Assembly (NCBI RefSeq): GCF_000025925.1
Contig: NC_014033.1
Coordinates: 3,480,001 to 3,512,000, forward strand
Reading direction: 5' to 3'
Length of the DNA stretch: 32,000 nt
Source of the DNA: Xylanibacter ruminicola 23
Lineage (GTDB): Bacteria > Bacteroidota > Bacteroidia > Bacteroidales > Bacteroidaceae
Shown here: positions 1 through 32,000 of the stretch, piece by piece
Layout: the number at the start of each line of letters is the position of its first letter
Position numbering within the stretch: position 1 is the stretch's first letter
Position numbers and translations under genes: made by a program
The notes under the pieces: model-generated
Database searches by the model: none
What the model was told of the DNA's origin: nothing
What the model saw: only the letters and a program-made list of their open reading frames with translations

Positions 1-65
1 ATGAATTCTTCATCAAAATCGGGCCAATTGGAGGGCCGAAATTTGGAGGCGCACGAAAAATGTTG

Positions 66-73
66 TACCTTTG
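66..73 (+). promoter_or_regulatory. Candidate Bacteroidota -7 promoter box (TACCTTTG) for the HU-like gene
   Basis: Exact match to the TAnnTTTG -7 consensus of Bacteroides primary-sigma promoters, 88 nt upstream of the ATG at 162. The same motif recurs at ten intergenic sites in this window. Confidence 0.4.
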
Positions 74-161
74 TACTCGCAAACAAGAAGCGGGAGGTCG
101 GTCACCCGATGTAGTTGGCCGCAAAGTATCTAATACCATGTAAAACACACATTTTAAAATT

Positions 162-707
162 ATGGCAAAGATTTTGTACGAAGTAAAGCAGAACACTAAC
201 AGCGTATCGAGTGCCTTCGGCAAGTGGTTCGCAATCATCAAGAACCTGGAAACGCTGAACACACGCAAGTTGGCTGCTCACATCTCGGAGCACGGCTCTA
301 TCTACACCCCCGACGTGGTGTACGGCGTGCTGGAGAAGTTCCGCTCGTGTCTCATCGAGATGCTGTTGGAGAGTAAGAAGGTGAAGATTGATGGCCTTGG
401 CACATTCTACTGCACCTTGGAGAACCAGAAGAACGGCGCGGTGAAAAAGGATGAGTTTAACGTTGGCAAGCATCTGAAGGCGCTGCACATCCGATTCCTG
501 CCCGAGCAGGCTGCCGAGGAGAATATCTCGTCGAGGGAGTTCCTGAAGAAGGCCGAGTTTATCAACGTCGAGAGTCTGTTAAAGGGTGAGTCGGATGACA
601 AGCCAGCTGGCGGCGGTGCGAGCGGTGGAAACACCTCTGGTAGCGGCAGCGGTCAGAACACCGGCGGCAACCAGGGCGGTGGCAGCCATGAGCCCATCGG
701 CGACTAA
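162..707 (+). CDS. Bacteroidales HU-family (HU_HIG-like) DNA-binding protein with a Gly/Ser/Asn-rich C-terminal tail
   Basis: 181-aa ORF. The N-terminal ~120 aa (KLAAHISEHGSIYTPDVVYGVLEKF...KVKIDGLGTFY) matches the HU-like fold typical of Bacteroides. The tail GGGASGGNTSGSGSGQNTGGNQGGGS is low complexity. Confidence 0.8.
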   Translation: MAKILYEVKQNTNSVSSAFGKWFAIIKNLETLNTRKLAAHISEHGSIYTPDVVYGVLEKFRSCLIEMLLESKKVKIDGLGTFYCTLENQKNGAVKKDEFNVGKHLKALHIRFLPEQAAEENISSREFLKKAEFINVESLLKGESDDKPAGGGASGGNTSGSGSGQNTGGNQGGGSHEPIGD

Positions 708-770
708 GGGCTGGGGCGAAAGCCCCACCCAACTTTAAATGTAAAAATGCAAAAATGTAAAAATTGAGTT

Positions 771-872
771 ATGAGTAAGAAAGAAACGATTAAGTTTGTG
801 GCGCAGCTGATAGCATCGATTGCTACGGCAATCATCACGGCGCTGGGCACAACCTCGTGCATGGGGTATTGA
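771..872 (+). CDS. 33-aa single-helix small protein MSKKETIKFVAQLIASIATAIITALGTTSCMGY ('smalltalk'-like)
   Basis: ATG at 771 and TGA at 870-872, found by hand because it is below the ORF-track cutoff. It has a Lys-rich N-terminus, a hydrophobic helix and a C-terminal TSC motif. It lies directly downstream of the HU-like gene and upstream of a terminator. From memory it resembles the ~30-aa 'smalltalk' family annotated beside HU-like genes in RefSeq Bacteroidales. Confidence 0.5.
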   Translation: MSKKETIKFVAQLIASIATAIITALGTTSCMGY

Positions 873-903
873 GCAAAAACAGGGGCCGAAAAGCGAATGG
901 CTT

Positions 904-943
904 GGGGAGGGGAAACCGATGTTTCTCCTTCCCTGTTTTTTTT
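904..943. terminator. Rho-independent terminator between convergent genes
   Basis: 13-bp stem, ggggaggggaaac (904-916) pairing with gtttctccttccc (921-933), including two G-U pairs. The loop is cgat, followed by tgtttttttt. An outer aaaaacaggg/ccctgttttt pairing (875-884 / 931-940) could serve the minus-strand gene. The T-run overlaps the LuxR-gene stop codon. Confidence 0.6.
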
Positions 944-1583
944 AGATGTAAAACTCTGAAGGGTCGACCAGTCCGGCACGGATGGCATACTTAATGAGTT
1001 CGTGGGCTGTGTTGATGCCCAGTTTGCGGAAGATATTCTTGCGGTGGGTGGTGATGGTGTGGATGCTCGAAAAACGCTCTTCGGCAATCTCCTTGGTGGT
1101 TTTACCTTGGGCGATGGCTTTTACGATTTCGGCTTCGGTGGCGGTTAGAATGTCAGGCTTTTCCTCGTCGTTCTGCTGTGAGATAATCACTTCGAGCGCA
1201 CGCTGACTGATAAAACGCTGATGGTGACTTACAGCGTGCAGGGCATCGCGCACGTCCTTCATCGGTCCGTCCTTAAATACTATGCTGAACTGATGCGATG
1301 AATAGATGACGCGACGCAGGAATTGAGGCGTCAGCTCATCGCTGATGAGCAGCCATTGCGATAAGGCAAAGCGTTCGCTTACAATCAGCAACTGGTCTTC
1401 GTCGGCAAAATCAAACAGGGTATAGTCGAGTATCACCACAGCATGCTCGTGCTCCTTTAGCTTGGCAACCAGACTTGTTTTGTCTGATGCTCGGTATATC
1501 TGGTTCTCGTCGTTCTGCTTGAGCAGACTTTCGATTGCAAACCTTGTTATTTCCTGATTATCTGCTATTATATACTTTGCCAT
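942..1583 (-). CDS. LuxR/NarL-type response-regulator-like transcription factor (receiver-like domain plus LuxR HTH)
   Basis: The C-terminus TATEAEIVKAIAQGKTTKEIAEERFSSIHTITTHRKNIFRKLGINTAHELIKYAI is a LuxR-type HTH. The N-terminus resembles a receiver (VVILDYT, FKDGP), but the acidic pair is ADNQ rather than DD. I moved the start to MAKYII (ATG 1581-1583), 20 nt downstream of a -7 box. The ORF-track start at 1634 would lie upstream of that promoter. Confidence 0.8.
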   Translation of the reverse strand: MAKYIIADNQEITRFAIESLLKQNDENQIYRASDKTSLVAKLKEHEHAVVILDYTLFDFADEDQLLIVSERFALSQWLLISDELTPQFLRRVIYSSHQFSIVFKDGPMKDVRDALHAVSHHQRFISQRALEVIISQQNDEEKPDILTATEAEIVKAIAQGKTTKEIAEERFSSIHTITTHRKNIFRKLGINTAHELIKYAIRAGLVDPSEFYI

Positions 1584-1603
1584 AACTGTTCCGATTTTGG
1601 GTG

Positions 1604-1611
1604 CAAAGATA
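1604..1611 (-). promoter_or_regulatory. -7 promoter box (TATCTTTG on the minus strand) for the LuxR-type gene
   Basis: The reverse complement of caaagata is TATCTTTG, in the context TATCTTTGCACCC. Confidence 0.5.
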
Positions 1612-1713
1612 CAAAGAATAGATATAACCTCCAAATATCTGGCGATATTTAGATAATATATCTATAAACGTGGCGTTAATTGATGTTTTTTGCTGGATTC
1701 GAAGCCTGTTTGC

Positions 1714-2523
1714 CTATTTCGTAGAATAATATTCTATATCTTCTATCACCAGACCTGCCAACATAAAACCAAAGATAGCGGTGATATGAGCAAGCGTACC
1801 ATTGATCTGGGCTTTAGAAGAGCACCACTCGTGGTTCAACAGACTCTTGTCGCCTGGACCATTCTGGGCTTTGGGGCACATGCACTTCTCGGTGCCACAG
1901 GTGGCATTATGCCCCCGGTTCTCCAGTAGCTCGTCGCTATAAACGCACTGGAACTTTCGCTTAGGGAATTGCTTCTGCGACTTGAATTTCTTTCTAAGTG
2001 CGCGGGCCAGTGGATCGCCCTGTACCTTCCAGAACTCTGTAACTTTGATACGGGTAGGATCCAGCTTTAAGGCAGCTCCCATTGATGAGAACAGTTTGGC
2101 ATTAGTACGACAAGCCAGGAGAATAAGCGTAGCCTTATCTTTCAGCGAATCGATGGCATCGATGATGTAGTCGTAGGTGTCGAGTTCGAACTCATCTGCA
2201 TTCTCTGCCGTGAAAACCTTTTGTAGGGCATTAATCTCTACTGAAGGGTTGATTGTTAGCAAGCGCTCTTTCAGTGCATCTACCTTTACCTGACCGACGG
2301 TCTTTGTGGTAGCCATCAGCTGGCGGTTGATGTTGGTGATACAAACGCGGTCGCTATCCACAATCGTCAAATGCCTGATACCACTACGTACCAGACTCTC
2401 TGCGCACCATGAACCAACACCTCCCACGCCAAAGATAATCACCCTTTTCTGGGCGATGCGCTCCATAGATTCATTGCCTAAAAGCAGTTCGGAGCGACGG
2501 AATATTGCATCATCTGTTGCCAT
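1714..2523 (-). CDS. tcdA: tRNA threonylcarbamoyladenosine dehydratase (ThiF/HesA/MoeB-family E1-like, TcdA/CsdL)
   Basis: RVIIFGVGGVGSWCAESLVRSGIRHLTIVDSDRVCITNINRQL is the Rossmann GxGxxG plus NRQ motif of the TcdA subfamily. I moved the start to MATDD (ATG 2521-2523), 18 nt downstream of a -7 box. The stop codon is TAG. Confidence 0.8.
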   Translation of the reverse strand: MATDDAIFRRSELLLGNESMERIAQKRVIIFGVGGVGSWCAESLVRSGIRHLTIVDSDRVCITNINRQLMATTKTVGQVKVDALKERLLTINPSVEINALQKVFTAENADEFELDTYDYIIDAIDSLKDKATLILLACRTNAKLFSSMGAALKLDPTRIKVTEFWKVQGDPLARALRKKFKSQKQFPKRKFQCVYSDELLENRGHNATCGTEKCMCPKAQNGPGDKSLLNHEWCSSKAQINGTLAHITAIFGFMLAGLVIEDIEYYSTK

Positions 2524-2541
2524 ATCGTTATATTTTGGCTG

Positions 2542-2549
2542 CAAAATTA
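2542..2549 (-). promoter_or_regulatory. -7 promoter box (TAATTTTG on the minus strand) for tcdA
   Basis: The reverse complement of caaaatta matches TAnnTTTG. Confidence 0.45.
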
Positions 2550-2659
2550 ACATATTTCCTGCAAATAAATAACAAAATAGGTCGAAAAATACCAATATAC
2601 CATCAATGTGGTATATGGAATGCCATAGGGTAGGGATTGTGGGGATGGAGAAAACGCCG

Positions 2660-2667
2660 TACCTTTG
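2660..2667 (+). promoter_or_regulatory. -7 promoter box (TACCTTTG, context TACCTTTGCACCC) for the 2831-14517 operon
   Basis: This is the only TAnnTTTG match between tcdA and the ATG at 2831. It implies a ~160 nt AT-rich 5' leader. Confidence 0.45.
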
Positions 2668-2830
2668 CACCCAGAAACATTAATTAATTATTTAAAGGGT
2701 TATAAAGGTATGAAAAGAACAATGCGAATGCGTATGCAAGATGTTTGTTGTTGTCGCCAGATGATGATGACAATGATGATGAAGGAGGGTATATATATAA
2801 TAGGTATAAACAAAATTAAAAAGAAGCAAT

Positions 2831-3709
2831 ATGAAAAAGATAGCATTAACAATAGCAGTATTATTCAGTATCAGCATCAGCAATATTTGGGCTGAAGGTA
2901 ACGGTGTGAACGACGTTAACGAAGTTAAAGGCACCAACAATACAACCGTACGCACCATTAAGGCACCACGCTTTGCGCGTCCATTGGTCGAAAAGTGGAT
3001 TAAAGAATACGCAAAAACACAACCAGGCGTAGAGTTCCAGATTGCAAAGGGACAAGGTAATTCCGACCTGAATGTAGTACTTGATGATAAAAACTTTAGC
3101 CAGATTGTTTATTTCGGAGAGACAGCCGTGCTGCCTATCACCGCACGTAGCTCTGAGGCAGCCCGACTGCTCGAAGGTAAACACTTGAACAACAAGAAAC
3201 TAAAGCAGCTTTATTTCCTGAATGAGGATTTTGACGAGGAAGTAAAGAAGAACAAGGCTTTCGAAACCATCACTGTTTATAGCGGCAGCAATGCCACATC
3301 GGTAGCTTCGTCGTTCGCTCACAATTTTGGCGAGGAGAGCAGCAATTTCCGTGGCAAGCGTATATCAGGCGACGACCTGTTTTTGAACACCGCTTTGGCA
3401 AAGGATCCTCTGGGCGTGTCGTTCAACGCACTTCCTAATATCTTTGATCTGAAGAGCCGCCACCTGAAAGAAGATCTCTCGCTGGTAGGTCTTGACGTGA
3501 AGAAGGACTTGGCCAACAGTTTCAGCGATAACGGCACACTCGACGAACTGCTTACAGCACTCGAGAATAGTAAGGAGTCGGAGGTTGCTATCGAGAAAGT
3601 CGGCATCAGTGTGAACAATGCCGACGACGAGGTGAACAAGTTCTTGGAATGGGTGCTGGCACAGGGCACCAAGTACAACCACGAATATGGATTGTTGAAT
3701 CTTAAATAA
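2831..3709 (+). CDS. Secreted PstS-fold (type II periplasmic-binding-protein-like) protein of unknown ligand
   Basis: Signal peptide MKKIALTIAVLFSISISNIWA. FARPLVEKWIKEYAKTQPGVEFQIAKGQGNS aligns by eye to E. coli PstS [31 protein letters not shown]. The C-terminal NKFLEWVLAQGTKYNHEYGLLNL aligns to [23 protein letters not shown]. The RADGSGT phosphate-binding motif is replaced by YSGSNATS. Confidence 0.5.
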   Translation: MKKIALTIAVLFSISISNIWAEGNGVNDVNEVKGTNNTTVRTIKAPRFARPLVEKWIKEYAKTQPGVEFQIAKGQGNSDLNVVLDDKNFSQIVYFGETAVLPITARSSEAARLLEGKHLNNKKLKQLYFLNEDFDEEVKKNKAFETITVYSGSNATSVASSFAHNFGEESSNFRGKRISGDDLFLNTALAKDPLGVSFNALPNIFDLKSRHLKEDLSLVGLDVKKDLANSFSDNGTLDELLTALENSKESEVAIEKVGISVNNADDEVNKFLEWVLAQGTKYNHEYGLLNLK

Positions 3710-3726
3710 ATAGTAGTATTAGTCTT

Positions 3727-6700
3727 ATGGGAAAAAGATTGTTAGTTGCAACGCTTGTTGCAATAGGGCCCTTAGTGGCCTTTGCGCAGAACCTGATTAC
3801 CGGACACATCACAGACGTTCGCACCGGCGAGCCGCTGATTGGTGCTTCGGTGATAGTGAAAACTGATAAGGGACGAGGTGTGGTGACCGATGTGGATGGT
3901 AACTTTAAGCTTGAGACAAAGGTAGAAGCCCCACTGACCCTGAAAGTAGAATACGTAGGCTATCGTGCCCTCGATGTAGATGTTTACGATTTCGATGAGC
4001 CAGTAGAGATAGCCCTGATTGATAACTCGAACCGTCTGGACGAGGTGGTAGTAGTAGGTTATGGTGTACAGAAGCGTAAGCAGCTTACTGGTGCTGTAAC
4101 TACCGTAAAGAATGATGAACTGCTGAATACCTCGACCTCGTTCGATAACATCCTGGGTGGTGCCGTTGCTGGTCTTGATGCCACAGCATCATCTGGTCAG
4201 CCAGGTGCATCGGTAAATATCCGCATCCGTGGTGGTAACTCTATCAATGCCGGTAACGAGCCCCTTTATGTGATTGATGGTGTACTGCTGTACAACAGTA
4301 GTTCGGCCACTAATGCCGGCAATAGCGTGGCTGGTACAAACTTTAATCCTTTGGCCTCAATCAACCCATCTGACATCGAGTCGATCGAGGTGCTGAAGGA
4401 TGTGTCAGCCTCGGCTATCTATGGTTCGCGTGGTGCCAATGGTGTAATAATCGTAACCACCAAGAGTGGTAAACATGGTAAGGTTAAGGTGGATTACGGT
4501 TATTCTATTGGCGTATCGTCGGTCCGTAAGCGTTTGGATGTGCTTAACGCTGAGCAGTGGGGCGAGTTGTATCTGGAGTTGGCAACCGATGCCCAGAAGA
4601 AAGCTTCGGGTGTTACACCTGAGTTGGTTAAGACTTGGGGCGAGGGCACCGATTGGCAGGATGCTTTGTTCCGTACTGCTACCACCCAGCAGCATCAGGT
4701 ATCGGTAAGTGGTGGTTCGGATAATGAGCGCTTCCATATTTCGGGCAACTATACCAATCAGGATGGTGTGATTCGCGGCTCAGGATTTACCCGCTTGGGT
4801 GCACGTTTGAACTATGAACGTGACATTCTGAAGAACGTAACCGTTGGCCTGAAGACGAGCTTCTCAAAGAGCACTCAGACCGGTTCTCAGTCGTTCCGCG
4901 GACAGTCGAACGGTGTGAGCGGCCTGCTGGAGTTGGCCTTGCGTACATCGCCTGCAGTACCTATTTATAATACTGATGGTACCTACAACTATGCTAATCC
5001 TTTTGAGGCAGGCGACTTTGTGCGCAATGGCCTGACTCCAAATGCTATTGCCGACCTGAGCGAGGTGGATGCACAGACACGTGTTGATAATACGCTGGTG
5101 AGCGCTTTTGCACAGTGGGAAATCATCAAAGGGCTGAAATTGCGTACACAGGGTTCGGTAAACATCCTGAATACCCGTCAGAGTGTGTTCGGTCCTGCCA
5201 CCTCACAGATTGGTTTCAACTCTGATGGCTATGGTGCCGTGGGTTCAAAGCGCTGGGAGAGCGACCAGGTTGAGGTCACCCTGACATGGAACAAGAAAAT
5301 TGGTAATATCCACGAGTTCGAGGTGCTGGGTGGTTATACCTATCAGCAGGAGAAGAGTGAGCGACTGCTGGGCAGTACAGCTGATTATGCCAACGACAAT
5401 CTGGGTTATCAGAGTCTGCAGTCGGGTTCACAGCTGATTGCTACCGAGACCGATTTTGTAACATCGGTTCTTTATTCAGGTATCGGTCGTATCAACTACT
5501 CGCTGCTGGATCGCTACCATCTTACAGCCACCTTGCGTGCCGATGGTTCAAGCCGTTTTGCCAAAAACAAGAAATGGGGCTGGTTCCCATCACTTGGATT
5601 TGCTTGGAATGTGAACGAAGAGAAGTTCCTGAAGAACATCAAGTGGATTGAAGACTTGAAACTGCGTGCCAGCATTGGTACTGTGGGTAACCAGGAGATT
5701 GGCGACTATACCTTCCTCTCAACTTATGCAGCTACCCATTATTTCCTTGGCGGTATTAAGAATACAGCCTATTACCGTTCGGCTTTGGGCAACGACGACC
5801 TGAAGTGGGAAACTACCACCTCGTACGATTTGGGTTTCGACTTTAATATCCTGAAGGGTAAACTGGGTTTTGTTTTCGATGTGTATCACAAGAAAACTTC
5901 CGACCTGCTGCTGAATATTCCTGTTGAGCAGACTACAGGTTTCAGCAGCCAGCTTACAAACGTAGGCAACGTCACCAATGATGGTGTTGAGTTTGCTGTT
6001 AATGCCACCCTTTGGCAGGCCAAGGACCTTACATGGCAGGTGAGCGCCAATATTGCCCACAACCACAACGAGGTAACAAGCATCGGTACCGGACAGAGTG
6101 AGATTATCAACGGCAACCAGACCATTATCCGTCCAGGCGAAGCACTCGGTACTTACTATGGCTGGCAGTTTGATGGCATCGTGCAGACATCCGAGGATTT
6201 GAAGTCGGTTCCTGCACCATCCAACAAACCAGTCGTAGAATATGGCGACGTGAAGTATGTAGATCAGAATGGTGATGGTGTGGTAGATCAGGAGAACGAC
6301 CGTGTAGTACTTGGTTCAGCACAGCCCGATTTTACCTATGGTTTTGCTACTCAGCTGCGTTATAAGAGTTGGAACTTGAGTCTTAACTTCCAGGGTTCAT
6401 ATGGTAATAAGCTTTATAACCAGATGGAACAGGCACTCGAGTCGCCTAATGCCAGCTATAATGCTTCCACCAAGCTGCTGAACCGTTGGACAGCCGAGAA
6501 TCCCAGCACTACCATCCCACGTGCCGTAGCTCAGAATAACTATAGCGCTTATCTTGATAGCCGCTTTATTGAAGATGCCAGTTATCTGCGCCTGAAGAAT
6601 ATTCAGATTGGCTACAATTTCCAGCCCAAAGTGGGTAACAATCAGAAACTGGGTGTTTACCTCTACGCTTCGGCCCAGAACCTGCTTACAATAACCAATT

Positions 6701-6795
6701 ACAGTGGTTATGATCCTGAGTACAGCGGCTACGTAGATCGTGGAACCTATCCTGCATCTCGTACATTTACATTTGGTGTTAAACTGTCGTATTAA
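3727..6795 (+). CDS. SusC/RagA-family TonB-dependent outer-membrane transporter
   Basis: 1022 aa. Signal peptide, then a CarboxypepD_reg-like domain (ITGHITDVRTGEPLIGASVIV...DGNFKL), then the plug (DEVVVVGYGVQKRKQLTGAV...IESIEVLKDASA-like, YGSRGANGVIIVTTK) and a C-terminal barrel ending FTFGVKLSY. There is no N-terminal STN anti-sigma signalling domain. Confidence 0.9.
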   Translation: MGKRLLVATLVAIGPLVAFAQNLITGHITDVRTGEPLIGASVIVKTDKGRGVVTDVDGNFKLETKVEAPLTLKVEYVGYRALDVDVYDFDEPVEIALIDNSNRLDEVVVVGYGVQKRKQLTGAVTTVKNDELLNTSTSFDNILGGAVAGLDATASSGQPGASVNIRIRGGNSINAGNEPLYVIDGVLLYNSSSATNAGNSVAGTNFNPLASINPSDIESIEVLKDVSASAIYGSRGANGVIIVTTKSGKHGKVKVDYGYSIGVSSVRKRLDVLNAEQWGELYLELATDAQKKASGVTPELVKTWGEGTDWQDALFRTATTQQHQVSVSGGSDNERFHISGNYTNQDGVIRGSGFTRLGARLNYERDILKNVTVGLKTSFSKSTQTGSQSFRGQSNGVSGLLELALRTSPAVPIYNTDGTYNYANPFEAGDFVRNGLTPNAIADLSEVDAQTRVDNTLVSAFAQWEIIKGLKLRTQGSVNILNTRQSVFGPATSQIGFNSDGYGAVGSKRWESDQVEVTLTWNKKIGNIHEFEVLGGYTYQQEKSERLLGSTADYANDNLGYQSLQSGSQLIATETDFVTSVLYSGIGRINYSLLDRYHLTATLRADGSSRFAKNKKWGWFPSLGFAWNVNEEKFLKNIKWIEDLKLRASIGTVGNQEIGDYTFLSTYAATHYFLGGIKNTAYYRSALGNDDLKWETTTSYDLGFDFNILKGKLGFVFDVYHKKTSDLLLNIPVEQTTGFSSQLTNVGNVTNDGVEFAVNATLWQAKDLTWQVSANIAHNHNEVTSIGTGQSEIINGNQTIIRPGEALGTYYGWQFDGIVQTSEDLKSVPAPSNKPVVEYGDVKYVDQNGDGVVDQENDRVVLGSAQPDFTYGFATQLRYKSWNLSLNFQGSYGNKLYNQMEQALESPNASYNASTKLLNRWTAENPSTTIPRAVAQNNYSAYLDSRFIEDASYLRLKNIQIGYNFQPKVGNNQKLGVYLYASAQNLLTITNYSGYDPEYSGYVDRGTYPASRTFTFGVKLSY

Positions 6796-6815
6796 TCTTT
6801 AAAGGTATAAGAAAA

Positions 6816-8447
6816 ATGAAAAAGAATCAGATATATCATACAGCGCAATCTCTGTTGGCAGGCGTGGTGTTCGGCTTGACACTTGCATCGTGCGAGTCGT
6901 TGGATCAGGGTAACCTGAGCGAGCTGGCCGAAAGCAATCTTCCTCAGAGCGATGCAGATGCCAAGGCACTTGTTAATGCCGTATATTCGTCGGATATTGA
7001 ACTGGCCACTACTTACATGTATCTTATCGACCTCACTACCGAGACCACCGTGAGCGGTGAGAATCCTAATGGTGGCGGTGGCATGTTAGGACTGCTCTCA
7101 TGGGATGGAACCAACTCCTATGTGGTGAGCCTGTGGCGTGCTGTATATGCCTCGCTGGCACGTGCTAACGATACCATCGAGAAGTTGCAGACTAATCCTG
7201 CAGGCGTGTCACCCGAGATTGCATCGCAGGTGATAGGCGAAGCCAAGTTTCTGCGTGCTTACTATCTGAACTATGCCGTGCAGCTGTGGGGGCCAGTGCC
7301 TGTCATCACCAGCAGCAAAGGCGGTACAAATGCAGTAAGAAACTCGGAGACAGAGGTTTATCAGCAGATAGTGGCCGACCTTGAGGATGCTGCAGCCCGA
7401 CTGCCTGAGCGCAGTAAGCAGAGTCAGAGTGATATCGGTCGTGCCTCGCGTGGTGCAGCCTTGGCAGCCTTGGCAAAGGTTTACCTGACCTGGGCTCAGG
7501 TGGATGACGACCTGACCGATGCGCAGCGCAAGGAGTATTTCGGCAAGTCGGCTCAGTATGCACAGCAGGTGATCGATTCTAATGAATATAGTCTTGAAGA
7601 GGATTTCTATGACAACTGGAACAACCAGAACCGAAATGGTAAGGAGAGCATATTTGCCATCCAGTTCTATCTGGGATCAAGCACACGCGATGGCGATGCT
7701 TCGGGCAATAACCACCTGTGCCACTGCTCGTTCTCAACCAGCTTCAGCGTGTCGCTGCCACATATCGCACCGGGTCCGGACAACACCGTCGAGAATTCAT
7801 ATCTGCCGGGTGATCAGCGCAAGGATGTATCATTTGCCGACTCACTTTGGCGTCCTTCTACACAGAACTATTTCCACTTCTATTTTGATGCCGACGGTGA
7901 TGGCATCCGCGAGTCGGGCTTCTCACGCTACAACAAGTACATCGACCATGACAGGGTTGAGACAAGTGCTGCCGACCGTGCTATGAACCGTCAGGTGATC
8001 CGTCTGGCTGAGGTGTATCTGGTACTGGCCGAGGCTATCAACGAGCGTGACGGACAGCCTAATCAGCAGGCCTATGATGCCTTCAACAAGGTGCGTCGCC
8101 GTGCATTCCGCGAGGATATCTTCAGCGCAGCAGCACAGTCACACGACCTGAAGTCAGGTCTTGACTACGAAGGCTTCAAGAGTGCCATCATACAGGAACG
8201 CTCATGGGAGTTCGTCCTGGAGCAGAAACATCTGCTCGACCTGAAGCGCTGGAAGATTCTGGTGAAGACCATTAAGAATAGTGCTTTGGCCAAGAACTTC
8301 CCAGAGTATAACAAGCAGACGATTGATTTCAAGCATTATCGTTTCCCCATCCCACAAGCACAGCGAGTAGTTAACCCCAATCTCTGGCAGAACTATGGCT
8401 ACGATGGTTCCGACATCACCACCAACCCCTATGTAGGCAGAGAATAA
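6816..8447 (+). CDS. SusD/RagB-family outer-membrane lipoprotein
   Basis: Lipobox LTLASC. It lies 20 nt downstream of susC. It has typical SusD-like TPR-like segments (EAKFLRAYYLNYAVQLWGPVPV, RLAEVYLVLAEA, ERSWEFVLEQKHLLDLKRW). Confidence 0.85.
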   Translation: MKKNQIYHTAQSLLAGVVFGLTLASCESLDQGNLSELAESNLPQSDADAKALVNAVYSSDIELATTYMYLIDLTTETTVSGENPNGGGGMLGLLSWDGTNSYVVSLWRAVYASLARANDTIEKLQTNPAGVSPEIASQVIGEAKFLRAYYLNYAVQLWGPVPVITSSKGGTNAVRNSETEVYQQIVADLEDAAARLPERSKQSQSDIGRASRGAALAALAKVYLTWAQVDDDLTDAQRKEYFGKSAQYAQQVIDSNEYSLEEDFYDNWNNQNRNGKESIFAIQFYLGSSTRDGDASGNNHLCHCSFSTSFSVSLPHIAPGPDNTVENSYLPGDQRKDVSFADSLWRPSTQNYFHFYFDADGDGIRESGFSRYNKYIDHDRVETSAADRAMNRQVIRLAEVYLVLAEAINERDGQPNQQAYDAFNKVRRRAFREDIFSAAAQSHDLKSGLDYEGFKSAIIQERSWEFVLEQKHLLDLKRWKILVKTIKNSALAKNFPEYNKQTIDFKHYRFPIPQAQRVVNPNLWQNYGYDGSDITTNPYVGRE

Positions 8448-8468
8448 ACAAAAAAAAGAGAGAGCAAT

Positions 8469-9737
8469 ATGAAAAGATTAATTTTGTCAGCCGTAATTGC
8501 AAGTGCTACCCTCACGGGGGCACTTGCTCAACAAAACGATCAGCGCCTGAATAAGGCCATCACCGATAAAGGCTATTTTCAGAAAGCCTGGAAGAGTGCA
8601 CCATCATTTCGCGACCTGCTTAAGCGTCGCAAGGCAGCAGTCAATCAGTTCAGAGCTATCCCTACTGCAGCATTGCACCCCATCACTATCAGAGCTTTTG
8701 CCACAGCAGAGCAGCGTGCCGGCACACGTCATGTGATTATACGTGAGCATCAGTATCTGAATGACAGTGGTTACAACAATGGGGGCTTCGACCTGGGAAT
8801 TGGTACTCCCGACCATGTGATTGCAGCTATTGCCGGTGATATCATCGACAGCTACGTCACACAGGCTGCTATCAAGGGCGTTGCCATCGACTCGCTTGCC
8901 ATCAATATCAAGCAGACTGGGCATTCGCTGCAGAACTGGGGACTGGATTATACCATCTTTATTGATTCGCCTGCTTCTGACCAGCAACTTGAGGAGTTAC
9001 GTGTCCTGGCCGAGAAAAACTCACCACTTTATCAGTTCTCTATCCGTGCGCATAAGGTAAACACAACAGTTGAACTGCATAAGAGTGCCGAGGAATTGGA
9101 GATTCCACCTACCTATCAACCAGGTTTGCGTGAGTTCATTGAGTGGGAAACGCGTAAAGGCGAGGCTAACAAGCAGCTTCGTGAAAGCGGTCAGCGTCCC
9201 GATAAGGCAAAGTTTGGTGGCTATGCATACGACTATCCTTACTCTCGTAAGAATGAGTTCACGCCTGCTCAGAGCGAGAGCTATCTGAATCCTGACGGTC
9301 CCACTGCTTTCATCAATCCCTCATCAGGTGTAACCGTACTTCAAGTGCGCCATCACAGAGTGTTGCAGGATCATCCACAGATTTTTGGTGGTAACGACCT
9401 TGGTCCTACAGCTGTTGAGAGTCATATCGGATTGCTTGGTTCGTGCTTTACCCATGTGGCAGAGGGAACCGCAGCACGCAACAGGATTCCACTTGATACC
9501 CTTAACGTAGCACTCACTGCCCAGTTCGACCCACGCAGCGGTCGCAAAGGCTACGAGCAAACCCCACTTTATCCTACCGACATACAGATGCGTGTGGTGA
9601 TAAGCAGTCCACGCAGTGAGGCTGAGATCCGTCAGCTGGTTGCCGATACCGAGCGTGGATGCCCCATCTACAATCTGGTAACCAACGCGCAGGAAATCAA
9701 AGGAGGTATAAAAAGAGTAATAGCAAAGAATAAGTAA
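8469..9737 (+). CDS. Secreted fused double OsmC/Ohr-like-domain protein (paralog A)
   Basis: Type I signal peptide (ALAQQ). The C-terminal half carries both OsmC-type cysteines: LLGSCFTHV (Cys326, nt 9444-9446) and ERGCPIYNL (Cys398, nt 9660-9662). The N-terminal half aligns to it (GGFDLGIGTPDHVIAAIAGDIIDSY / IFIDSPASDQQLEELRVLAEKNSPLYQF), but both Cys positions are replaced. Confidence 0.65.
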   Translation: MKRLILSAVIASATLTGALAQQNDQRLNKAITDKGYFQKAWKSAPSFRDLLKRRKAAVNQFRAIPTAALHPITIRAFATAEQRAGTRHVIIREHQYLNDSGYNNGGFDLGIGTPDHVIAAIAGDIIDSYVTQAAIKGVAIDSLAINIKQTGHSLQNWGLDYTIFIDSPASDQQLEELRVLAEKNSPLYQFSIRAHKVNTTVELHKSAEELEIPPTYQPGLREFIEWETRKGEANKQLRESGQRPDKAKFGGYAYDYPYSRKNEFTPAQSESYLNPDGPTAFINPSSGVTVLQVRHHRVLQDHPQIFGGNDLGPTAVESHIGLLGSCFTHVAEGTAARNRIPLDTLNVALTAQFDPRSGRKGYEQTPLYPTDIQMRVVISSPRSEAEIRQLVADTERGCPIYNLVTNAQEIKGGIKRVIAKNK

Positions 9738-9758
9738 TCATTAAAAATAGAAAGAGTT

Positions 9759-10994
9759 ATGAAAAAGAATCAGATTGTTATCATTACAGCAGCCCTTGCT
9801 TTGCAGGTTAGTAGTGCACTCGCACAGGGGCCTCTCAATATCTTTAAGTCGGCTCAGCAGAAAGCCAAGTTGGAACAGAATGCCCCTTCGTTGCGTAACC
9901 ACCTGAAGGAGCGTAAGGTGGCCCTTGAGGCTTGGAATGCTATACCCGCCAGCGATTTGCAGCCAGTAACACTTACAGCCAATGTTACCGCCAAGAACCG
10001 CTCGGGCGTGCGTGAACTCCGAATCAGAGAGTTTCATTATATTGGCGACTGTGGTTATGCACATGGTGGACAGGATTCGGGTGTGGACACCCCAACTACA
10101 GCTCAGGCCGTGTTTGCTTCCGACCTTGCCGACAGCTATCTGAATCAGGCTGCGCTGCTGGGTATCGATATCGACTCGCTGACTATCGAAATCCACGGTC
10201 AGCCCGACAAGGTGAAGACCAATCGTGTGTGGTATCCACGCAACTTCCTCTACACCATCTATATTGATTCACCTGCCTCGGATGCTGAGTTGGAAAAGTT
10301 GGCAGTATTGGCAGAGCAGAACTCGGCTGTAGCCACTCTGGTGAAGGCTGCCGTAGTACCTCAACTGATTATCGATCAGAAGTCGTCACCACGCGAGAAG
10401 AAGGTTGAAGGCGCCACCTTGGCTGGACTTCGCGAGTATATCTGGGGTAAGCGTCAGGCGCTGCAGGCCAGTAAGGCTAAGGCTGAGGCAGCAAAAGCCA
10501 AGAATCCAAAGGCTGACGCAGATGCCTTGCGTAAAGCACTTGCTCCAAAGCAGGGCCCATGGGTAAAGGTTTTCCCCAATGGTGTGCGTCAGCTAACCGT
10601 AAATGATAAATATCTCATTCTGCACGATAATCCTGCTTATCTGGGTGGTACCAATCTCGGTTTTACCTCAATCGAGGGTGTGCTTGGCATCCTGGGCACC
10701 TGTATCACTCACATCTCATTGGGACAGGCAGCAGAACGCGCACTCGACGTGGATTCTATCTCGCTGACCGTCGAGGCTGAATGGGACCCACGAGCAGGTC
10801 GCAAGGGCTTTGAGAAGGTGTCGATTGCTCCACAGAATGTGCGTTATACTTTGCATGTGAAGACACCCGAAAGTGCTCAGGCCGTGAAAGAGTGGATCGA
10901 GGCTGTTGAGAAGATTTGCCCCATGTACAACCTCTTCAAGGACACACAGACATTCGAGCATCGCATCGTACGTGGTAGTTTTAAAAGACAATAA
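9759..10994 (+). CDS. Secreted fused double OsmC/Ohr-like-domain protein (paralog B)
   Basis: Collinear with paralog A at roughly 35-40% identity by eye. The C-terminal half keeps ILGTCITHI (Cys315, nt 10701-10703) and EKICPMYNL (Cys387, nt 10917-10919). The N-terminal half (FASDLADSY, AEQNSAVATL) lacks them. The linker is Lys/Ala-rich (ASKAKAEAAKAKNPKADADALRKA). Confidence 0.65.
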   Translation: MKKNQIVIITAALALQVSSALAQGPLNIFKSAQQKAKLEQNAPSLRNHLKERKVALEAWNAIPASDLQPVTLTANVTAKNRSGVRELRIREFHYIGDCGYAHGGQDSGVDTPTTAQAVFASDLADSYLNQAALLGIDIDSLTIEIHGQPDKVKTNRVWYPRNFLYTIYIDSPASDAELEKLAVLAEQNSAVATLVKAAVVPQLIIDQKSSPREKKVEGATLAGLREYIWGKRQALQASKAKAEAAKAKNPKADADALRKALAPKQGPWVKVFPNGVRQLTVNDKYLILHDNPAYLGGTNLGFTSIEGVLGILGTCITHISLGQAAERALDVDSISLTVEAEWDPRAGRKGFEKVSIAPQNVRYTLHVKTPESAQAVKEWIEAVEKICPMYNLFKDTQTFEHRIVRGSFKRQ

Positions 10995-11590
10995 TGATGA
11001 AGTATGAGCCTGCATATTTACTCGCTTTGGCTACTTGGCCTGTAACCGTTTGTGCTACCAATGCACAGGCAGACTCACTACGCATAGCTCGTCCGGCCGC
11101 TTTTCCTGCTGTAAGCCGACATCAGACGCTCGACTCGCTGAAAGCAGAAGTGAAGCTGCAACTGGAGCAGCGGTACGGACAGCACTATGGGTGCTCGGCA
11201 CTCTCACTAACCTCTATCGCTGCTACACTGGGCAGTCCACTAAGCGAGCAGCAGCTTCGAAGCATGTCGGAGGCGTTCTCGGGTGGTATCGGGCATAAGT
11301 TTGGCGAAGGCACTTGTGGCGCACTTACCGGTGCCATTGCAGCCTTAGGTTTTTATGCCAGTGGCGATAAGGAGAAACATTTGCGGTTGGCAGCTGAAGT
11401 ATATGATGAGTTTAAGAAGCAACAGGGATCCATTACGTGTGGTGATATCTACGCCCGTTATCATTTTAGTCACTGCGACGGATGTAATCTCTGTGCGATA
11501 CAGAAGGTGATTGAAGTTCTTTACCGTGAGGGTGATATCCACACAAGTACCATCGCCCCATGGCAGCAGTTAACAGAAGAAAAGAAATAA
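10994..11590 (+). CDS. C_GCAxxG_C_C-family putative redox protein with an N-terminal signal-like extension
   Basis: Family motifs are present in order: YGCSALSL, GTCGALTGA (CGAxxG), SITCGDI, HCDGCNLC. About 45 extra N-terminal residues begin with the hydrophobic stretch YLLALATWPVTVCATNAQA. The start ATG overlaps the upstream TAA (TAATG). Confidence 0.7.
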   Translation: MMKYEPAYLLALATWPVTVCATNAQADSLRIARPAAFPAVSRHQTLDSLKAEVKLQLEQRYGQHYGCSALSLTSIAATLGSPLSEQQLRSMSEAFSGGIGHKFGEGTCGALTGAIAALGFYASGDKEKHLRLAAEVYDEFKKQQGSITCGDIYARYHFSHCDGCNLCAIQKVIEVLYREGDIHTSTIAPWQQLTEEKK

Positions 11591-11597
11591 AAAGGAG

Positions 11598-12566
11598 ATG
11601 ATGATTATGGAAAAGAGAGTTTTTACAAGAATTAGCGCGATAGTTTTTTGGCTGTTTTCAGGTTTCGCACTCACTGCCTGCGGAGGTAGTGACGATCCAG
11701 TAGTACCTATCAATATACCAACCGAAGACGACGAATGCTGCAATGCCGAAGAGACATTTCTGGCATATACTTTCCTGCACAACGGTTATCTGAAAGAGAT
11801 TGAATCGCTACGCGACACAATCGATGAGAAATATGCCCTGAGCGTTTACTCGCGAGGTGGCAAACTGCATGCAGGCTATAATGATGTGTTTTTTGCGCTG
11901 ACAAAAATCTCTAATCAAGGTTTTGTTCGTGATTTTTCTGTAACAGAGATAAGTCCCGTGATGACCATGACCGAGAAAGGTATGAAGCACTCAACACCAA
12001 CGGCTACAGAGAGCAGCCTTTACGATGAAACATTCCCTGCCGTACAGCACGCGTGGATATCTTTCGTAATGAGTAGTAGCAGTATGGGCTATTGGGAACT
12101 GGGATACAAGGCAACTACCCAGAATAAAACAGTTGCCCATACCGGTAGTGTTATCGAGGTTTCGGCCAATGCTACAGGCCAGGAGTGGATTAAGTCGTTC
12201 AAATATCAGGATGTAAATTATTACCTCTCGCTGGTAAATCCTAATGATTTCCAGACTGGTATAAACACTATTCAGGCATACGTGTCGCAGCAGAATGCTG
12301 AGAAAGCCAAACCCTGGCCATTGGCTGATCAGGAGTTTACTATCGAAATTATACCCACTATGCCCGATATGGGCAATCATTCTTCGCCCGATAATGTGGC
12401 TCTTACCAAACAGCCATCAGGCATATACGAAGGTAAGCTAAACCTTACCATGACAGGCCTGTGGGATATTCATCTGGTTGTAAAGGACAAAGAAGGTAAC
12501 ATTGTAGCAGGAGGAGAGAATAATGACAGCGGGTATAGCAATATTTATTGGAGCGTTATATTATAG
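11598..12566 (+). CDS. Lipoprotein with two tandem YtkA/FixH-like Ig-fold repeats, each carrying a Met/His motif
   Basis: Lipobox ALTAC (Cys28) followed by DDECC. Repeat 1 contains SPVMTMTEKGMKHSTP ... WISFVMSSSSMGYWELGYK. Repeat 2 contains IPTMPDMGNHSSP ... GIYEGKLNLTMTGLWDIHLVVKD. The G-x-Y...M-x-G-x-W pattern is characteristic of YtkA-like domains. Confidence 0.55.
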   Translation: MMIMEKRVFTRISAIVFWLFSGFALTACGGSDDPVVPINIPTEDDECCNAEETFLAYTFLHNGYLKEIESLRDTIDEKYALSVYSRGGKLHAGYNDVFFALTKISNQGFVRDFSVTEISPVMTMTEKGMKHSTPTATESSLYDETFPAVQHAWISFVMSSSSMGYWELGYKATTQNKTVAHTGSVIEVSANATGQEWIKSFKYQDVNYYLSLVNPNDFQTGINTIQAYVSQQNAEKAKPWPLADQEFTIEIIPTMPDMGNHSSPDNVALTKQPSGIYEGKLNLTMTGLWDIHLVVKDKEGNIVAGGENNDSGYSNIYWSVIL

Positions 12567-14517
12567 TAATGTATTGACCGCTTTGCCAACCGACAGTATC
12601 GAGAAAGAAGCATCGATTAACGAGGTGACTATCACCTCGACTGTCGGTTCCAAGCGCAAGGTGGCTGGCAAGGGGCGTACAGCATCGATAGAGGAGCATC
12701 TGTTGCAGTTGAACAATGTTGCCATGGTGAAACGAGGCGCATATGCCTGGGAACCAGTGGTAAACAATATGTCTACCGAGCGATTGAGTACAACTATCGA
12801 TGGTATGAAGATATTCTATGCTTGTACCGATAAAATGGATCCTGTAACGTCGTATGTAGAAAGTGGTAACCTGCAGCGCGTAAGACTGGATTCGGGCCTT
12901 GATGGCAATCCACAGGCAACAGGAAATATCGGCGGAAGTATTGATCTGAAACTCCGTAAGTCGGGGTTTGATGCTGCTCCTCAGGAGTTTAACCTTACTA
13001 CTGGGTATGAAGCCAACGGCCATCTGCAGGTGTATGGTGCCGATGCTGCGTTCTCGTCGCAGACGTTCTATGCCAACTTCGGCGCGTTTTATCGTGATGC
13101 AGATAATTACAGGGCTGGTGGACATCAGGATGTTCCTTTTTCCAAGTTCCATAAAGTCAATTCGTTTCTGAACCTGGGGTTCCGTCCAGCCCCAAACCAC
13201 ATCGTAGAGGGTACGGTCATTTTCGACCGTGCCACCGATGTTGGCTATCCGGCCCTGAATATGGATGTTAGCGATGCTACAGGACTTATCACGTCGCTTT
13301 CTTATCGCAGGGAGCAGCTTGCGGGGCTTTTCTACCGATGGGAAACCAAGGTGTACTATAATCATATCACCCATAATATGGATGATAGCACACGCCCCGA
13401 CGTGATTATTCACATGGATATGCCTGGTAAAAGCAGTACGGCCGGACTCTATAGTCTGCTCGAGGGCTCAAGGGGTAAACATCAGTATCAGCTTAATTTT
13501 GATTGCTATTACAATACCCTTTTTGCTGATATGACCATGTATGTTGAGGGGGCCAAACCCATGTACATGCTTACGTGGCCTGATGTGGGTACTTTCAACA
13601 GCGGTTTGTCGTTGTCTGATAATATCCGTTTGTCTGATACGCATAGTATCCATCTGTCGGCAAAAGGCTCTTGGCAGCAGCAACGTATTAACAGCGATGA
13701 AGGCTACCACGCCTTGGAAATATTTTTCCCAGGTGTGGAACGTAGCAAGCGTACTTTTATGGGACGTGTGTCTGTAAGCTATGCCTGGCAGAAAAATGGT
13801 TGGCGATTGGCTGCTGGAACAGGATACGGTAATCGTGCACCATCGGTTACCGAGTCGTTTGGATACTTCCTGAATAATGCCTTCGACCGTTATGATTACA
13901 TTGGTAATCCCCACCTTAAGAACGAAAGTGCGGTTGAGTTGAATACATCGGCTTCGTGGCAGAATGATGTGATAGATACTCGCCTAGAGGTGAATGCATT
14001 TTTTTTCCATAACTACATTATCGGTACACCCGATAACCGATTGTCGGCCATGACTATCGGAGCTCCGGGTGTGAAGGTTTACCAGAACCTAAAACATGCG
14101 AAGATTGTGAATACTGCGTTTACATTCAGTGTCACCCCTCTTTCCTGGTTGCGTTGGGACAATAAGGTGAGTTACAGTTATGGCAAGGAGAGCACTGGGG
14201 CTCATCTGCCTTTGATTGCTCCCTTTACCTATCTTACGGCATTGAAACTGTTCCATCAGAACTGGGAAGGAGAATTGGGTGGCGAACTGGTTGGCAAACA
14301 GAGCAACTACAGCAATAAATATGGCGAGAGTCTTACACCAGGCTATGCTGTATGGCATATCAGTGCCGGTTATCAGTTTAACATCCATACGGTTGTAGCT
14401 AATATCCATGTGGGTGTTGATAACCTGTTTGATCGTTACTATTCTACCTATTCAGATTGGAATCATATTCCCCAAAAGGGTCGTAACATCTATGCCAATC
14501 TATCGGTGAAGTTGTAG
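12523..14517 (+). CDS. TonB-dependent receptor (non-SusC type; plug resembles the OprC/NosA copper-receptor class)
   Basis: 664 aa. INEVTITST, then plug segments VAMVKRGAYAWEPVVNNMSTERLSTTIDGMKIFYACTDKMDPVTSYV (compare the GACxxRMDPPxSY motif of OprC-type receptors). The C-terminal barrel ends NIYANLSVKL. It overlaps the upstream lipoprotein gene by 44 nt. The stop codon is TAG. Confidence 0.8.
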   Translation: MTAGIAIFIGALYYSNVLTALPTDSIEKEASINEVTITSTVGSKRKVAGKGRTASIEEHLLQLNNVAMVKRGAYAWEPVVNNMSTERLSTTIDGMKIFYACTDKMDPVTSYVESGNLQRVRLDSGLDGNPQATGNIGGSIDLKLRKSGFDAAPQEFNLTTGYEANGHLQVYGADAAFSSQTFYANFGAFYRDADNYRAGGHQDVPFSKFHKVNSFLNLGFRPAPNHIVEGTVIFDRATDVGYPALNMDVSDATGLITSLSYRREQLAGLFYRWETKVYYNHITHNMDDSTRPDVIIHMDMPGKSSTAGLYSLLEGSRGKHQYQLNFDCYYNTLFADMTMYVEGAKPMYMLTWPDVGTFNSGLSLSDNIRLSDTHSIHLSAKGSWQQQRINSDEGYHALEIFFPGVERSKRTFMGRVSVSYAWQKNGWRLAAGTGYGNRAPSVTESFGYFLNNAFDRYDYIGNPHLKNESAVELNTSASWQNDVIDTRLEVNAFFFHNYIIGTPDNRLSAMTIGAPGVKVYQNLKHAKIVNTAFTFSVTPLSWLRWDNKVSYSYGKESTGAHLPLIAPFTYLTALKLFHQNWEGELGGELVGKQSNYSNKYGESLTPGYAVWHISAGYQFNIHTVVANIHVGVDNLFDRYYSTYSDWNHIPQKGRNIYANLSVKL

Positions 14518-14539
14518 CTTATTCAGCAGCTACAACTTC
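14508..14539. terminator. Bidirectional hairpin spanning both convergent stop codons
   Basis: Perfect 12-bp stem, gaagttgtagct (14508-14519) with agctacaacttc (14528-14539), and an 8-nt loop. The arms are the last codons of the TonB receptor (+) and of ridA (-). No strong T-run follows on either side. Confidence 0.45.
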
Positions 14540-14896
14540 AATTTCAACCAAAGCACCCTTGGGGAGTGTTTTTACAGCCACAGCCGAACGGGCTGGATAT
14601 GGCTCAGCAAAGAACTCGGCATAAACGGCATTCATGTCGGCAAAGTCGTTCATGTCGGCCATAAATACGGTTGTCTTCACCACATGGGCCATGGTTAAGC
14701 CTGCTTCTTCAAGAATGGCTTTGATGTTGGTGAGCGATTGACGGGTCTGCTCCTTGATGCCACCCTCTACAAAACTTCCTGTTGCAGGATTGATGGGTAT
14801 CTGACCTGAGGTGTAGAGCAGGTTGCCTACACGGATGGCCTGACTGTAAGGACCGATGGCAGCTGGTGCCTGATTGGTGCTGATAACTTGTTTCAT
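14519..14896 (-). CDS. ridA: RidA/YjgF-family reactive enamine/imine deaminase
   Basis: 125 aa. [12 protein letters not shown]...GQIP...[20 protein letters not shown] is the canonical RidA sequence. Confidence 0.9.
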
Positions 14897-14909
14897 ACCT
14901 TTATCATGT

Positions 14910-15440
14910 TTATTTGTTGATACCTTTCAGCAGTTTCTCTACCTTCTGATACTGTACGGTTGAGAGCAGGATATTGCCTTCGGGTGAGACGACTACCATG
15001 GATGGAATCCACTGTACACCGTAGGATTTAGAGATGTCGGTTTCCTTAAACTTCTTCAGTTCGCTCACCTGGGGATAGCTGATGCCGTACTGATTGATGG
15101 CCTTCTGCCAAGCTTCAACGTTGGTATCCATCGATACGCCTACAAACTCCACCTTGTCGGAGTGGAAATCGTTGTACAGGCGAACTACCTCAGGCGCATC
15201 CTTGCGACAGTCGGGGCACCACGAGGCCCAGAAATCAAGTACTACAGTCTTACCTTTCAGCGAACTGAGGCTGAAGGGTTTGCCGTCGGGGGTATTCATG
15301 GTGAAGTCGGGAGCCACAGTGCCTGGCTGTATCAGACTGGTGGCATACTTGGCATCCAGATCTTCGTCGGTGGTTTGCGCTTTTGTGTTAATGGCAAACC
15401 CCGCTAAGAGCAGGGCTGCCAATAGTGTTTTGAGCTTCAT
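14910..15440 (-). CDS. Secreted TlpA/ResA-like thiol-disulfide oxidoreductase (thioredoxin fold)
   Basis: Signal peptide [21 protein letters not shown]. Active site FWASWCPDC (CxxC). AhpC/TSA-Redoxin-like layout. Confidence 0.85.
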
Positions 15441-15462
15441 AAGAGATACTTGTTTGTTTTAT

Positions 15463-16953
15463 CTATTTGTTCAGTTTCCAGGTAACACCATCCTTGGTGT
15501 CCTTCACCTCGAAACCGGCTGCTGCGAGTTCATCGCGAATCTTATCGCTGGTAGCCCAGTCCTTATCAGCCTTGGCCTTAGCACGCAGTTCCAGTACCAT
15601 ATCCATTACCTTACCAAAGGCAGCCTCGCGCTCATCGTTGGTGCCGCTCTTCTCGGCCTTCAAGCCCAGAATATCCTCGGCAAAGAGGTGCATGGTTTCC
15701 TTCAGCTCCTGCAGGCAGTCGGCGCAGATGGTGGCTTTGTGGTCGGTGAGCTTGTTCACCACGGTGCAAGCTTCGAACAGATAACTGATCACCTGTGGGG
15801 TTGCCAGGTCGTCGTTCATGGCGTCGTAGCACTTCTGGCGCAGAGCCTTAACTACCTTCTCAGTCTCGGCATCGCACTTGTCGGCTACCTGAACACGCTC
15901 CAAGTCGGCAATGGCGTTCATCATCTTCTCCAATCCCTTCTCGGCAGCCTCCAAGGCCTCGTTCGAGAAATCTACCGTGCCACGGTAGTGAGCGCTGAGC
16001 ACGAAGAAACGGATGGTCATCGGTGAGTAGGCCTTCTTCAGCAATGGGTGATTGCCGGTGAAGAACTGCTCGAGGGTGATGAAGTTGTTATACGACTTAC
16101 CCATCTTCTGTCCGTTGATGGTCAGCATGTTGTTATGCATCCAGTATTTTACAGCGGGGTGACCCATCGAGGCCTGTGCCTGTGCAATCTCGCACTCGTG
16201 GTGTGGGAATACCAGGTCCATACCACCACCATGGATGTCGAACTCTTCGCCTAAGTACTTGCGGCCCATGGCTGTGCACTCGCAGTGCCAACCGGGGAAT
16301 CCGTCGCTCCAAGGACTAGGCCAGCGCATGATGTGCTCGGGCTGAGCCTTCTTCCACAGGGCAAAGTCGGCCTGGTTGCGCTTCTCGCCTACACCGTCGA
16401 GCTCACGACTGGCATCCTTCACGTTCTCGAGCGAACGACCTGAAAGAATACCATACTGGAACTTCTTGTTGTAAGCTTCGATATCAAAGTAGATAGAACC
16501 GTTGCTCTCGTAAGCAAAGCCATTGTCGAGAATCTGCTGAACCAGTTGCTGCTGCTCGATGATATGACCAGTGGCATGGGGCTCGATAGAGGGGCGCAGC
16601 ACATTCAGTGCATCCATAGCCGCATGATAGCGGTTGGTGTAGTACTGGGCAATCTCCATAGGCTCCAACTGCTCCAAGCGGGCTTTCTTGGCAATCTTAT
16701 CCTCACCCTCGTCGGCATCGTGCTCCAAGTGACCTACGTCGGTAATATTACGTACATAACGTACTTTATACCCCAGGTGCTTCAGATAACGGAACACCAG
16801 GTCGAAAGTAATCGCAGGACGGGCGTGTCCCAGATGGGGATCGCCATACACGGTAGGACCACAAACATACATACCCACGTTGGGGGCGTGAAGGGGCTCG
16901 AAACGCTCCTTCTGTCGTGTCAAAGTATTGTAAATTACTAACTTAGATTCCAT
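15463..16953 (-). CDS. cysS: Cysteine--tRNA ligase
   Basis: [19 protein letters not shown] (HIGH motif) and [12 protein letters not shown] (KMSKS-type). I moved the start to MESKLVIYN (ATG 16951-16953), 21 nt downstream of a -7 box. The ORF-track extension to 17091 runs through the promoter and the repeat. Confidence 0.9.
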
Positions 16954-16974
16954 AATGCTCTTAAATTTTGGGTG

Positions 16975-16982
16975 CAAAGGTA
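16975..16982 (-). promoter_or_regulatory. -7 promoter box (TACCTTTG, context TACCTTTGCACCC) for cysS-tlpA-ridA
   Basis: The reverse complement of caaaggta. The downstream gaps of 22 nt and 13 nt suggest the three genes are co-transcribed. Confidence 0.5.
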
Positions 16983-16992
16983 ATAAAAAGTT

Positions 16993-17089
16993 GGCACTGA
17001 TTACACGGATTAACACAGATTTTTTATATAAAGAGCGAAAAATTGCTTTAAATGAATCATAATCCGTGTTAATTCGCGTAATCCGTGCC
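16993..17089. repeat. Imperfect 29-nt inverted repeat built from GGATTA(A)CAC units; REP-like element or long terminator hairpin
   Basis: The left arm ggcactgattacacggattaacacagatt (16993-17021) matches the reverse complement of the right arm aatccgtgttaattcgcgtaatccgtgcc (17061-17089) at 25 of 29 positions. The spacer is 39 nt and AT-rich. On the minus strand it is followed by ctttttatt, which abuts the cysS promoter. Confidence 0.55.
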
Positions 17090-17106
17090 ACCTATCATTA
17101 ATATCT

Positions 17107-18291
17107 TCATCCGCGTGCCATTTTGTAGATTGCCTCCATATCCTCGGCCTTCAGCACCTTCAGGTTACCGCAGGTAATGGTGTTGTTACGACTGCACTTG
17201 CGTACCATCTCCTTGATTTCTTCGTCGGTGATGTCCTTGCCAATCAGTTCCTTGATGTTGATAGGCATACCGATGGCATGATAGAAACGCTCCATGGCCA
17301 GGATTCCCTTTTCGGCTGTGCCTTCGGGATCGGTAAAGTCGTTGGGTACATCCATTACGTTAACGGCAAAACGCACAAATCTGCTCAGATTCTCGTGCAT
17401 GGTATAGCGGGCCCAACTTGGCCAGATGGCAGCCAGACCGGCACCATGGGTTACGTCGAACATGCCACTGAGCTCGTGCTCCAGCTGGTGGGTAGCCCAA
17501 TCGCCGATAGCACCGCAGCCAGTCAGGTCGTTATGCATCAGCGAACCGCCCTACATAATCTGTGCACGGTAGCGATAGTCCTCAGGATTCTTCAGCACAG
17601 GGAATACTGCGTTCTTGATACTACGCAGTGCAGCCTCGGCCAAATCGGTAGTAAAGTCCATATCATCGTCCTTGGTAAAGTAACGTTCCATGGTATGCAT
17701 CATCATATCGGTAACACCGGCTGCCGTCTGGTAAGGAGGCAATGTCATGGTGCGACGAGGATTCAGAATAGCAAACTTGGGGCGACTCAGATTGTTACTG
17801 TAACCCACCTTTACATCGCCGTCCTCATTAGTAATCACTGAGCTTTCGCTCATCTCACTACCAGCAGCAGGAATGGTAAGCACCGCTGCTACGGGCAGCA
17901 TGGTCTTAGGTTGGGCCTTACCCATGTAGATATCCCATACGTTACCCTCGAAAGGTACACCGTAGCCAATACACTTAGCCGAGTCGATAACACTACCGCC
18001 ACCTATGGCCAGGATAAAGTCGATACCCTCCTTACGGCAGAGTTCGATGCCCTGCTGAGCCAACGATAAACGGGGATTGGGCACTACGCCTCCCAGCGTA
18101 ACATACTCAACGCCGCCATCGCTCAGTAAACCACAAATCTTGTCGAGCAAACCAGAACGCTTAGCGCTTTGTCCGCCATAATGTACCAGCACCTTTGTGC
18201 CGCCATACTTCTTTACCAGCGCAGCTACCTGCTCTTCACTCTGTTCTCCAAACACCACCTCGGTAGGGGCATAGAAATTAAAATCCTTCAT
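17107..18291 (-). pseudogene. Iron-containing (group III) alcohol dehydrogenase, BdhA/YqhD-like, interrupted by one in-frame TAG
   Basis: ORFs 17551-18291 and 17107-17538 are in the same frame, separated only by TAG (17551-17553) plus 4 codons. The joined product (394 codons) reads ...RAQIM*GGSLMHNDLTGCG...DWATHQLEHELSG...THGAG. The stop sits where family members have a conserved Trp (..LMWAS..). I moved the start to MKDFNFYAPT (ATG 18289-18291). Confidence 0.7.
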
Positions 18292-18299
18292 AAAAATGT

Positions 18300-20165
18300 T
18301 TATTTTTGTGATTTGATGACCAGCACGAAACCACCACGGGGTTGGGTGGCGATTTGCTTGGGTATCTGATTGCCCTTGGTAATCAGCCAATCCTTATTGC
18401 CTGACAGTTGATACTGGGCTGGGTCGGCATCGGCAAAGGTCTGCACGCACTTGGCGCCACTGATAAAGCTCAAATCTACATCAAGCACCTTCTTGTTGTC
18501 GGTACCGTTGATACCAGCTACGTACCAGGTTTCGCCGCTGCGTCGGGCCAGTACTACGCTCTCGCCGGGATAACCGCTCACGTAGCGGGTCTCATCCCAT
18601 GTGGTGGGCAGCTTTCCGAAGAAATCCTGTACCTGCTGAGGCTGAACCAGATAGCTCTCGGGTTTGTCGGCCAGGTGCTGCAGGGCACTCTCGTACAGTA
18701 CGGTCAGAGCCAGTTCGTGGGCATCGCTGGTAATATGTGGATGCTGTGAATCGCTGAAGGTACATGGTGTGTAGTCCATAGGACCGATGATGTTACGGGT
18801 AAAGGGTAGTGTGGTGTTATGACTGGCTGCTACGTTGGTAAATGTGGGCACGTTGTTGTACCACTCGGCACCATACACACCCTCGGTCGACATGAGGTTG
18901 GGGTAGGTGCGCTGCCATCCACGAGGTACGGTGGCACCATGGAAGTTAACCAGCAGATGATGCTTGGCGGCACTCTCCAGCAGGTCGATACAGTAAGTCA
19001 TATCGCGCTGACAGTCGCCTGAGAAGAAGTCGATCTTTACACCAGCTACGCCAATCTTCTCGCACCAGGCAAACTCCTTTTCACGGTCTTCGGGCTTGTT
19101 CAGGCGGAACTTCGGTGTGGGGGCACCATCAATCCAGCCTACTGATGAGTTATACCAAATCATGGGTTTAACACCCTTCGAGTTGGCATAAGCTACGGCA
19201 TCCTCGATGGTCTTGTCGTCCTTCATCTCATCCCACTCAGCATCAATCAGCACGTAAGGCAGCTTCAGGGTAACAGCCATATCTACGTATTTCTTAATAA
19301 TATTGTAGTCGTTCGAACCATGGTTGTATGCCCAGTAGATCCATGATACAACGCCGGGTTTAATCCAACTGGTATCGCTTAGTTTGCAAGGCTCGCTTAC
19401 GTCGGTTACCAAGGTGCTCTGAATCAGGTCCTGCATGCTGCCGATGATAGCGATGCGCCAAGGTGAATGCCACTTGCCTTTGAGGTTGACCTCGTTTACG
19501 TCGGGTGTGACGCGCAGCAGCTCGCCATCGGTATAGAGGCATGCTGCAGCCTGGTTGCGCTCGATGTTAGCTTCGGAGAGCAGCATGAATACACCCTCCT
19601 GTGGCTCAACCAGTGTGGGGAATCCCCAGCGCAGGTTGTAACCCTCGTCGGATTTTACCACGCCAGCCATGCGTCCGATAGGTTTTATCTTGCCTGTGGT
19701 GCTCATGGGGTAGAATCCCTCGTAGCTGTCGGTCCACTGCAGCATCCAGCGCTTGGTGCCTTCGGGAATCATGTAGGCTGTCTTCTCCTTGGGCAGCTTG
19801 CCTTTCAGTCCGCTCAGTTCATAGCGGAAGGCTGCACCGTCGTTATACAGGCGCAGTACCAGCTGCAGGTTGCCGCTCAACTTTGCCACATACTCGTTGG
19901 CCTCGTTGGTGCAGGTAGATTTTTTGCCTGCCAGCATCTGATAGTTGGCTGTGACTTTGCCAATGGGCTTAAATTTCAGCCGATTGCTTTTGATGCCCTC
20001 GTAGCCCAGTACGGGGATATTCAGCACCTCTTGCTGCTGATAGTTCACGATGATGCCCTGGCCGCTGTTGGTAACAGTCAGTTTGCCATTAGGCGATACG
20101 GGCTGCTGAGCCGACAGGCTGAGCGATCCCAAGCAGATGGTAAGTATAATCAAAAACTGCTTCAT
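18300..20165 (-). CDS. Glycoside hydrolase family 97 (alpha-glucosidase/alpha-galactosidase family), secreted
   Basis: VAGVKIDFF and LLVNFHGATVPRGWQRTYPNLMSTEGVYGAEW are GH97 hallmark segments. I moved the start to MKQFLIILTICLGSLSLSAQ (ATG 20163-20165). The 708-aa track ORF otherwise overlaps the permease gene. Confidence 0.8.
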   Translation of the reverse strand: MKQFLIILTICLGSLSLSAQQPVSPNGKLTVTNSGQGIIVNYQQQEVLNIPVLGYEGIKSNRLKFKPIGKVTANYQMLAGKKSTCTNEANEYVAKLSGNLQLVLRLYNDGAAFRYELSGLKGKLPKEKTAYMIPEGTKRWMLQWTDSYEGFYPMSTTGKIKPIGRMAGVVKSDEGYNLRWGFPTLVEPQEGVFMLLSEANIERNQAAACLYTDGELLRVTPDVNEVNLKGKWHSPWRIAIIGSMQDLIQSTLVTDVSEPCKLSDTSWIKPGVVSWIYWAYNHGSNDYNIIKKYVDMAVTLKLPYVLIDAEWDEMKDDKTIEDAVAYANSKGVKPMIWYNSSVGWIDGAPTPKFRLNKPEDREKEFAWCEKIGVAGVKIDFFSGDCQRDMTYCIDLLESAAKHHLLVNFHGATVPRGWQRTYPNLMSTEGVYGAEWYNNVPTFTNVAASHNTTLPFTRNIIGPMDYTPCTFSDSQHPHITSDAHELALTVLYESALQHLADKPESYLVQPQQVQDFFGKLPTTWDETRYVSGYPGESVVLARRSGETWYVAGINGTDNKKVLDVDLSFISGAKCVQTFADADPAQYQLSGNKDWLITKGNQIPKQIATQPRGGFVLVIKSQK

Positions 20166-20170
20166 GGGAA

Positions 20171-21484
20171 TTATAAATGTTTCTTGATATGAATACGATA
20201 ACCGTAGGCTGTTACCACGAGGAAACAGATGAGTGGCAGTACGAACGAGATGTTGGTGGCTGGCATACCCATCAACGTGCCCTCGTCGATAATCATAGCC
20301 TGCAGCGGGGGCAGTACCGAACCGCCTAAGATGGCCATGATAAGACCTGCTGCACCAAACTTGGCATCGTCGCCCAGTCCGTCGAGTGCAATACCATAGA
20401 TGGTGGGGAACATGAGCGACATGCAACCGCTAACGCATACCAGACAGTACATGCCCAAACGATCCTGGAAACCGATAACACCCAGTGTAAATACCATGGC
20501 CAGTACACCAAAGATGGCCAGCAGCATGGCGGGCTTTACGTATTTCATCAAGAAGGTGGCGATGAAACGCGAACAGATGAAGAACAGCATGGCAAAGATG
20601 TTGAATCGCTGCGACAGTACTTCGGCAGCCTGTTCGTCCATACCCTCGGCCATAAATACGCGCGTACCATATTGTATAATAAAGGTCCAGCACATAATCT
20701 GCGCACCTACATAGAAGAACTGGGCAATCACACCCTCGCGGTAGTATTTGAGTGCAAAGATTCGCTTGATGGTTACCAGGAAGTGGATGTCGTGGTTGGC
20801 ATCGCCGATTTTGGGCATCTTGGTAAAGCGCATCAGTAGTAGCATGCCCACAATCACCAGTCCGATAATCAGGTAAGGCGAAATCAGTACGCTCAGGTCG
20901 GCATCCTTCAGTGCCTCGAACTCTGTGTCGCTCAGCAGGGCACGCTCGTCGCTGCTCATGGGGTTGAGCTTGGCCTGAATAAAGTTCATGGCCACAAACA
21001 TACCGATGATAGAGCCGCAGGGGTTAAAGCACTGTGCCATATTCAGGCGGCGCGTAGCTGTTTCGGCTGGGCCCATGGTCAGAATGTAAGGGTTGCACGA
21101 AGTTTCGAGGAACGAGAGTCCGCACGTCATGATAAAGTAGGCGATGAGGAAACAGCCGTAGATACCGATGGCCTTGGCAGGGAAGAACAGCAGGGCACCG
21201 GCAGCATAGAGTCCGAGTCCCATCAATACGCCCGCCTTGTACGAGAACTTACGGATAAAGATGGCTGCAGGAAACGCCATGCAGAAGTAACCGCCATAGA
21301 ACGCTACCTGCACCAGTGTACCATCGGTTACGCTCATGCGGAAGATTTTAGAGAATGCTTTCACCATGGGGTTGGTAATATCGTTGGCAAAGCCCCAGAG
21401 TGCAAAGCAGAATGTTACGAGTATAAAGGGGATGAGGTAGTTAACCCCATCCTTGACTATCAGAGATTGTTGTTGCTTTTCCAT
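20171..21484 (-). CDS. MFS sugar:H+ symporter of the L-fucose permease (FucP) family
   Basis: 437 aa with about 12 predicted TM helices. FALWGFANDITNPMVKAF is the FucP-family N-terminal motif. Confidence 0.8.
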   Translation of the reverse strand: MEKQQQSLIVKDGVNYLIPFILVTFCFALWGFANDITNPMVKAFSKIFRMSVTDGTLVQVAFYGGYFCMAFPAAIFIRKFSYKAGVLMGLGLYAAGALLFFPAKAIGIYGCFLIAYFIMTCGLSFLETSCNPYILTMGPAETATRRLNMAQCFNPCGSIIGMFVAMNFIQAKLNPMSSDERALLSDTEFEALKDADLSVLISPYLIIGLVIVGMLLLMRFTKMPKIGDANHDIHFLVTIKRIFALKYYREGVIAQFFYVGAQIMCWTFIIQYGTRVFMAEGMDEQAAEVLSQRFNIFAMLFFICSRFIATFLMKYVKPAMLLAIFGVLAMVFTLGVIGFQDRLGMYCLVCVSGCMSLMFPTIYGIALDGLGDDAKFGAAGLIMAILGGSVLPPLQAMIIDEGTLMGMPATNISFVLPLICFLVVTAYGYRIHIKKHL

Positions 21485-21500
21485 TTTCTTTAGTAGGTTT

Positions 21501-22517
21501 TTAGAAGTGAACTAAGATACGGAATACCTTGCCAGGTGCCTCGCTCCACTGCAGCATGGCCTTGGGGGCCTGCTCGGGTGCTACGTCGGCACTAATCAGA
21601 CGGTCAACCGGACATGTGCCACGCTCCAGGTAGTGGATCACTGCACGGAAATCCTGTGGCTGGGCATTACGCGAACCACGAATGTCGAGCTCCTTCTGTA
21701 CAAAGAACTTGGTTTGGAACGATACGTCGGTCTTGGCATAGCCGATGCAAACCACGCGACCGGTGAAAGCTACTTCGTTTACAGCCATCTGGTAGGTAGG
21801 TGCGCTACCCACAGCCTCGATAATTACATCGGGACCGAAACCCTCGGTCAGCTCCAGCAATCGGGCATGTACATCCTCGGTCTTGGTGTTGATGGCGTAA
21901 GTGGCGCCCATCTCCTTGGCCAGTGCCAGCTTCTCGTCGTCGATATCGGCAGCAATCACGGTAGCACCGCGCAGGGCCGAACGTACGATAGCTCCCATGC
22001 CAACCATACCGCAACCAATCACCACTACGGCGTCGATATCGGTTACTTGGGCACGATTCACGGCGTGGAAACCAACACTCATAGGCTCGATGAGGGCGCA
22101 GGTGCGGGGATCGAGATTACCAGCGGGAATCACCTTCTCCCAAGGCAGAGCGATGAACTCGCGCATGGCACCGTTGCGCTGTACGCCTAGTGTTTCGTTA
22201 TGCTGACAGGCGTTTACGCGCTGGTTACGGCACGAGGCGCACTTGCCGCAGTTAGTGTAAGGATTGCAGGTTACCACCATGCCGGGCTTCAGGTGTTCGG
22301 GCACGTCGGCACCCACCTTTTCAATCACGGCACCCACCTCGTGGCCAGGTATAACGGGCATTTTTACCATGGGGTTCTTACCCAGCCATGTGCTCAGGTC
22401 GGAACCACAAAAACCTACATACTTGAGGCGCAGCAGCACCTCGTTGGGCTTCATTTCCTGCTCAGGAATGTTTACTATTTCCATCTGGCGCTCGCCAGGA
22501 ATCTGTATTGCTTTCAT
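21501..22517 (-). CDS. Zn-dependent medium-chain dehydrogenase (L-galactonate-5-dehydrogenase-like)
   Basis: GFCGSDL, PGHEVGAVI, the structural-Zn Cys cluster CGKCASCRNQRVNAC, and the Rossmann motif VIGCGMVGMG. The substrate is inferred from operon context only. Confidence 0.7.
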   Translation of the reverse strand: MKAIQIPGERQMEIVNIPEQEMKPNEVLLRLKYVGFCGSDLSTWLGKNPMVKMPVIPGHEVGAVIEKVGADVPEHLKPGMVVTCNPYTNCGKCASCRNQRVNACQHNETLGVQRNGAMREFIALPWEKVIPAGNLDPRTCALIEPMSVGFHAVNRAQVTDIDAVVVIGCGMVGMGAIVRSALRGATVIAADIDDEKLALAKEMGATYAINTKTEDVHARLLELTEGFGPDVIIEAVGSAPTYQMAVNEVAFTGRVVCIGYAKTDVSFQTKFFVQKELDIRGSRNAQPQDFRAVIHYLERGTCPVDRLISADVAPEQAPKAMLQWSEAPGKVFRILVHF

Positions 22518-22552
22518 TGGATTATTTGACTATTTCACTATTTACTATTATA

Positions 22553-23464
22553 CTATTCGCTCATGTTTTTGATGTAAGGGAGCTCGGGCAGCTCGCCGAA
22601 GCCGAAGAACTGCTTGGCGTTCTGGCCTAGGAACATACGCTTCTCATCGGCGGTTAGGTCGGCCGATTTTTCTACAAAGTCGTAACTCATCTTGTAGGTG
22701 ATGGCGGTGATGGTGCGGGGATAATCGCTACCCCACATCAACTTGTCCATGCCCACCTCGTCGGCAGCCTGCTTAATGGCGCGGATGGCTGATGGGAAGG
22801 GGTAGAACTCGTCGTTAAACAGCCAGGTAATACCACCGCTTTCCACGTATACGTTCTTGTGGCGTGCCAGGCTAATCTGACTCATCCAACCCTCGCGTGT
22901 TACCATGCCGAAATGGCCGATGGCTATTTTCAGGTTGGGGCACTCCTGTATCAGCTCTTCCATCTGTCCTACCTGTGTGTCGCCGTCCTGCAACTCGATG
23001 CCTAGTATCTTACCCTGCTTCTCCATCAACTGCAACAACTGCAACATTGCATCGGTTAGGAACTGCTGGGGTAATCGGGCAGCGGGTATCTTGATGCCTT
23101 TAAAGGCCTCTACCACGCCTGGAGCGTTCTGCATAAAGTCGGGATTGCGGTAATCCAGCATACCGAAGGTGAAAAAACGGTTGGGGTAGCGGCTCTCTAC
23201 CTGTAGCAGGTAGCTATTTTGTATGCCGTCGATAAACTCCTGCGTAACCACGGCGGCTGCCACCTGGGCGTAGTCCATGTTACTCAGAAAGCGCTCGGCC
23301 GTATTCTGTCCGTCGGTCATAAATGGCGGCAACATCTGTCGCTCCTCGCCGAAAAACAGCGAGCGACTGCGGTTGGGCTCTAACTGGCAGATACGCTGGT
23401 TGTTAACCACCGTGTCCTGGTTCAGCCACAGATGACTGTGGGCATCAATTATGAGTTTTTCCAT
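22553..23464 (-). CDS. Amidohydrolase_2-family (COG3618-type) sugar lactonase, L-galactono/L-fucono-1,5-lactonase-like
   Basis: IIDAHSHLW (HxH), IGHFGM and WGSDYPR are metal-ligand motifs of the amidohydrolase-2 lactonases. It overlaps the upstream reductase gene by 16 nt. Confidence 0.7.
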   Translation of the reverse strand: MEKLIIDAHSHLWLNQDTVVNNQRICQLEPNRSRSLFFGEERQMLPPFMTDGQNTAERFLSNMDYAQVAAAVVTQEFIDGIQNSYLLQVESRYPNRFFTFGMLDYRNPDFMQNAPGVVEAFKGIKIPAARLPQQFLTDAMLQLLQLMEKQGKILGIELQDGDTQVGQMEELIQECPNLKIAIGHFGMVTREGWMSQISLARHKNVYVESGGITWLFNDEFYPFPSAIRAIKQAADEVGMDKLMWGSDYPRTITAITYKMSYDFVEKSADLTADEKRMFLGQNAKQFFGFGELPELPYIKNMSE

Positions 23465-24399
23465 CTTACAAACATTTGGTCGCCGATAATCTCCTGTACC
23501 TTCTTAACCAGCTGCTCGTCCATAGGCTCGTTAACGTACTGTATGTTCTTGAGCACGTTCTTGGGGTTGGCGCTGCTGAACAGGGTAGTAGCGATGCGTG
23601 GATTCAGACTGGTTGAGAACTGGATGGCCAGCTTGTCGATAGGATAGCCCTGCTCTTCGCAGTACTTGGCAGCCTTGGCACAAGCCTCCTGCAAATCCTT
23701 GCCAGCTGGGTGCCATGCGGGGGCGCCACGTTGCGACAGCAGGCCCATTGAGAATGGCGAGGCGTTGATAACACCTACGTTGTGCTGCTCAAAAAATCCC
23801 AGGTAATCGGCCAGCAGGGTGTCGTTCAGCGAGTAGTGGCAGAAGTTCAGGATGCTTTCTACCGTACCCTCGGGGGCATGCTCTACCACCCACTTCAGGT
23901 TCTCGGGCTGCAGGTCGGTAATACCCACGTGCTTTACAATACCTTTTTCGCGAAGTTCTACCAGTGCAGGCAGGGTTTCGTCAACAATCAGTTGCAGGCC
24001 GCCTTCCATGTCGCCCTGGAACTCAATGTCGTGTACATTAATCAGGTCGATGTAATCCACGTTCAGGCGTTCCATACTCTCGTACACACTCTCCTGAGCG
24101 CGCTTGGCGCTGTAGTCCCAGGTGTTCACGCCGTTATGTCCGTAGCGGCCCACTTTGGTAGATATGAAATACTTACTGTGTGGAATCTCCTTCAGCGCCT
24201 TGCCCAGTACGGTTTCGGCCTTCAGGTGACCATAGTAGGGCGACACGTCGATAAAGTTGATACCATTGTCAACGGCTGTGTGTACAGCCTCTATTCCCTC
24301 TTCTTCGCGGATGCTATGGAACACGCCGCCCAGCGATGAGGCACCAAAACCTAAGTTCGATACCTTCATACCTGTTTTCCCGATTTCGTTATAAATCAT
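23449..24399 (-). CDS. Aldo/keto reductase (L-galactose/L-fucose 1-dehydrogenase-like)
   Basis: IGKTGMKVSNLGFGASSLGG ... FIDVSPYYG ... STKVG ... VINASPFSMGLL is a typical AKR (COG0667-like) layout. The substrate is inferred from context. Confidence 0.7.
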   Translation of the reverse strand: MIYNEIGKTGMKVSNLGFGASSLGGVFHSIREEEGIEAVHTAVDNGINFIDVSPYYGHLKAETVLGKALKEIPHSKYFISTKVGRYGHNGVNTWDYSAKRAQESVYESMERLNVDYIDLINVHDIEFQGDMEGGLQLIVDETLPALVELREKGIVKHVGITDLQPENLKWVVEHAPEGTVESILNFCHYSLNDTLLADYLGFFEQHNVGVINASPFSMGLLSQRGAPAWHPAGKDLQEACAKAAKYCEEQGYPIDKLAIQFSTSLNPRIATTLFSSANPKNVLKNIQYVNEPMDEQLVKKVQEIIGDQMFVRWKNS

Positions 24400-24414
24400 A
24401 TTTATTGATATAAG

Positions 24415-25206
24415 TTAGTTCTGATATGCTTGGTTAGTCATCTCTACGGCTACGGTTTCCTGGCAGAAACGTGCCATGGGATAGTATTCCAGTCCGCCGT
24501 ACGGACCTTGGTCGCCCCACGAGTTCTTCATGATAAAGTAGCGCTCGCCATCCTCGTCGTGGGCCAAGCCTACGATGGCCATGGCGTGGTTCTCGTCTTC
24601 CCAGCACACACCGTGGTGGTTACGCACGGCACGCTCGGTCTTAGCCAGCAGCGAGTCCATCGGTATGTTCAGATAGCGCTCGTGGGTCCAGTTGTCGGGC
24701 ACCTCCAGCTCGGCCTCCTCGTTATAGGACTGATGGCTGTTGCTGGTCAGGGCAATGTACTCGCCAGGCTTGCACACGCTGCGGGCAAACTCCTGCGGGG
24801 TGTACTGTGCGCCCAGCATAAACACCCACTGGGGGGCGGGCGTCGTAATCTTGCGCATGGCGTCGTAGCCGCATATGCCGTATTTCTCAATCATGCTGAT
24901 AAGGGTGGTGGGCTCGCCACGCTTGGTGGCGGGACAGGCCTTCTCCTGCTCAATCATCTTCTCGATATAGTAGGGTGACAGGTTTACCGAGTCGCCCCAG
25001 CTCAGGTGCTCGGTCTCAATGGCGGCCAGCATGGCGTAAATCCAGCAAGTCTGGCTTTCGCCCTGGTCCTTAATGGGGGTCATGCGGTTCAGTACTTCGT
25101 TGGTAAAGTGCTTGCCCCCAGGGGTATAGACACTTGGCTGGTGGGCACAACTTCCCATCAGCATCACCAAAGCAACTGCACATGCCATCACGGTTTTAAG
25201 TTTCAT
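24415..25206 (-). CDS. Papain-like (C1-family) cysteine peptidase lipoprotein
   Basis: Lipobox LMGSC. Catalytic elements KDQGESQTCWIYA (Gln/Cys), NHAMAIVGL (His) and KNSWG (Asn). I moved the start to MKLKTVMACAV (ATG 25204-25206). Confidence 0.75.
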   Translation of the reverse strand: MKLKTVMACAVALVMLMGSCAHQPSVYTPGGKHFTNEVLNRMTPIKDQGESQTCWIYAMLAAIETEHLSWGDSVNLSPYYIEKMIEQEKACPATKRGEPTTLISMIEKYGICGYDAMRKITTPAPQWVFMLGAQYTPQEFARSVCKPGEYIALTSNSHQSYNEEAELEVPDNWTHERYLNIPMDSLLAKTERAVRNHHGVCWEDENHAMAIVGLAHDEDGERYFIMKNSWGDQGPYGGLEYYPMARFCQETVAVEMTNQAYQN

Positions 25207-25210
25207 GCTG

Positions 25211-25218
25211 CAAAGATA
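25211..25218 (-). promoter_or_regulatory. -7 promoter box (TATCTTTG) only 4 nt upstream of the C1 peptidase ATG
   Basis: The reverse complement of caaagata. The minus-strand context is TATCTTTGCAGC-ATG. Confidence 0.4.
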
Positions 25219-25313
25219 ATATATTTTGGAGCGAATTCTGCGAATTAACATGAAAAATATATGGCCGAACGAAAAAAAATCGATAAAATCCATAATACGT
25301 GCCGAAAAAGTAG

Positions 25314-25321
25314 TATCTTTG
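25314..25321 (+). promoter_or_regulatory. -7 promoter box (TATCTTTG) for the kinase-kinase-U32 operon
   Basis: Context TATCTTTGCAGCCC, 19 nt upstream of the ATG at 25341. Confidence 0.5.
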
Positions 25322-25340
25322 CAGCCCAATTCAATTAAGT

Positions 25341-25955
25341 ATGCATATCGCAGTAGCAGGAAATATAGGTAGTGGCAAGTCTACGCTCACCAAGCTCCTG
25401 GCCAAACACTATGGCTGGGAACCGAGGTTCGAGGCCGTAGAGCATAACCCGTATCTCGAGGATTACTACCGCGATATTCACCGTTGGTCGTTTAATATGG
25501 AGGTGTATTTCCTGAAGGAACGCTTCCGCGATCTGATTACGATTGCTCAGGCTGATCACACTATTATTCAGGACCGTACCATCTACGAGGGTGTGTATGT
25601 GTTTATGGAGAATAACCGCGATATGGGTAACCTGAGCGAGCGCGACTACGAGACTTACATGGAACTGTTTGAGCAGATGATGACGGTGGTGAAAGTACCC
25701 GACCTGATGATTTATCTGCGTGCTTCGGTGCCCCATCTGGTTAGCAATATCCAGAAGCGTGGCCGCGACTACGAACAGAGCATACAGCTGGAGTATCTGC
25801 AGAACCTGAACCGTCGTTACGACGATTTCATTAAGAACAAATACCCCGGCCGTGTGATTACTATCGAGAAAGACAATCTCGACTTCCTTAACATTCCTAA
25901 GGACCTCTCTGGCATCATCGACAAAATCGATGCAACTCTCTTTGGACTGTTTTAA
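25341..25955 (+). CDS. Deoxynucleoside kinase (dAK/dGK family), paralog 1
   Basis: P-loop AVAGNIGSGKSTL, with the DRTIYE and RGRDYEQ motifs of the dNK family. Confidence 0.85.
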   Translation: MHIAVAGNIGSGKSTLTKLLAKHYGWEPRFEAVEHNPYLEDYYRDIHRWSFNMEVYFLKERFRDLITIAQADHTIIQDRTIYEGVYVFMENNRDMGNLSERDYETYMELFEQMMTVVKVPDLMIYLRASVPHLVSNIQKRGRDYEQSIQLEYLQNLNRRYDDFIKNKYPGRVITIEKDNLDFLNIPKDLSGIIDKIDATLFGLF

Positions 25956-25988
25956 TGTTTAATATTTAATCTTTAACGTAAAGATAGT

Positions 25989-26609
25989 ATGCATATTGCA
26001 GTAGCAGGAAACATTGGTAGTGGCAAGACCACGCTTACTAAGTTGTTGGCACATCGTTACAACTGGATTCCCCGTTTCGAACCAGTTGATAATAACCCGT
26101 ATCTGGCTGATTTCTATGCCGATATGCCTCGTTGGTCGTTTAATCTTCAGATCTATTTCCTGAACAAACGTTTTAAGGAGGTGGTTGAGATTTCGCAGAG
26201 CAAGGATACTCTGATTCAGGATCGTACCATTTTTGAGGACGCTCGCATTTTTGCGCCCAACCTGCACGATCAGGGAATGATGAGCGATCGCGACTTTGCT
26301 AACTATACCGACCTGTTCGACCTGATGATGTCGCTCGTGAAACTGCCCGACCTGATGATTTATATCCGTTCGAGCATACCTACGCTGGTAGAGCAGATTG
26401 CCAAGCGCGGACGTGAGTACGAGCAGACCATGCGCCTGGATTACCTGCAGGGATTGGAGAAACGTTACGAGGACTGGATTGCTACCTACAAAGGTCCGCT
26501 GATTATTGTGAATGGTGATACCTGTAAGTTTGGCGATCGTCCAGAGGACTTCCAGAAGGTTTGCGAACTTATCGACCAGAAGCTGTACGGTCTCTTCCCC
26601 ATGGAGTAA
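25989..26609 (+). CDS. Deoxynucleoside kinase (dAK/dGK family), paralog 2
   Basis: P-loop AVAGNIGSGKTTL. About 50% identical by eye to the upstream paralog. The tandem arrangement resembles heterodimeric dAK/dGK pairs. Confidence 0.85.
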   Translation: MHIAVAGNIGSGKTTLTKLLAHRYNWIPRFEPVDNNPYLADFYADMPRWSFNLQIYFLNKRFKEVVEISQSKDTLIQDRTIFEDARIFAPNLHDQGMMSDRDFANYTDLFDLMMSLVKLPDLMIYIRSSIPTLVEQIAKRGREYEQTMRLDYLQGLEKRYEDWIATYKGPLIIVNGDTCKFGDRPEDFQKVCELIDQKLYGLFPME

Positions 26610-26621
26610 AAAAATAAGGAT

Positions 26622-27869
26622 ATGATACAAGATTACGAAATAATGGCACCTGTGGGCTCGCGCGAGAGCCTTGCAGCTGCAATACAGGCTGGTGCCGACA
26701 GTATTTACTTCGGCATCGAGAAGTTGAACATGCGTGCCCATTCGGCAACTACTTTTACCATCGACGATCTGCGCGAGATTGCCCAGACCTGCGATGAACA
26801 TGGCATTAAGAGCTACCTTACAGTTAATACCATCATCTATGGCGAGGATATCCCCTTGATGCACGAGATTATCGATGCCGCCAAGCAGGCTGGCATTTCG
26901 GCTGTGATTGCCAGCGATGTGGCTGTAATGACCTACTGTCGCAAGGTGGGTCAGGAGGTTCACCTCTCAACCCAACTTAACATCTCTAATATCGAGGCCC
27001 TGAAGTTCTACGCACAGTTTGCCGATGTGGTAGTGCTGGCCCGCGAGCTGAACATGGACCAGGTGGCCGAGATTTTCCGTCAGGTTGAGGAGGAGCACAT
27101 CTGCGGTCCCAGTGGCAAGCAGATACGTATCGAGATGTTCTGTCATGGTGCCCTGTGCATGGCCATCAGCGGTAAGTGCTACATGAGTTTGCATGCTGCT
27201 AACCGCAGTGCCAACCGCGGCGAGTGCATTCAGATTTGTCGCCGTTCGTACACCGCTACCGACAACGAGACTGGCTACCAGCTGGATATCGACAATAAAT
27301 ATATTATGAGTCCGAAGGATCTGAAGACCGTACGCTTTATCGACCGTATGATGAAGAGCGGCGTGCGTGTATTTAAGATCGAGGGTCGTGCCCGTGGTCC
27401 CGAATATGTTTACACCGTGGTTACTGCCTACAAGGAGGCCATTAAGGCTGTGCTGGATGGTACGTTTACCGAGGAGAAGAAGGACGAGTGGGATGCCCGT
27501 CTGGCTACTGTGTTTAACCGCGGTTTCTGGGATGGCTACTATCAGGGTCAGACCATGGGCGAGTGGAACAAACACTATGGTAGTAACGCCACCGAGCGCA
27601 AGGTTTACATTGGTAAGGGCGTGAAATACTTCTCGAACCTGGGTGTGGCTGAGTTTACGGTTGAGGCAAACACCTTTAAGGTAGGCGACAAGATGCTGAT
27701 TACCGGTCCTACCACCGGTGTGATGTATGTAACGGCCGAAGAGATTCACGGCGATAACGGTCCGGTTGAGGTTGCCGAGAAGGGCACCCGCGTATCGATA
27801 GCCGTAACAGGCAAGGTACGTCAGAGCGATAAGCTGTTTAAACTCGAACAGGTTGAACCTGCTGAATAA
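26622..27869 (+). CDS. Peptidase U32-family protein (RlhA/TrhP-type RNA-hydroxylation family)
   Basis: EIMAPVGS, AGADSIYFG, and the FCHGALCMAISGKCYMS Cys motif typical of U32. Confidence 0.8.
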   Translation: MIQDYEIMAPVGSRESLAAAIQAGADSIYFGIEKLNMRAHSATTFTIDDLREIAQTCDEHGIKSYLTVNTIIYGEDIPLMHEIIDAAKQAGISAVIASDVAVMTYCRKVGQEVHLSTQLNISNIEALKFYAQFADVVVLARELNMDQVAEIFRQVEEEHICGPSGKQIRIEMFCHGALCMAISGKCYMSLHAANRSANRGECIQICRRSYTATDNETGYQLDIDNKYIMSPKDLKTVRFIDRMMKSGVRVFKIEGRARGPEYVYTVVTAYKEAIKAVLDGTFTEEKKDEWDARLATVFNRGFWDGYYQGQTMGEWNKHYGSNATERKVYIGKGVKYFSNLGVAEFTVEANTFKVGDKMLITGPTTGVMYVTAEEIHGDNGPVEVAEKGTRVSIAVTGKVRQSDKLFKLEQVEPAE

Positions 27870-28012
27870 CAATAAATTAGGGGCGCATCACTGCGCCCCT
27901 AATTTGTCTAACTTACTAACCAATTACTAATCATTATACTAACAAAAACTATAAATGTATGAAAAAACTAACTCATTACCATTAATTATATGTACTATTG
28001 ATCACTTTTTCT
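27868..28012 (-). ncRNA. Candidate ~140-nt intergenic small RNA (orphan promoter to terminator)
   Basis: A minus-strand -7 box at 28017-28024 has no downstream CDS. The transcript would run through an AT-rich body with four UUAGU(A) repeats into the 27874-27905 hairpin. No ORF longer than 8 codons is present. Ends are approximate. Confidence 0.3.
27874..27905. terminator. Strong bidirectional rho-independent terminator
   Basis: Perfect 14-bp stem, aaattaggggcgca (27874-27887) with tgcgcccctaattt (27892-27905), and loop tcac. It lies immediately after the U32 stop. On the minus strand it is followed by attgttatt. Confidence 0.75.
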
Positions 28013-28016
28013 GGTG

Positions 28017-28024
28017 CAAAGGTA
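28017..28024 (-). promoter_or_regulatory. Orphan -7 promoter box (TACCTTTG, context TACCTTTGCACCAG) pointing at the U32 terminator
   Basis: The reverse complement of caaaggta. It has the same extended motif as the cysS, LuxR-gene and operon promoters. Confidence 0.45.
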
Positions 28025-28161
28025 TGCCGAAAGGTTGAACTATACAAATCTCTTCAACCAAATGGGCTTATTTTTCAGCCAATCGCCCGATTTATATTTT
28101 CTTAAGAAGCCCGAAAATCAAAAAGTTTACAGAAACGTTTGGATGTTTACGGAAAAAACAC

Positions 28162-28169
28162 TATCTTTG
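28162..28169 (+). promoter_or_regulatory. -7 promoter box (TATCTTTG) for the binding-protein/phosphatase pair
   Basis: Context TATCTTTGCCACC, 41 nt upstream of the ATG at 28211. Confidence 0.45.
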
Positions 28170-28210
28170 CCACCGCAGAAACCTCTTAAAACTATATTGT
28201 TGATACTGTC

Positions 28211-29170
28211 ATGGATACGAAACGTCGGATGCTTACGGTCATCCTAACCCTATGCTTTAGTATGGTACCGTTTACAATGGCGGCACAGGACGAAACCATT
28301 GTGTTTACCCCCCAGTGGACGGCGCAGGCGCAGTTTGCCGGCTATTATGTGGCCGAGGCCAAGGGCTTTTACCGCGAGGCCGGTGTAAAGGTGCGTATTG
28401 AGCACCCCACGCCCACGCAGCCCGCCATGGCCCGATTGCAGCAGAACCGGTGCCAGGCCACCACGTTGCAATTGTGCCAGGCCTTGGAGATAGTGGATGG
28501 CGGCGTACCACTGGTAAACATTCTGCAAACATCCATGAACAACGCCATGGTGATTGTATCGGCCCGTAACGAGGACCCGCTCAAGCAAAAGGGCGCTCGC
28601 GTGGGTATCTGGAGTGTGGGCTTCGGTCAGCTGGCCATCTGCATGAGTATCATGGATCACCTGAACTACGAGTTTGTGCGTTTTGCCCAGAACGTGAATC
28701 TGTTTGTGGCGGGGGCTCTGGATGCTACGCTGGCAATGAGCTACAACGAGTACTACCAGCTGGTGCAAGCAGGTATTACCGTAACCGATAAGAACGTGTA
28801 CCGATTTTGCGACCACGGCTACAACGTGCAGGAGGATGGTGTGTACATGGCGCGCAGCTACTACGAGAAGCACCGCGACAAGGCCATGCGCTTTGCCCAG
28901 GCCAGCAAGAAAGGGTGGGAGTATGTGGCTAAGCACCCCGACGAAGCGCTTGATATCGTGATGAAGTATGTGGACAGGGAGAAGATTGGTACCAACCGTG
29001 TGATGCAGCAGCTGATGCTGAAGGAGGTGTTGCGACTGCAGGTGGATCGCGAGTCGAAGAAGCGCGAGTTCCGTTTGCGCCCCGATATGGTAAAACGTGC
29101 CAGCCACCTGATGGTACAGAACCGCATGCTTGATCGCGAGGTAACATACCAGGAGTTAATAGCAAAATGA
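28211..29170 (+). CDS. Secreted NMT1/SsuA-like (NitT/TauT-family) solute-binding protein
   Basis: Signal peptide LTLCFSMVPFTMAAQ. TPQWTAQAQFAGYYVAEAKGFYREAGVKV is the typical N-terminal strand-helix of NMT1/THI5-like binding proteins. No ABC permease or ATPase gene is nearby. Confidence 0.65.
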   Translation: MDTKRRMLTVILTLCFSMVPFTMAAQDETIVFTPQWTAQAQFAGYYVAEAKGFYREAGVKVRIEHPTPTQPAMARLQQNRCQATTLQLCQALEIVDGGVPLVNILQTSMNNAMVIVSARNEDPLKQKGARVGIWSVGFGQLAICMSIMDHLNYEFVRFAQNVNLFVAGALDATLAMSYNEYYQLVQAGITVTDKNVYRFCDHGYNVQEDGVYMARSYYEKHRDKAMRFAQASKKGWEYVAKHPDEALDIVMKYVDREKIGTNRVMQQLMLKEVLRLQVDRESKKREFRLRPDMVKRASHLMVQNRMLDREVTYQELIAK

Positions 29171-29182
29171 TAGTTGACCGTT

Positions 29183-31105
29183 ATGAATGAAGTAATTGCA
29201 TATATACGTCGTAAGCTATCCATCAGGGTTAGTTTGTGGGTGGTAATGTTTGCCGCCGTTATCTTTGTGGCTGCCCTCGGGTTCCTGTTCTATCAGTCGC
29301 GCGAGGCAGTGCGCCAGGAGGCCATCCATCGTGCCACCACCATTCTTGATCGTACATCGCTGCAGGTAGAGGGTATCCTGAACCGTGTTGAGGTGGCCAC
29401 TAACATGACCGTGTGGCTGGTGCAGCGCCATCCTAACGTGGCCGACTCGATGTTTGTGTATAGCGAGGGTACTCTGCGTAATAATCCCGATTTCTACTCG
29501 TGCTCAATCGCCTTCGAGCCTTACTATTTCAAGGAGTATGGCCGTTATTTCTCGGCCTACTCAAAATACGAGGGCGACAGTATTCGTACCCTGCAGGGCG
29601 GTAGCGATAACTACCAGTACTTTTTTATGGACTGGTACCTGATGCCCACGTTGCTGGGGCACCCCTGCTGGACCGATCCTTACATGGATCTTGATGCGCC
29701 CACCAATACTTACGAGATGGTTACTACCTACTGTCAGGCCATCAAAAACAAGCAGGGCGCGGTAATTGGCGTTATCAACACCAGTTTGTCTATCAACTGG
29801 TTGTCGCAAACCATCTCGGCAGTAAAACCCTATCCTAACTCTTACAGTATTATGATAGGTCGTGGCGGTACGTACTTTGTGCATCCCGACAGTACCAAGA
29901 TTACCCGACAGACTATTTTTACGCAGACCATGCTGGAGCCCGACACGGCTCTGACAGCCCTGGGCCATGCCATGCAGCGTGGCGAAGAGGGTATGCGCCG
30001 TATGGTGATAGATGGCAAGGATAGCTACGTGTTCTACAAGCCGCTGGGCAAAACGGGCTGCTCTATGGCCATTGTGTGCCCCGAGAGCGACATTTTTGGC
30101 GGCTTTAACCGCCTGCGCCACACCGTGATGGGTATTGTGTTTGTTGGCTTGTTGGTTATGTTGTGCGTATTTATTAATGTAATTACGCGCGAGCTCAAGC
30201 CTTTGCACCGCCTGGCACGCGAGGCCGAGACCATCGCCTCGGGTAATTTTGATGCCGAACTGCCCGACTTTGAGCGTACCGACGAGATTGGTCAGCTCAG
30301 TCACTCGTTCGGTTACATGCAGCAATCACTGGTAAGGTATATCGACGAGCTGAAGCTTACCACCGCCCAGAAAGCGTCTATTGAGAGTGAGCTTAACGTG
30401 GCCAGCAACATACAGATGAGCATGCTGCCCAGTGTGTTCCCCAACCGCGAGGGACTGGATATGCATGCCTCAATGACACCCGCCAAGGAGGTTGGTGGCG
30501 ACCTTTACGGCTATCTGCTCAAGGGCGATAACCTGTACTTCTGCGTGGGCGATGTGAGTGGTAAGGGTGTGCCAGCCTCGCTGTTTATGGCGCAGGTAAC
30601 CCGCCTGTTCCGTACGCTGGCCAACCAGCAGATGGCACCTGCCGATATCTGTACCCACATGAACGAGGCCCTGTCGGGCGACGAGAACCCCACCAACATG
30701 TTTGTAACCATGTTTGTGGGCATGGTTAATCTGCAGTCGGGTCACCTCAAGTTCTGTAATGCCGGTCATAATCCACCTGTGATAGGTGGTGGCGAGCACC
30801 ATGGTGAGTTCCTGCAGATGCTGCCTAACTTCCCTATCGGTGTGCTGCCGGGTTTGGAGTTCCAGGGCGAGGAGATTGATACCATCAAGGGACGTGCGCT
30901 GTTCCTTTATACCGACGGACTGAACGAGGCCGAGAACCGCGAGCACGAGCAGTTTGGCGACGACCAGCTGCTATCTATCCTGCGCAACACCCATTTCGAG
31001 AGCGCCCAGCAGGTAGTTGAAACCCTTTATAACGAGGTTCAGCGCCACCGCGACGGCGCCGATCCGAACGACGATCTTACCATGATGTGCCTGCGCATGC
31101 AGTAA
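29183..31105 (+). CDS. Membrane sensor phosphatase: Cache-like periplasmic domain, HAMP, PP2C/SpoIIE domain
   Basis: Two TM segments (VSLWVVMFAAVIFVAALGFLFY and VMGIVFVGLLVMLCVFINVI) flank a ~270-aa Cache-like region (DWYLMP..., VIGVINTSLSINWL). HAMP: PLHRLAREAETIASGNFDAELP...DEIGQLSHSF. SpoIIE: EVGGDLYGY, GDVSGKGVPASLFMA, LFLYTDGLNEA, DDLTMMCLR. I call the first ATG (29183); the track start at 29174 is TTG. Confidence 0.8.
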   Translation: MNEVIAYIRRKLSIRVSLWVVMFAAVIFVAALGFLFYQSREAVRQEAIHRATTILDRTSLQVEGILNRVEVATNMTVWLVQRHPNVADSMFVYSEGTLRNNPDFYSCSIAFEPYYFKEYGRYFSAYSKYEGDSIRTLQGGSDNYQYFFMDWYLMPTLLGHPCWTDPYMDLDAPTNTYEMVTTYCQAIKNKQGAVIGVINTSLSINWLSQTISAVKPYPNSYSIMIGRGGTYFVHPDSTKITRQTIFTQTMLEPDTALTALGHAMQRGEEGMRRMVIDGKDSYVFYKPLGKTGCSMAIVCPESDIFGGFNRLRHTVMGIVFVGLLVMLCVFINVITRELKPLHRLAREAETIASGNFDAELPDFERTDEIGQLSHSFGYMQQSLVRYIDELKLTTAQKASIESELNVASNIQMSMLPSVFPNREGLDMHASMTPAKEVGGDLYGYLLKGDNLYFCVGDVSGKGVPASLFMAQVTRLFRTLANQQMAPADICTHMNEALSGDENPTNMFVTMFVGMVNLQSGHLKFCNAGHNPPVIGGGEHHGEFLQMLPNFPIGVLPGLEFQGEEIDTIKGRALFLYTDGLNEAENREHEQFGDDQLLSILRNTHFESAQQVVETLYNEVQRHRDGADPNDDLTMMCLRMQ

Positions 31106-31130
31106 AGTTTAAGTGAGTTTTGATTGATAT

Positions 31131-31187
31131 GAGAAATCGATGAGGTTGAGTGTTAAATTACACTAATCGTCGATTTCTCCTTTTTTC
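31131..31187 (+). terminator. Rho-independent terminator after the phosphatase gene
   Basis: gagaaatcgatga (31131-31143) pairs with tcgtcgatttctc (31167-31179), 13 bp with one G-U. An inner agtgt/acact hairpin is present, followed by cttttttc. Confidence 0.6.
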
Positions 31188-31212
31188 TTGTCTATTTCTC
31201 CCTGATTTTCAG

Positions 31213-31220
31213 TACCTTTG
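31213..31220 (+). promoter_or_regulatory. -7 promoter box (TACCTTTG, context TACCTTTGCAGCCC)
   Basis: TAnnTTTG match 91 nt upstream of the ATG at 31312. Confidence 0.45.
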
Positions 31221-31311
31221 CAGCCCAAAAGGAAAAATTAAACGGGCTGGACATGATAGGATAACAACACAGAACAATGCCCTGAACTTACTAAGTACTG
31301 AAGATTTTTTT

Positions 31312-31509
31312 ATGACAGATGACAAGAAGCTGAGTGTAGCCGATCTTGAAGAACGCTTACTCTACGATGATGACGATGATGCCGCCTCCAGTATCGACAT
31401 GTCGATGCGCAAGCACGGCTATTATTATGGCTACGGCTTTTATGGTCGCTACGGGCGTTATGCCTACTCGCACTACGGAAATAATAACGATAAAAGTATA
31501 AAGAGATGA
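31312..31509 (+). CDS. 65-aa protein of unknown function: acidic N-terminal half, Tyr/Gly/Arg-rich C-terminal half
   Basis: MTDDKKLSVADLEERLLYDDDDDAASSIDMSMRKHGYYYGYGFYGRYGRYAYSHYGNNNDKSIKR. This is the first ATG after the promoter. The stop overlaps the next start (ATGA at 31506-31509). The ORF-track N-terminus (from 31150) would begin upstream of the promoter. Confidence 0.45.
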   Translation: MTDDKKLSVADLEERLLYDDDDDAASSIDMSMRKHGYYYGYGFYGRYGRYAYSHYGNNNDKSIKR

Positions 31510-32000
31510 TTATTGCAGTTGATTTCGACGGTACCATCGTTGAGAACCGTTACCCTTACATTGGCAACGAGAAACCCTTTGCCATCGAGACCCTTAAGTT
31601 GCTTACCCGCGACCACCATCAGTTAATACTATGGACCTGTCGCGAGGGCCGTTTGCTCCAGGAGGCCGTAGAGTGGTGTCGCCAGCGCGGTTTAGAGTTC
31701 TATGCTGTTAACAGTAATTACCCCGAAGAAACGCCCGCCGGCAATCCCACCTACTCACGCAAGCTGAATGTAGATGTGTTTATCGACGATAGCGGTCTGT
31801 GCCCACTGCCCGATTGGGGCACCATCTACCAGATGATAGCCCATCGCCCCGCCGTGCTCCAGTCGCAAAGCCACTGCAGTCGTCGCTGCCGCTGGTCGGT
31901 AGGTGGAGGTTTGGTGCTGGTGCTGTTTATTATGAGTATGCTGTTCACCTCGTGTGGTAGCAGTCGTGATGTGGCCTATCTGCAAAACAGCGAGCAGGTA
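31506..32000 (+). CDS. HAD-superfamily hydrolase-like ORF (partial, runs off the window); the 3' part resembles a lipoprotein signal peptide
   Basis: Hand-translated: MIIAVDFDGTIVENRYPYIGNEKPFAIETLKLLTRDHHQLILWTCREGRLLQEAVEWCRQRGLEFYAVNSNYPEE...RKLNVDVFIDDSG..PDWGTIYQMI (DxDGT motif I, FIDD motif). It continues without a stop into ...RRCRWSVGGGLVLVLFIMSMLFTSCGSSRDVAYLQNSEQV. It is absent from the ORF track because there is no stop before position 32000. Confidence 0.55.
   Translation, partial: MIIAVDFDGTIVENRYPYIGNEKPFAIETLKLLTRDHHQLILWTCREGRLLQEAVEWCRQRGLEFYAVNSNYPEETPAGNPTYSRKLNVDVFIDDSGLCPLPDWGTIYQMIAHRPAVLQSQSHCSRRCRWSVGGGLVLVLFIMSMLFTSCGSSRDVAYLQNSEQV

Follow-up and report, generated by a model that had tools for sequence, protein, structure and literature searches.

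The eight-gene cluster of Xylanibacter (Prevotella) ruminicola, a rumen bacterium, that is contained in the stretch of 32,000 nucleotides analysed here (the window) appears to be an undescribed sulfur-scavenging system. Judged from sequence comparisons, we think it fairly probable that this cluster represents the outer-membrane scavenging arm of the cysteine/sulfur-assimilation regulon of the Bacteroidales and that it is induced by cysteine starvation. A palindromic operator, an upstream ORF rich in cysteine and methionine codons, and the scarcity of both amino acids in the products of g1-g5 together point to such a sulfur-starvation (cysteine) regulon and not to detoxification.

All eight genes of the ORF listing, g1-g8, lie on the same strand (Table 1), and their spacings of 17, 20, 21, 21, -1, 7 and -44 nt are exactly as originally reported. 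The TAnnTTTG box that had been noted ahead of them is indeed present and, with CGCCGTACCTTTGCA, is kept across orthologous loci, and the closing hairpin consists of a perfect 12-bp stem that folds strongly (dG -19.9 kcal/mol, z = -6.1 against shuffles). It is placed where g8 and a RidA gene converge, between their stop codons, and is likely a bidirectional terminator, though it lacks a long run of T. Family searches with the eight products revealed no glycoside hydrolase, lyase, esterase or peptidase domain, and Pfam and NCBIfam upheld the calls for the SusC, SusD, OsmC, C_GCAxxG_C_C and YtkA-like proteins. The original prediction of a SusC/SusD locus for import of something other than glycans, which also encodes envelope proteins of thiol and metal type, is supported. 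Signal peptides and lipoboxes, which were assessed by eye and had been claimed for every product, are clear in g1-g5 and g7 and atypical in g6 and g8.

Table 1. Features of the gene cluster and its control region in the window
Feature	Position	Strand	Description
Regulator gene	942-1634	-	NarL/FixJ-type response regulator; receiver domain and GerE/LuxR helix-turn-helix
ThiF-family gene	1714-2523	-	ThiF/TcdA-like E1-type adenylyltransferase; divergent, same control region as g1
Operator	2597-2614	.	Perfect palindrome ATACCA-TCAATG-TGGTAT, 46 nt upstream of promoter box
Second upstream element	2619-2645	+	AATGCCA...GGGATTGTGGG, between operator and promoter
Promoter box	2660-2667	+	Bacteroidetes -7 box TAccTTTG, read directly
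Upstream ORF	2710-2895	+	Leader peptide MKRTMRMRMQDVCCCRQMMMTMMMKEG..., rich in Cys and Met codons, ahead of g1
g1	2831-3709	+	Secreted protein, probably with PstS-like periplasmic-binding-protein fold
g2	3727-6795	+	SusC/RagA-type TonB-dependent transporter
g3	6816-8447	+	SusD-family lipoprotein
g4	8469-9737	+	Secreted tandem-OsmC protein
g5	9759-10994	+	g4 paralog, tandem OsmC
g6	10994-11590	+	C_GCAxxG_C_C family, Cys-rich, putative redox protein; probable signal peptide
g7	11598-12566	+	Lipoprotein with two YtkA/CtaK-like domains
g8	12523-14517	+	OprC/NosA-like TonB-dependent transporter
Hairpin	14508-14539		Closing hairpin of the cluster

The operator consensus ATACCA-N6-TGGTAT has one perfect match in the window. 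With up to one mismatch, 65 matches are found in 1.27 Mb of related loci, as compared to about 3 expected, and nearly all of these are intergenic and located upstream of the locus or of sulfur-metabolism genes; in these loci, the operator precedes g1, SusC, OsmC, YtkA, cysK, a Cys/Met-free O-acetylhomoserine sulfhydrylase, ThiS-ThiF-JAB, DsrE2 and the gene of the regulator. An independent, unbiased metagenome scan, in which operator and promoter together served as the pattern and the first gene downstream was recorded, returned cysK 48 times, g1 or SusC 16 times, O-acetylhomoserine sulfhydrylase 15 times and ThiF/JAB 9 times. As the operator is thus mostly found ahead of cysK, O-acetylhomoserine sulfhydrylase and ThiS/ThiF/JAB, the locus can be assigned to their regulon. 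The second upstream element shows conserved columns in an alignment of eight Prevotella leaders and is perhaps a second, degenerate site for a regulator.

The earlier statement that the locus comes without a regulator was wrong, as the gene of a NarL/FixJ-type response regulator is found 1.2 kb upstream. Its product matches Pfam GerE with 53 bits and resembles NarL-family response regulators of NCBIfam over its full length (residues 20-222). The gene is probably co-transcribed from the divergent promoter region with the ThiF-family gene, whose product matches Pfam ThiF with 134 bits and has TcdA as top NCBIfam match (163 bits, under the cut-off), and whose orthologs in L011, L055 and L057 possess the operator 74-75 nt upstream. 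Regulator orthologs adjoin the locus in L005-7, L011, L053, L055, L058, L039 and L043, with an operator and a Cys-rich leader in front of the one in L039. The regulator is a candidate binder of the palindromic operator, which is assumed from this co-location.

The upstream ORF extends 64 nt beyond the start codon of g1 in a different frame, and we propose that it is an attenuator that senses cysteine (and methionine). In many lineages, an equivalent ORF in which 2-5 Cys codons follow one another is found ahead of g1, SusC, OsmC, metY, the regulator gene or the copper module. Of the g1 promoters in an independent metagenomic sample, 11 of 13 carry such an ORF, whereas none of 48 cysK promoters does. 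Terminator and antiterminator forms of the leader occur in L037, L034, L043 and L039, the first three with a four-part attenuator geometry; for the leader in the window, RNA structure is not significant (z 0.73). The upstream ORF is dispensable, since it is wholly absent in the two close relatives L011 and L055.

Sulfur amino acids are exceedingly scarce in the proteins g1-g5. There is no Cys and no internal Met among the 292 residues of g1, no Cys and one internal Met among the 1022 residues of g2, and 2 Cys and 1 internal Met among the 422 residues of g4. This depletion is kept in orthologs down to 33% identity, and the sulfur residues that are left are the lipobox Cys, one conserved Cys in SusD and the OsmC Cys pair. 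The median Cys+Met content of orthologous SusC proteins is 0.10%, as compared to 1.08% in the 145 nearest non-orthologous SusC representatives, while neighbouring ORFs reach 3.5%. As SusC proteins in general contain few of these residues (about 1%), the orthologs are depleted about tenfold when measured against their family, and not about 35-fold as against all proteins. We think that g1-g5 have probably lost nearly all Cys and Met because they are made under sulfur limitation. A neighbouring O-acetylhomoserine sulfhydrylase contains neither Cys nor Met in 430 residues. The operator, the upstream ORF and the depletion of g1-g5 were all absent from the original prediction.

Proteins poor in Cys and Met are resistant to oxidation, and this composition could also be a protection in an envelope defence against organic hydroperoxides or thiol-reactive electrophiles, in which the OsmC proteins would act as periplasmic peroxidases. 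Both g4 and g5 match Pfam OsmC. The assignment as double OsmC proteins is confirmed by g4, whose halves align with each other (BLASTP E 9e-6) and whose AlphaFold model (pLDDT 80) contains two OsmC/Ohr folds according to the model itself and a Foldseek search; as modelled, g4 is a single-chain pseudo-dimer. Its two catalytic-position Cys (C326, C398) are kept in the C-terminal half only, and g5 is 34% identical to g4 and has the same architecture. While the OsmC/Ohr fold with both Cys in one half would suit such a defence, as would a TlpA/ResA-like thioredoxin gene just downstream of the cluster on the opposite strand, the latter is conserved beside only 5 of about 60 loci. Moreover, a defence system could do without an energised importer and its SusD lid, the genes of the same regulon are sulfur genes with biosynthetic roles, the leader is of the Cys-codon attenuator type, and a peroxide-sensing regulator is absent, so that we regard this explanation as very unlikely.

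The gene order proved to be conserved in its core, which consists of the PstS-like protein, SusC, SusD and the tandem-OsmC protein and is seen again in about 50 Bacteroidales loci. SusC-SusD-tandem OsmC are adjacent in about 50 loci of Prevotellaceae, Tannerellaceae, Dysgonomonadaceae, Prolixibacteraceae and others, with the OsmC gene coming immediately after SusD. In 35 loci g1 is upstream of SusC, and a C_GCAxxG_C_C protein or the YtkA-like/OprC-like copper pair is often appended to the core. The product of g6 (PF09719, 64.5 bits) is encoded in 27 loci, some of which have g7/g8 and some not, and the g7-g8 copper module moves independently and can sit elsewhere in the genome. The eight genes do form a co-directional cluster, but the modules g1-g5, optional g6 and mobile g7-g8 describe the locus better. 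In other lineages, sulfur-poor peptidases occupy the same operon position after OsmC, both secreted S9, M20, M14 and S10 enzymes and C45 peptidases, and permeases of the SDF family and for amino acids as well as YeeE/YedE sulfur transporters are also found there; the reported absence of peptidases thus holds for the locus in the window, but not for the operons of these lineages. The variable module combinations, the location of g7/g8 elsewhere in some genomes and the different genes after g8 between strains could be taken to mean that chance has brought a copper receptor and stress genes next to a degenerate polysaccharide utilisation locus, with no function in common. This is extremely improbable, as the gaps in the window locus are at most 21 nt or the genes overlap throughout, the SusC-SusD-OsmC order persists at identities as low as about 35%, the separate modules have the operator and the leader type in common, and linkage to CAZymes was seen in none of the lineages surveyed.

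As an alternative to sulfur scavenging, acquisition of copper or another soft metal may be considered as the primary function. SusCD would then take up a compound with bound copper and g7/g8 would take up ionic copper, Cu(I) would be handled by the thiol proteins and copper sensed by the Cys/Met-rich upstream peptide, and non-functional Cys and Met would have been purged against stray copper binding. Indeed, g8 possesses a complete CxxxM-HxM copper site, whose motifs are, together with HMDMPG, invariant in 18 orthologs with identities down to 47%. Its classification as a second, OprC/NosA-like receptor is corroborated by best scores against TonB-copper/OprC models (top PDB match OprC; best-scoring NCBIfam model TIGR01778, TonB-copper, under the cut-off). 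The lipoprotein g7 matches PF13115 and PDB entry 9ll2, "Copper resistance protein" (E 4e-6), and from its two motifs with conserved Met and His (MxMx4MxH at 122-131, MxxMxxH at 255-261) it is predicted to bind Cu(I). That it is a duplicated YtkA protein holds moderately, as ortholog halves align by hhalign (Prob 68%, E 4.8e-5), but BLASTP found no internal repeat. In addition, SusD contains the motif GGN-HLxHC-(S/A)F...PH, invariant in about 45 orthologs, of which HLxHC...PH is metal-site-like, and the OsmC proteins g4/g5 have an invariant CxxH. The conserved leader residues Met and Cys are Cu(I) ligands, and as the same ligands of the copper importer dominate the leader, copper sensing by the leader is possible. 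Separate copper modules have their own Cys-codon leader of the same kind in L047 and L038 and the operator in L047 and L020; L038 further encodes an HMA-domain protein and, tagged for type IX secretion, a YtkA protein. It counts against the sulfur interpretation that there is no evident reason for importing copper in response to sulfur starvation. However, the operator is common mainly to the sulfur genes cysK, O-acetylhomoserine sulfhydrylase and ThiS/ThiF/JAB, and copper avoidance does not explain why a cytoplasmic sulfhydrylase should also lack Cys and Met. In most SusCD-OsmC loci, a copper module is absent within 10 kb, the core is accompanied by peptidases, amino-acid permeases and YeeE/YedE transporters, and genes for copper efflux or for a copper regulator were not seen. 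We therefore consider copper as the primary function to be unlikely.

In the favoured sulfur-scavenging system, the NarL-type regulator would act at the operator. Scarcity of Cys-tRNA (and Met-tRNA) would make ribosomes stall in the Cys/Met codon run of the upstream ORF, which may free the start region of g1 in the lineage of the window and favour the antiterminator in other lineages; operator control and stalling together would lead to expression of the operon at cysteine shortage. SusD and SusC would capture and import a sulfur-bearing substrate, and the single two-Cys site of the tandem-OsmC proteins would reduce or carry the sulfur as disulfide, sulfoxide or persulfide. A periplasmic binder (g1) and an auxiliary thiol protein (g6) would assist, and g7 and g8 would capture and import copper as a separate module under the same control. 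From the three substrate classes suggested before, sulfur compounds are favoured, while organic hydroperoxides and metal chelates have no specific support as SusCD cargo. Most likely, the substrates are Cys/Met-containing peptides, possibly disulfide-linked or oxidised, and small reduced or oxidised sulfur species are possible. The peptidases, permeases and sulfur transporters that come after OsmC in other lineages speak for peptides, and the lack of a peptidase in the window locus speaks against them. In this respect the fold of g1 is relevant, as an oxyanion would be better suited than peptides as ligand of a PstS-like binder. The PstS fold originally assigned to g1 is probable from weak matches, namely PBP_like_2 in 6 of 17 orthologs (best E 1.9e-4) and PstS chains in a profile search of PDB sequences (E 0.002), but the window protein itself matched no family in the Pfam search, and its AlphaFold model has a pLDDT of 34.

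No published description of such a system was found in the literature, and several parts can be compared with known ones. SusC (TIGR04056 with 894.7 bits, and also TIGR04057) and SusD (SusD_RagB and SusD-like_3; PF07980, PF14322) are not specifically similar to RagAB, a SusCD pair for peptides. For the proposed attenuator there is experimental precedent in mycobacteria, where poly-Cys short ORFs are cysteine-responsive attenuators (bioRxiv 10.1101/834739). In the copper receptor, C101, M105, H284 and M286 of g8 align with the OprC residues C143, M147, H323 and M325.

The eight plus-strand genes (g1 to g8) were found on re-reading to be spaced exactly as described before, at 17, 20, 21, 21, -1, 7 and -44 nt, and the families originally assigned to them by eye are borne out by Pfam and NCBIfam for SusC (g2), SusD (g3), the two OsmC proteins (g4 and g5), the C_GCAxxG_C_C protein (g6) and the YtkA-like protein (g7). 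Also g8 is indeed a second TonB-dependent receptor, its top-scoring models being TonB-copper and OprC. The promoter box TAccTTTG is real and is kept in orthologs as well, and the closing hairpin possesses a perfect 12-bp stem (dG -19.9, z -6.1). Strains D31d and Ga6B6 carry loci that are 99% identical to the window across the cluster.

The original prediction further held that this SusC/SusD locus lacks glycan-degrading enzymes, peptidases and a dedicated regulator. The first two points stand, as none of the eight products gave a match to a peptidase or carbohydrate-active enzyme domain in Pfam or NCBIfam; GH, PL and CE domains are likewise missing from the conserved partners of other lineages. 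A GH97 gene is found 4 kb off, on the opposite strand and behind three unrelated genes. The third point had to be given up, because a NarL/FixJ-type response regulator gene adjoins the cluster. A polysaccharide utilisation locus would combine SusC/SusD with glycan-degrading enzymes and a dedicated HTCS, SusR or ECF-sigma/anti-sigma regulator; the present cluster encodes no such enzymes, and its linked regulator is of the NarL/FixJ type. Rfam, applied to the entire window with gathering thresholds, gave no match, and a sigma-70 promoter and terminator scan is uninformative for Bacteroidetes. In the literature we found neither a description of this cluster, its operator or its leader nor expression data under sulfur limitation. 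The parts are of known kinds, namely SusCD importers, sulfur-starvation regulons and leader-peptide attenuators, and it is their combination that is new.

Positions of the features discussed, in the window and in related loci (L-numbers)
Sequence	Feature	Position	Strand	Remarks
Window	NarL/FixJ-type response regulator gene	942-1634
Window	Operator, perfect palindrome ATACCA-N6-TGGTAT	2597-2614		46 nt upstream of promoter box
Window	Promoter box	2660-2667
Window	Upstream ORF	2710-2895	+	encodes MKRTMRMRMQDVCCCRQMMMTMMMKEG...; between promoter and g1, overlaps g1 start
Window	Motif GTATATATAATAGGTATAAAC	2790-2815		inside upstream ORF, ~35 nt ahead of g1 start
Window	Closing hairpin	14508-14539
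Window	Genes for RidA, TlpA/ResA-like thioredoxin and cysteinyl-tRNA synthetase	14519-17091	-	directly downstream, convergent
Window	Iron-containing alcohol dehydrogenase, C-terminal part	17107-17538	-	one of two adjoining ORFs in 17107-18390
Window	Iron-containing alcohol dehydrogenase, N-terminal part	17551-18390	-	one of two adjoining ORFs in 17107-18390
L011	g1 promoter region without upstream ORF	4323-4370		X. ruminicola-type locus
L055	g1 promoter region without upstream ORF	4176-4223		X. ruminicola-type locus
L022	ThiS-family ORF, 70 residues	2489-2701		between operator and ThiF gene
L038	Two half-size YeeE/YedE genes	13264-14429		continue SusCD-OsmC-S9 peptidase operon
L038	Copper module	15297-20545		convergent
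L047	Predicted membrane protein, 151 residues	15408-15863		between Cys leader and YtkA/OprC genes

The conservation of the gene order was assessed by searching a profile of the tandem-OsmC protein against one genome per species. Of the 67 loci found, about 58 belong to Bacteroidales and related Bacteroidota. When the window proteins were mapped on these loci, SusC, SusD and tandem OsmC proved to be adjacent in about 50 of them. The system is conserved and modular: in 35 loci g1 precedes these genes, the number of OsmC paralogs ranges from one to three, and C_GCAxxG_C_C, YtkA-like and OprC-like proteins are present in 27, 21 and 18 loci, respectively. The copper pair, that is the YtkA-like and OprC-like genes, can stand within the operon, as in Prevotella, or a few kb off, as in L047 and in the Prolixibacteraceae locus L038. 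Behind g8, the window continues with the convergent genes listed in the table; at this place D31d (L010) carries, on the plus strand, a C45 hydrolase, a Cys/Met PLP enzyme, DsrE2 and an SrpI-like family 2 encapsulin, which prolong the operon beyond g8. The break of the alcohol dehydrogenase further on into two ORFs stems from a frameshift or an error in sequencing, or marks a pseudogene.

The membership of g2 in the SusC/RagA family follows from a full-length TIGR04056 match (894.7 bits, cut-off 368.25), the TIGR04057 signature (63.3 bits, cut-off 46.2) and the presence of plug, barrel and CarboxypepD_reg domains. g3 is a SusD/RagB lipoprotein, with scores of 112.5 bits for SusD_RagB and 88 bits for SusD-like_3, a lipobox read from the sequence as LASC and a gap of 20 nt after SusC. 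The matches of both proteins among PDB sequences do not tell glycan from peptide transporters. A motif HLxHC...PH, which reads GNNHLCHCSFS...LPH in the window, does not vary among about 45 SusD orthologs, which contain hardly any other cysteine, and it holds their sole invariant cysteine outside the lipobox. It may represent a ligand, metal or reactive-thiol site in the lid protein.

The assignment of g1 as a PstS-fold binder fared less clearly, as six of 17 orthologs match PF12849 (PBP_like_2, best E 1.9e-4), but the window protein itself does not. A profile search of PDB sequences pointed to PstS2 (4h1x, E 0.002), and an AlphaFold model from an alignment of 33 sequences of at least 76% identity was unusable (pLDDT 34). 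Widening this alignment by profile search added just Prevotella proteins of 71-75% identity and one of 89%, so the PstS-like nature of g1 is tentative, its HMM evidence being weak. The double-OsmC architecture was confirmed for g4, whose halves align with each other (BLASTP E 9e-6) and whose structure model (pLDDT 80) holds two OsmC/Ohr folds; the top Foldseek matches of this model are all OsmC/Ohr, and the OsmC proteins score 59 and 65 bits with PF02566. The two-cysteine site of OsmC/Ohr proteins is found in the C-terminal half only, where C326 and C398 are invariant, and the N-terminal half possesses Asp and Ser at the two catalytic positions. g6 matches PF09719 with 64.5 bits (cut-off 27) and falls just under the cut-off of TIGR01909 (46.8 against 47.4). 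As NCBIfam names the OsmC-like and C_GCAxxG families "(seleno)protein", a role in selenium was considered; it was ruled out on the grounds that cysK and metY are the regulon partners and that neither Sec machinery nor an in-frame TGA was seen. With this cluster, two families that lacked an assigned role, the exported tandem-OsmC proteins and the C_GCAxxG_C_C proteins, gain a physiological context.

Most of these proteins are very poor in sulfur. g1 contains no cysteine and no internal methionine in 292 residues, SusC no cysteine and one internal methionine in 1022 residues, and g4 two cysteines and one internal methionine in 422 residues, whereas the genes neighboring the cluster encode 2-6% methionine. 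The median Cys+Met content is 0.10% in SusC orthologs down to 33% identity and 0.32% in g1 orthologs, as compared to 3.5% in all neighboring ORFs; the SusC gene of the related loci that is least similar to g2 has 3.56%. Among the 145 nearest non-orthologous SusC representatives, drawn from a library of 1.8 billion proteins, the median is 1.08% and the 5th percentile 0.38%. Such a marked and conserved depletion relative to paralogs is characteristic of sulfur-starvation-induced proteins. A linked O-acetylhomoserine sulfhydrylase is devoid of both residues over 430 positions. A few non-orthologous SusC proteins of the library, such as P0362, P0423 and P0386, are likewise very low in Cys+Met (0.17-0.3%), and further sulfur-sparing SusCD systems may therefore exist.

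The operator points to membership of the cluster in a sulfur regulon, as do the sulfur sparing and the leader. Allowing up to one mismatch, 65 copies of the operator were counted across the 1.27 Mb of related loci, where about three are expected, and almost all of them are intergenic. They precede g1, SusC, extra OsmC, YtkA, cysK, a PLP enzyme of Cys/Met metabolism, ThiS-ThiF-JAB, DsrE2, a C45 peptidase and the response-regulator gene. An independent scan of metagenomes for operator and promoter together yielded 120 loci. Here cysK is the first downstream gene of 48 units, 15 units begin with O-acetylhomoserine sulfhydrylase, 16 with g1 or SusC and nine with ThiF or JAB; ATPase-like, unknown and possible fucosidase genes that stand opposite cysK across the palindrome in five metagenomic loci were counted as bystanders. 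The NarL/FixJ-type regulator gene, which is adjacent also in nine other loci, encodes the obvious candidate for the protein that binds this operator. In L187, L096, L107 and L164, one to three large ORFs (~670-1600 aa) stand behind an operator-controlled cysK, and by eye the products in L187 and L096 look like PAS/histidine-kinase sensors, some with a periplasmic domain resembling amino-acid-binding proteins. These may be sensor partners of the NarL-type regulator. The ThiS-family ORF of L022 ends in ...GGGAR, a Gly-Gly with extra residues, and a JAB protease gene follows the ThiF gene, an arrangement typical of protein-thiocarboxylate sulfur-carrier pathways.

Between promoter and g1 lies the Cys/Met-codon ORF, which in the window contains CCC and MMM.MMM runs. 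Many lineages possess equivalent ORFs in which two to five Cys codons follow one another, also in short forms such as MRMCCPGMSC, and these ORFs directly precede SusC (L019, L044), an extra OsmC (L034), O-acetylhomoserine sulfhydrylase (L043), the regulator gene (L039) and the separate copper modules of L047 and L038. In the independent metagenome sample the ORF is present in 11 of 13 g1 promoters, as against none of 48 cysK, 15 sulfhydrylase and seven ThiF promoters. A short ORF of this kind, with its repeated codons for the amino acid to be sensed and its place between promoter and first gene, is one hallmark of a ribosome-mediated leader-peptide attenuator. Two architectures are seen. In Prevotella the ORF always extends 49-70 nt beyond the g1 start codon in another frame, and the window accordingly has this overlap instead of a terminator/antiterminator. 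In L037, L034, L043 and L039 a canonical terminator follows the ORF, and in these non-Prevotella leaders its 5' arm can alternatively pair with a segment at or just past the ORF end. This layout corresponds to the geometry of trp-type attenuation, and stalling at the Cys codons would give read-through. The leader RNA of the window folds no better than shuffled sequence, and a riboswitch-like structure is not claimed. The UGU and AUG runs can pair via G-U and A-U into a hairpin, so the Met codons may be structural as well as sensory. The motif GTATATATAATAGGTATAAAC shows nucleotide-level conservation among Prevotella leaders and may serve in the initiation of translation or as a second promoter. 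The near-identical loci L011 and L055, which are closely related to the window, miss the ORF altogether and have only 47 nt from promoter box to g1 ATG, which makes the leader a strain-variable insertion or deletion.

The nature of the cargo is indicated by the genes beside the core. In other lineages, the gene behind OsmC encodes a secreted peptidase poor in sulfur, of family S9 (13 loci), M20 (10 loci), M14, S10 or C45, of which the M14 enzyme possesses no cysteine and one methionine in about 860 residues; other companions of the core are SDF-family and amino-acid permeases and YeeE/YedE proteins for sulfur transport. These partners favor Cys/Met-containing peptides, and we infer that such peptides are the cargo. 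The two-cysteine OsmC site would then reduce or carry oxidised or disulfide-bound sulfur. As alternative, small sulfur species could be imported, and a PstS-like binder would fit an anion. Sulfur acquisition by the dominant gut and rumen Bacteroidales is poorly understood, and many are thought to rely on reduced sulfur. This would be the first "utilisome" of SusCD type that is devoted to a sulfur nutrient, and it comes with a ready-made regulon of operator, candidate regulator and presumed cysteine-sensing leader peptide that is testable in culturable Prevotella and Parabacteroides distasonis.

The copper module formed by g7 and g8 is real. C101, M105, H284 and M286 of g8 align on the published copper ligands C143, M147, H323 and M325 of OprC from P. 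aeruginosa, and neither these residues nor an HMDMPG motif vary among 18 orthologs, the most distant of which are 47% identical. With the equivalog-level model TIGR01778 g8 scores 116.7 bits against a cut-off of 472.45, yet this is its best-scoring family. g7 matches PF13115 (28.5 bits, cut-off 25.9) and the PDB entry 9ll2, a "copper resistance protein" (E 4e-6), and carries the conserved Met/His motifs MxMx4MxH and MxxMxxH of YtkA/CtaK domains, which participate in Bacillus copper delivery (PMC13344008). The proposed internal duplication of g7 is suggested by a profile comparison of its halves (Prob 68%), but BLASTP between them finds nothing. Nearly every methionine in g7 and g8 is a conserved one. 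In L038 the separate copper module comprises a YtkA-fn3 protein with a type IX secretion tag, a double-YtkA protein, an OprC-like receptor and an HMA-domain protein, and it has its own MKRTCC... leader; the predicted membrane protein of L047 has an NCCQGKCF motif and matches no Pfam family. A copper importer is co-regulated with sulfur scavenging in three distant lineages. This co-regulation keeps a copper-centred reading alive and motivates the speculative hypothesis that copper assists sulfur capture. In a sulfur-starved cell, copper imported by g7/g8 would load the SusD motif HLxHC...PH, and perhaps the OsmC CxxH/C, as a very high-affinity receptor for sulfide, persulfide or thiolate, or sulfur would be freed when copper is stripped from metal-sulfide or metal-thiolate complexes. 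We consider this improbable. If true, it would be a metal-dependent sulfur-acquisition machine without known counterpart, and the Cys-codon network over it the first described in Bacteroidota. An OprC-type importer switched on alongside sulfur scavenging may also bear on copper-sulfur antagonism in ruminant nutrition.

Related known systems include the sulfate-starvation-induced or CysB-regulon proteins of proteobacteria and the sulfur-depleted isoforms of cyanobacteria and yeast. There, Cys/Met-poor uptake proteins are made on sulfur limitation and co-regulated with cysK, and thiol-peroxidase-like members are included; the same would hold here. The proteobacterial proteins employ an ABC system and a LysR-type regulator, whereas here a TonB-dependent SusCD pair and a NarL-type regulator are found, with an extra, putative ribosome-mediated Cys sensor and a copper importer. 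The protein-thiocarboxylate pathways are exemplified by HcyS-HcyD-HcyF-MetY of Wolinella and CysO-Mec-MoeZ-CysM of M. tuberculosis, which make methionine and cysteine. Their counterparts here are ThiS-like, ThiF-like, JAB and O-acetylhomoserine sulfhydrylase genes that share the operator at neighboring positions; these are regulon partners outside the eight-gene cluster, and their activity is putative. RagAB, the SusCD-type oligopeptide importer of Porphyromonas gingivalis, is likewise a SusC/SusD-family pair for a non-glycan nutrient, and peptidases are linked to the present system in several lineages. RagA is among the significant PDB sequence matches of g2 (346 bits), outscored by dextran and levan SusC homologs. 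Unlike RagAB, the present pair is extremely sulfur-poor, tied to tandem-OsmC, PstS-like and C_GCAxxG_C_C proteins, and placed inside a cysK/metY regulon behind a Cys-codon leader.

With OsmC/Ohr thiol peroxidases, the C-terminal halves of g4 and g5 share the fold and two cysteines at the catalytic positions. Those enzymes are homodimers, whereas the present proteins are tandem fusions that lost one active site (Cys to Asp, Cys to Ser), are exported by a signal peptide (a lipobox in other lineages), always follow SusD and have no encoded reductant partner. Signal peptide and fusion argue for a setting other than cytoplasmic homodimeric hydroperoxide reduction. g8 keeps the CxxxM-HxM site and the Met-rich segment of the copper transporters OprC and NosA, but differs in being paired with a surface or periplasmic YtkA-type lipoprotein under sulfur-type control; the L038 receptor has a secreted YtkA protein and an HMA-domain protein as additional partners. 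Finally, mycobacterial polycysteine short ORFs ahead of sulfur-related operons have been shown to act by attenuation, which stalled ribosomes relieve at low cysteine (Canestrari et al., bioRxiv 10.1101/834739). The present leaders share the consecutive Cys codons and would extend cysteine sensing by ribosomes, so far shown in mycobacteria, to Bacteroidota. They differ in that they belong to another phylum and to mRNAs with a leader rather than leaderless ones, control outer-membrane importers, possess Met-codon runs able to pair with the Cys-codon run, and occur in two architectures, with g1-start overlap in Prevotella and terminator/antiterminator elsewhere.

Follow-up and report, generated by a model that had tools for sequence, protein, structure and literature searches.

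Why would the locus of an outer-membrane importer encode, side by side, two exported proteins built on the fold of the OsmC/Ohr proteins, known from textbooks as peroxidases that work as homodimers in the cytoplasm and are recycled by lipoyl proteins? The question is raised by a stretch of 32,000 nucleotides (the window) from Xylanibacter (Prevotella) ruminicola, in which the two genes, here called double-OsmC genes, lie within a tight eight-gene operon with intergenic gaps of -44 to 21 nt. The gene order is PstS-like protein, SusC, SusD, the two double-OsmC proteins, exported C_GCAxxG_C_C protein, YtkA-like lipoprotein and a second TonB receptor (Table 1). The susC and susD genes are part of this operon, with gaps of 17-21 nt, and the start of the C_GCAxxG_C_C gene overlaps the stop of paralog B.

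Table 1. Features of the double-OsmC operon and its neighbour (nucleotides are positions in the window; residues are those of paralog A)
Feature	Nucleotides	Strand	Residues	Basis
Exported 292-aa protein, operon gene 1, weak PstS-like (periplasmic binding protein) signal	2831..3709	+		
SusC/RagA-type TonB-dependent outer-membrane transporter	3727..6795	+		TIGR04056 E 1e-268; Pfam Plug, barrel, CarboxypepD_reg
SusD/RagB-family lid lipoprotein	6816..8447	+		PF07980 E 4e-32, PF14322 E 1e-24
Double-OsmC paralog A, 422 aa	8469..9737	+		Signal peptide, unit 1, linker, unit 2
Paralog A signal peptide			1-21	
Paralog A unit 1			helix ~45-63, Cys-less OsmC-like half ~72-205	
Paralog A N-terminal Cys-less OsmC-like half	8682..9083	+		hhalign to C-half
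Paralog A linker			~206-278	
Paralog A unit 2			helix 220-239, OsmC half ~279-416	
Paralog A C-terminal OsmC half	9303..9716	+		Pfam OsmC best stretch residues 308-411
Double-OsmC paralog B, 411 aa, layout as paralog A	9759..10994	+		
Exported C_GCAxxG_C_C-family cysteine-rich putative redox protein	10994..11590	+		PF09719 E 1e-17
Lipoprotein with C-terminal YtkA-like domain	11598..12566	+		PF13115 E 2e-6
Second TonB-dependent receptor, distantly like copper and haem receptors	12523..14517	+		
Exported TlpA-like thioredoxin-fold protein, WCPDC motif	14910..15440	-		AhpC-TSA, Redoxin, Thioredoxin_8 matches

The first gene product shows a signal peptide in its translation and has no family match in Pfam and NCBIfam. 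A profile of 17 homologs weakly matches several PstS structures (best 4h1x, E 0.002), its AlphaFold2 model is unusable (pLDDT 36), and the protein is found in 30 of the 58 Bacteroidales loci. The C_GCAxxG_C_C protein scores 46.8 bits against TIGR01909, slightly below the cut-off of 47.4. The YtkA-like lipoprotein, encoded in 18/58 loci, has a conserved ECCNAEETF motif and a lipobox LTAC followed by GGSDD. In 15 loci its gene is followed by that of the second TonB receptor, which matches TIGR01778 (E 1e-33) as well as TIGR01785 (E 8e-19), though it falls far short of both family cut-offs, and whose true start is probably downstream of 12523. None of the eight operon genes encodes a CAZyme, a hybrid two-component regulator or an ECF-anti-sigma regulator; a GH97 gene (18300-20426) is present on the other strand, with cysS standing between it and the operon. 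There is no peptidase or amino-acid transporter gene within the operon either, and the SusC and SusD of the window resemble RagAB, which imports peptides, no more closely than they do SusCD pairs for glycans (RagA comes only fourth among the PDB matches of SusC, and RagB is absent from those of SusD).

What are the two proteins made of? Both open reading frames exist as the earlier note had described them, with the peptides that it quoted present in the translations, and they do encode paralogs that align collinearly, with 35% identity across a 387-residue alignment (E 5e-72). Paralog B represents the more widespread type, and a locus holds one to three tandem copies. The claim that the N-terminal half of each protein aligns with its C-terminal half is borne out by hhalign of the half profiles (probability 99.5%, E 3e-22); with the preceding helix included, the match reaches 99.7% and E 6.7e-26 over 163 columns. 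Judged from these sequence profiles, the internal duplication is far beyond chance. The repeat unit, of about 175 aa, consists of one helix plus an OsmC domain, and two copies follow the signal peptide. Each gene is thus a tandem duplication of a complete unit of this length, from a distinct OsmC subfamily with the motifs S-C-x-T-H and E-x-x-C-P-I-Y-N-L.

Against Pfam OsmC (PF02566, cut-off 27.5) the whole proteins score 59.3 and 65.3 bits, with the best stretch in the C-halves. The N-halves alone stay under the cut-off, at 14.2 (paralog A) and 22.3 bits, and for them the assignment to OsmC depends on the profile-profile match and the structural model. The AlphaFold2 model (pLDDT 79.5, pTM 0.78) agrees with the fold that had been claimed, since the order beta3-alpha-beta2-alpha2-beta is found in both halves; that is, the OsmC succession of beta1-3, alpha1, beta4-5, alpha2-3 and beta6 appears twice. 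All meaningful Foldseek matches in the PDB are OsmC/Ohr structures, among them 1lql, 2opl, 2onf and 6mjn at probability 1.00. The pTM of the model also suggests a pseudo-dimeric packing of the two OsmC units.

Both proteins have the type I signal peptides attributed to them, with an n-region, an h-region, A-x-A followed by Q at the cleavage site as read from the sequence, and no lipobox cysteine. Signal peptides are present in all 107 members of the family set, which comprises 77 Bacteroidales and 30 Lysobacterales sequences; the Bacteroidales members include 66 that are type I-like and 11 with a lipobox. As soluble proteins with a type I signal, the Prevotella double-OsmC proteins are predicted to be most likely periplasmic rather than surface-exposed. 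Together with the half-versus-half duplication, the signal peptides uphold the proposal that two OsmC-type units were fused into one exported chain. This architecture and its export can be stated with high confidence, and no account of an exported double-OsmC architecture was found in the literature.

The two halves differ in a way that is strictly maintained. The four cysteine codons are where they had been placed, at 9444 and 9660 in paralog A (C326/C398) and at 10701 and 10917 in paralog B (C315/C387). The restriction of these cysteines to the C-halves holds throughout the family, with neither of them in any N-half of the 107 sequences. Next to them stand two family-specific residues, a His and a Glu, each one helical turn from a C-half Cys: H329 (9453) and E395 (9651) in paralog A, H318 (10710) and E384 (10908) in paralog B. 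In paralog A numbering, Cys326, His329, Glu395 and Cys398 are invariant (77/77 and 30/30), a pattern which extends the argument for selection on the cysteine asymmetry well past the two paralogs from which it had been made. In the alignment, C326 and C398 match the cysteine pair of solved OsmC proteins, and E317, nine residues upstream of Cys326, aligns with the Glu of 2opl and is found in 77/77 and 27/30 sequences. The N-half replacements reported at the cysteine positions are confirmed as Asp124 and Ser185 in paralog A, the family having D, A or S at position 124 and S at position 185.

It had also been concluded that one active site is live and the other dead. Of this contrast, the restriction of the cysteines to one half stands; the N-half is as conserved as the C-half and has invariant residues of its own. 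Mean pairwise identity is 0.555 in the N-half versus 0.525 in the C-half, and 25 versus 23 columns are conserved in at least 95% of the sequences. Arg83, Arg87, Asp99 and Ser185 are invariant in 107/107, as is the whole Arg-x-Gly-x-Arg of the beta1-beta2 loop (R83-x-G85-x-R87), and Asp124 is invariant in Bacteroidales; in the 77 sequences R83, G85, R87, R92, D99, D124, D127, E182 and S185 are invariant or nearly so. The N-half thus keeps its own acidic/Ser pocket beside the Arg loop. At the equivalent of this loop the C-half has the second Arg only (58/77), the Ohr-type Arg position being Thr in the paralog A clade, and neither half has an Arg in the Gly-rich loop, the OsmC-type position of the catalytic Arg. 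The N-half is not decaying and is better described as repurposed or complementary. By sequence criteria, the C-half keeps peroxidatic-type and resolving-type cysteines with the upstream Glu, and the halves have diverged in a complementary way.

With which partners do these proteins work? The earlier note had considered the Sus-like setting unusual; on the contrary, it is the defining context of the family, and it reaches to ordinary TonB-dependent receptors in Proteobacteria. Of the 44 evaluable Bacteroidales loci, 37 have a SusD gene immediately upstream of the double-OsmC gene and 36 have SusC and SusD together beside it; among the 31 proteobacterial loci, 26 have a TonB-dependent receptor as its neighbour. 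Orthologs of the window SusC (45-52% identity) adjoin double-OsmC genes in distant Bacteroidales. This position beside outer-membrane importers in two phyla suggests that imported cargo is handled, and it seems very probable that the double-OsmC protein is a transporter accessory. The partners are SusC/SusD in Bacteroidales and ordinary TonB-dependent receptors in Lysobacterales. The partner receptors fall into different TonB-receptor classes, and there may therefore be no single type of cargo. Peptidases and amino-acid transporters are the commonest neighbours in distant Bacteroidales loci: S9, M20, M14, S10, C45-like and tricorn peptidases, SDF/APC transporters and Lrp/AsnC regulators are found in 24/58 loci, and in 13 loci an S9 peptidase gene comes straight after the double-OsmC gene. 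Genes for peptidases and redox proteins are common neighbours in Bacteroidales genomes in any case, and part of this association could therefore be background. KatG is encoded near some Stenotrophomonas loci. Hosts of the family that can be cultured include Xylanibacter ruminicola, Parabacteroides distasonis and Stenotrophomonas rhizophila.

Our preferred reading, to which we assign a probability of about 0.45, is that the double-OsmC protein is a periplasmic single-site thiol-redox accessory acting on TonB-imported, probably peptide-like cargo; its chemistry we infer. The single chain would fold so as to mimic the OsmC/Ohr homodimer, would have one thiol active site where the homodimer has two, and would act as an enzyme on the cargo that the partner transporter brings in. 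For Bacteroidales, a peptide-like cargo that contains sulfur is probable, such as peptides that are linked by disulfides or oxidised in another way. Cys326 would attack the substrate, and Cys398 would resolve the intermediate as a disulfide. That redox action is exerted on the cargo at all falls somewhat short of an even bet, and a disulfide-containing peptide as the specific substrate is quite doubtful.

Such an enzyme would have to be recycled, and the earlier note had called the source of its reductant unclear. This is to be amended, in that candidate periplasmic reductants are encoded nearby (TlpA-like, C_GCAxxG_C_C and thioredoxin-fold proteins). The lipoyl proteins that serve classical OsmC/Ohr proteins are cytoplasmic (PMC8945050, PMC5384416), and this route is unavailable to the double-OsmC protein because it is exported; exported thioredoxin-fold or C_GCAxxG_C_C proteins might take their place. 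A C_GCAxxG_C_C gene is present in 23/58 loci, and all 23 homologs from these loci have signal-peptide-like N-termini. Thioredoxin-fold proteins of 530-730 aa follow the receptor in 6 proteobacterial loci. In the window, the TlpA-like neighbour, with a signal peptide and a CPDC motif visible in its translation, is a possible periplasmic reductant; its gene is a convergent neighbour outside the operon, and the adjacency is kept in locus L003, not generally.

Another explanation would be that these are ordinary periplasmic Ohr/OsmC-type peroxidases which guard the envelope against organic hydroperoxides or peroxynitrite, the adjacency to transporters reflecting co-regulation or chance. The Pfam OsmC score well over threshold, the conserved canonical Cys pair and Glu, and the Ohr-like Arg loop, in the N-half at least and in most C-halves, would all fit, and so would the nearby KatG genes. 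Moreover, the single-domain relatives discussed below co-occur with AhpD-like CMD proteins, and AhpD is a known reductant of OsmC (PMC8945050). However, the TonB-transporter linkage across two phyla is hard to put down to chance, strict anaerobes of rumen and termite gut are among the hosts, the classical reductants stay in another compartment, and the invariance of the family-specific His329 and Glu395 indicates a changed chemistry. We therefore regard this explanation as unlikely.

The same four residues, Cys326/His329/Glu395/Cys398, could instead form a tetrahedral soft-metal site (Cu, Zn, Fe, Ni), and the protein, rather than being a redox enzyme, would receive, release or chaperone metal from a chelate or metallopeptide imported by the TonB-dependent transporter. 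The i/i+3 pairs C-x2-H and E-x2-C are invariant in the 107 sequences and lie on two helices which come together at the active site of OsmC. Such an arrangement would fit metal binding just as well, and a metal site would need no periplasmic reductant. Bacillus YtkA/CtaK is a copper chaperone, and the Prevotella operons combine a YtkA-like lipoprotein with a receptor weakly matching copper and haem receptors. The proteobacterial partner receptors of loci L068 (234 bits, above) and L073 (217.6, just below) score near the cut-off of the siderophore-receptor family TIGR01783 (223.5). On the other hand, related families have selenocysteine variants, typical of redox catalysis (NF041052, to which the C-halves score 56-59 bits), the peroxidase-triad Glu317 is retained, and neighbours in the distant loci are mostly peptidases and amino-acid transporters rather than metal exporters or importers. 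The riboswitch search found none, and no metal regulator was seen among the neighbours scanned. Metal handling thus also appears unlikely. Lastly, a non-catalytic periplasmic receptor or adaptor, in which the pseudo-dimer binds cargo or the plug/TonB-box of the transporter and the cysteines are a structural disulfide, would accord with the equal conservation of the halves and the invariant pocket of the Cys-less one, with Ohr structures holding dihydrolipoamide or captopril in the active-site pocket (PDB 6ebg, 3lus, by their entry descriptions) and with a gene order typical of binding partners, but it is very unlikely, as a structural disulfide needs no invariant Glu317/His329/Glu395 set, the single-domain relatives, which are cytoplasmic and so in reducing surroundings, have the same Cys/His/Glu/Cys set, and redox-protein neighbours recur.

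If the thiol-redox accessory is retained as the preferred reading, a secreted, single-chain, one-site OsmC protein tied to import would place the fold in a new compartment, with new partners and probably a new class of substrates. The findings also point to a large group of SusCD/TonB loci with non-glycan cargo, in Bacteroidales of rumen, termite gut and human gut and in soil Lysobacterales, where import appears to be linked with the chemistry of thiols or metals. The family further offers a clear natural example of how the halves of a fused homodimer diverge asymmetrically, and the asymmetry has lasted in two phyla and through repeated duplication of the gene. It could be imagined, though this is rather doubtful, that the family provides the first periplasmic thiol enzyme, or Cys2-His-Glu metal site, dedicated to the processing of cargo, and that this protein co-evolved with TonB-dependent outer-membrane importers in Bacteroidota as well as Proteobacteria and was built as a fused homodimer degenerated in a complementary way. 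The Arg loop and a second, acidic pocket for binding would then come from the Cys-less half, and the reactive cysteines from the other. If true, nutrient uptake could include a new step between the outer and inner membranes, in which peptides bearing disulfide, persulfide, lipoyl or metal groups are captured or reductively unlocked.

How do these proteins compare with known systems? With the Ohr/OsmC peroxidases (E. coli OsmC, Xylella and Pseudomonas Ohr; PF02566), for which the mechanism, the two-site homodimer and lipoyl-dependent recycling have been described (PMC5962072, PMC8945050, PMC5384416), they have the fold in common by HMM, model and Foldseek, and the C-half has the canonical Cys pair and the Glu before the first Cys. 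Ohr/OsmC is an obligate homodimer (PMC5962072), so that in both cases there are two OsmC domains per functional unit. In contrast to this homodimer with two identical sites, the double-OsmC protein is one chain with cysteines at one site only. It is predicted to be exported, while Ohr/OsmC proteins are cytoplasmic or mitochondrial; it has, in addition, an invariant His three residues after Cys326 and an invariant Glu three residues before Cys398, and it lacks the Arg that OsmC has in the Gly-rich loop. Furthermore, it is encoded with TonB-dependent transporters, Ohr/OsmC with OhrR-type or stress regulons.

A single-domain "SCxTH ... ExxCP" subfamily (e.g. in Paenibacillus, 170-195 aa; P0055, P0057) shares the unit with the double-OsmC proteins: an N-terminal LxEYLxxKRxA helix, an RxGxR loop, SC(L/I)TH and ExxCP(I/V)xNL. 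Its profile matches the C-half with E 7e-62 and the N-half with 2e-45. These relatives are cytoplasmic, with one domain and no signal peptide, and presumably homodimeric with two live sites, whereas the double-OsmC proteins are exported and have two domains. They adjoin Opp-type peptide ABC importers (SBP_bac_5), AhpD-like CMD proteins, rhodanese and an S9 peptidase that is 33% identical to the Bacteroidales one. The import partner is thus an Opp-type ABC importer in the one case and an outer-membrane transporter in the other. The (seleno)protein family NF041052 and GSU2788 (PDB 2opl) are the best NCBIfam match and the best single-domain PDB sequence match to the C-half, respectively. The double-OsmC proteins score 58.9 and 55.9 bits against NF041052, below its cut-off of 95, and 2opl, unlike the C-half, has no His at +3 and no second Cys at the aligned positions; moreover, both are single-domain proteins, of unknown function, in contrast to the two-domain proteins described here. 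Another multidomain OsmC architecture is that of the esterase-OsmC fusion proteins, in which the partner is an alpha/beta-hydrolase and which are not known to be linked to transporters (PMC5113044), whereas the present fusion is OsmC-OsmC. Finally, the double-OsmC gene comes directly after susD, where polysaccharide loci place their accessory proteins, and SusCD-type pairs are able to import peptides, as is known for RagAB (bioRxiv 10.1101/755678). The accessories in SusCD/RagAB loci are glycan-binding lipoproteins or glycoside hydrolases; here, this place is taken by an OsmC-fold thiol protein.

Two adjacent genes of the window, paralogs A and B, encode double-OsmC proteins with the reading frames proposed in the earlier note; they lie on one strand with 21 nt between them and are collinear over 387 residues (35% identity, E 5e-72). 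Judged by HMM score and predicted fold, both proteins belong to the OsmC/Ohr superfamily. Against the Pfam OsmC model (PF02566, cut-off 27.5 bits) they score 59.3 and 65.3 bits for A and B, respectively, the best stretch being the C-terminal third. Their N-terminal halves by themselves reach just 14.2 and 22.3 bits, and the claim that these halves are OsmC-like therefore required a stronger test. In an hhalign comparison of profiles built from a 16-homolog alignment, the N-half aligns to the C-half with 99.5% probability (E 3e-22), as had been supposed. When the alignment is enlarged to 77 sequences and extended over the preceding helix, the match rises to 99.7% (E 6.7e-26, 163 columns), and the repeated unit therefore consists of this helix (LR[DE]xLxxR+xA) together with the whole OsmC domain. 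The AlphaFold2 model (pLDDT 79.5, pTM 0.78) has the beta3-alpha-beta2-alpha2-beta order twice, the N-half repeating the strand and helix order of the C-half, and residues 246-274 (numbering of paralog A throughout) form a low-confidence linker joining both units. Every meaningful Foldseek match in the PDB is an OsmC/Ohr protein, and a sequence-profile search of the PDB gave no close solved relative and no double-OsmC structure.

The cysteines of the peroxidatic and resolving type are encoded where they had been placed, at C326/C398 in paralog A and C315/C387 in paralog B, and the N-half residues aligned with them are indeed Asp124 and Ser185. A scan of the Bacteroidales, with one genome per species, yielded 58 loci spanning Xylanibacter/Prevotella, Tannerella, Dysgonomonas, Parabacteroides, Prolixibacteraceae and Breznakibacter. 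Among 77 Bacteroidales sequences, the C-half shows no variation at E317, C326, H329, E395, C398, P399, Y401 and N402. In the N-half the same holds for R83, G85, R87, R92, D99, D124 and S185, and D127 is kept in 72. A second clade, labelled merely 'OsmC family protein' in the databases, comes from soil and rhizosphere metagenomes and from named Stenotrophomonas, Pseudoxanthomonas and Luteimonas genomes. In its 30 unique sequences C326, H329, E395 and C398 are likewise invariant, so that conservation of the C-terminal cysteine pair extends well beyond the two paralogs. In the N-half of this clade, position 124 is occupied by Ala or Ser, position 127 by Asp in 29 of the 30 sequences and position 185 by Ser in all 30.

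The earlier note had also spoken of one dead site. The cysteines are absent from the N-half, but this half shows no decay: mean pairwise identity is 0.555 there and 0.525 in the C-half, and the number of columns conserved in 95% of sequences or more is 25 there and 23 in the C-half. All 107 N-halves share an invariant Arg-x-Gly-x-Arg loop between strands 1 and 2, of which the C-half retains only the second Arg; the paralog A clade has Thr in its place.

As read from the sequences, both paralogs carry the N-terminal signal sequence that had been predicted, and so does every family member, the proteobacterial ones included. In the Bacteroidales it ends in A-x-A|Q in 66 members, a pattern described for substrates of Bacteroidetes type I signal peptidase, and 11 have a lipobox cysteine.

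Features of the operon and its surroundings (window coordinates)
Feature	Position	Strand	Remark
Operon, eight-gene run	2831-14517		intergenic gaps -44 to 21 nt
Gene 1, exported 292-aa protein	2831-3709	+	weak PstS-like profile signal
Gene 2, SusC; gene 3, SusD	between gene 1 and paralog A		
Gene 4, double-OsmC paralog A	8469-9737	+	422 aa
Gene 5, double-OsmC paralog B	9759-10994	+	411 aa
Gene 6, exported C_GCAxxG_C_C protein	10994-11590	+	
Gene 7, YtkA-like lipoprotein; gene 8, second TonB-dependent receptor	11598-14517	+	
Exported TlpA-like thioredoxin-fold protein			convergent neighbour; WCPDC
Antisense ORF over paralog B	9741-10196	-	151 aa
ThiF-family E1-like gene	1714-2670	-	divergent from operon
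cysS	15463-17091		near operon
Unrelated block	18300-25329	-	GH97, MFS transporter, zinc alcohol dehydrogenase, amidohydrolase_2, aldo/keto reductase, papain-family C1 peptidase

Both genes belong to an operon headed by a protein that falls into no family of Pfam or NCBIfam. Its more than 2000 homologs are all 'hypothetical', and its profile matches to PstS phosphate-binding proteins are weak only. AlphaFold2 with 16 close homologs gave an unusable model of it (pLDDT 36). Its gene recurs 5' of SusC in 30 of the 58 loci, and the protein may belong to a class of SusCD operons as a component that resembles periplasmic binding proteins and has gone unrecognised. A specifically RagAB-like nature of the window SusC/SusD was rejected, as dextran and levan SusCD score higher than RagAB. 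At the distal end, the start codon of the C_GCAxxG_C_C gene overlaps the stop of paralog B, and a signal peptide is present in 23/23 homologs seen. The YtkA-like lipoprotein has a lipobox cysteine followed by GGSDD, a conserved ECCNAEETF motif and a C-terminal YtkA-like domain; the best matches of the second receptor are copper and haem receptors, far below threshold. Lipoprotein and receptor occur together in 15-18 loci, and they give the impression of an uptake module of their own, for a small ligand or a metal, that was added to the operon. Rfam at gathering thresholds detected neither a riboswitch nor any other RNA in the window and five related loci, and a simple terminator scan 3' of the operon returned weak minus-strand hairpins only. 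Antisense ORFs over the genes, of which 'conserved' clusters occur in 28 loci, were judged to be shadows of the conserved sense frame. In the related Prevotella loci L037, L046 and L048, a prokaryotic JAB/MPN gene accompanies the ThiF-family gene, a pair typical of sulfur-carrier systems; together with cysS, these surroundings may represent a sulfur-metabolism neighbourhood or mere synteny. The block farther downstream mixes a glycosidase with sugar-acid-type enzymes.

The association with SusCD is widespread. Among the 44 Bacteroidales loci with enough flank, 37 have SusD as the gene immediately 5' of the double-OsmC gene, and 36 have SusC plus SusD there; the double-OsmC gene is present in one copy (41 loci), two tandem copies (12) or three (5). 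SusC partners from distant genera share 45-52% identity with the window SusC, versus about 30% for unrelated SusC paralogs of the same loci, and the module has therefore been inherited as a unit. Distant loci also carry S9, M20, M14, S10, C45-like and tricorn peptidases, SDF/APC amino-acid transporters and Lrp/AsnC regulators. This set of peptidases, transporters and regulators is found in 24/58 loci, and an S9 peptidase gene directly follows the double-OsmC gene in 13.

In the proteobacterial clade, a TonB-dependent receptor is immediately adjacent in 26 of 31 evaluable loci. These partner receptors are heterogeneous across loci, being either of a type of about 1000 aa or of a siderophore-receptor type of about 720 aa, the latter followed by a thioredoxin-fold protein of 530-730 aa. 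The idea that they are orthologs of the second TonB receptor of the window was rejected, there being no significant similarity. In four loci (the Stenotrophomonas-like contigs L091 and L109 among them) a KatG-type catalase-peroxidase gene is found together with mutS a few kb 5' of the double-OsmC/TonB-receptor pair; this proximity is probably synteny, but it could point to a connection with oxidative stress.

Closest among the single-domain relatives are cytoplasmic proteins of 170-195 aa with the motifs SC[LI]TH and ExxCP[IV]xNL and no signal peptide. In Paenibacillus, Cohnella and metagenome contigs (loci L059-L063 and L117-L129), they are neighboured by Opp-type ABC importers (SBP_bac_5, two permeases, two ATPases), by an S9 peptidase 33% identical to that of the Bacteroidales, and by AhpD-like CMD proteins, tandem rhodaneses and LysR regulators. 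The theme of peptides and sulfur is echoed by these neighbourhoods, here in another phylum and another compartment. A rare double-OsmC protein of 365 aa, P0112 (metagenome contig L072), lacks a signal peptide and has cysteines in both halves, with SSCLVQ/RCGLL in one and ASCLTH/RCEIV in the other; it may be a less diverged fusion state or an independent fusion. Its contig, like those of the proteins P0046 and P0049, is too short for informative gene context.

Given what looks like a dimer in one chain with one cysteine site, a predicted periplasmic destination and importer operons in two phyla, the double-OsmC proteins are read as periplasmic single-site thiol-redox accessories for imported cargo. 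The sequences show the architecture, its conservation, the signals for export and the neighbouring genes, whereas chemistry, cargo and reductant are inferred. On this reading the protein, once exported, would act on the cargo delivered by its partner outer-membrane importer, which in the Bacteroidales, to judge from the neighbouring genes, would be peptides, plausibly oxidised or disulfide-bearing. Lipoyl proteins are not known from the periplasm, and the nearby exported thioredoxin-fold and C_GCAxxG_C_C proteins would be the likely recyclers.

A serious alternative is that the C-half residues form a Cys2-His-Glu metal site, in view of two residue pairs at i/i+3 spacing (C-x2-H and E-x2-C), of the YtkA-like/TonB module in the operon and of the siderophore-type partner receptors. 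A plain periplasmic hydroperoxide peroxidase is a further rival. A non-catalytic cargo receptor is the last rival to be named.

Ohr/OsmC proteins of the classical kind form tightly intertwined homodimers. Their two identical sites lie at the interface, and each combines a peroxidatic Cys on a central helix with a resolving Cys, one Glu and one Arg; lipoylated proteins or AhpD recycle the enzyme (PMC5962072, PMC8945050, PMC5384416). The double-OsmC proteins lack two traits of these peroxidases, the two-site homodimer and the cytoplasmic location with lipoyl recycling, and apparently a third, the OsmC-type Arg. They also do not reach the cut-off of NF041052, the nearest curated subfamily, and a search within open-access papers found nothing on exported, tandem or TonB-transporter-linked OsmC. 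They look like an Ohr/OsmC dimer written as a single chain and cut to one cysteine site.
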